A stretch of DNA of 64,000 nt from Prorocentrum cordatum (taxonomy: Eukaryota). Positions 1-64,000 of this stretch are shown here, piece by piece; the first letter of the stretch is position 1, and each line of letters starts with the position of its first letter. The notes under the pieces are model-generated. The model did no database searches, was not told the origin of the DNA, and saw only the letters and a program-made list of their open reading frames with translations. A program made the translations under genes and the position numbers. Location: positions 1 through 64,000 of the forward strand of contig CAUYUJ010000302.1 of the NCBI GenBank assembly GCA_963575745.1. Reading direction: 5' to 3'.

Positions 1-589
1 TCCTTCTGCTCTCATCTGCTGCTGGTGCCCCAGCCTTCCTTACGCCTGCAACCCTTATCTTCCTGAGGCCCCAGCTGACGGAGTTTCGGTGCGCATCTGC
101 CATGTGTATCATCATGATTCCTTCCCAGAGGTGACGACACATCGAGAAGATGACCTGCTACGTGTGGGCCGTGGCATGGCCCAGGCCAGCATCGGGCCAT
201 ACTTATCCCCTCGATCCCCAGTCCTGTGATGTATATATATATATATATGTACATACATACACGATTAGTTTCCTCACTCCTCTTCGAGCGCCTTCTCCAC
301 GACGCGCGCCTCCCACTCCTCGTGTTTACCTCCTCGCTCGCCCCTCCCCTCCGCCCTCCATCGATATAAACTCCTACGCCTTTCTGCAAGAGTTCTCCTC
401 CTCCTGCTAGATCCATCCCTGCTTCCTACTCTCGCACATTCATCCTCTACACCTCTTCCTTCCCATACCCTCACTTCTACCTCAATCGTGCCCTGACCAG
501 GCGACGTATACTACTGGTGGTGTACTGGTGGAGCTGAGCGTCCCCGCGGCCCCGTATAGCCCCCTTCATTTTTGGAGGGTGAGAGGAGC

Positions 590-779
<190 letters not shown>

Positions 780-2589
780 TCTCAAGAGACCGCATGCGCA
801 TTATGTTGCACGCGCGCTGACGGACCAGCTCGAGCGCTGGCAAGATCAAGCGCAGGCCGCGAGGCACAATAGTTGCCCGCCCTCCCCTCGAGTCCAGGAG
901 ATTCCAGCTCGAGAACGCTCGTTCGATAGAACGATGTCCAACGCCCCCTCCCCCATGCCACAGCCCTCCTACCAGCCTCCATCCCTCGAACTTCCCTTCC
1001 CCCTCACGTCGACGCTGTCCCCCTCACTGTCCCTCGAGTTGCGCTCTCCCGAGAGGCCCCTCTGCAGGATGATTTCAGAATGCATGTGCCATGGGCGCCA
1101 AACGGTTCGTGCAAACGGGCACCCGCCTAGGACCCCCAAGGATGGTTCAGGAGTCGAGTCTCTGAGGATGCTTCAATCCTGCCTCGCATACGCAGCGAGA
1201 TCCTCGAGTGATGTATGTTTGTCTGTATGTCTGTATGTCTGGGTGTCTGTATGTATGTATGTATGTATGTATGTGTGTGTGTATGTATGTAATTGTGTTC
1301 AGGATGATTCAGCGGTCGATCGAACGGACAAGGAGGTGGTGCATAGGACCACTCGGACGATTGTGGCCTGAACGGTGCGATCGGTGCATGGTCTTGCCTT
1401 GCGCGCAGTTCTGGGATCGAACACGGTGGGATTCCAGCCGCGCTCGAGCCGGGGAGCACTCCGACTGGTGACATGGGGCTGGGGATTTGCTTGTTTGCAT
1501 CGTCATGTGTGCGCTGCGTTCGGAAGTGGACTGATGTGGCAGTGCATGATGAGCAGGTTGCGTAAGCCATACAAGCCACCACTACTGTACATGCACCAAC
1601 CACCCGACACCACCCACCCAACTCGTCCACCGAACCGTCGACCCAGCCCAACCACCACTACCACCACTACCACAACCCGAGTACAGAACAACCACCACTG
1701 CCGAACAACCGAACTCACATAATCCACGAGCTCACACCCCACACCCACCTCGAACGCACATGAAACTGATGCATGCGATGTCCAACATGTGATCGACAAC
1801 CCCACAACCCAACCAAAGTATTGCATAAACGAACTAACAACCCAGCACACCACCCCTGGCAACAAACCCAACGATCTGAAATGATTGCATGTACAGCGCG
1901 CGCCCGTGTTTTTAATATGTTTCTTCTGCGTACTGACGCTAGAGTATGTGGCTTCAGTACGTTGCTGCCCGAGGGCGAAGAGAATAACATCAGATCTGAA
2001 CACAAACGCACACACACACACACACCACCACCACCACCACACCACCACCACCACCACCACTACCACCACCACCACCACCACCACCACCACCACCACCACA
2101 TGATGCACGGACGCGTGCCCGCACGCGCGCGCTCCCCCCCCCCTGCCCCCCGCCGCCAGGTGCACATGATTGTGCTGGGCTCCGGAGAGGACCGCTGCAT
2201 GCATGCATCGATCGACCTGCGGATTTCCAGCCGCGCTGATCGACCACTGCGTTCGGAAGTGGACACTTTGGGGTGTGAGGTGTTGCGTTATGGTTGGGGC
2301 ACGGGGATTATAGTCGGGCTCAAGCGCTCGCGCGGCTCGATCGCTGAGGATTTCCCAGCCGCGCTCGATTGCGCTGCGTTTGGAAGCGGTCTGGAGGTTC
2401 GGTGGCGGCGGGGTGATCATCGGGCGGGCGTATACGGGGCGATCGGCGGGGGCGCGTTGGTCGTGGGGGGGGGCGTCGGGGGTTCGGTGGCGGCGGATTA
2501 GCGGGCTTTCGGCAAAGGTGCGTTGGCGGGGGTGCGTCGACAGTTGGGAGACGCGGGTGCGTTGCGGGTTTCGGGCGGGCGGTGGTGGT

Positions 2590-3425
2590 TTCATGTTTTT
2601 TCATGTTTTTCATGTTTTTTTTCATGTTTTTTCATTGTCATGTTTTTTTCATGTGTTCTCATGTTTGTTCATGTGTTTTCATGTTTTTTTCAGCGTCATG
2701 TTTTTTCATGTTGTTTCATGTTTTTTTCATGTTTTCATGTTTTTTTTTTCATGTTTCTTTCATGTTTTTTCATGTTTTTTCCCGCGTCATGTTTTTTCAT
2801 GTTTTTTTCATGTTTTTCATGTTTTTTTTTCATGTTTTTTTCATGTTTTTTTCATGCTCATGTTTTTCATGTTTTTCATGTTTCTTCATGTTTTCATGTT
2901 TTTTTTCATGTTTCTTTCATGTTTTTTCATGTTTTTTCCCGCGTCATGTTTTTCATGTGTTTTCATGTTTTTTCATGTGTTTCATGTTTTTTCATGTTTC
3001 TTTCATGTTTTTTCATGGTTTTTCATGTTCACGTTTTTCATGTTTTTTCATGTTTTTCATGTTTTCATGTTTTTTCCTGTTTCTCTCATGTTTTTTTCAT
3101 GTTTTTTCCCGCATCATGTTTTTTTCATGTTTTTTTCATGTTTTTTCTTCATGTGTTTCATGTTTTTTTTCATGTTTCTTTCATGTTTTTTCATGTTTTT
3201 TCATGTTCATGTTTTTTCATGTTTTTTCATGGGTTTTCATGTGTTTCATGTTTTTTTTTCATGTTTCTTTCATGTTGTTTTCATGTTTTTTCATGTTCGT
3301 GGTTTTTCATGTTTTTCATGTTTTTTCATGTTTTCATGTTTTTTTTTCATGTTTTTCTTTCTATGTTTTTTCATGTTTTTTCATTTCCTGTGCTTTCATG
3401 TGTTTTCATGTGTTTTCATGTTTCT
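2590..3425. repeat. CATG(T)n satellite (~9-11 bp unit)
   Basis: About 835 bp of reiterated CATGTTTTT. This is the source of the spurious F/M/H/C-rich ORFs. Confidence 0.97.
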
Positions 3426-3792
3426 TCCATCGCGCGCGCGCATGTGCCCCATCACCTCCCCGCCCCCGCGCGGCCGCCCTGGCCACCCCCCAGATCGTCC
3501 AAGGACCCCGCACGCACCGCCCCCAGCCCCCACGATTGCACCCATCAAACCCAACTGCAGCAGCCTCGCAACCTACGCGACACACCAACCACCACCACCG
3601 CCAACACCTACAAGCACCATCACCACGTCGCCACCACCACCACCACAACCACCACCCACCCACCACCACCACCGCCACCACGACCCACCACCACCACGCG
3701 CACGTACGGTGGTACCATATATGTATGCACTGCCGCTTCGAACCAGCGCGGCCCGCGCAGTTGGGCAACAGGTGAGGCGCCGCGCTGGCGCC

Positions 3793-6700
3793 ATGCCCCC
3801 GAAGCGCAAGAATGCTGACCAGAAGGCCTCCTGTCCAGAACTGCCCCGCTCGAGTCCGGAGGGGTCCTCGATCACCGCGCGTCGACTTCGGCACGCGTGC
3901 AACTCGGGTTGCACTCGCACCGGAGTCGACGCCCGATCGGGCGACGAAATCTATACACATACTGGTACCCTGGTCAGGCCCATTCTGGACCCAGGATATA
4001 TGCATATCTATGCACAGCTGCATATATATGCGTGTGTATATATACACATATACGTGGCACGCCATGTCCAGGGAACAGTGGATATGTATAGATTTCGTCT
4101 CCCTGAGCTCGGGAGCTAGAGGGCCCAGGAGGCGATGAGGATGCTTGCGCCGCGCCCTATCGGAGGCGAAGGCGGCGGCTGCAGCGCCGAACAAGGAGAA
4201 GCTGAAGCGGGCCAGGGAGGCGAACACAGAGTACGAAAACGCGCTGCAGCGTGTACGGCGCCCTGTGCTTTAATGACTTATGAGCAGGTGGGAATGAGGA
4301 ATAGGTGGGAACACGTGGGAAGGAAAGGAGCAGGTGGGAATGAAGGGAACAGGTGGCGGGAAGGAGGAATGTTGCACTTGTTCTGAGCAGGTGGGAAGGA
4401 GGGGTGAGGTAACGGAGCGAATGGGGAGGCGAGGAAAGGATGACAAACCAGGTTGAAAAAATGAGAGGATGAATCGAGGAATGATGAGGACATGAGGATC
4501 GAAGGAGGGGCGATGGACATTCGAGGCACGAGGACCGAGGAGAAGAATGGATGAGGATGAGGAAAGAAATGAGGGGATGAGGACCGAAGAGAAAAATGGG
4601 GGGATGAGGATCGAAGGAGGGATGAGGAACGAGGGGAGGAAGGAGGATATCATCACCCCAGGTACCACGCAAAGAAGACCAAGAAGGAGCTGCACGATGA
4701 GTTCAAGAAACTCAGCCAGGACAGAAAGGACCACTGGCTGCGGCGCTGGCAGGAGACAGGCTCGACGAGAGGGCTCTGAGGAAGGAGGATATGAGGAGGA
4801 AGGGGCAACATTACAGGGCAGGTTTTAATGCTATGCATAAATTCATGCATGAACTCATCGTTGGTTTTAGTACTAAACCCTGCATTTTTTATACATGATC
4901 CGCACGCAGAGCATGCATTAAAAACTGCACTGTACCAAATGATCGGACCCGAGAAGGAGCTACCTGACGGAGAAGGATGAGGAAGATGAATATGAACATG
5001 GTGCGGAGGAGGGTGAGGGGAATAAGATAAATACGTCGATGATGAGGATGAGTGGTCGAAAAAAAACTATGATGATAAATAAGCATGAGGAAGAAGATGA
5101 GGAGGAAGAAGGATGACGATAGTGAACATATAGCATGAGCGATTGGCAACTTCGACTTCGCGCAAGTCGAGAAGCAGGAGTACGAGGAGAGGCCCAGGAG
5201 CAGCGGCCACGAGGACAAATGGTACACGAAAGACGAGCTGCTGGTGAGTTTCGGTTACAACGCAGCCTTGCCCGACTGCCCCATGTCTGTGAGGAATCGT
5301 TGTTTTTCTTGTTTGCTTGAAGGGGACGCCGAAGGATGGAGTGGTGATGGAAGAGGGGTGCGAGGCTAGAATGATCTAAGGAGGGAAGATGACATCGGTG
5401 AGGAAAGGTGGGAATATGAGGATCGATTGAAGGACCTACGAGTGAGATCGATGGATTGCCGATGGGAGGATTTGATGAGAGGAGGAAGGAGGGAGTGAGG
5501 AGGCGAGATCGATTGGATGATCGATGAGGGGATCCACGAGAAGAACGACTGATGATCCATGGGAGGATGGGGGACTCGCCTACAGACAATACGCTGAAAA
5601 AGGGAACAGTTTGGGTTCGGAGGGTACTCGATGTTCCTCAGGTCCTTCCATGTCTGCTCCATGATACCCTCGCAAGCGTTGTTAGTCCTAGGGGTCTCGT
5701 TCCTTATCCATCGTTCCTTCATTCAGCAGCCCGAGTGCAGGGAGTAAACATCGAGCCTATACAGGGCCGTGGCGCGCGCCGAAGCTATCGTCGCTACCTG
5801 CAGGGCGTGCCGTGGACACGCGAAGGTGGGCAGGATGAGGATAAGGATGATGGGGGAACAGAGAAGCTAGATGAGGAGGGAGAGGAGGGGGAGGAGGAGG
5901 AGGATGAGGAGGGGGAGGGGGAGGAGGGGTTCTTTGGTGAGTTATTGTTAGCGTCTTGCTTTTTGGGTGGTTTTTGGTACGCTTATCGTTACTTCTTTAT
6001 CCTTACATGTTATTGTTCTGTGTTACAGTTGTTGGTTTCTGCTATACTTTTAATAGCGTTTTGTTTTGTTTGTGTCGTTCTATAGGTGTGACTTTTGAGG
6101 CTTCTTGTACAGTCATTGGGTCAGTTGCCTGGTTGTGTATCCATATCGTTTTTTCTGTTGGAGGAGGAGGAGGAAGGAGGAGGAGGAGGAGGAGGGGAGG
6201 ACGAGGAGGAGGAGGACGAGACCGAGAGAAGATGAGGATTCTAACAAATACGTGTATCCAGGCTGAGGGTGATTTGACCTAAACAAGATTTATGTGTTTC
6301 GTAGTTGTGCCCTCGATTTGCCAGGCCCTGGAATTGTCAAAAAAAAACCACTCAGATGAAAATCCAGCCCTGGATAAGGACGAGGATGAGCAGGAGAAGG
6401 GGCAGCCCAGGTGGACAGGCAGCACGGTGAGGAGGTCTTCAAGCGAGTTGAAGACTACGAGCGGGTCTCCACCAACCACGGCCAGAGGCTGCAGACCAGC
6501 ATGACCAGCGACCAGCAGCCGGTGGAGCCCGTCAGGCGCGACCTTGCTGGTCGCTGCTCGCAGGCCAGACGGGAGGGAGGGATCGAAATGGATTAGCTTC
6601 GAAGTGGAGGACGGAGGACGAGAACCTCGAATAACAATATTCCCGTGACTTGCGTGCATCTGTCCTGTTCGAGGTCCTCGTCCTCCAACCTCCTCTCCGA

Positions 6701-8543
6701 GCTCATCCATCCCCGATTCCTCGCTTCTGGCGGAGGCCCTGGACAGCGGTTCGGACGATGACGACTCCTACAGCAGCTACACTGATGATGAGGACGCTGA
6801 GGGAAAACATAGATGATACAAATATGATGCCATAATGTTCAGATGGGTAGGCTGTCAAGGAGGTGGGGGTAGGAGGAGGTGGGATACATGGATCAGGGCG
6901 CTACGGATTTTCCAGGGTGCCAGGAAGGGGACGAGATGAGCAAGAGGAAGGAGGATACTGAGGAGGAGGAGGAGGAGGAGGAGGAGGAGGAGTTGTGACA
7001 TAAGGAGGGGGGTACGAGAAGGAGGAGCGTGATACGAGATGTGGAGGATGATGCGATGAGGGTGGGAATACCTCGAGGAGAATCTGATAATCAACCCTCC
7101 ATCCCCATGATTAGGGAGATGGAGAAGGCTTGAGTATCCTATTCCCCAAGCCCAGGACGAGCCTGGAGCAGCAGCGACGCCCTCGACAGCAGGATCCATC
7201 CAGATCGGCACCAGCGTGGCCACGAACCTGGGAGCTGCTACCCTCCTCCACGCGCTGCTGTCTGGCTGGAAGGTGGGAGGAGGAGGTGTTGATGATGATG
7301 GTGCTGCTGTGGCTGATGGTGAAGCTGATGGTGGTGAGTGGTGAGATGATGCTGATGATGCTGATGATGGCAAGGTTCATGGTGATGGTGATGATGACTA
7401 GCATTATGATTGTGAGTCGCATTACTACTCCACTTGAGTTTATGCTGATAATGTTGTTGAGTATGCTGATTATGATGATGATGATGACGATGCTGCTGAT
7501 GATGCTGGTGTTGATGATGATGATGATGTTGATGATGATGATGATGATGCTGATGATGACGATGATGATGATGATGGTGATGATCAAGACGATGATGATG
7601 TCAATGATGTTGTTGATGCTGCTGCTGATGATGATGATGCAGACGGCCGACCACGGGTCCCGTTCCAGCCAACTGGAGGGATGCTTGGCCCTCTGACGAG
7701 GAACACTGCAGCTGCAGTCGAGGTAGCGGAGGACTAGGAGTGGGAATGATCATGAATGAGGAGGCGAATGCACGAACGAGGTTGGGAAGGACGACTGGAG
7801 CAGGCGAGAGGAGAGAGGAGAACTCGATGAGCAACAGCAGGATGAAAAATGAGGGGGGAGGATGGCGAGGAGGAGCACGAGGACGAGGATTGGAGGAAAG
7901 AGGACGAAAAGATGAGGACGAACTCGACTAATATCGAGGGCGGAGGTGTCCGAGATGCCCTGGTTGCAGCCGTGGCACGTGCAGCTCGAGGAGAATGTCG
8001 CCGCGCTGGAGTTTGCGAAGGATGCGTTGGTCTACCATGTGCAGAACAGGTCGGTCGCATCAATCCTCTTCCTCCTCGTCTTCCTCCTCCCTCTCCGCCT
8101 CCTCCCCTCCACCTCGCCCTCTTCCTCGTCACAACTTCTCCCAACACAATCCCCTCATCGCCTGGTCCCCGAGGCCCAAGTGATGGCGGATTGGTCTCGC
8201 ATCGCTCTCTTTCCAGGTCGTCCGAGGCCGACATGAACTACAGCGAGTGCGTCGCTGCCATCACAAAGGCCATCAGCGGGTGAAGAGGGAGAATGATGAG
8301 GAGGGAGTGGGGGAGGAGGAGGAGGAGGAGGAGGAGGAACAGGAAGAGGATGAAGCAACGGAAGACGCAATATTGACAGATCCTCCCACTCGTGATCGCC
8401 CATCCCGTTGATCCCTCCATGGGCGCAACGGTCGAGGGGATCGTGAGAGGGAGCGGGGACTCCAGGCGAACAGCATCTACCAGATGACCCCCCCTGTCCA
8501 GCAGTCCGTCGCCGCGGCCAACGCGCAGATCGCACCGCCGTGA
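3793..8543 (+). CDS. Putative multi-exon (~10 exons) gene of unknown function, possibly the accessory ORF of the adjacent CMC-like transposon; at least one frameshift
   Basis: Coding-like islands separated by GAG/GAT low-complexity introns. 3793-3825 MPPKRKNADQK (GC donor); ~4122-4248 ..LRRALSEAKAAAAAPNKEKLKRAREANTEYENAL (1-nt shift near 4144); 4662-4759 QYHAKKTKKELHDEFKKLSQDRKDHWLRRWQET; ~5140-5285 GNFDFAQVEKQEYEERPRSSGHEDKWYTKDELLVSFGY; ~5755-5818 RAVARAEAIVATCRAC; ~6411-6563 VDRQHGEEVFKRVEDYERV; ~6730-6801 acidic; ~7150-7272; ~7940-8049 EMPWLQPWHVQLEENVAALEFAKDALVYHVQN; ~8217-8279; ~8467-8543. The 4248/4662 and 4759/5140 junctions are GC-AG and in frame. Later junctions were not fully verified. 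Confidence 0.5.
5575..5722 (-). pseudogene. Short Mutator/MULE-like transposase fragment
   Basis: The minus-strand peptide RWIRNETPRTNNACEGIMEQTWKDLRNIEYPPNPN resembles the MULE catalytic-Glu motif 'PRTNNxxEGxH...HPN'. No other part of the transposase was seen. Confidence 0.35.
7290..7640. repeat. (GAT)n-rich low-complexity tract
   Basis: Directly visible. Confidence 0.9.
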
Positions 8544-8814
8544 TCCACCACCCCGACCCGAGCACAAATTCGAGAGGAGGGAGGATCCGGTATCACCGTA
8601 AAGGAAGAGAGAATGATGAAACAATCGGCGGGGGGGTGACGGAAGGAGGGGTGGCGGAAGGAGCTCCAGATGAGGGTGATATCTTCGAGGGCAGTGATCG
8701 AGTGATCAGACCTCCTCTCGATAGTAAGGGAGCCCTCGAGGGGCTCATCGGCCATGTTTCTCGGCCATTCTGAAGGGTGGGCGCCTAAACATTTCAACGC
8801 CCCTTGTCCCAGTC

Positions 8815-8867
8815 AGAGACGGGCCCGCGGATGGGGGGTACCCCCCCATATGCGCGGGCCCGTCTCT
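8815..8867. repeat. 53-bp near-perfect palindrome
   Basis: AGAGACGGGCCCGCG (8815-8829) is the exact reverse complement of CGCGGGCCCGTCTCT (8853-8867). The interior ATGGGGGGTACCCCCCCAT is also nearly self-complementary. Confidence 0.85.
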
Positions 8868-9236
8868 AACCCTGGAACCTTTTCTTCGTTTGGGGGCCCG
8901 AGGCCATGCCCAGAGCCCGAGGCCGTCTCTGACCCTGGTGCCCTTCCTCGTTCGGCCGAGGCCATGCGAAGGCCGACGTTTCGGACCGATCGGTCCTAGT
9001 TTGCTGGCGCGCGACGTGCGCGACGTTACAGCTCGAGCAAGGCGAGGAGGGGCTCGCCGTGCATCGCTCGAAATAAGCGACGCGTTCTCGAGAATTGCAC
9101 GTCTCCTCCTCATACTCTTCTTCAGTCGTCTTCCTCCGCCACATTACCCCCCTCTTCTTCTTCATCCTCCTCCTCCTCCTCCTCCTCCTCCTCCTCCTCC
9201 TCCTCCTCCTCATCATCATCATCATCATCATCTTCG

Positions 9237-9269
<33 letters not shown>

Positions 9270-9936
9270 CCATCATCATCATTCTCCTCCTTCCAAGTTT
9301 AGTGTACCTCCACGCGTAGTGTTTACACGCCCTGGTTGCAAGTACCCCCCCAGCTTGATTGTCTGAGGAGGGCGTGGCACTCAGCTGGTGGGGCATCATC
9401 TCGCCCGCCCGATCCCCATCCAACCATTCCCGCCCGACCCCCTGACGCTCCTTCCTTCACCTCCCGTACTGGTGCAGGCATCCTTGCAGAATGCTCTGCA
9501 CTGAGTTCGTTAATGGTGCTACGTGGGTCGTCCCGAATACGCTCGCGTGGGCACTCCAAGTGTTGCTGACCACCCATCCCCAGTCCTACTAACGAGGGGC
9601 GAGAAGGGATGCCAGTGGACATACGCACATCATATTATGGAGGCGTGGAGTGGAGGAGCCAATTCTGTTTTTGAGAGGGGTCCCAGGGTCAACACGTTTG
9701 GTGACACCTCCCTCGCATGGAGGAGGGGGGAGAGACATCATTGAACACCTCGCCACATCCATCATCAGATGCAATCATGCTGCATCTTGAAGATGTGTGC
9801 TGTTCCAATGCGTACCTGTGCATCCTTGCTTTTGCTGACCAGGTGGGGACAAGTTCCAGCTAGGGGAGTTCAAGGAACTTGCATCGTCACTGCGCGCATC
9901 CTGGGGCCATCGACGCTAGAGCTGATAGGATACCAT

Positions 9937-10080
9937 GGTTTCAAACAATAAGTTGTGGCTGTTCACTTGAAGCGTTCGGTTTCAAACAATACGTTGTGGT
10001 TGTTCACTTCAAGCGTTCGGTTTCACTGGGTTTGTCCGTAAGCGTTTCGGTTTCAAACGATACGTTGTCGTTGTTCACAC
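9937..10080 (+). repeat. 41-bp tandem repeat (GGTTTCAAACAATACGTTGTGGTTGTTCACTTCAAGCGTTC) directly upstream of the transposase ATG
   Basis: Copies start at 9937 and 9978, with a partial copy at 10019 and another copy at 10049. The last copy abuts the ATG at 10081. Confidence 0.8.
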
Positions 10081-10265
10081 ATGTCAGCCCGCGCCGCTGC
10101 AGCCCTGCACTCCACCGACGCTGGAGGTGGAGGGGGTCGCGCGGGCGCTGGAGGCAGTGCTGGTCGCGCTCCTGGTGTGGGCGCTGGAGGCAGTGCGCGT
10201 CGCGCTCCTGGTGTGGGCGCTGGAGGCAGTGGGGGTGGCGATCCTGGTACTGCAGGCCAGGGCAC

Positions 10266-10590
10266 GTCGGCGGTTGAACCACAGGGCCCTGGTCCGAGGG
10301 ATGTGGTTTGTATACGAGTGTATGTATGTATGTATGTGTGTATGCATGTCTGTATACACATATATGTATATACGTATACATGATTATGTATATATATATA
10401 TATATATCTATATATATATATACACATGTATGTATGTACAAATGTATGTACATACATCTATACATACGTGTGCGTATACACATGTAAACCTGTTTGTGGG
10501 AAGGGACGGTAAGGTGACCTTCCCCTCGAATGACGTTTCAAATCCCGTCTAGATCCCGTCTGTCAGGGCCCTGTGTTTGAACCGCCGAAG
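10266..10590 (+). mobile_element. TIR-bounded insert that can be read as a GT-AG intron (introner/MITE-like)
   Basis: TCGGCGGTTGAACCACAGGGCCCTG (10267-10291) and CAGGGCCCTGTGTTTGAACCGCCGA (10564-10588) are inverted repeats matching at 23 of 25 positions. Removing GT(10266)..AG(10590), 325 nt, restores the frame (GT|NGSGLREYVVDRY). Confidence 0.7.
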
Positions 10591-10691
10591 CAACGGATCT
10601 GGCCTCCGAGAGTACGTGGTGGACAGGTACCGCCGTGGCCTCTGGACGGCCACTGACGTGTGCATTCTAGCACACCACGTCACTCATGCAG

Positions 10692-10887
10692 GCCAGCCCC
10701 GTGGAGTATAGCATCTTCCATCCCCCACCTCCCTCTTTTTATTTTCTCTCTCTCTCTCTATCTCTTTATGTTCTCCCTGTCTCCTCCCTCATCGCTGTCC
10801 TCCACTCGTCCCCCCTCTCCCCTGCACACTTCCTTTTCACCCCTCCCCTTGCATTTGGAAGATGCGAACACCCCAGCGGTTTTGCAG
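10692..10887 (+). other. GC-AG intron in the transposase gene with TGCAGG duplicated at both junctions
   Basis: Splicing CATGCAG|gc...ttttgcag|GGGGC gives HAG-GTGLEDLA in frame. TGCAGG occurs at 10687-10692 and 10883-10888. Confidence 0.65.
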
Positions 10888-12091
10888 GGGGCACTGGCCT
10901 TGAAGACTTAGCCCGCGCTCCGGGTCGTGGGCACTATGCTGAGCACATTAGGCATGCACTGGGTGAGAGACGTGCTGCATCATTTTACACGTGTGCCGTT
11001 CCCATGTGGAGCAAACATACGGAATCGAGATACTTGAATAAAGATTTCCCCAATCAGCTTACCACGCGAGAGGTTTTTCGAGCTGCTGGAGCAACGTCCT
11101 GCAGATTTCAACACTGTTGATATTAATGATTTGCCTGGGACGTATGCTTCGCACCCTGTTGTTTTAGAAAGAGGACACGCAGACACCGTTCCTCTCACGC
11201 TATACTCAGACGGAGTTCCGTTCTCGAAAACAGAGTCATTTATTTGCTGGTATTGGAGTTCGGCTGTGGATCCCAACAGAAAACGACATTTGATTTGCAC
11301 TGTTAAAAAATCTGACCTTTGCCAGTGCTCGTGCAAGGGGTGGTGCACGATGCAAGTAATACAAAAGGTGAGCGCCTGGTCATTCTCGGCGCTCGCCGCT
11401 GGCACGTTTCCGCCCCTGGACCACAACCAAAAGCTTTTTTTCCCAAGAGCTTCGCGAGCTCCACCGCGGCCTCCCCTTCGGGAAATATGGCGCTCTCGTG
11501 GAGTATCGCGCAGACTTGTTAGAATATGTTTCTTGTTTCGGTTTTACAAATTGGACGCGCGTTCAGCACCCATGTTTTTGTTGCAACGCATCCCGCGCTG
11601 ATATGTTTAATTTTGCCCGCACGTTGGCCCTCTGCCCTTGGCGCCCCCGCCAGCGTAGCGATTTTAATGATGACCTCGTGGCGTGCGTGACCAAAAGGTA
11701 CGTGCAAAGTCGTGCCCAGCTGCGCAGGCTTCTAAGGTGCATGGAGCTTTCGCGCAAATATGGTGGTTTTGCGCTGGTAAGGCCGTTTCCAGAACTTCAT
11801 TTGCCCGTGGGGTGGATCGTCATTTGCGACGAAAACCTACTTGATTGGCACGCCTTCGTGGGCACAGGTGGGTCCATTGGCGTGGATATGCCAGGCTGGC
11901 TCACGTTTTTCAACGCTGCAAACACTTCCAACATTAAATTCTGGAGCCCGCTGTTCACCATCAGAGGGTTTAGTGTCGATTGTCTTCACCTCGATTGTAT
12001 GCACGTTTCCGACCTCGGCATCAGCCAATATGTTGCTGGTGAGGTCATGCTGAAACTAATTGACGCAAATTTTGCGCAATCTGCTGAAGAA

Positions 12092-12232
12092 CGGGGGCCC
12101 GCACGCATGCCGAGTTCGCAACCTACCTGCTCCTCTCACTTCTGAGATCCTCTGGTCATTGCTCCTCATCCGACGTACTGCCCTCGATCTCCATTCCCAT
12201 TATCGTCAAAAGGCGTGCTTGGGGGCCCCCAT
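12092..12232 (+). mobile_element. ~140-160 bp insert or intron in the transposase with imperfect GGGGGCCC..GCACGC inverted ends
   Basis: It separates ...DANFAQSAE from (PT)VERRRVDNMVHLRRRL, which lie in different frames. The left end GGGGGCCCGCACGC resembles the reverse complement of the right end, GGGGGCCCCCAAGCACGC. Exact boundaries are uncertain. Confidence 0.5.
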
Positions 12233-13944
12233 CACCCACTGTGGAGCGGCGGCGGGTCGATAACATGGTTCATTTGCGCAGGCGCCTCAAGGCGCATTAT
12301 AGAATGCGCCGTATGCCGCGTGGCAAGCATTCAATAATCAACCGTTTAAAGTACAACCAGCTAAATGCTGGCGGCGTGTGCCCCCGCCTGAAGGCGAAAG
12401 CTGCACAAACGCGGAGACTGATGCCTTTCATTCGGATTTTAGCGGATGAGAATTGGCGCTTTCTCGGCGCAGGCCATCGGCACCTTCGCCGCGTAGTTTC
12501 GGCGCTCGTGGATATGGAAGTCGTCATGAAACGGTCGCCCCGCATAATGCCGCCAGCTGCTCTCTCACAGCTCCAGAACCACATCGTGACAGCTCTGCGC
12601 GAGTGGAAGGCGTGGGGCGGCCACGAAACGTATAAGTTTCACGTGGCCTGGGACCTCGCCAAAAGAGCAAGTACCCAGGGCAACCCCCTTTTTTATTGGA
12701 CATATGCGGACGAGCAGGAGAACCGAGTCATGGGGACAGCTGCGAAAAGCGTGCACGCGGGACCAACATTCTACGTTACACTGTTGCAAAAGATCTTGCC
12801 CGAGGCGCGCTGATCGCAGTGCGCCTCTGGCGGGGAAGATCTTGAGCACGTGTACGCGTGTAATGTTTGCGTCGCGTGCGGGCTCTTCAAATCTGTTCCC
12901 TTGGCGCGTCACCTCCTGTTCGTGACAAAAGAAAATTACTGTGCACCGCATGTGCTCAACAAGGAAAGGGGTTTGCAACAACAGCGGGGCTACTTGACTG
13001 CCAAACGCACTTATCGAATCACAACGCACACAAACTAATGACGATATGTGCAATACAGAAGCACATCAAACAAACAACAATGCTTATGTGCAAAACGAAA
13101 CACAACACCAACACACAAAAAACAGTTGAATAAGAGATTGCGCTGCTTGTCAGAAGAGATTGTTTGTTTTGCCGACTCCTCCTCTACCTCGTCCCCTCCA
13201 GCACCCCCATTCGATCCACCTCTCCCACCCACCCCGCCTCCTCTTCCACCCCCGCGACCTGGATGGTCGACGGGTTGGCTGCTGCTGGCCACCCTCGAGG
13301 GGCGCGCGTGCCATTTGCGACGTGAGCATTGCCCTGGCTTGGTATTTCCTGGCGGTGAGAAGACATTGCGCTGTTGTTCACATTCCTGGGGGCAGGGGAA
13401 GGTAAATGTGGCCCACAATGGATGAGCGGAGATTGCGTTGATTTGTTGTTCGTCGGGCGCCGGCTGCGGGGCAGCCAGGTGCTTGAGGCCAGCATGAGCG
13501 AATTCTGAGCGCTGCAGATTTTCTACGGATGAGAAAAATGATGGGAGACGAGATTGCGTTGTTCTTTGTTTTTGCTCTGTCGGTCTGGAGTGCCCGAGCG
13601 GCTTCCAGGCGGCCCCTGCGGTGAGGCAGCTGCGCTGCGTGGCCATCGATTTTACTTGTTGCTTCTACGAGTTAGATGAGAAGAGGAGGAGGAGGGAGGA
13701 GGGGGGAAGCGGGAATGTGGGAGAGGAGGAGGGAAGCGGGGGACAATAGATGAGAAGACATTGCGTTGTTCGCTGCTCTGGCACCGAAGTGGCTGCAACG
13801 CAGGCGCAGGCTGCTGCGCAACGGTGAACGGTTGAAGCCCATCGCCCAATCCGAGTTTAGAAGGGGTGAGGGTGTGTAGCGGAGAAAGGAGTGAAGGACT
13901 GTGAGGGGAAATTGGATGAGAATACATTGCGTTGTTTGTTGCTC

Positions 13945-14093
13945 GTGCCCACACATCGGGTGTCTCGAAAAAATCGAGACGACAATATTTCATGATTGTC
14001 TGATTTTTTGTTGGTGTGGGATTTCACGCGCAGGCCCTCGGGACCGTCAAATAACAATTCGAAAGATCGAGACGCCTGATGTGTGGAGGGCAC
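13945..14093. mobile_element. MITE-like element, copy 1
   Basis: Inverted termini GTGCCCACACATCGGGTGTCTCGA ... TCGAGACGCCTGATGTGTGGAGGGCAC. Internal TCGGGACCGTC. Confidence 0.6.
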
Positions 14094-14525
14094 AGGGGGC
14101 CTATGGCCTCCTGGCCCAGGCGGCGCCCATCGCGGGCTCACGGACTCCGTGGAGAGCACTTTATGTACCGTTTCACAACGTTTCACTCGCAACAATTGTG
14201 TTGTTGCTGCCCTGGCAGAGATTGCTGGGATCGCCACTGCGGTGCGCTTGAACGATTTCATCAACAATTTCCATGCGTGGTCGCTGTTTTGGTCCCCTGG
14301 GGGAAAGGGACAGGGGCATAGTATTCAGACGGGGTAATGATAAGAGATTGCGTTGTCGGCTGGCCCCGCCGGAACGGGCGCCTGTTTTTTCCAGTCAGCT
14401 GCTGCTTTCTCTAGCCAACTTAACGTTCCGAAGAGGAGCAGAGATTGCGTGATTGTTGTTTTGCGTCAGGCGCGCATGCAGCCCACGTGGCTGCATCGCC
14501 ACGCACGCGGTGGGCATATTGGAAA

Positions 14526-14707
14526 CCCAGACATCCGACGTCTCAATTTTTTCGAGACGCGGGCCCCCGACCTCCCGACCACTTCCCTGGGACTAGTTTT
14601 TCATCCCGAGTGGTTTTTTGACGGTCCCGACGCCCAGCGAGGGCCCCGAGAGGCCAAAAACTATGTAACACTTCTGTTTGTTTTTTTCGAGACGCTCAAT
14701 GTCTGGG
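14526..14707. mobile_element. MITE-like element, copy 2 (opposite orientation to copy 1)
   Basis: Termini CCCAGACATCCGACGTCTC ... GAGACGCTCAATGTCTGGG. Internal GACGGTCCCGA is the reverse complement of the motif in copy 1. Confidence 0.5.
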
Positions 14708-15403
14708 AATACTTACAGCGTCGCCACCGCGCGTTATGCATTTCCATCCTTCCTGAGGGTGATATTGGGAAAATCAGGGAGGGAAAAGGGAGGAATTCAA
14801 GGCAGAAGGAGGACAAGTAGGGGAGGTGATGAATAGAAATTGCGTTGTTTGTTTTGTTGCGTGCACGGCACCGCATTCGACAATTCCATGTCGAATTTCC
14901 CGATGACTACGGAGAAGGATCCGAACATACTTGGCGAATAGAGGTGGACACATATTGCGTTATTGTGTGTTTTCGGTGGCGGGGAAGACCACCGCCGCCA
15001 ACCCTTCTGCTCGACTTCCGCTTTGCAGGTGTTTCCCTGGCAACGATTGCAAGGATAATTGGAAAATGGATAGGGAACCGTGTGATAATAATGTAGCACC
15101 GTAAATAACAACGCCAACACATACATGAACACAAACACACTGCCATACATTTAACATATACGTACGCATACAGTTGTATTCATGTGTATATATACAAATA
15201 TGATGTGTGTTCCACCACCCTTATGTTTCACCACCGTGGGCTGTTTCACCGCCCTGCTGATTTGGGGTCGCGTTTCTTCTCAGGCCTCGGGCCCCTGGCG
15301 GCGCCGGCTGCTGGCCTTTGACATTTCCGAGAACGGTGCCTCTCAGACCGTCGAGGAGCGGTGCCTATACACTCTGCGTGCTACTGTGCCAAAACTGAGA
15401 GAA

Positions 15404-15437
<34 letters not shown>

Positions 15438-15621
15438 TGAGAGAGAGATAGAGAACACAGAAAAGAGAGATGGAGAAGAGAGAGCGAGCTGAGATGAGAT
15501 GAGAGAGAGAGCGAGAGAGAGAGAGAAAAAAAAAAGAAGGGAGAAAGAGGAACGAGCAGCCAGGAACTATAAGACTCGTCGCTTTCATGGCCCTTTTTTT
15601 TTTTTTCCTTTCATGATCTTT

Positions 15622-15652
<31 letters not shown>

Positions 15653-16392
15653 CCTTTTTTTATTCTCCTTTTTTTTCTTTTTTTTCTTTTTATTCATTTA
15701 ATTTTCCTGGCCCATATTTTTCTACATGCGGTCGCCCTTCGGGGCACCGCCCTTCGGGGCGAAGCTTCCATCCCAGGATGAGAAGAGATTGCGTTGTTGT
15801 TGCAACGCATATGTCGCGTACGCGCGTGCATTTTTACGATGATCCAGAACTGTTTGCCTTGCTTAAACAATCATCGTCATCCCGCATGTTTACGTATCTG
15901 GTGGATTCTCTGTCCGCACTGCCCCCCAGCCCTGACTCGCCAAACTATCCTCTAGGCTTCCGCCTGTGCTCCGGTACCCTTGAGACGCAGAGGCGTTACT
16001 ACCAACGCCCAACGGCGCAGCTCCTAGCTCACAACGCACGCGGTTGCAACAACAGTCTGTTGTTGGACGCTTACATATAATAGAATAAGCTGTCTACATA
16101 CACACAACATCTTCACAACGAACCAACGACAACATACACGCTATATCACCAGAACTACAATTGTCTCTGTTTTTTTGCAATGTCTTGGTTTTTCTGCTTT
16201 GTCTTGGTTAAAAACCATGACGTTCTGGGCGGCATTGGTTTTTTTAGGGCTGTCTGATGTCTGGGTGGGCACATTTCCGAGGGCGACGAGGAACAAGAGG
16301 AGGGGACCAGGGAGATCGCCAGCGCCAACCCACAGCGGGGCGATCCACGCGATCGAGTCGGAGGAGCGGCCCCAGAGACCGATCGTGGCGCC

Positions 16393-17795
16393 GTGAATTT
16401 CTGGGCGGCGGCTCGTTCAGAGCCAGGGTGCAGCGACGAGGCGTTCGGGCGCATGATCTTACGGGGTGCGGAGCTGCTGGGCGCTCACGGGGGATGGCAG
16501 GAGGCGTCCACAGCCCTACGAGCTGCCTGGAAGTCGGACCAGGGGGACCACTTCAAGGGCGTGCACGACAGCTACCTCGAGGGGAAGGTGGAGCCAGAGC
16601 TCCTGGAGTACCTGAGGCGGGTCGCGACGAACGGGGTGGAGGTCAGGCGCGAGGGTGAGATCACGAGGGTCAGGGCCAAGCCTCACCAGTCGGCGGCGCA
16701 GCGCCAGGAGGAGGCCAGGCGGAAGATCTGGGACGACATCGTGAAGGGGCGAGCCTGGGCCGCCCCGTCCAGCCACCCAGGGCTGGAGGGGATCATGGAG
16801 TCGCCCCAGGGTCGGGCCCCGAAGATGCGGCCCGACCGCGCTATCGCTGACGAGGGTCGTTTCATCAACGACATGAGGGACGCCAACGCGGGATGCGACA
16901 AGCTGAATCACCCCCCGGCGAAGCTGCCCACTCACCGCGAGATCGCAAGGACAATGCTGTGGTTGAGGTGTCGGTGCCCGAAGGTGCGGGTCTACTTGGC
17001 GAAGCGGGACTTCCACGCGGCATTCAAACTGTTGTGGGTCGAATTGCCCGGCCTCCGCATCACGGCGGTGAGCCTCCAGATGTTAGCCGGAGCCGAGCCG
17101 ACGACGGTGCGCTACCTTACGATGGTGTTTGGTTGGACCGGCGCACCTGGCGAGTGGGCAGTGTGGGGACGTGGCGCGCAGGACGCCCACCAAGCCCATC
17201 GTCCACCAGCAGAGGAGCTCCACGACGAAGTCGCGCACTCGTCCGAGGTCCTGGTCGACGACGGGGTTCTGGTGGAGCCGGCCCTGGGCGCGAGGCCGTG
17301 GCTTTCTGCTTGGACCTTCGACGCCGTGTCGAAGCTGCTCCTAGGCGACAGCTCAATCAACCTGGAGAAGCTAGCAGAGGAAGGCGGGTTCAGTACCGAG
17401 AAGCTCATCTGGGGCTTGCTCTTCCAGCTGGAGGACTCGGAGGGCCGGGTGGTGGACCGTGCGACGCTCCCAGAACCCAAGATCCAGAAGATGAGCTACC
17501 TCCTTCAGGAGGCGGAGCTCGAGCCGGGACAGCGCGTGGCGCGGCTGAAGACGGTGCAGCGGCTCCGCGGGTTGGGGGCGCACTTCGCGGCGGTCAACCA
17601 GGCGCCGGGCACGGAGCTGGGGGCGCTGGACGCCTTGATGCGCCAGCCCCACGGGCCCACCGCACGGGCGACGCCGAAAGGAGGGGAGGAGGAGCAGGAG
17701 GTTGCTTGGCAGGAGTTCTGGGACAGTTGCGACATGCTACGGGTGATGGTCGCGCGGCCGGAGACGTGGGGCGCCACTTTCCTCGCCTCGCCTCG
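16393..17795 (+). CDS. DIRS-type reverse transcriptase
   Basis: Motifs GRFINDMR, LAKRDFHAAFKLL, YLTMVFGWTGAPGEW, VLVDDGVLV (YxDD equivalent), INLEK and LIWGLLF. A frameshift at (CCTCG)3, 17781-17795, separates it from the RNase H frame. Confidence 0.85.
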
Positions 17796-19320
17796 TTCGC
17801 GGGCATGCTTGAGCCGCGGGAGCGTTTGGCCATCCCAGGCACCATGGAGCAAGTGGCGTGGGTCGGGGGCGACTCGACCTTGGAGGTGGCGGGGCAGATC
17901 GAATCAGCGGCCAAGGTCTATGCGAGGCAGGAGTTGGCGGGCTACATGGAGGCGTTGAAGACGGCCGCCGGTTTGCCCGAGGAATGGGTTATCATAGCGC
18001 TTGGGGAGCTGTTCTGCATCGTAGGTTTCGCAGTCGCCCGCGGGCAAGCCTGGCGAGAGCGGCTGATCATTTACGTGGGGGACAACCAGACGGTCCAGAG
18101 GTGGGTGGAGACTCGCCGGCCGAAGAATCGGATGGCGAGGCACCTGGTGAGACTGCTCAACTACGTAGAGGCCAAGTACCACTGCCGCGCCCTCGCGGCA
18201 CCGCACATCAGGACGCACAGCAATGAGATGGCGGACAAGATCACCAGGGCCGACGAGGTTGAGGTCAAGCGTCGTATGGATGAGGAGGGTTTCGAGTCGA
18301 TCGACCTGGCGGGCACGTGGGCGGAGGTACTGTCTCGGGGTTACGAGAGGCGCGTCCACGCCGTCGCGCTCGTGGACCCCGAGGACTGGCAGGTCGCCAT
18401 TCAGCTCATGGCCCGCCGGTCGCCGGGGGAGGCCCCGCGCCCGCTCCTGCAGACCGCCTGGCGCGTGGTGGAGGTGAGGAGCACGATGGCCCCGCGCGCC
18501 AGGACCGCTGGCGCGCTGGGAGCGCGTGGCGAGGCGGAGCTGTTGAGGGGATGGTCCAGCTGTCAGGCAGGCGGGGCGGGGAGTGAGAGCGACCTGAGGT
18601 TGGTGGTGACCTCCCTCGGACCTTCGCGGGTGGGCCCACGCCTGCAGGACCTCGCCCAGGAGCTGCGCCGGCCGGCCGCACAGCGGGCTCTGGTAGACGT
18701 ACCGCCCGGCCCCACCGTGGCGGATGTGCTGAAGTTCTTTCGGAACATTGGGTGGGGTGCTGCCGAAGATGGGCGCGTGCGCAGCGAGTTCGGCGACCCG
18801 GTGGCCCAGCGGAAGGCGCGGGTACTGGCGTCGAAGGGCGGAGCGCCAGTGCCCGTGGGTAGGTTGGGAAGCCACGATGCCAAGCCCCCACCACCGCTGC
18901 CAATGGCGGGAGGGATGCTGAACGCCCGCCGAATCGAGGAGGAGGAGTGGCTGGCGCCTGAGGATGGGCGACTGGTGGTGGACCCGCGGGCGGCGAGGTC
19001 GCCCCCCCACCTCCCGCGGATCATTGGCCACTGGCACCCGCGGGGGCAGGTCGGCAGGCGCCCCGTGTACGGCAGCTCGGGCCCCTCTCCGACCCCTCGG
19101 GTGGAGGAGAGTGGGGTGCTGGAGCCCGTCTTGGTTTACGACGCGAAGGGCCCCCCGCCGGGGGTCTGGCCGCTCCAGGCGCAGGAGGTTTGGCACTTGC
19201 GCGGAGGAGCCAGTGCCGACTGGCCCACCTTGTGCGGGCAGTTGAGCCACGGGGACTTGCTGAGGGGAGTCCTGCGTGCATGCCCCCCGCTCGCAGCCGC
19301 GGCTGCGTTAACAGCTGCAC
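17796..19320 (+). CDS. DIRS RNase H followed by a degenerate C5 cytosine methyltransferase-like domain
   Basis: RNase H acidic residues: VGGDST, ALGELFC, YVGDNQ, NEMADKITR (~17860-18250). Then WRVVEVRS (motif I position), LVDVP (VI), SEFGDPVAQRKARVLA (VIII), VWPLQAQEVWHLRG (IX) and RACPPLAAAAAL (X). No catalytic PC. The RNase H call is strong; the MTase call is weaker. Confidence 0.65.
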
Positions 19321-19719
19321 TCAGGCAAGCGGAGGTAACCACCGAGTCAGGAGGGAGGGCGGCGGGCATTTGCCGCCGGCCAGAGGACGAGGAGAGAAGA
19401 CGGGAGCTCACGAGCTGGCTCCAGGCTGACGAGAGGCGCCGGCAGGAGTCTGCGAGGAGGGGTGAGCAGCGCGGCGGCATGCTGCCGGGAGGGCGGGCGC
19501 AAAGCTTGCTTGACGACCCCTACCCAGACGTGCTTCTTCTGCGAGTGGGGCGTGACCCGGATGGAGGCCCGCAGCGCTGGAACGGGTGCGGGAGGAGCTG
19601 CGCTCGCTTGGGGCACGGCTGGGGCTGGCGCTGCTGTCGGACGTGCCGTAACACGGATGGCGAAGCCCATGGGCTTTTTTGTCAGGCCCAACATGAGGAC
19701 CTCCAGAGGAGGCAGAGGG

Positions 19720-19935
19720 AGGCGGGCTATCGCCCACCGGCGAGCGAGGGGGCGAGTGGCAGCGGTGGTCCTGGAGCTCAAGCAGCGGGCGAGGAGGCAT
19801 CGAGGCACCCCCCGCCCAAGGCGGCGCAGGCGGGCTATCGCCCACCGGCGAGCGAGGAGGCCAGTGGCAGCGGTGGTCCTGGAGCCCAGGCAGCAGGCGA
19901 GGAGGCATTGAGGCACCCACCGCCCAAGGCGGCGC
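19720..19935 (+). repeat. 108-bp in-frame tandem duplication within the DIRS polyprotein
   Basis: AGYRPPASE(G/E)ASGSGGPGAQAAGEEA(S/L)RHPPPKAA occurs twice. Copies start at 19720 and 19828. Confidence 0.9.
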
Positions 19936-21698
19936 CGGGCGGCCGCCTCCCTCCCGTCTGGGAGGAGCAGCGGCCTGCGGTGGTGAAGGCACCGCCAAGC
20001 ACGGCCCAGGAGGGTCTGCGGCCCGAGGGGCCACCCGTCGAAGGGGCGCGGGGCAGGCTGGTGGGAGATGGAGGAGACCCACTGCTCAGCAGGAGCCGAC
20101 GCGCGGGAGGATCTGAGGATGAGAGCTGGGGCGATTGGACGGACGCCCACAGGGCGACGCGAGGTTGCCGAGGGGGTGGGGGATGGCGCCGGCGGTGCGG
20201 ACCAGGCCCCACCCCCCCCAGAGGCGAGGGATGCTTTGCGCCCGTGCCTGCTCCCAGGGTGCCCCTACTTGGAGCACTCCCAACCTGCGACCGCGGTCGA
20301 TGGCGGACCACTGTGGCGGCCAGGGTTCTGCTGCAACAAGTGCGCGGGGCGGTCGGAGGGAGCGGACTGGGCAGAAGGAGGCGCGAAGCACTTCAGGCAC
20401 TGCGAGAAGATGCCCCGCGGCCAGCCGCCCCTCGAGGGGGGAGGGCCGCCGGCGACCGCGGCGGCGAGCAAGGGGCGCAAGCAAGAGCGCAAGCAAGAGG
20501 TCGCAGAGGCTGCCGCCCGGGTGCTAGCCGCCGCCGCGCTGGCCGCCCCCCCCCCGGGGCCCGAGCCAGGAGCCGTGGAGGGGCGGGGTGAGGAGAGCGG
20601 CAGTGCCAGAGCGAGGAGCGCCCCCCCCCCCGTCACCGGGGGAGCTCGCCCGGCGGGCGTGCGCGGAGCGAGCGGCCGCCCGGCAGAGGAAGGCGGAGGC
20701 GGATCGGCTCAGGAACGCAGCCAGGCACCCAGGTGAGGGACAGGCGGAGCATATCCGCCTTAGGGCGAGGACCCCACCTGCACCAGCGGAGGTCAAGCAG
20801 GAGGAGGGGTCGGAGGAGGAGCCCCCGACGGAGGTCACGCGGGCGGTCGGTCAGACTTACCGTGCTCTCGCCCGGCGGGTGGATTTCCAGAGGACAGGGC
20901 TCTGGTCCGCCCCCGAGGAGGAGGGCCGCCCCAAGGAAGGGGCCGCCAGGGCGGAGACGCCAGTTGCCCACCCTCGGCCTGGCCGAGAGCCACCCCCGCA
21001 GCCAGAAGGGCGGGCCGACCGCGAGCCGCTACCCCAACCGGGAAGTTGGGCACCCCCTTCCGGGGGGTCGAGCGGGTCCGGCGGGCCGGCGAGGCCGCCG
21101 CAGCTCCCTGGTCACTGGGCGGAGGAGGACCCGCTCAGGCCAGGCGGACCCGCCCGAGCTGCCGAGGACGTGAGGGACCCCAACCCACCCGAATCCTACT
21201 CGGAAGGAGGATTCTGAGGGGGCAGAGGAGGAGGTTGACGAACTTCGGCCAGTGCCTTTCCCAGGTGGCGGCCCGGACGCCCGCTATGCGCGGTGTGAGT
21301 GCTGCGGCGTGCAGGTTGAGGGCCGGGACATGGGCTGCCCGATGTGCAACCGGACCTACCCCATTTCGATGGCGAGGGGCCGGTCGTTGGCAGCACAGAG
21401 GGCAGCCAAGGCAGGGAGCGCGGCCGCGGCCGCGGCCCAGGCGGGTCGGGCGCGGGCGCGCGCGCGGGCCCCCGACCGAAGCCCAGAGGAGCGCCGTGAG
21501 GAGGAGGAGGAGAGGACGCCTCCACGGGCGGTGGCGCGGACCGCCCGCGGCCCCCCGGAGGGCCAACCGGGCAGGCGTCCTCGCACGCCGCGCCGCGCGG
21601 CCCACCGGCGAGGGGGAGGAGAGTAACGTGAGCGTGAGGAGGTAGCACTGCGCGAGGCACAGGAGGCTAGGCCGCCCGAGGACATCGACCCGGAGGCG

Positions 21699-22550
21699 GT
21701 GAGCCGGTACCTGGCGGCGGCAGCGGGCAGCAGCCAGGGCAGTGAAGGGCTAGAGCGGCAGCTCAGGCGGATCGCCAGGGAGGACTCCAGGCGCGCCGGC
21801 GGGCGTGCTGATGCTGGTTGCGCGCCAGAGCTCCAGAAGTTGGTAGGCGCAGCCGTGGTGGCTTCGGTGGCAAAGGGGACGAAGGCGACCTACGGCGTCG
21901 CTTGGAGGCAGTGGGCGATTTTCTGCCGGATCCGCAGGAGGTCGCCCATCCTGCATGGCGAGACTCGCGAAGAGCGTCACCAAGACGAGGAGGAGCTGCT
22001 GCTGTCCATGGTGCACCTGTACAACAGCCTGAAGCGGTCGCACGGTACGATACGGTCTAAGTTGCTGGGGATTCGCTCACAACACGTGATGCTGGGGGAG
22101 CCCGACCCCTTGGCGGGTAAGCCGCGGCTGTGGATGGCTTTAAATGGGATCGAGAACTGGCAAGGGCCCGGAAAGAGGAAGCTCCCAGTTACGACCGAGA
22201 TGCTGAGGAGGATCCGAGACATGCTGAAGCCGGACGCCTGTGCGGACGACGCGGCCGTGTACTTCTGCGTGATCTTCGCTTTCTTTTTCATGATGCGGAT
22301 TGGGGAGTACGCCCGCTCGGGGCACTGGGATTTGAAGAAGGTCTTGACCGGGCTGGACATTGCCCCGAAGTGCAAGGGCGAGCAGGTGAGCCACTGCGCC
22401 GCGGCGGACGAGGCGGCGCCGTGGTTCAAGGCGTCGAAGGCCGACCAGGAGGGAGCAGGGCAGGCGAGGAACCACTACCGCTCGAACGACCCGTTCGGCA
22501 TCTGCCCAGTGTGGGCGGCGGAGTGCTACAACCGTTGGTTCCCGAGCCGT
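21699..22550 (+). pseudogene. Tyrosine recombinase of the DIRS element, C-terminally truncated
   Basis: SVAKGTKATYGVAWRQWAIFC (N-terminal binding domain), RKLPVT, FFFMMRIGEY (catalytic Arg), FKASKADQEG (Lys) and CPV. The sequence character changes at ~22550, before any HxxR/Tyr box. Confidence 0.85.
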
Positions 22551-22589
22551 ATCGTATCACGGGTAAAGAGGCACACTTACCGCTTGCGA

Positions 22590-23072
22590 GGTGATCAACC
22601 GGATTTCGGGCGACCCGCCCGCGCGTGGGTCACCCGATCGCGCGCGCGCGGACGCGCGCGGAGGGATTTCTGTATGTCCACAACGAAAAACTTGGCATGG
22701 TGGTCCGGAAATTGAAGTGAAACCCAAACGTCGACCAGCTGGATTTCGGGTGAACCGCTCGCGCGTGGGTCACCCGATTGCGCGCGCGCGGACGCGCGCG
22801 TGGGGAATTCTATTGTCAACAATGGAATAGTTGCCATGGTGGCCTGGAAATTGAAGTGATTTCTTAACGGTGACCAGCCGGGCCCCGGGTGACCCGCCCG
22901 CGTGTGGTCACCCGATCGCGCTCGCGCGCGCGTGCGGAGGCGCGCGCGGGGAATTCTGTAGTTGTCCGCAATGGAAAATGTGCCATGTTGGCCTAGAAAC
23001 TGAAGTGAACTCTTAACGGTGACCCACCAGGTTTCGGGAGACCCGCCCGCGCGTGGGTCGCCCGATCGCCAG
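22590..23072 (+). repeat. ~140-bp tandem repeat, 3.4 diverged copies
   Basis: The unit contains GACCCGCCCGCGCGTGGGTCACCCGATCGCGC...GCCATGGTGGCC.GGAAATTGAAGTGA. Copies start at about 22590, 22728, 22868 and 23017. Confidence 0.85.
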
Positions 23073-23207
23073 CGCAGATTTCACTCGGCTAGCGCAGGTT
23101 TCAATCCGCGAAACTCTTGCACATGTTTTCAGTGAGTGCGTGCGGCGCCGAGGCAAAACATAAATTTTGAAAACGAGCCTGGGGTGGGCGTGTTTTTTTG
23201 TTGTGTA

Positions 23208-23248
<41 letters not shown>

Positions 23249-25139
23249 ATGAATAGCCCCGTTTGCGCGGGGCTGAAAATATCATTCCGCTGAAATCACC
23301 CACGGGATTTTATCGATGGGGTGCTAAGATAACGAAAAAGGTTTCTCTTAATTGCTTGTTCTGGCTATTTCAGGAGAAACGTTTAGTAAGGACGCAAGGA
23401 TGTCGTTGGGATGCTTTCGCGCCGTTGCCATTTCGGCCCGCCTTTCGCGGCTTTCTTTGGCCAGCCCTCCAGGGCGCAGGCGCCGGCAGTCCGCCGCCCA
23501 AAAAGTGCCATTTCGACGTCCACGGCTCTTGCGTCCTTAACGCCCGTTGTTACCTTGATGTTCGATTGTATCTTCGTTCAGCGTCAGGACTGCAAGTGCA
23601 CCATGTATTCCACTTTTGCGCGGCAGTATTTACGGTCGACCTGGGGGGGGCAATCCTTCTTTATGTGTTGCGGCTTGGTGCAGTGCGAAGAACACTTTCC
23701 GCTGAACCCGCCCTCGCGGATTATTTTTGGTCGTTTCCATTCAAAGGGTGATCCAGGTCGGGTTTGTGCAATCACGGTGCCATATCAGGTCATGCCAACA
23801 AGCAACCGAGTGCCAACGCCACGTCGCTACATCATATCGACGTTGAATTGCGTGGTTCGTCGTTCCGGTATAGAGATGTACTGGTAGATGCAAGCGCAGA
23901 CGAGCAAACGTCGAATGACGATGCCAATGCCGTTTTTTAGCGAACGTGCACGATCGGCCCCAAACGACACGAGGGACAGTTGACCCCAAGGCATTGGAAA
24001 CCGTTCCACCATTTGCGGAACGGCGTTCGCGCAATACGGAAAGGTTCGACAAACATGAACCGCTGATCCGCGCAACCTCATCAGAGTGAGGGGGCCGAAC
24101 GGTCATTCATTGTCCCTGGGTGCGTGGCTGAAGTGAAAATCCGTGGTGAGGATTATGCTTGTTGAGTTCTCATTTCTGAAGAATCATTATTAATGATCCC
24201 CCCACTGGTGCATATTGTTTTTTCTCAATCGAACTGTGCCCCTCCACGCTCGCACCCTGTTTTTTTGACAGGGAAAGTCTTGATGCTCAAACTGAGCCCC
24301 TGGCCCCCCCGGGTTACAACAACAACGGCTCCCGCGTCAGACTTCCTCACATTTTGCCAGGACCCCGCTCCCGCCCGAGATTTCCTTGCATGTTATTCAG
24401 GGATCGCGTTCTCGCTTGGGAGTTCCTTACAATTTATTCCGGAGCTCCTGTCCCGGCGCTCTGGCGTCGCGCTCTCGCTGGTTGCTTGCAATTCACTGCA
24501 AAATAGCGCCCTTGCGTTGGAATGTCTTGCAATTTGCTCAAGCGCCGCGCTCCCCATTCCCAGGCGCCCAGGAGTCGCGCCCGTTGTGGCCCCATGTGCA
24601 TGCCCTTCGTGGCCCTGCTGTCGTCGTTTGTGGCCCCCTCACTGTCCTACGTGGCCCAGTTGCTACCCTCAGTGGCCCCATCGTTGCTTTCGGTGGCCCC
24701 GCAGTATCTGCCCTTCGTGGCCCCCGCTCGTTCGCGCTCTTCGTGGCCCCATACGCATTCCGTTCGTGTCCCCGCTGTCGCCCTTCGTGGCATACTTAGT
24801 GTCCTTCGTGGCATTGCTGTCGTTCTCTCTCGCTTTCGCTCGTCGTCGCCGTCGTGGTCGACGTGGTCGACGTCGTCGTCGTCGTCGTGGTCGGTCCCCT
24901 GTCCGTCCCTCTTGGGGTCGTCGGGTCGACGGTCCGCGATCGCTCCGCCGATCATCGCTGCCGCTGGCCAGGCCGACGGTACGCGGCCGCCCCGCCGCTT
25001 GCCGGGGCCCGGCCTGCAGGGAATAAAGGTATACCCCCCAAAAAGGGTTCGATCGAAGACGGAAAGGGCGGGTATCGAGGATTTGGGAAATACGCGTTAT
25101 TGGACACTCGAGCAGTTAAGGGCGAATAGTCTTAAGATG

Positions 25140-25260
25140 ATTGTTGTTGTTGTTGTTGTTGTTGTTGCTACTGTTGTTGTTGTGTTGTTGTTGTTGTTGC
25201 TGCTGCTGTTGTTGTTGTTGCTATTGCTGTTGCGGTTGCTGTTGTTGTTGTTGTTGTTGA
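25140..25260. repeat. (GTT)n microsatellite
   Basis: Directly visible. Confidence 0.95.
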
Positions 25261-25291
25261 ACATTATTTCTTCTTAAGAATAATTATTGTT

Positions 25292-26780
25292 GGGACCCCT
25301 GGTGCGCGGCCCCCCCGCCGCGCCTAGGCCGCAACCACATTTTCATCATTTTCGTGAGGAAGCCTCAGGCAAAACGATGTGGTCCAGATCCGGTTGTTTT
25401 GTTGTCCCCCGCTTTCCCTTGCACAAAACAATATAAAATGACAGTTCTTGTTCTAACATATCCAAACTTCAAGAATCCCTTGCAAAAAATAAGGTAAAGT
25501 GGACATTCGCGCGCGCAAGACGAAATCCTTCCAAAACCTTAGTTTTCGTAGCGATTTTAACATAAAAACATCAAAAAACCAATGGTTTTTCAAAAAAAAA
25601 TTGTCAAAATTTCATCCCGCGCGCTCTTGCGGATTCGTAGGAAACCCAATACTTTTTAAACATTTCTGTCAAACGGGCTTTTGCGAGCAACTTTTTCGAA
25701 CTTCTGCAACAACGGTTGCGCACCTGCCAGGGCCATCATCCCTTTCAAATAATACCATGCGGGACACATTCGTTTTTTCTTCGCGCGCGCACGCCGTCGT
25801 CGTCGGCCGCGGGGCCCTGAATAGTAGCCACGGTCGTCCGCGTGCCACGAAGTGAAGTGTCCGAACGTCATAGGGCGGGAAGCTGGGTGTGGGTGGTGCG
25901 AAGAGTCGTTTGGAAATTTGGTAGAGCTTGAACCGGCCCCCCCACAAAGTGGGGGTATTGCCCGCCTCCTACGAAAACCCTGGAACTGGTGAGAACGGAG
26001 TGTCCCACGTGCTAGTAATTGTTGTTGAATACTAATTACTGAAGAATAATAATTAATTGTTTGGCCCCCTGGATGCAACCCTCCACTCGTCCGCGCCTAG
26101 GCCCCCGCTACTTTTCATCATTTTTCGTGAGGAACTCAGCAAACCATGTGGTCCAATCCGTTTGTTTGTTGACGCTCGTTTTCCTGTCAAAACCGACTAT
26201 AAATTGGAAATTAATGACATTTCTTGTTCTAACATAACCAAACTTCAAGAATCCCTTGCAAAAAATAAGGTAAAGTGGACATTCGCGCGCGCAAGACGAA
26301 ATCCTTCCCAAACCTTAGTTTTCGTAGCGATTTTAACATAAAAACATCAAAAAACCAATGGTTTTTCAACAAAAAAAGTCAAAATCTCATCCCGCGCGCT
26401 CTTGCGGATTCGTAGGAAACCCAACACTTTTTAAACATTTCTGTCAAACGGGCTTTTGCGAGCAACTTTTTCGAACTTCTGCAACAACGGTTGCGCACCT
26501 GCCAGGGCCATCATCCCTGTCAAAATACCATGCGGGACACATTCGTTTTTTCTTCGCGCGCGCACGCCGTCGTCGTCGCCCGCGGGGCCCTGAATAGTAG
26601 CCACGGTCGTCCGCATGCCACGAAGTGAAGTGTCCGAACGTCATAGGGCGGGAAGCTGGGTGTGGGTGGTGGCGAAGAGTCGTATGGAAATTTGGTAGAG
26701 CTTGAACCGTCCCCCCCACAAAGTGGGGGTATTGCCCGCCTCCTATGAAAACCCTGGCACTGGTGAGAACGGAGTGTCCC
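25292..26780 (+). repeat. Tandem duplication of a ~715-bp non-coding unit (25292-26006 and 26063-26780)
   Basis: Long near-identical blocks, for example AAACTTCAAGAATCCCTTGCAAAAAATAAGGTAAAGTGGACATTCGCGCGCGCAAGACG at ~25463 and ~26240. Both units end in GAGAACGGAGTGTCCC. Confidence 0.9.
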
Positions 26781-26837
26781 CAGTCTTAAATGATTGTTGT
26801 TGTTGTTGTTGTTGTTGCTTTTTGCCGTCGTCCCCTC

Positions 26838-27198
26838 CGCGAACCACCCGCGACACACACCGCGACCCACCCGCGACACACCCCGCGACACACCCCGCGA
26901 CGCACCCGCGACCCAACCCGTGACCCACCCGCGACCTACCCCGCGACCCACCCGCGACCCACCCGCGACCCAGCAACGTAGAAGGGCACGGAATAAACGC
27001 AGAATCTAACCGCGACCCACCCGCCACGAACCCGCAACCCATCCCGCGACCCACCTCGAACGCAACCGGGCCCCATCACCGATCCACCCGGCGCTCAACC
27101 GCGACCCACCGCGACCCCCTTGCGACCCCCCTCCAGGGAGACCCACCCCGCGACCACCCGCGACCTATCCGCCACCCACCCGCGACCCACCCGCGACC
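26838..27198 (+). repeat. CCCGCGACCCA minisatellite
   Basis: About 20 degenerate copies of CCCGCGAC(C/A)CA. Confidence 0.85.
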
Positions 27199-27516
27199 GA
27201 TCCACTTTGGAAAAATAAATACGTCGGGACTCGGCGATTGCGGCGGGCTCGTTTGTATAATGTGTGAAATTTTGGCGGCCTGCGCGGGCTTCTCCGGAGT
27301 CCTCTCAAGACTGCTGCGGACGCCCCACGCCTCCTGACTCTTATCCGCACTGCGGTGTCTACGTTATTAATATCTTGTTTCAGTCGTCCCTCCCCTCTCC
27401 GCCTCCCTCCTTCCTCCTCCTTTTCTCCGTTCCCTCCCTTCTCTTCCCCCCGTGATGTTTTTCCTCTGGGTCCATCGTCTGCAAGCCGTCCGAGCCGTCT
27501 CGATGGAATCCAGAAG

Positions 27517-27582
27517 GTCCTGGAGTCTGTGGAGTCCGAGTACGACAGCGAGATCGCCAGCAAGCTGGTGTCGGAACTGGAG
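27517..27582 (+). CDS. RPLP2: 60S acidic ribosomal protein P2, internal exon (VLESVESEYDSEIASKLVSELE)
   Basis: The translation matches the P2 helix 2-3 region (compare KILDSVGIEADDDRLNKVISELNGK). It is flanked by an AG|G acceptor at 27515-27516 and a GC donor at 27583, and splices in phase 0 to 44671. Confidence 0.85.
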
Positions 27583-27763
27583 GCCCCCGCGGGTGGCCGC
27601 ATTGTGGGCGTTCCCCCCCTCCGCCGCCCTTCCCTCCCTCCCTCGTTCCTTCCCTCCCTCTCTTATTCATACGTCCCTCACTCCTCCCTCTCTCCCTCCT
27701 CCCCCGGCTCCGGACAGGTATCGCTTCCGCAATGTTTTGTTGTTTTGCTTTGTTTTTTCTTCA

Positions 27764-28280
27764 GGACAACCAATCGCCGACGTACTATATGAGACACACA
27801 TGGCTCACCGAATGCAGGACGTGCGTGCACGGATGCTTGACGAAGGTTATCCGTACTTCCTACCACAGACGGACAGGCCTATGATTTTTTGAGTCGGTCC
27901 CTGGTAGTTGTGTCGGAGGCCTTCGCACGACGTGGGCACATGTTGAACGTTGGCCCGTTCAAAACAGCGCTCATCACGTGGCGCGGACAAGGCACCAAAC
28001 AAACACGACATTCAGCATGGCACGAGCATGGCGGGCGCATCGCGGGAGTATCGGACGCACTCGGGACAGTGAGTGCCCATAGTGTGCACAAGCCCCATCT
28101 CCGTTATTATCGTGTTGCCTCCACCGCGTCCTCCCTCCAAGTGCTCCGTCGGCGCGTCTTTGCGACCGACGGTCTATCCCTACATCATCTACTTGTGTTT
28201 GCGGGTCGCCTCGTCGTGTCAGGACGATTGGACAACGCAAGTGCATGGCTTGCGCGTGCGACAAACGAGGCCACGCCAGC

Positions 28281-28327
<47 letters not shown>

Positions 28328-30290
28328 GTGAAAATACAGTGCTGCCGCACGCGTCCGCTTTCAGGAAAAAGCCTCCCAGCTGTCCGACATTCTGGTGTTA
28401 GCCCAACTACACAGGCCCACCCCGGACATCACGCTGCGTCCAGCTAGGCTCCGACACTTGGGGTCGCTGTACCATTTTGGGCCTCACCTGGCCTTTCTTC
28501 TTGTGACAGCGGAGTGGAATGCAGCTACTGATGACCAGACACAACAGCGTACGACCTTGGGCCAGTGGATTCAGGACCTCACGTGGCTGCGACGAGCGGT
28601 CAAACAGTGTCAGGACATCCCACTCCCAGCCGATGACCGGAAGGCTGGGGATTCGCTCATACGACTCAGCCCGCCGGCGTGGAAGCGCATCATACGCATC
28701 GGTGTGCACGCGTGTACGCGGTATCAGAGCACATGCATATTGGCGCAGCACACTGAGCTTCAATTCTGTATTGAGGTGCGCGCAGCGGGAGTGCACCACC
28801 ACGTGCGCAACAGACGAAAGAGGACTAGTGGTGCAACCGCCCGCGCTCACAGCCTCGACGCACATGGAGCGCCCATGGTGCGGCGAGGCTTTTGCTCTGC
28901 ATCGCGCGCTACGCACACGCATTGCGCGCGTGCATCGACAGCTCTCGACGATTGCTCGGGGATACGCAGGGCACGACGGGACATGCACGGTGTGTCTGCT
29001 GGAGTTCATCTTGTCGACCACCTACCGATCGATTCGCCTAGATGCCCATTCGCCGACCGACTTATTAGGGACAACCCTGCCGACCATCTCCAAGACCCAC
29101 CCCAGACCACCCAGATGGCCACGCATGCCAGCCACGTATGCATACCGCGCCGACGCGCGGTCGTACCTACTTCACGCGCACTCGGCCCTCTTTGCACAGC
29201 TTGCCAATGACGCAGCGGAGATGGTGCCGCAAGCATACGCGCGACAGGTGTTGCTGGAAAGTGGCCCGCATCTTGCACCAGAGGCCCGCGCTGCGCTCCT
29301 ACCTCCGCCGCCCCCCACCGACCAGGAAGACTCCTGCCCACCTGCCCGGCGCCGACCAGCACAGCGCGAGCGATATCCGACGCGCATGTTCCTTGCCGAG
29401 CAGCACGCAGACAGGGCTGCGCAGACACTGCTATCGGCAACGCGTCGGTCCGAATATGTCATGCCCAACCTTTTCTTTGGGCGACGACGGCCAGGGGACA
29501 TTCGGGCGTCGCTCGAGTGGACTGAAGATTGCAATGGCTTGTCCGTCAGCGTCTTGCTTATCGACGTCGCCATCGGCCCCGTGCTCGGTGATCTGATGCG
29601 TCGCGAGTCTTCGGGGGCCTGGAAGGAAAGCGTCCGTGCTCGACGGGCGGCGCCGCCAGGCGATGGCGCGCGGGGCGGGGGGGGGGGGGGGCGTGCGAGG
29701 CGCGGTCAGCAGCCCGATGGGCTCCCAACAGTGGGCTTCCACCGCTCCACCCCCGCGATGATTTCTGGGGCCTTCTTGCAGCGACCCCGCGACAGATTGG
29801 GCAGCCCAGGGTAGGGAACGAGCTTCTAGGGGCCATGATCGAGCTATTCGCGGTGCGCCAGACGGTCGGCGCCAGTTGTTGGATGGGGCACCCCGGGCCA
29901 GCGCGCGAGCGCGCAGAGGCCGCCAGCTCTTTTCCCTGCCCCTCGCTCAGAGCAGCGGTGGCGTCAAGTAGCGCGAGCGCCTGCGCGTGTCCCGGCACCG
30001 CGCATGGGCGCGCTGCAGGGTGGGCTCTGCGAGGCGCCAGGGGGGGCGTTGTCGCGGGGCCCCCGAGGTGCTCGCGGGGCTCGACGGGGCTCGGGCGAGA
30101 GCGGCGCGCGGCCGAAGAGAAGGCCCGCTCGCCAGCGCTGCGCCGGGAGCTAGCGGACGGCAGCATGGACGCAGTCATCCACACGCATGTGTTGCGCGAA
30201 GACGGGGGTGGCCTGATGGCGCGATGGGGGAGGAACTCCGCGGGCCGCCTAGGGCAATTTTCGCAGAATGGGGTCCATCCCGCAGGACAG
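27764..30290 (+). mobile_element. Decayed LINE 3' portion: RT remnants, C2H2-like Zn fingers and a C5 methyltransferase-like domain
   Basis: GQPIADVLY and MLNVGPFKT (RT/thumb remnants); RLRHLGSL..GP; PWCGEAFALHRALRTRIARVH and CTVCLLEF. Then NLFFGRRRPGDI (motif I), LIDVAIGPVLGDL (II-III), G.ACEARSAAR (degenerate PCETWS, IV), WGL..RQ..GNELL and WMGHP (EHP-like, VI). There are many frameshifts. Confidence 0.6.
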
Positions 30291-30576
30291 ACGAGACTTG
30301 GGCCCCAGGTTTTGCGTTCCCCCGGGCAGGGCGGGCCTTGGCGGGCCCCCGGCGGCGCGGGTTTTTACCGCCTGGGCCGACGGGCGCGGAAGTTGCACCT
30401 GAGCCAGGGGCCGCCTTCGACCCTGAGGCGACGCCGTAGGGCCCAGGCCCGCTAGAAGATTCCGATGAGCAAGAGGATGCGGAAGTTTTAGTTCTCATCG
30501 AAGGCATCAGCATGCCACGGCCAGAGGACACAGAGCCCCCCTGTCCACGCCCCCCCCCCCCCCCCCCCCTCCTCAT

Positions 30577-30609
<33 letters not shown>

Positions 30610-31633
30610 CGACCAGTCGAGCCCGCCGAGGTCATTCGCCAGCGCGTTGCAGCCAGTCGTGCGCGGGCCAGGGGGCGTCGCAGGCTGCGCCTCGCTAAGA
30701 GGATCACCTCTTCGACGTTGCAGCCCGACTTGGGCATTGGGATGTCTGACCAGGCGCGAGACTCATCAGCGTCGTTGGAGGGGCGGTCGGTCAGATCAGG
30801 AGCGGGGCGGAGGTTGGAGCAGCAGCAGATGGCCGCAGGTTGCCTGCCGCGCCCCGCCCCCGCGCGCGGCCGCCGCCCGCCCGCGCCGCGTGCGTCGGGT
30901 GGCCTCGAGGGAGAGCCGAGTGGCCCGCGATCCTCGGATGTCGAATTAGGCTCTTGGAGTCACGCGTCGCCAAGTTTTGCCGTTCAGGTCAGAACGCGTT
31001 GCGTGCCTCCCCTCTCCGCGCTGCCCGCCAGGCGCACGCCCCTCCGCCCGTCGCGATGGGGGGCGGCGGAGCGGGGGAGTTTTGCTCAGAAGCGGCGTCC
31101 AACATCTTGTTTTGCTGCCTGTGCTTCCCGCTGTCCAGACATTTTGTCACGTTCATATCCGCCTCGGCCCGTCGTTCGGGGATGCTTCAACCTCGTCCGC
31201 CCAGGACCGCCCGCGCTGCATGTCCCGTTCCTCCTGGCCACGATTGCGAGTCGGAGACGCGCGCTGCGTTGCCCGCGCTGAGCGACAGGCCCGTGCGGTC
31301 TGCGAGCCCGCCAGGGGTCTCGCACTCAGCCCATTTGCATGCCTGCCCGCTTTTTCGGTGGTTCCATGGAGGCGGGGGTCACTGGTTGGGATGGGATTAA
31401 CTGCCGTCAAGTTGTTCACTCGGTTGCCCGCGCAGAAGACTGTATAACCACTCTGCTAGTTGCAGCGCCGCGCCGCCTCTACGCGACATCCAGATGGTTC
31501 AGCGCGCGCGCAATCAAACGCACCCCCTCCCTCGTCTTGGGCCGCGGTGGCGCCCTCTGCGGGCTGTTTGGGGATGCGCTGGTAGCCCCTTGAGCGACCG
31601 CCAAAAATGCGCGCGCGAGGCTTCTATTCGCCG

Positions 31634-31904
<271 letters not shown>

Positions 31905-32699
31905 AGCTGGGCCGTCTCTGGAGGCACCTGATGTGCCTGGCATTTGGGCCTCTGGGGACTCCTTGCGCCGCCCAGAGGTCTGCTTCGGTGTCGCGGCGGC
32001 CTCCGGGGATTTCTCTCGACCATTTCGATGCCGTCTCAGGGGGGACATGGCTACTTGGACCCCCATTGCACGATGCCGCATTCGGTGTTTCCGATTCGAT
32101 GCCGAGTTCGGCCAGCCCGATCCGACGGGGTTCTGATGTTGCGACGATCCGATGCGCGATGCTTGCGCGGCGCCCTCGTGCATCCAGGCGCGGCCGATGC
32201 GATGTCATCTCGGGTCCGTGCCGCCGCGTCCAAGCCGATTCGTTCCCATGTCCGGATCCGGCGTTGACATGATAATGGCACACCCGCTGCCCCTTCTTCG
32301 AATCCGCGGTTTGGGTTTCGGAAAGGGTCGGGGGCCTCGAGACGGGGGTCAGTGCAAACGGGGGTCAGCCACGGCGCCGGATCTTGCAGGATCCTGCAAA
32401 GACCCCCATCTGGCTGACCCGGGTCAGGGAGCCGCTCGCGGCCGCGAGGCGGCCGCGCCCATTGGCTGACCCGGGTTTGCGAGGACCTGCGTTGCAGTTT
32501 TTTTCCCTGCATTGCAGTTTTTGGTTTCCTGCTGACCCGGGCCTGGATTGACCCGGGTCAGAAGATCCCCGACAGGGGGGGGCGGGGGGGGGGGGGTCTC
32601 GCAAGTTTGGCGGCCCCCACCAGCTTGCAAGATACTCGTTCTGCGGATCTGAGCAGGAGGGCGAATGCCTCCACTAGAGGTTCGCTCAGTGTTCGCCGT

Positions 32700-35160
32700 T
32701 GTGCCTGGCGCCTTGCTCTGCTGTGCAGTGGTGGGCGCATCCCATCTTTAGCGACGGCATCATGTCGGTCTGTATAGACGTTGTCTGGTAAATCTTTGGA
32801 TTGTGGGCACCATTATCATTGATGTGCCAATGGGGACTGACACCCCAGTCGCTTTGTGCCGCGCCGAACACATCTGCGTCGGATACGTCCCTTGTTTATT
32901 TCTAGCTGCCATTTGCAAAGTGTTGCGTTGCTGGGCGGGCAATCGCGCATGGGGTGAAGCGGCGAATTCGCACCTGCGTCCATCTCAGACATCCCCGCGA
33001 AGGGGGCCCGCAACGTTGTCCTGGCACCCTGTCAGACCCGACGCGAAACGTGCGTTCTTGTCGGGCGCGCGCCAGATGCTCGATTGCGTTCCCTCGGCCC
33101 CTGCCCCCCGCCCCCCCCCCCCCACTCCCGACGTGGGTGGCCGGGCATTGCCGCGGGCGAAGCTGCGTTTGACAAGAGCGCGATTTGCCGCCCTGCCGCT
33201 GCGCGCGCGGACGTGACCTAAGGTTCGCATCTGATATGGCTGGGCTGCCGGTGTTTTTTTTTTTTTCGCGAAGGTTCCAGGCCCGCCCGACGGCCCTGCG
33301 CGGGCGCCCTCACTTCTGGCAGCCCCTAGGGACTGCCCGCGTCGCGTTCTCGACACATAGCAACAGAACCGGCCCCGCATGCCGCGGCCGACGGGCCCCG
33401 GAGGTCGCCGAAAACAGGCGCCGCGGGCCGCGCTCGCTCTTGGTCGCGGCGTGCGTCGCAGACGCAACGGCGTCATGCGAGCGGGCGATTGCGCGCGCGA
33501 GCATGGGCGCCATCCCCGGGCCCGTCGTGCCCTTCATGTTTTTCGCCGCTGGGAACTGTTTGTCGCTCTTGCGGAACTATGCAATGGGCGCGGATGCGCG
33601 CGCGCTGCAACTCGTTACCTCCGCGCCCCCCCCTTCCCCGCCCTTCGCAGCAGCGCGCGCGTAGGCCGCCAGTTCCCAATGCCCCCGTTGACAGGGCCAC
33701 CTGCTTCGCTGCGCGAGCGCACTCTTGCGAGGCCGTCGTCTTCGCAGTTCTAGCTTGCCACAGCCTCTCCAGGCGGTCATGCTCGATGCGGGCGCGAGAG
33801 TGCGCGCCCATGTGGCGAGCCTTCGCCGACTTCACTGCGAGCGGCCCCGCGGCCGTGGGCCGGGGGATCGCGGCCGAGAAGCGATTGGGGGGGGGGGGGC
33901 GGCCGCGGCGTGCTGAAGCAGCTGAGCGACGCGATGCGACTACCCCCGACGCATTTGAATTCCACCACGCGAAGCTCCTTGGGCGGGGAGGCAGCGCGGG
34001 AGGGGGTCGCGAACGCAAATTGCACCATGCGTTTCTGGAAGCGACAGGCGCGAAATTATGCGCGCGGGCACGCGCGGGCGTGCCTCCATATATAGCGCAT
34101 GCGTAAAACGCACGCGCGCGGAGGGCTGTCCGCTGGGTTCCACTCAGCGTTCGATGCCCACGGCCCTCCGCCCGCGCGCCCGATCGATGCCGCCCGTGAC
34201 GCGGATTCGCGGAGTCGCGCGGGCGTGTGCCAATGATTTGTCAAACGCGTGCTTGGCATTCTCGGCCTTGACCGTCGCCTTCTCTAGGGACTTGGCGGTC
34301 TTGTCCTCCGGGGGGGTGCTAGTTCCGGAACGATATCTCCAATGCGAGCAGGCGCGTGCAAGGCCGACCCGACGCGTAGTCGAACTAACCAACGCGTGCC
34401 CCGTCCCGAAGACAGCGCGCGTCACATGCGCTTCGCATGCGCGCGCTGCGCCGCAGTGCGCAGCGCGTTAGCCAGACGCAGTGTGCGCGCAAATTGTGCA
34501 ATGCCCGCGCGCATGCATGACGGCACGATGTATAGCCAATGCGGCCACCTGGCGCTCGTCTTGTTCCGTTTTCTGATGCAGTCGGACGCATGTTCGGCGG
34601 GCGCGTCGAGTTGCCGTCTGAAGTAGGTGGTGCCCCTTTCGAGCCGCTGGGCTGGCATGGGCTGATGGCGGCGTGTAGTCACGGGCGGAGGCGAGGGTCC
34701 GTTGGCTGGGGGGGCAGGCGGATGCGAAGGACAGGGGGGTCGCGGAGCTGGAGGGGCGAGTGGGCGGCCGGAGGGGGAATCCACGAAGTGCGTCGGATCG
34801 CGCGGGGAGGATGCGCTTGAGATACAAAGGCGGGGCAACGCAAGGGGGGCGAAGGAGGCCATGGGCGAGCAGGGGGAGACGCAGCAGGCGCGGGGAAAAA
34901 ATGAGCAGGTCGGCGGGGCGGGCTCGGCCGCCGCGCCCCTTGCGCGCCGCGCGGGGGGCGCCGGGCGCGAGGGCGACGGGGGGGGGGGCAGGGAAGGCGA
35001 TGCGGGCGAAGGGCGAGGGCCGAGGGCGAGGATGATGGAGGGCTGCGCGGGGGGGGGGTCTGCGACGCGGCGCGGGGGAGCCCGCCCTGCAGAGCCGCCG
35101 CTGATTAAAAATAGCAGCTTGCGCTGAGCATGCGCAGCAGATGTCCGTGTTCATGCGGTT
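32700..35160 (-). pseudogene. Possible heavily decayed LINE 5' portion (ORF1 Zn finger and coiled coil, then APE endonuclease)
   Basis: Minus-strand scraps in the expected order: ICCACSAQAAIFNQRRLCR, KSLEKATVKAENAKHAFDK, VKSAK..SQECAR..GGGAEV, AHAR, VLLLCVENAT. All are weak. Confidence 0.3.
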
Positions 35161-36139
35161 CGTTTGATGGGTTCGGGCTTGGGGCGGTCAGCTGGGTGGC
35201 CTAGGTCGGTTAGGTCGGTTGGGCTGTGCGCGTCGGGCTTCCGGCGCCCCGCCCATCTGCCGCGGCGCTGGGTCGCGAGACGCGCTGCGTTGCGCGTCGA
35301 CGGCCGCAGCTGCGATGCGCCGGCGGCGCGGGGGGGTCGGGGGCCCCGCGGGGGCGGCAGATGGCCCGGCGCCGCGCGATGGGCCCGAGCGCCGTTGATT
35401 GGGTTCCGAGATGCGACTGATGCGTCGCATATCGGGGCCCAGGATATGGCGCTTTTGTCGCATCTCGGATTCCATGATATAGCAAATTTCTCTTATTTAT
35501 GTCGATTGCAGATGATATGCTGCATCTCGGGTTCCGATAAACGACGGGCGCGATGCGGCATGCATCCGCGGCTGTCGCGGGCCCCGGCGGCCCGCGCGCC
35601 GTCGCGAGGTTTGGCCGCGCAGCCTTCGCGGCGGCAGCCGTCTTAGCTGTCTCGTCGATAGCTAGTGCACCATTGCATTGCGCAGCGCCAGAGCCTCGGC
35701 ACACGGGCGCGGCCCCAGGCGCGCGAAGGGGGGCGGCGAGGGGCGAGTCGGGCAGGGGCGGGGCGAGGCGGGCCAGGCGGGGGCAGCAGAGCGGGCGATG
35801 CGAGGTGGGCTGGGCGAGGCGAGGCAAGCGAGGTGAGGCGAGGTAGACTGGGCGACGCGAGGCCAGGCGACGAGGGGACCGCATCGGCGCGCAAGAGGCA
35901 GCGGGGGTGTCCAGAGGCCGCCCTTGCCAAAGCTGCTTGCCGCGCCTGCTGCGCGGTTCTTCTGGCGCGCCGCGTTCCAGTCGCGGAAGTGCGCGCGTTT
36001 CGACCTTTCCGGGGTCTCGGCGTCGCTATCGTTCGTCGCGAAGCGGCGGGTCGCGCCGTCGACCTCGGCCTGGCCCGGCGCCCGCGCTGGCCGCGCCCCG
36101 GGTGGCCGAATTTCGTCGCCTTCGCTTCCATGGGCTTGT

Positions 36140-36900
36140 GCTCGTAGTCGCCGTCGCGCCCCTCTTCGCCCTCGCCCTCGCGGCGCGCTTGCCCTCGCGG
36201 CGCTCGACGTTGCCCCTGTAGCCGCCGCGCGGCTTGCCCTCGTACTCAGGCTTGCCCTCGCAGCTCTCGACGCGGCCCCTGCGGCCGCCGCGCTTGCCCT
36301 CGCTGCGCTCGACGTTGCTCTTGTGGCCGAAGCGCTGCTCGCAGCCGCCGCCCTCGCCCTCGTGCGCGTGGCCCTTGTAGCCGCCGCGGCGCTCGCCCTC
36401 GTCGGGCTCGACTTGGCGCTCGTGGCCGCCCGTGCTGCGTTCGCCTCGCAGCGCTCGCAGCCGCCTTGCCCGCCCTCCCGGCGCTCGTCGCCAATGCTGC
36501 GATCGCCACCGCGGCGCGTGCAGCCACCGTCGCACTCGCCTTCGAAGCGCCGGTAGTTGCCAGTTGCCCTTGGAGCCGCCGCGGCGCTCGCCCTCGTCGC
36601 GCTCGCAGCGGCCCTTGTAGCCGCCGTGCGCGCCCTCGTTGCGCGCACCGTGGCCCTTGTAACCGCGGCGCTCATCGCGCTCGCAGTGGCTCTTGCAGCC
36701 GCCGCGCTCGCCCCCGCGGCGCTCGTCGCAGCCGCCGCGCAGCTCGCCCTTGCGGCGCTCGCCCTCGCAGCGCTCGCGGCGGGCGCCGCAGGGCTCGCCC
36801 TTGCGGCGCGCGCCGCCGCGGCGCTCGCGGCAACCGCCGCGCGGCTCGCCCTCGCGGCGGCCGCCGCCTTTGCAGCGCGCGCCCTCGCCGCGCTCGCCTC
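36140..36900. repeat. GC-rich degenerate tandem repeat (GCAGCCGCCGCGGCGCTCGCCCTCG-like)
   Basis: Reiterated units. The minus strand reads ER(D)EGERRGG(Y/C)KG repeatedly. Confidence 0.7.
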
Positions 36901-38790
36901 CGCCCTGGGGGGGGCGGGTGCCGCGGCGGCCCAGCGCTAGCCCCCCCCCTCGCCCCCCGCCGTCCGCATCGCAATTCCTCCTCGCCGCCGCCCGCCCCGG
37001 GACGCCCGACAGTTTGCAGGTGGACATCGACTTGGACATCGGCGAAATGAGCGGCGCGAGGTCGAGCTCACTGGGGAGACTCACAGCAGCGCCGTGGGGT
37101 CGCCCTCCCGCGGCCCCGGGCTTCTCCCCCTCGTAGTAGCCGCTGTCGCTGGGCTTTCCCTTTCGTTGTAGCCGCTGCCGCTGGGTTTCTCCTTCTAGCG
37201 GCAGCCGCTGCCGCCCCCCCTGGCGCCCCCGCGGTGCCCCCGACCACGCCCGCGCAGCGTGGGCGCGAACGGGGCCGTGAAACACCCGTGGTCCAAGCCT
37301 TTCCGGGGGGCGAAAGTGCCGCGCTTGCTTCATCGCGTTAGTCATGGGGCCAGGAGAAAAGATTCGCAATGCTGAATCAACCGGGCGTTCGCCCGAGAAC
37401 TCCCCACTGTCTGGGCGCGCAATGGCCCGCGAAGGACCCGGAGTCGACGCCGACTGGGGAGGCCCAAGTGCAAGATGCGTTGCAACGCGGTGGCCACGGT
37501 GCTCTGCGACGAGATTCGTTTACTGGACCGAAGCGGGCGTTTCGACTGAGAGCCCTCCCCGCAATGTGAGTGCGAATGGGCCCGTGGAACACCCGTGGCC
37601 GGCGCCCCCTCGGGAGGCCCCAAGTGCGGTGATTACCAAGTGCACAGCGGTGGCCTTGGTTGAGTAGGGGCTCGACGGTTGGGCCAGAACGGGCAGTCTC
37701 ATGGAATGATGCCATTCCGGGGTCTTTTGGAGAGTTCCCGGGGTCTCTCTGGGATGCTTCCGGGGGGCATTTTGGTTGGTTCTTGGGGGCGTCTCGGAGG
37801 CCTCTCTGGGGATGTTGGAGCCATTTTGGGTGGGCGACTCGAATTGCCGTTTCGCGCTCCCCAATTTGGGCCCCTCCTCCTCCTGCGCCTCCTCCCTTTC
37901 CTGCCCCCTCCTTTCGCCTCCTCCTCCCCCTCCCCCCCCCCCCCTCCTCCTCCTCCTCCTCGTCCTCCTCCGAGCTGCGGGGGGCGTTGGGGGCGGCGGG
38001 GCCCGCGCAGCCTGGCGACGCCACCGACGCGGACACGCAGGTGGCGCACAAGCGCGCCCTTGACTTCATTACGCGCGCGGCTACGGCGCACCAGAGGGCA
38101 GCCCTTGCCAGCGCGACCGCACGGATGGCGCGTGCCATGCGCAGGCCATGAGAGGCGTGTGTGTGTGTGTATGTGTGTGCTTGCGTGTGTGTGTGTGTGT
38201 GCGTGTAGTGCGCCAGCCTGTTCTGAAGGGCTGCGCGGCCATCGGGCTGACAGGAAGCCCCATGGGCGGAATGTCAGCTGTGGCCTCCTGTGCACTGACA
38301 GCACGCACCACGCACGGGCTGTCGGCTGGGGTTTCCTGGCAGGAAGTACCGCGTACGGAATGTCAGTTTTTACATGGGGCGCCCACAGGGCAGCACGTGC
38401 TATGTGCACGCTGCTGCCAGGGTGGGCCCTGGCTTCATGGGTCCGCCCCCACTTGGCGAGGAACACAGTGCGTCTCCCACCAGAGGCCACTACTGCTCCA
38501 GCCCGTCGCCGTCGACCTGCACGTCAGTCTACTCGTCCTCACCGTGCGTGGCGCGCCCGCGAGGATGGACCTTCACGCTGCTCCGGCGCCCCCCGACAGC
38601 GGCGGGTCAGCCGGGCCCGGGCTGGCCAGCCACAGGATTTGCCCCAATTCTGTGGCTAACCAGTCCGCGGGCTTACTTCGCAACTGGGCACCGAGCTGGT
38701 GGCAGCGACGCAGGCGCGCGTGAGGGGCGCGATCCTGTTGTGCAGGGCCCCAGCACGGCCGCGCCTGATGCTGGCGACGCGCGCCGTCAG

Positions 38791-40583
38791 GTGGCGGCCG
38801 AGCTGGTCACGGTTAACCTTGGATCTCACGGGCCACTGCTCAACTTCCTGCCGCCCTTCTTCGGCAAGGTAGTGATGGTCGAGGAGACGCGGGTGGTTGA
38901 CCAGCGGGCCGAGGCCTTTTCATTTTGCTGCGCGCGATGCAGGTTGGCACGGCCTCTGGGCCCCCGCCGAGGAGACGGGGGGAGTGTCCGCGGCGTCGTG
39001 CTCCGGTGAGGTCTGCGTGCTCGCGCCTGCCAGCGTGATGGTCGCGATGCCCCCTGATGGGGATCATGCCGTTTTTCCGCATCAAGCTGTGGCTGCTCAT
39101 GTCCACTGGGGTGCCCCTGGAGGTTTGATTGTCGTCGGCGTGTACATGGTTCAGGGCATCGGTGTCACTGGGGCCGACATCTCGATCCTATGGGCGCTCG
39201 CGAAGCGCGCGGCGGCCTGGAACGCGCGCGGCCTCGACTGGACCATCGGGGGCGACTGGGGCGCCGATGGCCAGAGCATCAACATTGGCGACTGGGTTGT
39301 GTCTTTGGCAGTCACTCTCCTCCAGCCGTCGGCCCCCGCGTGCATCGCCTCCAACGGAGTGTCCACCATCTTCTTGGTGGCCAGCAATCTCGCGTGCCGT
39401 GTGTCTCGCCAGCCCGAGGTGATACGTGGATTCGGGAGCATTCCCAGACCTCACTACCCAGTGGGGCTGGAGCTGTACGGGAAGGACGCGCCGACGTGGT
39501 GCCGCGTCCCTGATGGGCCTCGTCCGCTGCCTGCTGTGCCACCTGTTGGCTGTGCTCGGTCCCCTTCTCCTTGGCGCGCGTTGGATGGCCTGTTTGCGTG
39601 GGCAGCCTCTGCGCCGCAGAGGGTCACTGGCACGGGCCATGTCCAGTCCAGGCCCGATCGGGGCCGATGCAGGTCCGTCGATCGATGAGGCCCACTTGGC
39701 AAATATAAGCGTGATCGATCGGGACGCGCGGGCCAACGTCACCGCCGTCGGACCTGGGCCCATGGCCAGACCGTCGGCGAGGTCGGTACACCCGATGATG
39801 TCTTGCAGCAGCTTTGGGACCCCGTTCCGCAGGGCATTGACTACGAGATCGCAGGCAGGCGCGACCAAGTTGGCCCTGGAGCCAACCGCCTCGTCGGGCA
39901 CCACGGCCCCCCCAAGGTGAAGTGGCGGCAGTTGCGGTGGGGGCCACCTCGCAAGCGCCTGTGCCACGACGCCGCAGTCTGGGCTTGGGCTACCGCGGCG
40001 CGCTGGGCGACTCACCTTCGCGCCGAGCGTGATCGGGTCCAGCGGTTTTGTCACCAGTTGAATACGGCGGCGGCGCGTGCGTCTCCAGCTCCCAGGCAGC
40101 TGCAGAAGACTGCCAGTGTCTTCTACGACATCTTCCGCCTCCTGGGCTTCAGTGTCGGGCAGGACAAAGTCCTCGCCAATGTCGACCCCTGCTACCGCCA
40201 GTTTTTCTCGCGCGGGCTGGGCGGGCTGATTGCGGAGGACTTTGATGACATGGTAGATGCCATCGTGGGCCGCGCGGAGGCCCTCACTGCCGCGGCCCGC
40301 GGCGCGTCGGAGAGAGCCCGGCGCAGTTGGGCTCAGGCGGCCTTCAACGGGGGAGCGAATGCTGCCCACGCTGCATCGAAGGTCAGGGCGCAGCAAGAAC
40401 TTGTTGCCCCTGAGGCGGATGCCCAACCATGCATCCCCGCGGGCCGCAACATGCCGCAACATGCGCGAGTGGAAGCGGATCTGGGCGACCCATGGGCTGG
40501 AAGAGCTGCCTCCACCCACGGATGCACTTACTTGGGAGGGGCTGCCTGGCCTGACGGTCCGTGACCTACGGCAGGCCATCCGA

Positions 40584-40669
<86 letters not shown>

Positions 40670-43600
40670 CGCCGCCTCGGGGCCCACCCGCGTTCCACCG
40701 AGGGCGCTTGGGCACTTATCAGTTGAGGCTCTCAGGAGTTTGGCCCAGATGTTCGAGGTTTTTGAGCAGCACCGACGGTTCCCCCGTGACCGCCTGCATA
40801 GTCAGATGGTCCGTCTCCCTAAGCCAGATGGTGGCCACAGGTTGATACTCTCATACGGGTCTGGGCGAAAGCACGCCGATGGCTGTCGGCAGAGTGGCAG
40901 CGGCTGCGCAACTGCGGCGAGATGTGGGGTACTCGAGGCCGCCACACATCCACGGCCTCGGCTTTCGCTCGCAACCTCGAGCAAGAGGTGGGAAGCCTCA
41001 TCGGCGACCACGCATGCACCATCCTCCTTGATATGGCGAAGTGTTTTGACATGGTGATCCCCCGTGCGCCCACGCGGGGGGCGCAGGGACTGGGTTGCCC
41101 GACACGCCTGCTATGGATGTTGCTGCAGCTCTACCAGCAGCCACGGCGCACCAGGGCGTGCGGAAGCCTTTCGTGCTCCTTCGTCGCCTTTTAGGGGGCG
41201 CTGGCGGGGTGCACACGTGCTACCTACCTTTTCTATGCGCTGACGACCGTGTCCTCTCGCGGGCCAGCAGGGCGGCGCCGATCATCAAGCCGCGTTCGTT
41301 GGTGGACGACATCGGCCTGCAGATGGTCTCCCCCGACCTCGGTGATGCGAAGCTGCTGCTTCTGGTGCTTACTGCAGAGGCCTGGGGCCTCAGGCTTATC
41401 CTCCAACCTGCTAGGTCCGCGGTGGTGGCTGGGTCAGCGCAGGTCCGCCTTGTGGTGCGTAGAGTCCAGCGGCGGATGCCTCGGGCGGTGCCGCAAGCCC
41501 GACATATGCGCAACCTTGGCCATGAGTTGCATGGGCCTCGGGTGCCAAGGAAGGTCGAGAAGAAGCGCCTGAAGGCCATGCGGGAGCGCAAGCACCGACT
41601 CCTCATGCTGCGTCGCGCGGTAGGGCGCAAGGCCCCCCACCCTGCGGCGGACTGGGCTCACGCTGTCCGCAGGACACGGGGCTGGAGTTTCGGGGTTTGC
41701 GGACGCGCCCCTACGCGAGATGCGCAACTTGGCCGCGGTACTCAACGGGCGCAGTGACAAACACCATGCGGGCGTCGCGGCGCGCCTCCTCACTCGCCCT
41801 TCGGAGGAGTACGATCCTATATATCATTACACGCTGGACCTGGTCTTGAACTACGGCGCCTGGATTTGGGATGGGCGCGCGTCACCCAGTCGCCTTCGCA
41901 GGGCCTGGACAGCGCTCCATGAGCGGGCTGTCCGAATCAGTTGGGCCAATGCCTAAGGTCCCCTGGCCGCGGCGCGGCTGACGCTCAGGCGGCTAGCCTG
42001 GGGCGTGAAAGCGCCCCACATGTTGCAGGGCGACTTGGGCAGCCAGTATGACTTGCACCGCGTGCGCCCTGCTGACCTGCGACCTTTCTTGGTGCAAGGC
42101 GTGCAGCGCTGGCAGCGTGACCGCCTCACCAGTCACGTGTATTCCCCCGCTGGCGCGCCTATCTGGCACCGTGGGCTCAGGTACGCGGTCAAGGGTGTCC
42201 GTGCCGCAAGGCAGCTGGGGGCGCCGCCAGCGCTATGGTCTGACGACGTGCCCATGCCGACCCGCAGGGACATGAAGCTCGGCGTGCCCACGCGTCCCTG
42301 CCAGGCTTGCGGGAAGGCCCTTGCGCCCGATGAATGATGGGGCCATGTCTTCTTGGAGTGTCCCGTACTGCTGACCCGCCCCCCCGAAGGGGAATCTCAC
42401 CCATGGGGCGGGTGGCGACGGACCATGCCCTAGGCCCTGGACCATGTCCAAGGGCCCTTGAAGTAGAGCAGGGTCTAGGCGACCTGCGCCAGCAGGCCCG
42501 CCACCACCTCCAGAGGCGGGCCGACCCGACCCCGCCGTTTTACACCTGCGCCCAGCACCGCAGTACCATGGGGGCCGAGGACGATTTCTTTCCTTGGGTC
42601 GGGCAAGGGGTTGACGAAGAGGTCGACTCTGGGCCACCCGATGGGTGCGACGGCCATCAGGAGGCGATGCGGCTAGACGCGCAGAGTGTTCTCTGTGCGC
42701 CACCGGTTGCTTCGGAACGGAGTCACCTGTTGTCCACTGCGGCGGCGGCCCCAGCCTCGGCGCCTGGTGCATCATGCCGTGGCATCTTCCACCTCCCCCA
42801 GGCGCTGGCTGAGGTGCGCGACCAACTTATCCAAGCGGGCCTTGGATCAGGCATGCCGAATGTCGAGCAGTCCTACCACGTCTTTGGCATGCTCGAGCCC
42901 CCCGCCTATCTGCCACGCGCAGACGCGCGGGGGCATGATGTCTGCCCTTGGGGCGACGCCCATGGCGTTTGGGGCCCCGTTTCTCACGCCGACGGGTCTG
43001 GGTGCGACTCAGGTGTTCCCGAGGTGCGGAGGTGTGGACAAGCTGTTGCGCAGCTTGATCCTCGTTCTTGGCCCCCAGTTAGGGCGCGATTCGGACCCCT
43101 CCCGTACTTGGGGCAGACTGTTGGCCGTGCTGAGAGGCACGCGATCAGGGAGGGGCTCGACGCGTTCCCTGACCACCAGTGCTTCGTCACTGACCTGCTG
43201 GCGCTCGCCCAGGTACGAGAGCGTCGGCGCCCCGAGCTCGAGCAGGGTCGCGCCAAGCATGCTAGAGAGTGGCGAGACATCTTCGCGGCCAGCCGCATAC
43301 GCACCCTGCGGGGCCCCCCCAAGTTCCGATGGGCGCCTGCGCACAGGTCCCTGGAGAAGCTTGCGGGCACAGAGCCGCGGGAGTTGCGTGACTGGCTGGG
43401 CAACGGCCGGGCAGACTACTTCGCGCGCTGCGGCGCGGCCTTTCACGCGCCGGCGGGGTCGGTTGCCGAGGCGGCAACTGCTGCGCTGCAACAGCACCGC
43501 AAGGTCCTGCAGTTCATCTCGTGGGCGGCACTGCAGGTGGCGGCTCGCAAACAATGGGGGTGCGACGTGGAGGCCCCTGGGCCACCTTGCGAGCAGACCA

Positions 43601-44100
43601 GGCGCATTGCGGTGGCACGAAGCACGGACCATGTGCCGGCCTCGGGCGGCACCGATGCACCCAATGCGGAGTCGCGGCCGCAACGGGCTCCTCCCTCGGT
43701 TCGCTGCAAACTCGCTCTCATCGCGTATGTCGGCCTTCGCGCGTTGCCAGAGCCCTCGACGCCGAGTGCTTCCGCACCTTCGGCGAGGGTTGAGTCCTCT
43801 GCAGCGACCAAAGGGCTGGCGTGGCCGTGGGCGCGGCTCCGGCGCTCGAAGGGAACTCGCAGCCCTCGGCTCCCGCGGCCCTGGTGCCACTTGCCCTGGC
43901 CGAGGAGGTAGGGGGCGCTTTCGCCGCGCTTGGGCGCGACGTGCCCAGGGGCAACGACGTCTACTGTTGCAGACGCTGCGGGCCCCACTGCGCTGCGGTC
44001 GATGTCCGCGCAGTGCGGAAGCCTGGCTTGAGGTGCGAAGAGCTCTCGCCCAACGAGTCCACGCGCCGCTCCCGCAGGGTGGCCTCTCTCGCAGCCACGC
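38791..44100 (+). mobile_element. Non-LTR retrotransposon (LINE) ORF2: APE endonuclease, RT, Zn knuckle, RNase H; frameshifted
   Basis: APE: LVTVNL, VMVEETR, VVGVY, TIGGDW, PHYPV. RT: LPKPDGGHRLI, LLDMAKCFDMV, RSLVDDIGL, RNLG. CQAC..GHVFLEC near 42300-42360. RNase H: HADGSG, QTVGRAE, FVTDL, WAPAH, LGNGRADYFA. Confidence 0.85.
40587..40667. repeat. (CT)n tract inserted in frame in the LINE RT
   Basis: LRQAIRS-(LS)n-AAASGP reads through in ORF 40257..41057. Confidence 0.9.
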
Positions 44101-44670
44101 GGCGCGATGATCGACCATGTCGTGATTCGCTGCCGTTCCGTGGTCGGCTGGTGGCGCGGCGTCTGCTTCGGCGGCGTCGCCTGCTTCGTCGGCGGCAAAT
44201 GGGCCTACGTCGACGCGCCCCTGGCTCTCTTCCCCTGCGAGTGGGTATTCTTCCACACTTCTTTCAACCTTGCCCTCTCCGCCATCGCGGCGCGAGGGCG
44301 CCGCGCTGTCGTTCGTCGGTCGCGTCCAGCCGGGGGGCGCGCGTGAGGCGCGGCGCCCCTCCTCCTCCTCCTCTTCCTCCTCCTCCTCCTCCTCCTCCTC
44401 CTCCTCCTTCTCCTCCCCCTCCTCTTCCTCTTCCTCCTTATCCTCATCATCCCTCTCCCCCTGCTCCTTTCCCTCCCGCGCCTTTCCTCCGCGCCTGCAG
44501 TTGTTCCCTCGCCCTTTCGTCCTCGCCACTCACCCCCTCGGCTCGTCGCGGCCCCCCCTCTCCAGACCGCGCGCGCGGGGGGGGGCTGGGCGGAGTGGCG
44601 CGGGCGCGGAAGTCCGAGATTGTTTTGGCGTGGCAGTGGGCAGTGGCATCGATTACGCACTTGCCGTCAG

Positions 44671-44740
44671 GGAAAGACGATCTTCGAGATCATCAAGGAA
44701 GGCAAGGAGAAGCTCAAAGGCTTCGGCGGTGGCGGCGGCG
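44671..44740 (+). CDS. RPLP2: 60S acidic ribosomal protein P2, exon (GKTIFEIIKEGKEKLKGFGGGGG)
   Basis: CAG|G acceptor at 44669-44670. The translation matches the P2 'GKxIxEVIxxGxxKL' motif and continues directly from ...SELE. GT donor at 44741 (phase 1). Confidence 0.85.
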
Positions 44741-45393
44741 GTGGGGACGGGCGCGGGCTGATTTGCGAGAGACGCCGACGCGGTAGTGTTTGGGAGTGCC
44801 CCCGTTTCCATCCTTTGCCTTCTCGCACCTTTCCTCATCCCATCCCCCCCCGTGCCCCTCCTGCCCACTTACACAAGCAATTGTACACGCAAGCCGCTGC
44901 CGCCTGATCGCAGGTTTCAAGTCGTACTTGGGGAGGGTTCTCCCCCCGCTGTGGGACGGGCGGGGGAAGGACATCGGATGAGAGGGAATAGGATGAGACG
45001 GAGGACGGCGAGGAGACAGAGGATCAGGATTGGCCGAATCACGCCACCACCATCGCAAGTGCTCCCTTGATTCGAGGCCCCAAACCACTCCCTGGGTCAG
45101 TAGGAAGCCCTTGGACTACAACAGCCGCCAACACCGTCCTGTCATGCTCAGCAAGCTGGGGACATTCCACCCAGGATGCCCGGACGGAAGAATAACGCAC
45201 TCCCCAGTGTCCCCTCCCTCCTGCCTCTTCCCTTCACCCTCCCCTTTTCCTTACCACACCCTGCCGTTTCCCCCCAATTCGCCCTCTCTTTACCTCCCTC
45301 GCCCCCCTCTCCTGCTGCCTCCATCCTCTCTTTCTCCATCCTGCTCCCACCTCCCCCTCCTCCCCCTCAAGAGATGGACGAGGGGGGGCGCAG

Positions 45394-45458
45394 GCGGCGT
45401 CCCCGCGGCTGGCGGCGGGGGCGGTGGCGGCGGTGCCGCGGCGGCGGAGAAGACAGAG
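45394..45458 (+). CDS. RPLP2: 60S acidic ribosomal protein P2, Gly/Ala hinge exon (GGVPAAGGGGGGGGAAAAEKTE)
   Basis: CAG|G acceptor at 45392-45393 in phase 1, compatible with the previous donor. GC donor at 45459. The Ala/Gly-rich hinge is typical of P proteins. Confidence 0.7.
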
Positions 45459-46014
45459 GCGCCATCGCCAGGGAACGGAGGATGGAGGAGGAGGAAGAGG
45501 ATGATCACAATGACATGGCAGCGCTGCCACGAACCGTATAACATGTGTGAGGGATGTTTGGCCCGGGTCACGAGAAGGGGGAGAGGCAAGATGCGACGAC
45601 AAGCACAGCAAGGTATTGTCTGATAGGAATGGCAGATCAGGGGGACAACATTCGAAGGCAATCGGTGCGGCGATGCCCACACAACCACAAAACGGTATTT
45701 GTTGGATGCAGATGGTTGGCGAATCTGCATGGAATGCGCCGTGAGTTTCACATGTGTGTATGGCCATTGGTCGCCACGAGGTGTTTTGTTCTCATAGGGA
45801 TGGAGGGCCGATAAAAGGGACGATGGAAGGGCGGATTGAGCGATCGTTAACATTTCGAGAGCCACGCGAAGGCACTACGATCGCAAATATCCAGTTGCCT
45901 GTGGCATGACCCGCCACCGTGCCAGCCCAGCATTCTAGGTGGCGACGGTTCTAGGTGACACGGGAGGCCGTCACGTGTGGCATTTCGTGCGGCCAGGGTT
46001 AGAATGGTCGTGTT

Positions 46015-46368
46015 CGTGATGATGGTGATGTTGATGGTGATGATGATACTCATTGTGGTGATGTGGTTGTTGATGTTGTTGCTTATGTGATTATGGTCAT
46101 GATGTTGACGATGCTATTGTTGATGATGGTTGGTGATGAGGATGTTGATGGGATTGGTGATGAGGATAATGGTGCTGATGAGGATTGTGATGGTGGTGAT
46201 GATGGTGATGATGGTGATCATAAGGATGTCGACGATACTGTCCATGGTGATGATGTTGGTGACGATGCTGGTGGTGATGATGATGCTGATGGTGATGGGG
46301 GTGCTGATGCTGATGGCGATGGTGATGGTGGTGATGATGTTGTTGTTGACGTTGATGATGATGATGAA

Positions 46369-46417
<49 letters not shown>

Positions 46418-46514
46418 CTGATGGTGATGGTGATGTTGATGTTGTTGATGACGATAATGCTGATGATTATGCAGATGGTGGTGGTGGTGATGCTGACGAC
46501 GTTGGTGATAATGG

Positions 46515-46554
<40 letters not shown>

Positions 46555-46850
46555 ACTGATGATGATGATGATACGGATGATGATGAGGATGATGGTGATG
46601 AGGATGACGACAATGCTGATGATGATGCTCATGGTGGTGGTGGTGGTGCTGACGACAACGATGATGCTGCTGATGATGGTGGTGGTTGTGGGTGGTTGTG
46701 GTGGTGGTGATGCTGCTGCTGCTGATGTTGAGGATGTTGATGATGATGAGGAGGAGGAGGAGGAGGAGGAGGAGGAGGAGGAGAAGGAGGAGGAGGAGGA
46801 GAAGGAGGAGGAGGAGGAGGAGGAGGAGCAGGAGGAGCAGGAGGAGGAGG
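46015..46850. repeat. (GAT)n followed by (GAG)n low-complexity tract
   Basis: Directly visible. Confidence 0.95.
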
Positions 46851-46954
46851 ACGGCCATCACATGCGACACCTTTCGTCTTCACCTCTATTTGAGGAGCTC
46901 TCATGGAACTCGTCGTTCGTGACGTCTTGGGGCTGTATTAGCCTCCTGTGAGGC

Positions 46955-47370
46955 AGTCTTGGGGGTCCATTGGGGCCGTCTTGGGCCGACTTGGGGTTTT
47001 TCTTACGCCGACGTGGGGCTCTCTTGGACAATCTTGGGGCCGTCTTGGGCCGTCGAAAGGCCTTCTAAGGCTATCTCGAGCCCCACGGGAGGCCCTCTGT
47101 GGCCGTCTTGGGGCCGTCTTGGATGCATCTTGGGCCATCGTGGGACCTCTCGGGCCATCTTGGGACCCTCGTGTAGGGGCCTTCGGGGCCGTCTTGGAGC
47201 CATTGTGGAGGCTTCTTGGGCCGTCTCGAGCTGACGGAAGCCCGAAACGGCGAGAATGCGAAAACCATTCTCCAACCAACCGGAACTCAATGAGTTTGGC
47301 TTCTTTGGGCCCTGTTGGAGGTCCTCTTGTGGCCTCTTTGTGCCCTCCTGGTAGCATCTTGGGCCGTCTT
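46955..47370 (+). repeat. GGGCCGTCTT(G) degenerate minisatellite
   Basis: More than 12 copies of GGGCC(G/A)TCTTG. Confidence 0.8.
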
Positions 47371-49300
47371 GAGTGCCACATTCGGCCGCAATCTCAAGCA
47401 TACTACTCTTAGCCCTTCTCTCCCCTCTTCCCTCTCCGGTCGGACGAAAGGGGGCATGTGGAAAGGGGCGGGTGCAAAATCGGTTGCACGTAGCTTGGTT
47501 CGGCCCAACCGCCAGGCGCCTCTCCTTGATGGCGGCTCCCAGCGCAGGGAGGCGCTTGGGAAACCCGCTGCGTGAGCTGATTCGCTAACCCTCGGTGGCG
47601 ACGCTAGGGGCGAATAGCCCACGGGGGATCCGTACATGTATCCAGGACCTCTTATCGCCCATGTCTTTGACGAGGATCCCAGGCGAATGCATGTAACGCC
47701 TGCCCCTGGTCTATCCGCCCCTAGCGTCTGGCTTGGCCCGAACCCCTCTACTGCCTCCATTCTGTCCGACCTGGCCCTTTGAGCCGACCCCCGGTGCCTC
47801 TCCCTGCGGCTCGATCAGACCAGGATCATCTCGGGACCGCTCCAGCCGCGGCGACGACGCGCCCACCTCAGAAGGCCCACAACAGGAGGAGGGGGAGGAG
47901 TAGGAGGAGGAGGAGGAGGAGGAGGAGGAGGAGGAGGAGCAGGCGCCAGACGGTTGAAGAAACAAATTTTGCAACAACAACGTCCGAACAGTAAAGAATT
48001 CACTTCCCCCTTCAACCCCCTGGTCTTGACATAGTAAATCAATGCGCTCGGGTCCAAAATGTAATCGTTCCGACTCTCTGGAAACGCTTTTTCAAGATTA
48101 AGGCCGGGGTCGCGGGGGGGTTATGCGAAGTGGGTCCTCAATTTTAGTTGCAAAGTTCTCTTTTCAACATGATGATGGAGAGGAGAAGGGCAGTAGCCAG
48201 GTCCCACGGGTCAGCGAGCCCCGCCCATTCCCTCCCTCCCTCCCGCAGCTTAGCACTCAATGGTGGCGCAACTTGAGAATGGGGCTGGCGCTCGTTTCCC
48301 CTAGCGAAAGGCCCTTTCGCGCGGCCCAGCTTCCGCCGACCTGGAAAGGGCGGGAAACGATGGCCACGCATGGGCGGGAAATGAAGTTGAGAAATCCTTG
48401 CGCGACGCTGGGGCGAGAAAACCATTTAGCCTTCTCTCGGGCGGCCAAATTTCCGATGAACGTGTCGAAGACGAATCATGCGTCGCACCAAGATGGCGCT
48501 GCCACTTTCACGCTCAAATGCTGCGGCGCATGGGCGAGGTCCAGAATTTCGACCGTTCTCGGCGACCCACATGGTTCGGCGACCAAAACAATGCGCCGCG
48601 CCAAGGCGGGGTCACCGAGTGGTGGCAATACTTGCGCAGAGCTTGGGCGAGGGCGGCAAGTCGCCCGCTCGCGCGCCTATGCGGCGCCGAGGTGAGAGCG
48701 ACACTTTCGCCCGCTCGCGCGCGACCCCGTCATCGACGGATCGGCGAGCGAAAATGCACGCCGCGCCCAGGCGCGGCGCCGAGGCGAAAGCTTAATTTAA
48801 TTTTCGCGCGGGATGTGCGCCGTCCCATTCTTGCCACGCGTTTTGAAATGTCGACACCAAAACGTCCATATTGAGCAGAACTCCGTCGGCTTTAGTTATA
48901 TTCCCTGATCGCGTTTTGCAGAAGGGTTCTGATAGAGGTAGAGCAGGACCACAGGAGAATTCCAGAAAAAGGGGACGGGGAGCCCAAGGACGTTTTGTTT
49001 GGCAGCCCTTGCGGCAGCCGTTTCGCGTGAGATGTTCTCCCACTTTTTTGGGGAACCGTGCTGTCGTCGCAATGACGGCTACATTTTTGGCCGGGACGCC
49101 TGCGATTTGTTTGGGCTCTCCACAACAAGCACGAAGCTCGTTACATTCATGTTGGCGTGTCGTTCGTGGGTCAAAGGCGGACAGGGACCACAGAAGGGTC
49201 CCAAAGGGGGACGGGGAGCTCGAGGCCGCCCAGTCTGGCAGCTGGTGCGGCGGCCGTTTCGCCTAATTTGTCCTCACATTTGTTTCAGGAAACGTGCTCC

Positions 49301-50033
49301 TTGTCGCACGGCCACGATCCATTGTAAAAGGTGGTCTACGCGACCCGTTGCGCAAAAGCACTCGGGTGCACATGGACGTGATCCTCTCGCCCCTGTCACG
49401 CGGCCACGATCTCTTGTCACAAATGAGTCACAGTGCACATGGCCGTGCTCTCAACCTTGTCACACGGCCACGATCCCTTGCTACAGAAGTGCACTACGGT
49501 GCACATGGCCGTGGTCTCACCACTGCCACACGATTACGACCCCTGGCAAAAAGTACATTGCGGTGCACATGCCCGTGCTTTCACCCGTGTCCCACGGCCA
49601 CGATCCCCTGCAAGAAACCAAACTACAGTGCGGAATGCCATGGTCGCACACCTGTCACATAGCGACGATCCCTAGTAGCAACATACAGTGCGTACGGTGC
49701 ACATGGTCGTGGTCTCACCCCCGTCGCACGGCCACGATTTTTTTGTGTACAGACCACGCACACGGTTTCTTTGTGTACAGACCACAACACGCACATTCAC
49801 ACGCACACACGCACACACAGCACACACACACACACACACACTACGGTGCAAATGCCGTTGTTCTCACTCCTGTCACACGGCCACGACCTCTTATACCAAA
49901 TACGTTACGGTGGTCACACGGCCACGACCCTTTGTACGGTGCGCATGGCCGTGGTCTCACCCCTTTCACATGGTTATGCTCATTTCTCAGAAACTACGCC
50001 GTTGTGCACATGCCCGTGCTACCTGTCACGCTT
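49301..50033 (+). repeat. ~65-bp-period array of a palindromic ~48-bp unit with more variable 16-21 bp linkers
   Basis: Consensus GTGCACATGGCCGTGGTCTCACCCCTGTCACACGGCCACGATCCCTTG at 49366, 49433, 49499, 49563, 49628, 49697, 49846, 49939 and 50004, plus partial copies. Internal stem TGGCCGTG/CACGGCCA. Confidence 0.85.
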
Positions 50034-50542
50034 AGGGATCCTTAGCAACACGTGGGAATGCACGTTTTACCTCCACCAGCCGACCTACTCCTCGATTCGT
50101 GTCTTCACCTTTGCTGCTATGAGGGTGCTTTGGTGGGGTAGTTTTTCGGTCGGCAGGATGGAAAGGCCGTATCTGGTCGCTATCAGCCAGCTTTGTGGCT
50201 GAGTGGGAGTATATACGTATATGGAATGACGATAGAAGGAGGAGGAGCAGGAGGAGGAGCAGGAGGGGGAGGAGGAGCACGAGAAGTGGGGTCATTGGAG
50301 GAGGAGGCGGAGGCAGAGCAGGTCGTGGACCAGGTGGAAGAGGAGGAGGAGGAGAAAGAGGAGGAGCAGGTTGAGGAAAAGGAGTTGGAGCAGTAGCAGC
50401 AGGAGGATATAGGGGGGAACGACAGCGTCCCAGCTTCGAGCCGCTCCTGCTCGCAACGATACCGCTTCCGCTCCTTCCTCTTGAGCTCTCTCCCCTCGGT
50501 CCCTTCCGCCCCCCCTTTGCGGCAGCGCCGCCTCCCGCCCAG

Positions 50543-50578
50543 GAGAAGAAGGCCGTGGTCGAGGAGGAGGAAGAGGAG
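50543..50578 (+). CDS. RPLP2: 60S acidic ribosomal protein P2, acidic tail exon (EKKAVVEEEEEE)
   Basis: CAG|G acceptor at 50541-50542, phase 0. KK followed by poly-Glu fits the P-protein tail. Putative GA donor at 50579. The terminal hydrophobic 'xFxLF' exon was not found in the window. Confidence 0.7.
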
Positions 50579-50965
50579 GACCGTCCGCGCGCCGGCGGCC
50601 ACCGCCCGGCAGAAGCCGCGGCGGGCCTTGGCAGAGATGGCGCGAGGTGGAGGGGGAGGTCGTCATGAGGGGGCCAGGTCTTGGAGGTCTTTGGCCGTTG
50701 TTGGGTTCCCCAGGCCCTCCCTGGTCCATGGGCCCTGGGACCGGCAAAGAGCAACTCATTATGAAGAGCCGGTCCCGGGGTAAGGCCTTGGTGTTCAGGA
50801 GCCATCTCTCTCAGAGACCGCCTTCTTCATGCGAAGTGAGGATGAGGAGGATGAGGATGATGAGGAAGAGTGAGGAACAGGAGGAGGAGGATCAAGTGAC
50901 GACCGCCGCCGTCGAAGTCTTTTCAGGTGCGAACCCGTGCGCTCAAGAGTTCTGCGGAGCCATAA

Positions 50966-51119
50966 TGGTTATGGAACAGAGGCGCATCAGCAGCCGCAGC
51001 GTCTATATCGGGACATCTTCAGGCCCGACACATCACACGGCCCTCGAGGCCTAAACTGCATCACGGGCCCGCTAGGGCCAAACATGGAAAATGGGAGACG
51101 ATCGTAGTGCATTTCAACA
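50966..51119 (-). repeat. Candidate 3' LTR (154 bp) of the Copia element
   Basis: On the minus strand, purine-rich GAGGACGGG is followed by TGTTGAAA... and the segment ends ...CCATAACCA (TG..CA). There is no second copy in the window to confirm it. Confidence 0.35.
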
Positions 51120-54100
51120 CCCGTCCTCGATCGTCTGGCTACATTAGCTGGCCGCGCGGCCAGTAAAACATGGATTGCTGCTGCCTGGCATCACACTCAC
51201 CGTTCCGCCCATCTGGCTGTTCCCTCGGCTACCCGCCTGGTAGCTACTGCTCTCGAAGGTCGCGGAGGCTCCGTTCTCGTTGTCGCTCCTGGAATCCATT
51301 TTGATCGTGGCGTCGTTGTGCTCCAGGTTGCTCTTTACTTCCTTCCTGCGCTTCCCGTCGGCACGCCTGTGTCTCGTATCTCTGATCGCCTTCTTGGTCG
51401 ACGCGGCCTCGGCACTGACCTCCACGCTCGCGAACCCGTTCTGCATTACGTCAGGCAGGTTGCCTCTCTCGGCGTCCAGCTTCCTCAGCGCGTCGGCCAG
51501 CTGCACCGAAGTGTCGCACCACTCCAAGTCAACCCCATTGCGACATTAGTTCGCGAAGTGCCGTGATGACCGCACGAACCCGGCGATCGGCAACTTGTCC
51601 AGAATTTGCAAATAGATGAGAAACCAAGCTGTTGGCGTCGTCGTACCACTTTACCGGTATCAAGTATGCCGCGTCCTCCACGAGGTCGCCCAGCGTCTGG
51701 TTTGGAACGCTCGTCTCGTAGTACAGTGCCCTTATCCACTCCGGCGCCTCAGCTCCTCCTGTGAGTCCGTGGGCCTCGGCTCCCATGGACGCCTTGCACG
51801 CCCGCTTGATGCGTGAACTGCCCCAGTCGAGGATGTGCACTGGTCCCTTCTTGTCGTCGTACAGGCCGTCGTCCGTCAGTTAGCGCACGAACCCGAGCTG
51901 CGATCTCACCTTCTCGCTGAGCTCGCCCAAGGTAATGTCGCCCACGTTGTTGAGGCTGCCGTCCGCGAACACAACCCCACGAATATCTCCATCGTCATAT
52001 AGCACGTCGCCTCGAAAGAGTATGTAGGCGTCACGCGCCCCTGGCAGTATTCACGAGCGTGTTCGTCTCCACCAGGTGCTGCACCGTGAACCAGTTTTTG
52101 TTCTGCGCTCGCCAGCTGTAGCCGAAGGAAACGTCCATCCGCAGCTGCCGAGACGGCCACCCAAGCGAGCCAGTCACCGACTCGACGCAGATCTTCTCCT
52201 CGTCCGTTGCCAAAGCCTTGACCTGGTTAACGCAGGCTGGTAGTAGCCCGATACCCTCCATGGCGTACACGAAAAATTGCCATGCCGATCTTGATAGAGA
52301 AGTCCGAAACCAGGTCCACGTCCTCCCCGCAGTACCTGAAGGGCGGCCTCTCCTCCGTTAGCAGCAACGCCTTTTTCAGTTCGTCGGTCGTGTCCTTGCG
52401 CAGCTTGCTCTTCGGATCTCCAGTCGCGAACAGGTCGTCCACGTAAGTGCCGACAAGGCCGACTAACTTGCCGTTCTCGAAGAGTAGAAGGAAGGCGCGC
52501 TCCAAGCGGCTCTCCTGCCACGAGTTGCCGCGTAAAGTCCTGCGCGGCTTGCTCCGCCACTTCCACCCAGCGCCCTCGGCGCCGTAGATCGCGCCGCAGC
52601 AGATTAATGGCGATCCTTCCGGTGCGCCAGGCGGCAAAGGGGAAGGTGGACGTAGCGCCAGCATCCGGTCGACGTCGTCGCCTTGGAGGTAGGCGCTCGC
52701 CGTGTCAAGCTTGAAAAGTGGCCAATGCTTCTGCGCTGCCGCACTGCAGATCAGGTGGAAGACCAGGAACGAAGAGGTCGGGGAGTCTGTCCGCGCGCGC
52801 GCCGACTCGTGGCCACCGGCCGCCGCCAGTCTCGACTTCGTTTTCATCCCGAGGTTCGGGTCGAACTCTGTTGTTGGCATGTGCCCACCTCGATGGAACG
52901 GGCTTGACCTCCTTGAGAAGCTCCTTCGCGTCGTCGCCGGAGACCGCGGCGACCGCCCTGAAGTTCTTCCATTTGTCCCACTCTGTGGCCGCGCTCGCGT
53001 CGAATAGGACCCTGTCCGCCCTGCCGGGCCTTCTGCTCCGCGACCTCCTCGTCAGCCATGCGTAGATGATCCGCGCGCGGGAGGAGTCAACCGCGTTGTT
53101 CTCGGCGGAGAACTTGGCCACCTGCGACGGGGCCCGGCCCAGAACGCCTCGAAGCGGCCCCCAGAGGGCCATGGGCAGGCAACTCGCCTTGAACTTCAGG
53201 CTCGAGTCGGCCGCCAGGAGCAGCAGACTGATATGCGATTCTGTTGCTTATATAAAAAAGTCACCAAAGCATCGCCATCATTTGCGTCGCGTTCAGTCGC
53301 CACTTCTTGCTCAGGCAGCCGTTCATGGAATGGTTCGTGTTCCTGGGCTGCCTCCGCGGCCTGGATTCTCCGGCGCGAGGTCCTCGCCGGGCTGCGCCTC
53401 CGACGGGCCCGCGCTTGGGTCAAGAGGTAGCGGTTGGGCCTTCTCCGACTTGTCGGGGTTGATGCTCTGGCCCCGCGTCTCGTCGGTTGCAGGCTGCGCG
53501 CTTGTCGCTGACCTCGGGGCCGTAGCGGTGGGCGGCGACGCCGCAGGTGGATGTGCTGGTCGCGGACCACATGCAGGAGCCTCTGTGGCTCTCTCTTCCA
53601 GGCCTTCGCGACGAGCGTCGAGAAATCGTCTGGGCCCCTTTGGAAGAGCTGCTTCTCGTTGACCATGCGGCCCCAGGTGATGGGCTCGCCCTCCGTCGCG
53701 AACCTCAGCTGCTCAGGCCTCCCAGAACCGTCCCGCCTCCACGCCGTAGCCAGATCGCGCGAGGGCTAACCTGGGTGGCTGCTGGCCGCAGAGTCGCCTC
53801 GACCCCGTCCGCCATCTTGTCGGGGCCCCAGAAATCGCGGCCGTTCACGCGAGCGTCGCCGCGCCACCGATGGAAGAGTGCAGGTGGCTCTCCTGGTCGG
53901 ACGCGGGCGCGTCTGAAGTGCGCGCGCGACCCCGCCAGGCGCGGCCCCCTCGCAGGCTTCGATCTCGCCAGCTTCGCTCTCCTCACGCGGTTGTCGCTGC
54001 CCTGCTTAGCGAAGGCAACCCTGGCGGATTCACGCCGCTACAGGGCGGCTGCCGTCGCGGGTTCTAGGTCGAGCGCGGCCTCGTGGACGTTCAGCTTCTC

Positions 54101-54848
54101 AGACTCGCCATCTTGCAGGGCTGACCCCGGCATGCGTCGGCCGCGAGCCCCGAGCGCCCTGTTCGCGGGCGAGTAGCCGTCGAAGAGCACCGACTCGTTG
54201 CGAACCTGGTTGGCCATCGCGCTCACGCACCTCAGGTCCTCGCCCTTCGTGACTTGGGCGTCTTGCGCCACCCGATGGAAAGCCTCCTTCCAGATGCCTC
54301 CCGTCCGCTCGATGCGGCCCATCTGCTCGCGGGCCCCCAGTGCCGCGTTCTCGGCCTCAACCCCGTTCTCGAACATGTGGGCGAGGAGCTCCTTGGCGAA
54401 CTCCTTGCCGCGACCCGCAGAGATGGGCTGCGGCAGCCCGGCCCAGCTGGCCAAGGCTGTGAAACACGCGCCCAGCGCGACCATGGCCGAGGGGGCGAAG
54501 GTGCCTTTGTGCAGGTACCGAACCACTTGGAACTGTCCGCCGTCGCCCGCAATGTTCAGGAACGCGCTGGCGTTGCCCTCGGCGTCGCGGGCGAACAGGG
54601 TACCGGGCATCGCGTGGTAGTTGAACTGATAGCGGCCTGGCACCCTCGCCAGGCGGACGTGCTTCGCCCCGATCATTTCGCCGCAGGCGTCGCGCCTGAA
54701 GTCCCACACGGCCACGGTGAACTCGCACCCTCGCCCCCGAGCGGCGCATGCACCGCGCCGACGTCACGTTCGCGGGGCGGGCGACATGCACGCGCATATT
54801 TCGAATGTCTTGCCTGGCGCAGGGGTCGAAGGAGAGCCGCCGAGCGCG

Positions 54849-54860
54849 TCTCTCTCTCTC

Positions 54861-54907
<47 letters not shown>

Positions 54908-55060
54908 TTTTTTCTCTCTCTCTCTCTCTCTCTCTCTTTATTTGTCTCTCCCTTTCTCCTTCCCTTTCCCTTTCTCTTTCTCTTCATTTTGTTTTGTGGT
55001 TTCTTTCTTTATTTATCATTATCTTTCTCTTTCTCTTTCTCTTTCTCTTTCTCTTTTTTT

Positions 55061-55109
<49 letters not shown>

Positions 55110-55130
55110 CTCTCTTTCTCTTCCTCCCTC
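54849..55130. repeat. (CT)n/T-rich tract interrupting the Copia pol region
   Basis: Directly visible between the MTase-like and integrase regions. Confidence 0.92.
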
Positions 55131-58100
55131 CTCTTGCGATAGTATGGGCCCCGGTCCTGCAGCGGCTTCAGCGCGAGCTCCTGCGGCGCCCTCGGGGGCC
55201 CGTGGAGCTCCGCGTTCAGGCGACGCCCGCCCTTGTCCTGAGGCCCGGCCTCAGTTGGGTGATCCGCCTCAGGTCGCTGTTCTTCTGCCCCCTTACGCTT
55301 CGGCTGCTTGCCGCGCCGCCCCCCCTTCTTGACCGCCGGCCCCTCCACGGGAAAACGCTCCATCATGTTGGCGCGGACTTGCTCGTCGACCTCCAGGGCG
55401 ATTCGCTGCTCGATGGCCGAGAGGATGGCGCGGCCCAGCTCATCGGGCCACTTGGTTGCGGCCCTGTCTTCTTCTCGTTCTCGAGCGGCGCGTGCTCGTG
55501 GGAGCGGTCGCACTTCGCGCTGTAGATTGCCTCGTAGATGGCGACCGACGTGGTCGAGCCCCCCTGGGCCTGTAGCGCGGGCCGCCTGTAGCTTCGCCCC
55601 TGCAGCCGAGTTCGCAGCCGCGTGGAGTGCACTCCATCGGGGCGCCGTCCTCTATGAGCCCCCTGGTCCAACTCGATTCACCGCGACTTGATCAGATAGA
55701 GCGAGCAGGGGCCCAGTGGCCTCCTGCGCCTCGAGGACGGTCGCGGCTGCCGCGCCTCCCCTGGAGATGTTGCACCTTCCCCAATCGCCCCACGGGCCGC
55801 AGGGCATGGTGATGATCGTCAAACCGGATCCTCCTCCAAGAGCTGGCGTCAGGCCCCCTGCCTGCCCTTGCGCGCGGCGCCGTCCCAACCGCTCTCGAGG
55901 TCCAGCGGCTGCCCGCAGTCGCAACCGAAGCTGGGGCTCGCGGGCATGGCGATGCCGAACTGGCCGCGGAAAAATTGCCTGAGTAGCGCCGCCCCCCTGG
56001 GGAGTTGCCCGGCGCGGGCGGCCGCGCCGTTCATCGCGTCGCTGGTCCGCATCTCGACGGTCTTCATGTCCTCGCGCATCGCTTGAACCTTCTTCGCCCC
56101 CCCAGAGCTCGCCATCCGCCGGGGCGGGTCGTCGCCCCAGTCGATCATCTTGGGATCCTCGAAGACCTCGTCGATCTCCGCTTTGGTGCTGACCTCGCTG
56201 ACGTGCCCGTCGATGACCTCCGCTGCGTCGATGACGCCCGCGTTGATTCCGCGACGAGTAGGCCCGTCCTGCTCGAAGTAGACCTGGGACCTCGGATCGA
56301 ACAGCTGAGGATCTGGGAAGTCGAGCAGGTTGACTCCCAGGTGGCCACTGCCAGTGCGGACGAGCGGCACGTCGCGCGCGCCGATGGCGTTGTAGTTGGC
56401 GACGCTGTTCGCCATGTCAATGACCCCCGAGCTTGGACCGCGTGTCCTCGGAGATGAGCATGTTCGCCTCCTGGCCGAATTCTGCGGACTCGATCGTGAA
56501 CGCGCTGCTGGCGATGCCAGCTGGCATCTTGTATACCGCGTCGCTGCATGCGTCTCCGCCGACCCCTCGGAACATGGTCTCGCGCGACCTCGGAATCGGC
56601 TCGGGGTCCCTGGCCCGCAGCGCCTCCCTGTGCTTGATCCTCCAGAGCGCGCCGTGCATGGTCATCTGGCAGGCCGCGTCGAGCGCCGCGACCCCGGGCG
56701 CGTTTCCGGAAGCTGAGCCAAACACGTCTTTGGCCTCCGCCGCGTTCCCGACCATGCTCACCTGGGAGCACCCGCCCTCCTCCGGGGACCGGGGGCCCCG
56801 CTCGCCGAGCGCCATCAGGTAGATCGGGAACCGCGCCAAGGGGTGCTGGTCGACGCTGAGCCTGGACGTGTCGCCGGCCATCGCGGACCTGATGAGGGAG
56901 TTGCCGCGGGCGCGTGCCCCGGGCCCGCTGTTCGCGAACTCCGCGAGCGAGCGACCTCTGAACTTCCCGACCTTGGTCTTCTCGCCGCCGAGGGGGGCGC
57001 GCTCCGCGTCGAGCCCCCTGACGTCCTGGTCGAAGTCCGCCGGGTACGCTACGAACGCGCGCTCCTCCGACTTGTCCTCCTCGCGCGAGTATTCCTCGGC
57101 GCTCGGTCTCTCGCCCAGCTTAGCTTCTCGTCGTCGGGCGGCGACTTCACCTCGCGCGCCTTCTTGGTCGCCACCTCCGCTGCCGCGCACTTCGCCTTAG
57201 GTGCGGTCTTCGCCGCCCTGCAGGCCCTGCCGGGCGACCTCCCCATCTCCTGCGCCGGGGCCTCATTCGGGTGGCTGGCCCTGCGCTACGGGGCGAACAG
57301 CGGCGATGCCGCGACGCACTTCCAGAGTTGCCATCCGTCGGCCCGGCGCGCCCTGACCACGTGGATGCCGAGCTGGTCCGCCAGGCGCCGGCGGCGCGTC
57401 AAGCACCGCTGGGCCCCGTTCGCGCCCTTGAACAGCCTGGCGCCCGCCTTCGGCGCGCGCGCGCGCAGGGGTTGCCCATGACGGGGAGAGAAGGCAGTCC
57501 AGCCGCCCCGTCGCCTTCGCCCGCGCTGGCCCCGAGCGTCTCGTCGCCGGGTTGCGCGCCCCGCCCCGCCTGCGCCTCGGGCCCGGCCTGCGCTCGCGCT
57601 CCGAGCCTGGGGCTAGTCGCCGCCGAACTCGAGGGCGCTGCCACCGCGAACGCCTCAGCGACCCTGACGTCGCCGCCCTCGGCCTTCTCGTCGCCGAAGT
57701 CGCTGAAACTGAAGTAGCTCGACTTGGGGCGGTCCGATGGCGGCGGCGCCGCCTTGGTGGACTTCGGGCGAGCGGGGTCGCCATGTCAGTGCCCGATCCT
57801 GTCACGACTGGCGCTCCGCGTAGTCCTCTTCAGCTTCTCGATCCTGGGCCTCCTCTCTGGGTCGTCGCCGCCCTTGCCGCCGCGGCTGCGCGGTCGGCCC
57901 CGCGAGCTCGCTGACGAACCCGCCGAGCGCGAAGTGGTCCTGCCGCGCGCCCTGCCGCGGCCCTTCGATTGAAACTTCAGCATGTGCTGCGCGATCGCCG
58001 CGGAGCTCTCCAGCGCCTCGTCGTCCATCTGGTCGAGCTCCTCCATGCTGGCTCCATCCTCGCCTAGGTGGACCTCGGGCGCCGACGCAGCGCGGAGAGC

Positions 58101-59836
58101 TGCGCCCCCCCCCGCCGCCCTCCTCGTCGCCCTCCTCGATGCCAGCCGGCCGCGCCTGAGCTCGAAATTGATGCCGACGTCCTCCGAGACGCCATGGCCG
58201 AGCGCCTCCGCGTTGTTCGCGGTTCTTCCGATGCTCGCGTTCGTGGATGTTCGGGCGCTGCGCCCCCAGGGCCTTGGCGAATGCGTTCTTGCGGCGCTGG
58301 TTGCCCGCCGAGCTGACGACGCGCGCGCGGTCGATCTCCTCGACCCCCGAGAACTTCAGCGGCAGGTGCGCCTGGCGCGTGATGGTCGTCGCTGATCGTC
58401 GCGTTCTCATTTGCCTTCTCGAGGTCCTCGAACGCCCTCGAGCGCCCGGCGATGCGCCCCCGCATGCTCTCGCCCGCGGCCCTCCAGACCGACTTGTCGC
58501 ACGGCGCGCCGTCGAACAGCTCCGCCGCCCTGACCGGGCGCCCCTTCGTCGCGGACTCTCCCAGCGTCGTCAGCAGCAGCTCCAGTCCGGCCGCGTTGGC
58601 CCGCTTCTTCTCGTAGCTCGAGCCGCCTTCGCCGCTCTCGACCGCCTCGGCGTCGCAGGCGGGCAGCTGCGCGCGGGTCGGCCCCCGCGCCGCGTCGTTC
58701 AGAGCGAGGAAAAGCACATGGACACAAGGGGTTTTACGGGTTTTACGCCGGAAAGGGGCGTCGTTGAGAGGGCGCCCGGCGCGGATGCGGGGATCGGGGT
58801 GGCGTCGGCGTCTGGGGGCGGCGGTTTGCGCGGCAAGTGCGTTTAGTTTTGACGATCTCTATATCCCTACATGAGGGGGTGGTGAAGAATAAATTCAATT
58901 AGCATTTATATGACTTTAAAGAAGCTTTAGTGCCATAGTCTAAAATATGCTTTAAGTGAGTTAAAAAAGAGTAGATAATAGTTGAATTATGAGGTGGAAC
59001 GTTATTTTTAACCTTGGTATACGTATATATACCACAAGGTACGCAGTAGCGTTATGACGCATCACCTCTCGGTGTGGACCGTCGGTGTTCACGTTTGCTC
59101 ATCCTCCTGCGCTCCTCCGTCAGTGTCCTCCCCCCCCTTCGTCCTCCCCACTAGTTCAAACTACAAGTCCTCCCCCTCCGAATTGCAGCCTCCTCCATTC
59201 TCCCTCGTTTCCGCGTCCTCCGTTCTCCCTCGCCTCTGCGTCCGCCCCCGCTCCGCTCGTTTGCGCTCGCCGCCGCCGCGCGCGAGGGCTTTGGCCCGAG
59301 GGGGCGCGGCCCCCGCGGCCGCGGCCGCGCCCCGCAACGGCAGAGAGGGGGGGGACGGGGGGGGGCGGAGAGGAGGGATGAGGGGGGCGGAGAGGGCACG
59401 GGGGGAACGAATGGGAGGAGAGAGGGGGGGGGTAGGGGATGGCGTTAAAGACGACAGTTCCTCCCCGTCTGCCCGTTCCTTCCCCTCCCCCATCCGTCTT
59501 CTTCCCCCCCCGCTCCTCCTGCCCCCCCTTCCTGCCCCCCATGTCCCTCATATCGTGTCCTCTCCCCCCCTCACCCCCCGCGCCGCGCCCCCCCCCCCTA
59601 CCCGGTGCCCTTCCCCTATCCACCTTCTGTCCCCCCTTCCCTCCTTCACCCTTTTCCCATCCTTCTCTTTTTACTGTGGCCTCGCCTCGTCCCTCTACGC
59701 ACTTGCCTCTCCTCTCACTATGGCCTCGCCTCGCTTCACCTCGCCCCTCTCTCGTTTTCCCCTCCGCCCATTCCCTTCCTCATATTCTGCCCTCGTCTCG
59801 CTGCTCCCCCTTCTCTGCCAGCACGCGCAGCCCGCG

Positions 59837-62800
59837 ATGGCGGAGGCTGGGTGGGGCGACTTGGCGTCGCTGGCGGCCCCCACCCAGCCGCGCGCCGCAG
59901 CGGGGGCGGCCGCGGCGGAGGCGTGGGGCGACCTCGCGTCGCTGGCAGCGCCAGCGCGGCCCGCGGGCCCCGCCCCCCTGCCCGCGGCCGCGCTCGCGGA
60001 GCCGCCGCCGACGAAGCGGAGGAGGGGCCGACCTCCCAAGGAGGTCCTGGCGGTGGTGGCGGTTGAGGCGCCACCGACGCCTCAACAGGTGCATCCGCGG
60101 CCGTCTGATCAGAGAGTGCTGCGCCTCCGTGAGCAATCGGTGGTTCTTCGTGGCACGGGAGGCTTGATGAACATTGTGCCAGCCAGGTTTTCGGGCTTCA
60201 TGGACGCGTCGAGCCTTGCGCGCAACTTTGGCGCTGCTCTCCAGTTAAGCCATGTCGATGCGGACTCGTGCGTGGACGATGACATGGCGAAAGTTGCTGA
60301 GTTCGTCCTCTCCAGCGGCCCTGCTCAATCCAGGCTGCTGTCCAATGCAGCGCGGAGCGACAAGTTGCAGATGGACGCCAAGAAGGTGACCCGCTGCGTC
60401 GCAGTGCTCGGCGCCTCGACTTCCATCATGGATTCCTTGATGCAGGCTGATATTGAACGATATTTGGCTGTGACTGTTCCCTCGGATCATCTTCACCAAT
60501 ATGCTGAATTTGCTGCGTATGACGCCGCCGACTTCAGCGCGACGCTGAGGGGATCTGCTTCGATACTGGGCTTCACCACGTCGCTGCCAGCGGGGTCCAC
60601 CGAGAGCAGCATTCGCAGCGCGGCCTTGGTGGCGCCGCGTCGCGTGCGCATTGCTGTGGAGGCCCCGACGTACAGCGGCATTTGTAAGACGATGCAGACG
60701 AAGCTACGGTACAGCATGCTTGTGACGATGGACGATGTTCTCACGATAGTGGTGTATGCGAAATCTGCGTCCCTCGGCCTTTTGGAGCGTGGGACTGGTG
60801 AATGCGTGGCATTGAGTCAGATACGAGCTTCTGGGGCGACTGCTTGGTCAAATCATTTCAAGTCCTCGGCCCGCTTCGCGATGACAGACGGTGATCTTAC
60901 AAACGAGAAGGGGGAGCGCATTGTTGGGCAGCAGCGAAACTGGGACCGTCACAGGGAAACTTGCGGGAGCCACCTCATCTCGACGTCCTACAAGAAGGCA
61001 ATGGCCCCCCTGACTGCCAGCTTGCGGGGCATGCTCAACCACCAGCTCAGCTTCCAGATGACGGGTGATATGATGTGCTGGCAGAAGTGCATATACGATG
61101 ACGTGGAGGAGAGGTGTTTGATCTTGGAGGGCAGCTGCTCGGATGAGGCATCGCTCCATCGCAGGCTTGTTCTGCGGACTTTCTGCAGCTCGAGTGAACG
61201 CTCCAACGTTATGAGCAAGGTATTGTTGTCCACCCTCCCCAACGGCGACTGGAGGCGCTGCGATCACGTGTGCTACCACGTCGCCGACCTCGGCATTGAT
61301 GAGACGGACAGACACGCTATAGTCCATGTGCTGGCGTCTGGTTTGAGTACGGCTTTGGCGCCACACATGCCGACGAGGTATCAGGAGGCTAAGTGGTGTC
61401 GCGGGGAGGTCGCCACGGACGAGACGGCCATCGGAGAGGCGTGCCATCGTGTGTTCTCGTTCGCCTTCAGGCGCTACATGCTGGCGCACGGGCACGCGGT
61501 CGGCGCTCTGCCCAGGGGGCGAGGGGGGACAGATGCGCTGCGCATGTCTGTTCGGTCGCAGGCTCAGCCAGGGCATGGCGACCCACCGATTGCCGACGGT
61601 GAAGTCGCGGAGGCGGCGGACTTCACCCCGAAGCACGATGCCGAAGATGGCGCCATCAAGAATGCACGGTTCAGGAAGGTTGCTTGGAAGTGGTGGTCGT
61701 GCAATCCTCTCGGTCTTCTCGTGCTGCAGAGGAACGCCATGGAGTGCCTCAGGGCCATGCGGGACCACAACTTCTACCTCAATGGCCCTGCGTTCGAGCG
61801 ACGCCAGACTGCGGAGGCCGCTCGGAAGATACAGGCAGGTTCCACTGACCTTCTGGTCCGTGATTTCGCACCGCTGGCATTGGCGCGGGGCGAAGTGGGT
61901 GAACTTTGTTATGACAAGCTGGAGCGGCTTTTTACTGTTGATGCCATGTGGATGTGCATGCCCGACGATTGCTTCACCGTCGAGTTCAGGGCTCTTTCGT
62001 TCCAGGTGTTATCTCGATTGGGGTGCGCAGTTGAATATCTTTGGAGGGTTGAGCGACGAGGATTTCCTTGGGTTCTTTTCCTTACCTTGGAGCGGCCTGG
62101 GACGAAGGATCGAGTGAGCAAGATGTCCCAGCACCTGATGGACCCAATATCTTTGAGGATCATCACCGACCATCCAGACCTTCAAGGTGACCTGTGCGAT
62201 GCCAAGATCTTCGCCTTTATGTTGAAGTGGCCGTGCGACAACGGACCGCAGGAGAGAGCATTCGCTCGGATCAGGAGAACAGTGGAGTCGAAATCAGCCC
62301 ACCTTCCGCAGATATCCTTCTCTGACATGTCAAACGAATGGATGTTCCAACAGTCCGCTGCCAGAGCATCGCGCCAACTATTTACTGACGAGTTGGGTCA
62401 GTCTACCGAACGCCGATGTCTTGAACCAGGAGACGGCAAGAGGTGGACTACGGCAGGTGGCGCATGGAGGGCATTTTGTAGGAAGAAGCTTTTGGCTAGC
62501 AGCGGCGTTGCCGACTTTTCCACATGGGCGGTTGAGTACTGGAACCTGCCCCCCGACGAGAAGGCCCAGCTGAAGGAGATCGGGGCATCTGCGGCTCTCG
62601 CGAATCGTTCCGGCCTGGTGACCACGAAGTCTTCATTCGGCCCGACGCCCTCCGAGGCTGGTCGGAAGGCGAAGCGCCAACAGTCGGTGACGGAGGCGAT
62701 CCAGAACGTTGGGTGTACTGAGGTCGAGCTTTGTTCGCGGATTCCGCATTGTCAGCTTCCGTCGCTGGATGAGGCGCTCACGTCGTGCCGCGCAGTGATG

Positions 62801-64000
62801 AGGGTCAAACGAGAGCGAGATCGACATTCGCTCCAGAACGACATCAAAGCCATTAACGATTTCAGAGAAGGCGTCGGCAAGAACCAAGTCGCCATGATGA
62901 GTGAACGCGCGGCAGCTCACATTGATATTGGCATGAAGTTCGTTGCCGTCCCTGCGTCTGGAAAGCTACGAGTGGTAGAGCCTTCCTATCAGGTATCTGC
63001 GGATATTGGTCGTGCTACGGCGTGGGCATCTACGAGGTACAAGTCCTCTGGCATGTGCTGCGGGCTGGAGGCCTTCAACAAGTGGGCGCACGATTTCATC
63101 ACTCATGCAGCGGCGCCAACAGAGCTCGACGGGATGAGGGGCAGTGAATACCGCAAGTGCTGTGACGCCGAGATGTGCATATGCGTTGGTCGGGGCAAGG
63201 ATCTGGCGAACCGCGTCGCGACGTTCCTCGGACTGGTGAAAGGTATTTGCAGCCCAGGGACTTCAGCACGATCGATGTTGGGCGATGGCAGGCTCGTGGC
63301 CGAGCTCATCGGCCATGGCCCCGACGGCCCCGACGGGGAGGACCTGAACTTGTACAGCTGGCTGCATTTTGGTCTTATGTATTGGTCGCCGTACCGCCCG
63401 ACCTTCATGGAAGTGGTGCCCGTGGAGCCGATTGAGGATCTGCCACCGAGAGACGACAGAGTCTACATCAAGGCGACGTGCCAGTTTAAGACATTGTTCA
63501 AGGCGCTAGACCTCTTGTTGGATTGCTCTCACTGGTCTGTTCGGTGGTACGTCCTGGAGCACTCGGGCAGGCCGATCGCGAACTTTTCGCCGTTGGTTGT
63601 TCCTGTGCTGCCTCTGGACGGCTATGCGGTGGCGCCTTTCTGGCCGCGCCATGGCGCGGCCGCGCGGGCCCCTGGACCTGGCGAGCACCACCTACCCGCT
63701 GCAGACGTCGAGGAATACATCGATGGCGTTGACCTCCCCGAGGGCGAGAGCGACCACGGGGGCGGCGACGCCGTCTGCGGCGGCCACGCCCACGCCGACG
63801 TGAGCGACGGCGATGATGAGCTCGATGACTTGATCGATGAGCTCGAGGCTGCCGCCGAAGTGGGCAGGGGGCAGGGGGCGGTAGCATCCCCCACTTGCTT
63901 CCCTTTCCTGTATCCCCCCCGTCCTCTCGTCTCTGCCTCCCGTCACCCCCTCGTCCCCGCCCCCCCTTGCTCCTGTCCACGCCGTCCTGTCTCTTGTAGC
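59837..64000 (+). CDS. Large stop-free ORF (at least 1388 codons, runs off the window): putative hAT-like (CxxH-type) DDE transposase with AT-hook and HMG-box-like region
   Basis: Hand translation from ATG 59837 shows no stop up to 64000. Motifs: KRRRGRPPK (AT-hook, ~60014); EFAAYD229; FAMTD351GDLTNEKGE; C376GSH; PTRYQEAKW; FPWVLF; DNGPQE806RAFARIRR; GGAWRAFCRKK..FSTWAVEYWNLPPDEK (HMG-like, ~62456-62583); CCDAEMCIC; acidic tail. The last ~130 nt may be intron. Confidence 0.8.
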   Translation, partial: MAEAGWGDLASLAAPTQPRAAAGAAAAEAWGDLASLAAPARPAGPAPLPAAALAEPPPTKRRRGRPPKEVLAVVAVEAPPTPQQVHPRPSDQRVLRLREQSVVLRGTGGLMNIVPARFSGFMDASSLARNFGAALQLSHVDADSCVDDDMAKVAEFVLSSGPAQSRLLSNAARSDKLQMDAKKVTRCVAVLGASTSIMDSLMQADIERYLAVTVPSDHLHQYAEFAAYDAADFSATLRGSASILGFTTSLPAGSTESSIRSAALVAPRRVRIAVEAPTYSGICKTMQTKLRYSMLVTMDDVLTIVVYAKSASLGLLERGTGECVALSQIRASGATAWSNHFKSSARFAMTDGDLTNEKGERIVGQQRNWDRHRETCGSHLISTSYKKAMAPLTASLRGMLNHQLSFQMTGDMMCWQKCIYDDVEERCLILEGSCSDEASLHRRLVLRTFCSSSERSNVMSKVLLSTLPNGDWRRCDHVCYHVADLGIDETDRHAIVHVLASGLSTALAPHMPTRYQEAKWCRGEVATDETAIGEACHRVFSFAFRRYMLAHGHAVGALPRGRGGTDALRMSVRSQAQPGHGDPPIADGEVAEAADFTPKHDAEDGAIKNARFRKVAWKWWSCNPLGLLVLQRNAMECLRAMRDHNFYLNGPAFERRQTAEAARKIQAGSTDLLVRDFAPLALARGEVGELCYDKLERLFTVDAMWMCMPDDCFTVEFRALSFQVLSRLGCAVEYLWRVERRGFPWVLFLTLERPGTKDRVSKMSQHLMDPISLRIITDHPDLQGDLCDAKIFAFMLKWPCDNGPQERAFARIRRTVESKSAHLPQISFSDMSNEWMFQQSAARASRQLFTDELGQSTERRCLEPGDGKRWTTAGGAWRAFCRKKLLASSGVADFSTWAVEYWNLPPDEKAQLKEIGASAALANRSGLVTTKSSFGPTPSEAGRKAKRQQSVTEAIQNVGCTEVELCSRIPHCQLPSLDEALTSCRAVMRVKRERDRHSLQNDIKAINDFREGVGKNQVAMMSERAAAHIDIGMKFVAVPASGKLRVVEPSYQVSADIGRATAWASTRYKSSGMCCGLEAFNKWAHDFITHAAAPTELDGMRGSEYRKCCDAEMCICVGRGKDLANRVATFLGLVKGICSPGTSARSMLGDGRLVAELIGHGPDGPDGEDLNLYSWLHFGLMYWSPYRPTFMEVVPVEPIEDLPPRDDRVYIKATCQFKTLFKALDLLLDCSHWSVRWYVLEHSGRPIANFSPLVVPVLPLDGYAVAPFWPRHGAAARAPGPGEHHLPAADVEEYIDGVDLPEGESDHGGGDAVCGGHAHADVSDGDDELDDLIDELEAAAEVGRGQGAVASPTCFPFLYPPRPLVSASRHPLVPAPPCSCPRRPVSCS

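Follow-up and report, generated by a model that had tools for sequence, protein, structure and literature searches.

A decayed, non-functional copy of a Ty1/Copia retrotransposon of the dinoflagellate type lies on the minus strand of the window (the whole 64-kb stretch of DNA analyzed here), and between its protease and integrase it retains the remains of an additional domain, here called domain X. This domain, of approximately 235 to 265 residues, is an integral and conserved part of Pol in this Copia lineage, and its predicted fold, based on models of intact relatives, is that of the catalytic (large) domain of a C5 cytosine methyltransferase, which is of the Rossmann type. On balance, we lean toward the view that domain X is a C5-methyltransferase-type domain that methylates the element's own nucleic acid, with the copy in the window being dead.

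The original prediction placed a methyltransferase-like domain between the protease and integrase of a Copia element, and both parts of this layout were recovered. A Pfam search of the window matched RVT_2 (PF07727) at 52227-53051 (E 1.2e-11), and tblastn of a full-length relative against the window returned the minus-strand order protease, domain X, integrase, reverse transcriptase, and RNase H; together these searches identify a Copia-type reverse transcriptase with the integrase upstream of it, and the same domain order is found in the polyproteins of relatives. The protease region of Pol spans 56423-56764 (minus strand; P0032 residues 709-819 by tblastn), and its active-site stretch is translated as LDAAC in the window copy versus LDSGC in the family consensus. 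A block of simple repeats (CT/GA dinucleotide, poly-T, and CTTT-type) at 54837-55148 separates domain X from the integrase, whose N-terminal zinc-finger region and catalytic core occupy 53723-54836 on the minus strand (P0005 residues 535-637 and P0032 residues 1393-1707 by tblastn, E 2.8e-50), in agreement with the PF00665 matches of relatives. The Copia-type reverse transcriptase, split by frameshifts, follows at 52040-53016 (minus strand; PF07727, and P0032 residues 1979-2321 by tblastn), and RNase H with the C-terminal part of Pol lies at 51348-51975 (minus strand; P0032 residues 2344-2547 by tblastn).

Damage to this copy includes four frameshifts, an in-frame stop, deletion of the segment that holds the E-Q-P motif, and the microsatellite insertion. 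No pair of flanking direct repeats that could represent LTRs was found within 46000-62000, a blastn search of the whole window with 50001-59500 revealed no second copy of the element, and the first 708 residues of the full-length relative (gag and the upstream part) had no tblastn match upstream of 56764. The window copy is old or truncated, and it is a pseudogene incapable of any function.

Seven peptide strings had been proposed at 55400-55980 as traces of the methyltransferase, on the minus strand and across frameshifts, and we located all of them on that strand at 55421-55977 in three reading frames. QFFRGQFG (55977-55954), PLDLESGWD (55908-55882), and CDRSHEHAPLE (55512-55480) share one frame, GCELG (55619-55605) and GGPRYRP (55586-55566) share a second, and IITMPCGPWG (55816-55787) and WPDELGRAIL (55450-55421) share a third. 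A profile built from the intact domains of relatives was then searched against the whole window, translated in all six frames. Its matches were confined to one place, where they formed five collinear pieces, and since the next best match elsewhere had an E value of 4.7, this arrangement is far beyond chance.

All five pieces lie on the minus strand. Piece 1 (55858-56010; profile positions 14-64, E 5.6e-6) carries the motif I-like FFRGQFG followed by PLD and GWD. An in-frame TGA stop at 55849-55851 was seen in the translation, and beyond it the frame of piece 1 continues as RQLLEEDPV (55822-55848), which corresponds to the ..L..EDPY stretch of the family and reads RRQLLEEDPY in P0003. Piece 2, reached through a frameshift, spans 55670-55822 (profile positions 77-127, E 3.6e-15) and contains the motif IV-like IITMPCGPWG with its following helix. 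Piece 3, LIEDGAPMECTPRGCELGCRGEATGGPRYRP, spans 55566-55673 (profile positions 150-185; tblastn, P0005 residues 350-387) and is the counterpart of the family's DGCxVGYxDxxSGLPHxKP hairpin; taken alone this match is weak (E 0.11), and it is collinear with the other pieces. Two further frameshifts lead to piece 4 (55435-55557; profile positions 189-229, E 3.2e-4), which contains CDRSHEHAPLE, and to piece 5 (55295-55462; profile positions 225-278, E 7.6e-4), which comprises WPDELGRAIL, the C-terminal helix, and a basic tail. Between pieces 2 and 3, at 55670-55673, approximately 22 codons are gone together with a frameshift. The missing codons correspond to the motif VI-like strand (R-H-V-F-x-E-Q-P-x-G-S), and for these profile positions (128-149) zero bases remain. 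Because the flanking alignments abut, with one ending at 55670 and the next beginning at 55673, the earlier remark that the ExP motif is deleted was correct.

The window's own 190-residue piece matched 26 proteins, of which 21 contain domain X; the five that lack it comprise four short fragments and an ankyrin protein that is unrelated. The domain is present in all relatives that reach beyond the protease, so it is not a secondary insertion, the outcome that had been named as a way for the original prediction to fail. In dozens of intact relatives, domain X stands in frame within Copia polyproteins of the order gag-PR-X-INT-RT-RH. A search with the intact domain returned 48 polyproteins of 1088-2971 residues, many of which carry PF00665 and/or PF07727, the only two families in the precomputed Pfam annotation of these 48 relatives. 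Some are named in their source as "symbB" gene models or as Effrenium voratum, and the taxonomic range is given by these few names. Among all 97 collected proteins (P0002-P0098), 93 have domain X.

Mean pairwise identity in 50-residue windows across 15 full-length polyproteins was 0.57-0.67 for domain X, compared to 0.55-0.63 for the protease, 0.65-0.76 for the integrase, and 0.52-0.83 for reverse transcriptase/RNase H, while the linkers on either side of domain X and of the integrase were at 0.21-0.45 in the same set. By this measure, the protein-level conservation of domain X among these 15 relatives matches that of the protease, integrase, and reverse transcriptase. A search with the domain alignment for proteins of near domain length gave 28 matches; each was a fragment belonging to this Copia family, and none was a distant relative standing on its own.

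Sequence comparisons did not connect domain X to a known family. Searching for PF00145 had been put forward as a check of the methyltransferase assignment, and no tested relative matched this model: no match was found on the pieces in the window, none at E values up to 1 on eight of the 26 proteins above (seven with domain X and the unrelated ankyrin protein), and none on 19 domain X segments at E values up to 10. Pfam matches to Cytadhesin_P30 on domain X segments were rejected as due to the proline-rich tail. Searches of the 19 segments against PHROGs gave single weak matches only, and the domain X profile found nothing among all PDB sequences except two chance-level matches. Neither hhalign comparison with E. 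coli Dcm was significant, whether the target was the single sequence (probability 0.2) or a profile of close orthologues (probability 0.1, E 0.5), the latter being narrow since it comprises close orthologues only, at least 74% identical among the 120 matches listed. The non-significant path paired the FAG loop with LFAGIGG of Dcm and HPCGPW with FPCQPF. The P0082 domain had no tblastn match in 50,697 phage records, and when bacterial and archaeal genomes were scanned with the domain X alignment, none of the 24 pattern matches was confirmed. Language-model features provided a lead only, as the nearest cluster with Pfam annotation (score 0.87) has PF00145 on 35% of its members.

Predicted structures were more informative in this respect. 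The AlphaFold2 model of P0005 had mean pLDDT values of 69-95 in 10-residue blocks over residues 221-450, mostly at least 82, and that of P0082 had a mean pLDDT of 85.4 and a pTM of 0.76; the alignments behind both models were shallow, with Neff of about 2.4-2.6 on the domain segments. In Foldseek searches against the PDB, all 39 matches listed for the P0005 model were C5 methyltransferases (DNMT3A/B/C, DNMT1, Dnmt2, M.HaeIII, and 3g7u), with a best E value of 6.8e-4 and a probability of 1.00. The same was true for 39 of the 40 matches listed for the P0082 model (best E 2.6e-4), which included EhMeth, DNMT2, M.HhaI, DNMT3A/B, DNMT1, MET1, DIM2, ZMET2, and M.MpeI, with identity to M.HhaI of up to 19%. 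A Rossmann methyltransferase fold, the other check that had been suggested, is thus predicted by both models, with PDB matches almost exclusively to C5 enzymes. TM-scores to solved structures were modest for both models (0.13-0.45, with rmsd of 6-10 Å), indicating that the match covers a shared core and not the whole protein.

Against BFVD, the best 20 Foldseek matches comprised 14 named cytosine or DNA methylases, one protein named DNA polymerase, and five unnamed proteins, and the best matches were proteins of 199-225 residues. The top match was A0A0A0RJX0 (210 aa; E 2.6e-6, TM 0.63 by target length), and others included Tetraselmis virus 1 A0A2P0VN45 (218 aa; TM 0.55 by target length) and Lactococcus phage P087 C3U2K5 (212 aa; TM 0.51 by target length, rmsd 4.6). 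These short viral C5-like proteins are the best structural matches to domain X and resemble it in size, suggesting a catalytic core that has no recognition domain, although they are free-standing whereas domain X lies within a Pol polyprotein. We know of no functional test of these viral proteins. Taken with the motifs described below, the models make a C5-methyltransferase-type fold and descent for domain X very probable.

The motifs of domain X occur in the usual order and on the usual structural elements, with FAGQMG after strand 1, the acidic residue of PLD after strand 2, T-x-P-C-G-P-W-G after strand 4, E-Q-P ending strand 5, and then a beta hairpin and the C-terminal helix. Canonical C5 enzymes have F-x-G-x-G-G as motif I. 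In the corresponding F-A-G-Q-M-G loop of the relatives, Phe is kept in 71 of 78 sequences, and the glycines at the third and sixth positions in 78 of 78 and 79 of 80, respectively. The fifth position never has Gly; it is occupied by Met in 69 of 80 sequences and by Leu, Phe, or Tyr in the others, replacements that could block the cofactor pocket. The Asp of P-L-D is retained in 79 of 81 sequences. In the Pro-Cys motif (motif IV), where the window copy reads IITMPCGPWG and which comes immediately after strand 56-60 in the P0082 model, Pro is retained in 74 of 77 sequences and Cys in 75 of 77. The Glu of E-Q-P is kept in 74 of 76 (five sequences have an E-H-P variant), and because this motif ends strand 111-117 of the P0082 model it probably takes the place of E-N-V (motif VI), an equivalence drawn from position in the predicted fold and not from residue-level superposition. 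A target-recognition domain (TRD) is absent, as only approximately 30 residues separate hairpin strand 164-169 from the R-T-x-Q-A-A-E-W-P helix (201-206) in P0082, and neither motif VIII (Q-x-R-x-R) nor motif X (G-N) is recognizable in the domain X alignment.

With canonical C5 enzymes (M.HhaI, M.HaeIII, DNMT3A/B, DNMT1, and Dnmt2/EhMeth), domain X shares the predicted core fold, the glycine loop behind strand 1, an acidic residue behind strand 2, Pro-Cys and Glu-x-(Val/Pro) behind strands 4 and 5, respectively, and the strand 6-7 hairpin. It differs in having no TRD, in its F-A-G-Q-M-G motif I, in its unrecognizable motifs VIII and X, in a 30-residue helix after the Pro-Cys loop, and in an identity of just 8-19% in structural alignments. 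The C5 assignment made in the original prediction consequently holds in part: two AlphaFold2 models with C5 matches support it, while PF00145, the TRD, the second glycine of motif I, and the TM-scores of 0.13-0.45 do not.

If domain X methylates the element's own nucleic acid, then in intact elements it would be released from Pol, or would act within it, inside the virus-like particle. It would bind S-adenosylmethionine and use the Pro-Cys cysteine and the E-Q-P glutamate for C5 methylation of cytosine in that nucleic acid. As nothing is present to read and open a duplex, double-stranded DNA would be a less likely substrate than a single-stranded one (minus-strand cDNA, genomic RNA, or primer tRNA). 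The benefit may be the one proposed for DNMT-bearing DIRS elements, in which new copies would be pre-marked like most of the host genome. Actual methyl transfer by domain X is a serious prospect, if one that we would put at somewhat under an even chance. A fuller scenario, which we offer tentatively and consider rather doubtful as a whole, is that the Copia superfamily of Symbiodinium genomes, reported to lack a DNMT, carries an active minimal C5 methyltransferase that has no recognition domain and derives from a virus-type "mini" methyltransferase, that its capture was independent of those in LINE, DIRS, and Gypsy elements, and that it methylates single-stranded cDNA or RNA in the particle so that new copies are pre-marked for an almost fully CG-methylated genome.

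Other explanations differ in what they make of the conserved residues. Domain X could descend from a C5 methyltransferase and now be a pseudoenzyme, serving Pol as a structural, oligomerization, or nucleic-acid-binding module, much as DNMT3L is a pseudoenzyme; we regard this as unlikely, though worth keeping in view. The fifth position of motif I, with Met in 69 of 80 sequences and Gly in none, is consistent with such a loss of activity, as are the lack of a TRD, the unrecognizable motifs VIII and X, and a divergence so great that PF00145 matches none of the 19 segments. DNMT3L, however, has lost its catalytic residues, whereas domain X retains those needed solely for catalysis (Cys in 75 of 77 and Glu in 74 of 76) along with the cofactor-loop glycines (78 of 78 and 79 of 80), and retention this tight would not be expected for a pure scaffold. 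A larger departure would be that domain X is some other Rossmann-fold enzyme, either a methyltransferase acting on a different atom or substrate or a cysteine-using enzyme of another kind, with a C5 likeness that is superficial or made by the predictor. Although the low TM-scores to solved C5 methyltransferases, the lack of a PF00145 link in all sequence methods, and the presence of a non-C5 methyltransferase (MtfA) among the 40 PDB matches listed for the P0082 model, and of one adenine and two generic SAM-dependent methyltransferases among the best 50 BFVD matches, fit this idea, 78 of the 79 PDB matches listed for two models of different query proteins were C5 enzymes even though other Rossmann methyltransferases are far more numerous. 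Moreover, Pro-Cys and Glu-x-Pro follow strands 4 and 5, the positions of P-C and E-N-V in the C5 family, and the hhalign path, although not significant, aligns the FAG loop and HPCGPW with motifs of Dcm; we consider this explanation improbable.

The strings could also have arisen by chance in non-coding DNA that has decayed, or could come from a fragmentary host methyltransferase gene beside a Copia remnant, and the window copy indeed has neither an open frame nor a match to a family model. This explanation, to which we assign next to no probability, is refuted by the five collinear profile matches, found only here in 64 kb and with a best E value of 3.6e-15, and by dozens of polyproteins in which protease and integrase enclose domain X in one reading frame.

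Retrotransposons that bear a DNMT are known, and the carriers named in the original prediction (LINE, DIRS, and Gypsy) agree with the available text of de Mendoza et al. (2018; PMC5890265), which describes SymbioLINE-Dnmt, SymbioDIRS-Dnmt3, and KnitGypsy-Dnmt3. According to the same text, no DNMT domain is present in the Copia elements of Symbiodinium, and the survey reported there found its cases with the Pfam model. EpiLTRs are a further group of DNMT-bearing retrotransposons, as described in the accessible part of a 2026 preprint (10.64898/2026.05.21.726589). As far as these two sources describe them, all four resemble the domain X elements in having a C5-type domain in their own reading frame that is kept across many copies, and two of them come from the same host group (Symbiodiniaceae). 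In contrast, the carrier of domain X is a Ty1/Copia element with the domain positioned between protease and integrase, and the domain itself is missed by PF00145, has no TRD, and falls approximately 100 residues short of the usual length of a catalytic domain. We found no published report of domain X; the supplements to PMC5890265 and 10.64898/2026.05.21.726589 may bear on its novelty.

Copia has been described as the most abundant group of retrotransposons in Symbiodinium genomes. If domain X is truly active, then epigenetic machinery is also borne by the retrotransposon group that is most successful in coral symbionts, family-model searches have overlooked a whole class of TRD-less C5 methyltransferase cores (in viruses as well), and what a retrotransposon gains from a DNMT can be tested in a second replication cycle, of the LTR type. 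Even as a pseudoenzyme, domain X would be a conserved part of Pol that has gone unannotated in a major family of elements.

Two other element types offer comparisons. The Ty1-copia-like SmTCL elements of Symbiodinium (Chen et al., 2017; PMC5776459) come from the same host group as the domain X elements and likewise have the Copia order, with the integrase preceding reverse transcriptase and RNase H; the descriptions in the available text list reverse transcriptase, integrase, RNase H, and LTRs and mention no extra domain. DIRS and "DAM-LTR" elements, in the parts of PMC5890265 and 10.64898/2026.05.21.726589 that describe them, likewise carry a nucleic-acid methyltransferase module within a retrotransposon, but theirs are Dam-like N6-adenine enzymes, whereas the signature of domain X (Pro-Cys and Glu-x-Pro) and its structural matches are those of C5 enzymes.

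The minus strand from 55295 to 56010 was translated in three frames, and all seven peptide strings behind the original prediction of a C5-methyltransferase-like domain were found there, between 55421 and 55977 and spread over the three frames. Judged by its sequence, the minus strand around these strings is a Copia-type element. RVT_2 (PF07727) matched 52227-53051 on the minus strand (E 1.2e-11), and tblastn with a full-length relative placed protease at 56764-56423, integrase at 54836-53723, reverse transcriptase at 53016-52040, and RNase H at 51975-51348, all on the minus strand. This layout agrees with the predicted Copia assignment and with a position between protease and integrase for the ~265-residue domain, here called domain X. 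On pieces of the candidate region of the window, no Pfam family was matched.

To collect relatives, the window's 190-residue in-frame piece (56421-55852) was run with HMMER through the full set of 1.84 billion representative proteins, which returned 26 matches, several of them intact; the closest showed 42% identity over 189 residues and 61% over 61 residues. One relative, P0022 (1971 residues), carries in order gag, a zinc knuckle, protease (LDSGC), domain X, and integrase (HHCC region and PF00665 core). A second search with its intact domain X (residues 1050-1320) recovered 48 polyproteins of 1088-2971 residues, many with precomputed PF00665 and/or PF07727. The source names of a few of these are 'symbB' gene models or Effrenium voratum, and the taxonomic range of domain X rests on those few names. 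By a local profile, domain X is present in 21 of the 26 matches to the window piece, the other five being four short fragments and one ankyrin protein, and in 93 of the 97 collected proteins P0002-P0098. Every relative that reaches past the protease has it, and domain X is therefore part of the Pol of this lineage rather than a secondary insertion absent from other copies, the contrary outcome that the original prediction had considered.

Conservation was measured at the protein level as mean pairwise identity in 50-residue windows across 15 full-length polyproteins. Domain X (0.57-0.67) is as conserved as protease (0.55-0.63), integrase (0.65-0.76), and RT/RNase H (0.52-0.83), and clearly more so than the linkers flanking domain X and integrase (0.21-0.45). 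The cysteine of the Pro-Cys motif is kept in 75 of 77 relatives, the glutamate of E-Q-P in 74 of 76, and the glycines of the motif I loop in 78/78 and 79/80. The positions that serve catalysis alone in C5 enzymes thus hardly vary in domain X.

Domain X is invisible to sequence methods. Pfam found nothing on eight window-piece matches, seven of which carry domain X, and the proposed check against the PF00145 (DNA_methylase) HMM came back negative for all 19 domain X segments. PHROGs gave nothing useful on these segments, a domain X profile against all PDB sequences gave chance-level matches, and hhalign against the E. coli C5 methyltransferase Dcm reached significance neither with the single Dcm sequence nor with a Dcm profile. 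The best nonsignificant path, with the Dcm profile, paired the F-A-G loop with LFAGIGG and H-P-C-G-P-W with FPCQPF. PF00145 was the nearest named family in a language-model search, at the level of a lead only.

The kind of fold is clear from structure prediction, where it is C5-methyltransferase-like. Two AlphaFold2 models were built, both from shallow alignments: P0005 with 48 relatives (mean pLDDT of 69-95 in 10-residue blocks over residues 221-450, mostly 82 or more) and the nearly domain-only P0082 with 54 relatives (mean pLDDT 85.4, pTM 0.76). Among the Foldseek matches listed against the PDB, C5 cytosine methyltransferases made up 39 of 39 rows for P0005 and 39 of 40 for P0082, including DNMT3A/B/C, DNMT1, MET1, DIM2, ZMET2, Dnmt2/EhMeth, M.HhaI, M.HaeIII, and M.MpeI, with probabilities up to 1.00, best E values of 2.6e-4 to 6.8e-4, and modest TM scores of 0.13-0.45. 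The methyltransferase reading of the original prediction stands at the level of predicted fold, but PF00145 is silent and the likeness to solved structures is modest. The modeled secondary structure is consistent with a fold of this type: strand 1, a glycine loop, a helix, strand 2 with P-L-D at its end, and a helix, then strand 4 and, after it, P-C-G-P-W. Next come a long helix, strand 5 with E-Q-P at its end, a further helix, and a hairpin, and R-T-x-Q-A-A-E-W-P leads into a C-terminal helix. Closer than any solved structure was a match among predicted viral structures (BFVD; best E 2.6e-6, TM 0.63), where the best 20 rows comprised 14 named cytosine or DNA methylases, one protein named DNA polymerase, and five unnamed proteins. 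Several of the matching proteins, 199-225 residues long, carry a cytosine methyltransferase name or grouping, among them ones from Tetraselmis virus 1 and Lactococcus phage P087. These free-standing viral proteins (~200-225 residues, several unnamed) resemble domain X more closely than any other structure compared, and the modeled likeness suggests that C5-methyltransferase cores lacking a recognition domain form a class that has been little studied.

Canonical C5 enzymes have a target-recognition domain, motifs VIII and X, and glycine as the fifth residue of motif I, none of which is recognizable in domain X: about 30 residues stand in place of the recognition domain, the two motifs could not be made out in the alignment or model, and motif I has a residue other than glycine at its fifth position. 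The main rival explanation is that domain X is a pseudoenzyme descended from a C5-type methyltransferase; the change in motif I and the lack of canonical motifs favor it, and the retained catalytic Cys and Glu argue against it. What we describe here is a conserved Pol domain, devoid of a recognition domain, whose predicted core is C5-methyltransferase-like and bears the catalytic signature of that class. If such a core is active in intact elements, it would bind S-adenosylmethionine and methylate the nucleic acid of the element itself at cytosine C5, more likely single-stranded cDNA or RNA because domain X has no part that could recognize a duplex and open it. New copies might then reach the genome methylated beforehand, by analogy with the early-methylated arrival proposed for DIRS elements by de Mendoza et al. 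(2018; PMC5890265).

The text of that paper reports DNMTs carried by LINE and DIRS elements in Symbiodinium and by a Gypsy element in Klebsormidium, the carriers named in the original prediction. Of Copia, given there as the superfamily with the highest abundance in Symbiodinium, the paper says that it "lacks any DNMT domain"; the carrier of domain X, in contrast, is Copia. A May 2026 preprint (10.64898/2026.05.21.726589) lists SymbioDIRS-DNMT3, SymbioLINE-DNMT, and Gypsy-DNMT3 as earlier transposon-associated DNMTs and adds EpiLTRs, and the word 'Copia' is absent from its main text. One sentence in a 2025 paper (PMC12344493) credits the 2018 paper with DNMT3 members embedded in "LTR Copia and DIRS", whereas the 2018 text has Gypsy for Klebsormidium and Copia without DNMT. 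'Copia' there looks like a naming slip; the remark appears to be about the Gypsy element and, either way, about a Pfam-detectable DNMT3. The Copia-like elements of Symbiodinium, as described in the text of Chen et al. (2017; PMC5776459), are credited with RT, integrase, RNase H, and LTRs only. Full-text searches on Copia with methyltransferase or DNMT in dinoflagellates or Symbiodiniaceae turned up no account of such a domain. On its modeled fold, we rate domain X as a C5-methyltransferase-like domain carried by a retrotransposon, with a carrier superfamily that is new and a form that is minimal and highly divergent.

The copy in the window itself is a pseudogene. Against a six-frame translation of the 64 kb, the 279-position domain X profile matched at one place only, as five collinear pieces (profile positions 14-64, 77-127, 150-185, 189-229, and 225-278; strongest E 3.6e-15) separated by four frame shifts, and the stop listing of the translation shows an in-frame TGA at 55851-55849 (minus strand). 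Zero bases remain of positions 128-149, the R-H-V-F-x-E-Q-P-x-G-S strand, and the suspected deletion of the ExP motif is thereby confirmed. Near 56700 (minus strand), the active-site stretch of the aspartic protease reads LDAAC versus LDSGC in relatives, so the protease is inactivated too. A simple-repeat block of 310 bp (54837-55148; CT/GA and poly-T) is inserted between domain X and integrase; it is a compound microsatellite of CT/GA dinucleotide runs, a poly-T run, and CTTT-type units. Neither an LTR pair nor a second copy of the element was found within the window.

Head-to-head with the Copia remnant lies a stop-free plus-strand frame of 1663 codons (59012-64000) that runs past the window end. 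Its first ~300 codons are proline/arginine-rich and of low complexity, and the remainder looks like a real protein; Pfam gave no match, and a language-model search gave unnamed clusters only (best 0.89). A second very long stop-free frame (16851-20588, plus strand, 1246 codons) had no Pfam match. Nor was there a credible one for 17 more frames, 257-601 codons long, at other places in the window; in one of these, Atrophin-1 matched only below threshold. Long imperfect trinucleotide-type arrays, GAT/GGT and then GAG/GGA, occupy 46003-46900, 47857-47971, and 50204-50444, with 9-15-base phasing (repeat families D1-D5). Just past the 3' side of the element, at 49385-49980, is a degenerate tandem array in which a ~45-97-nt unit recurs about seven times at intervals of 64-149 nt, the copies being 71-84% alike (D8, D9, and D11).
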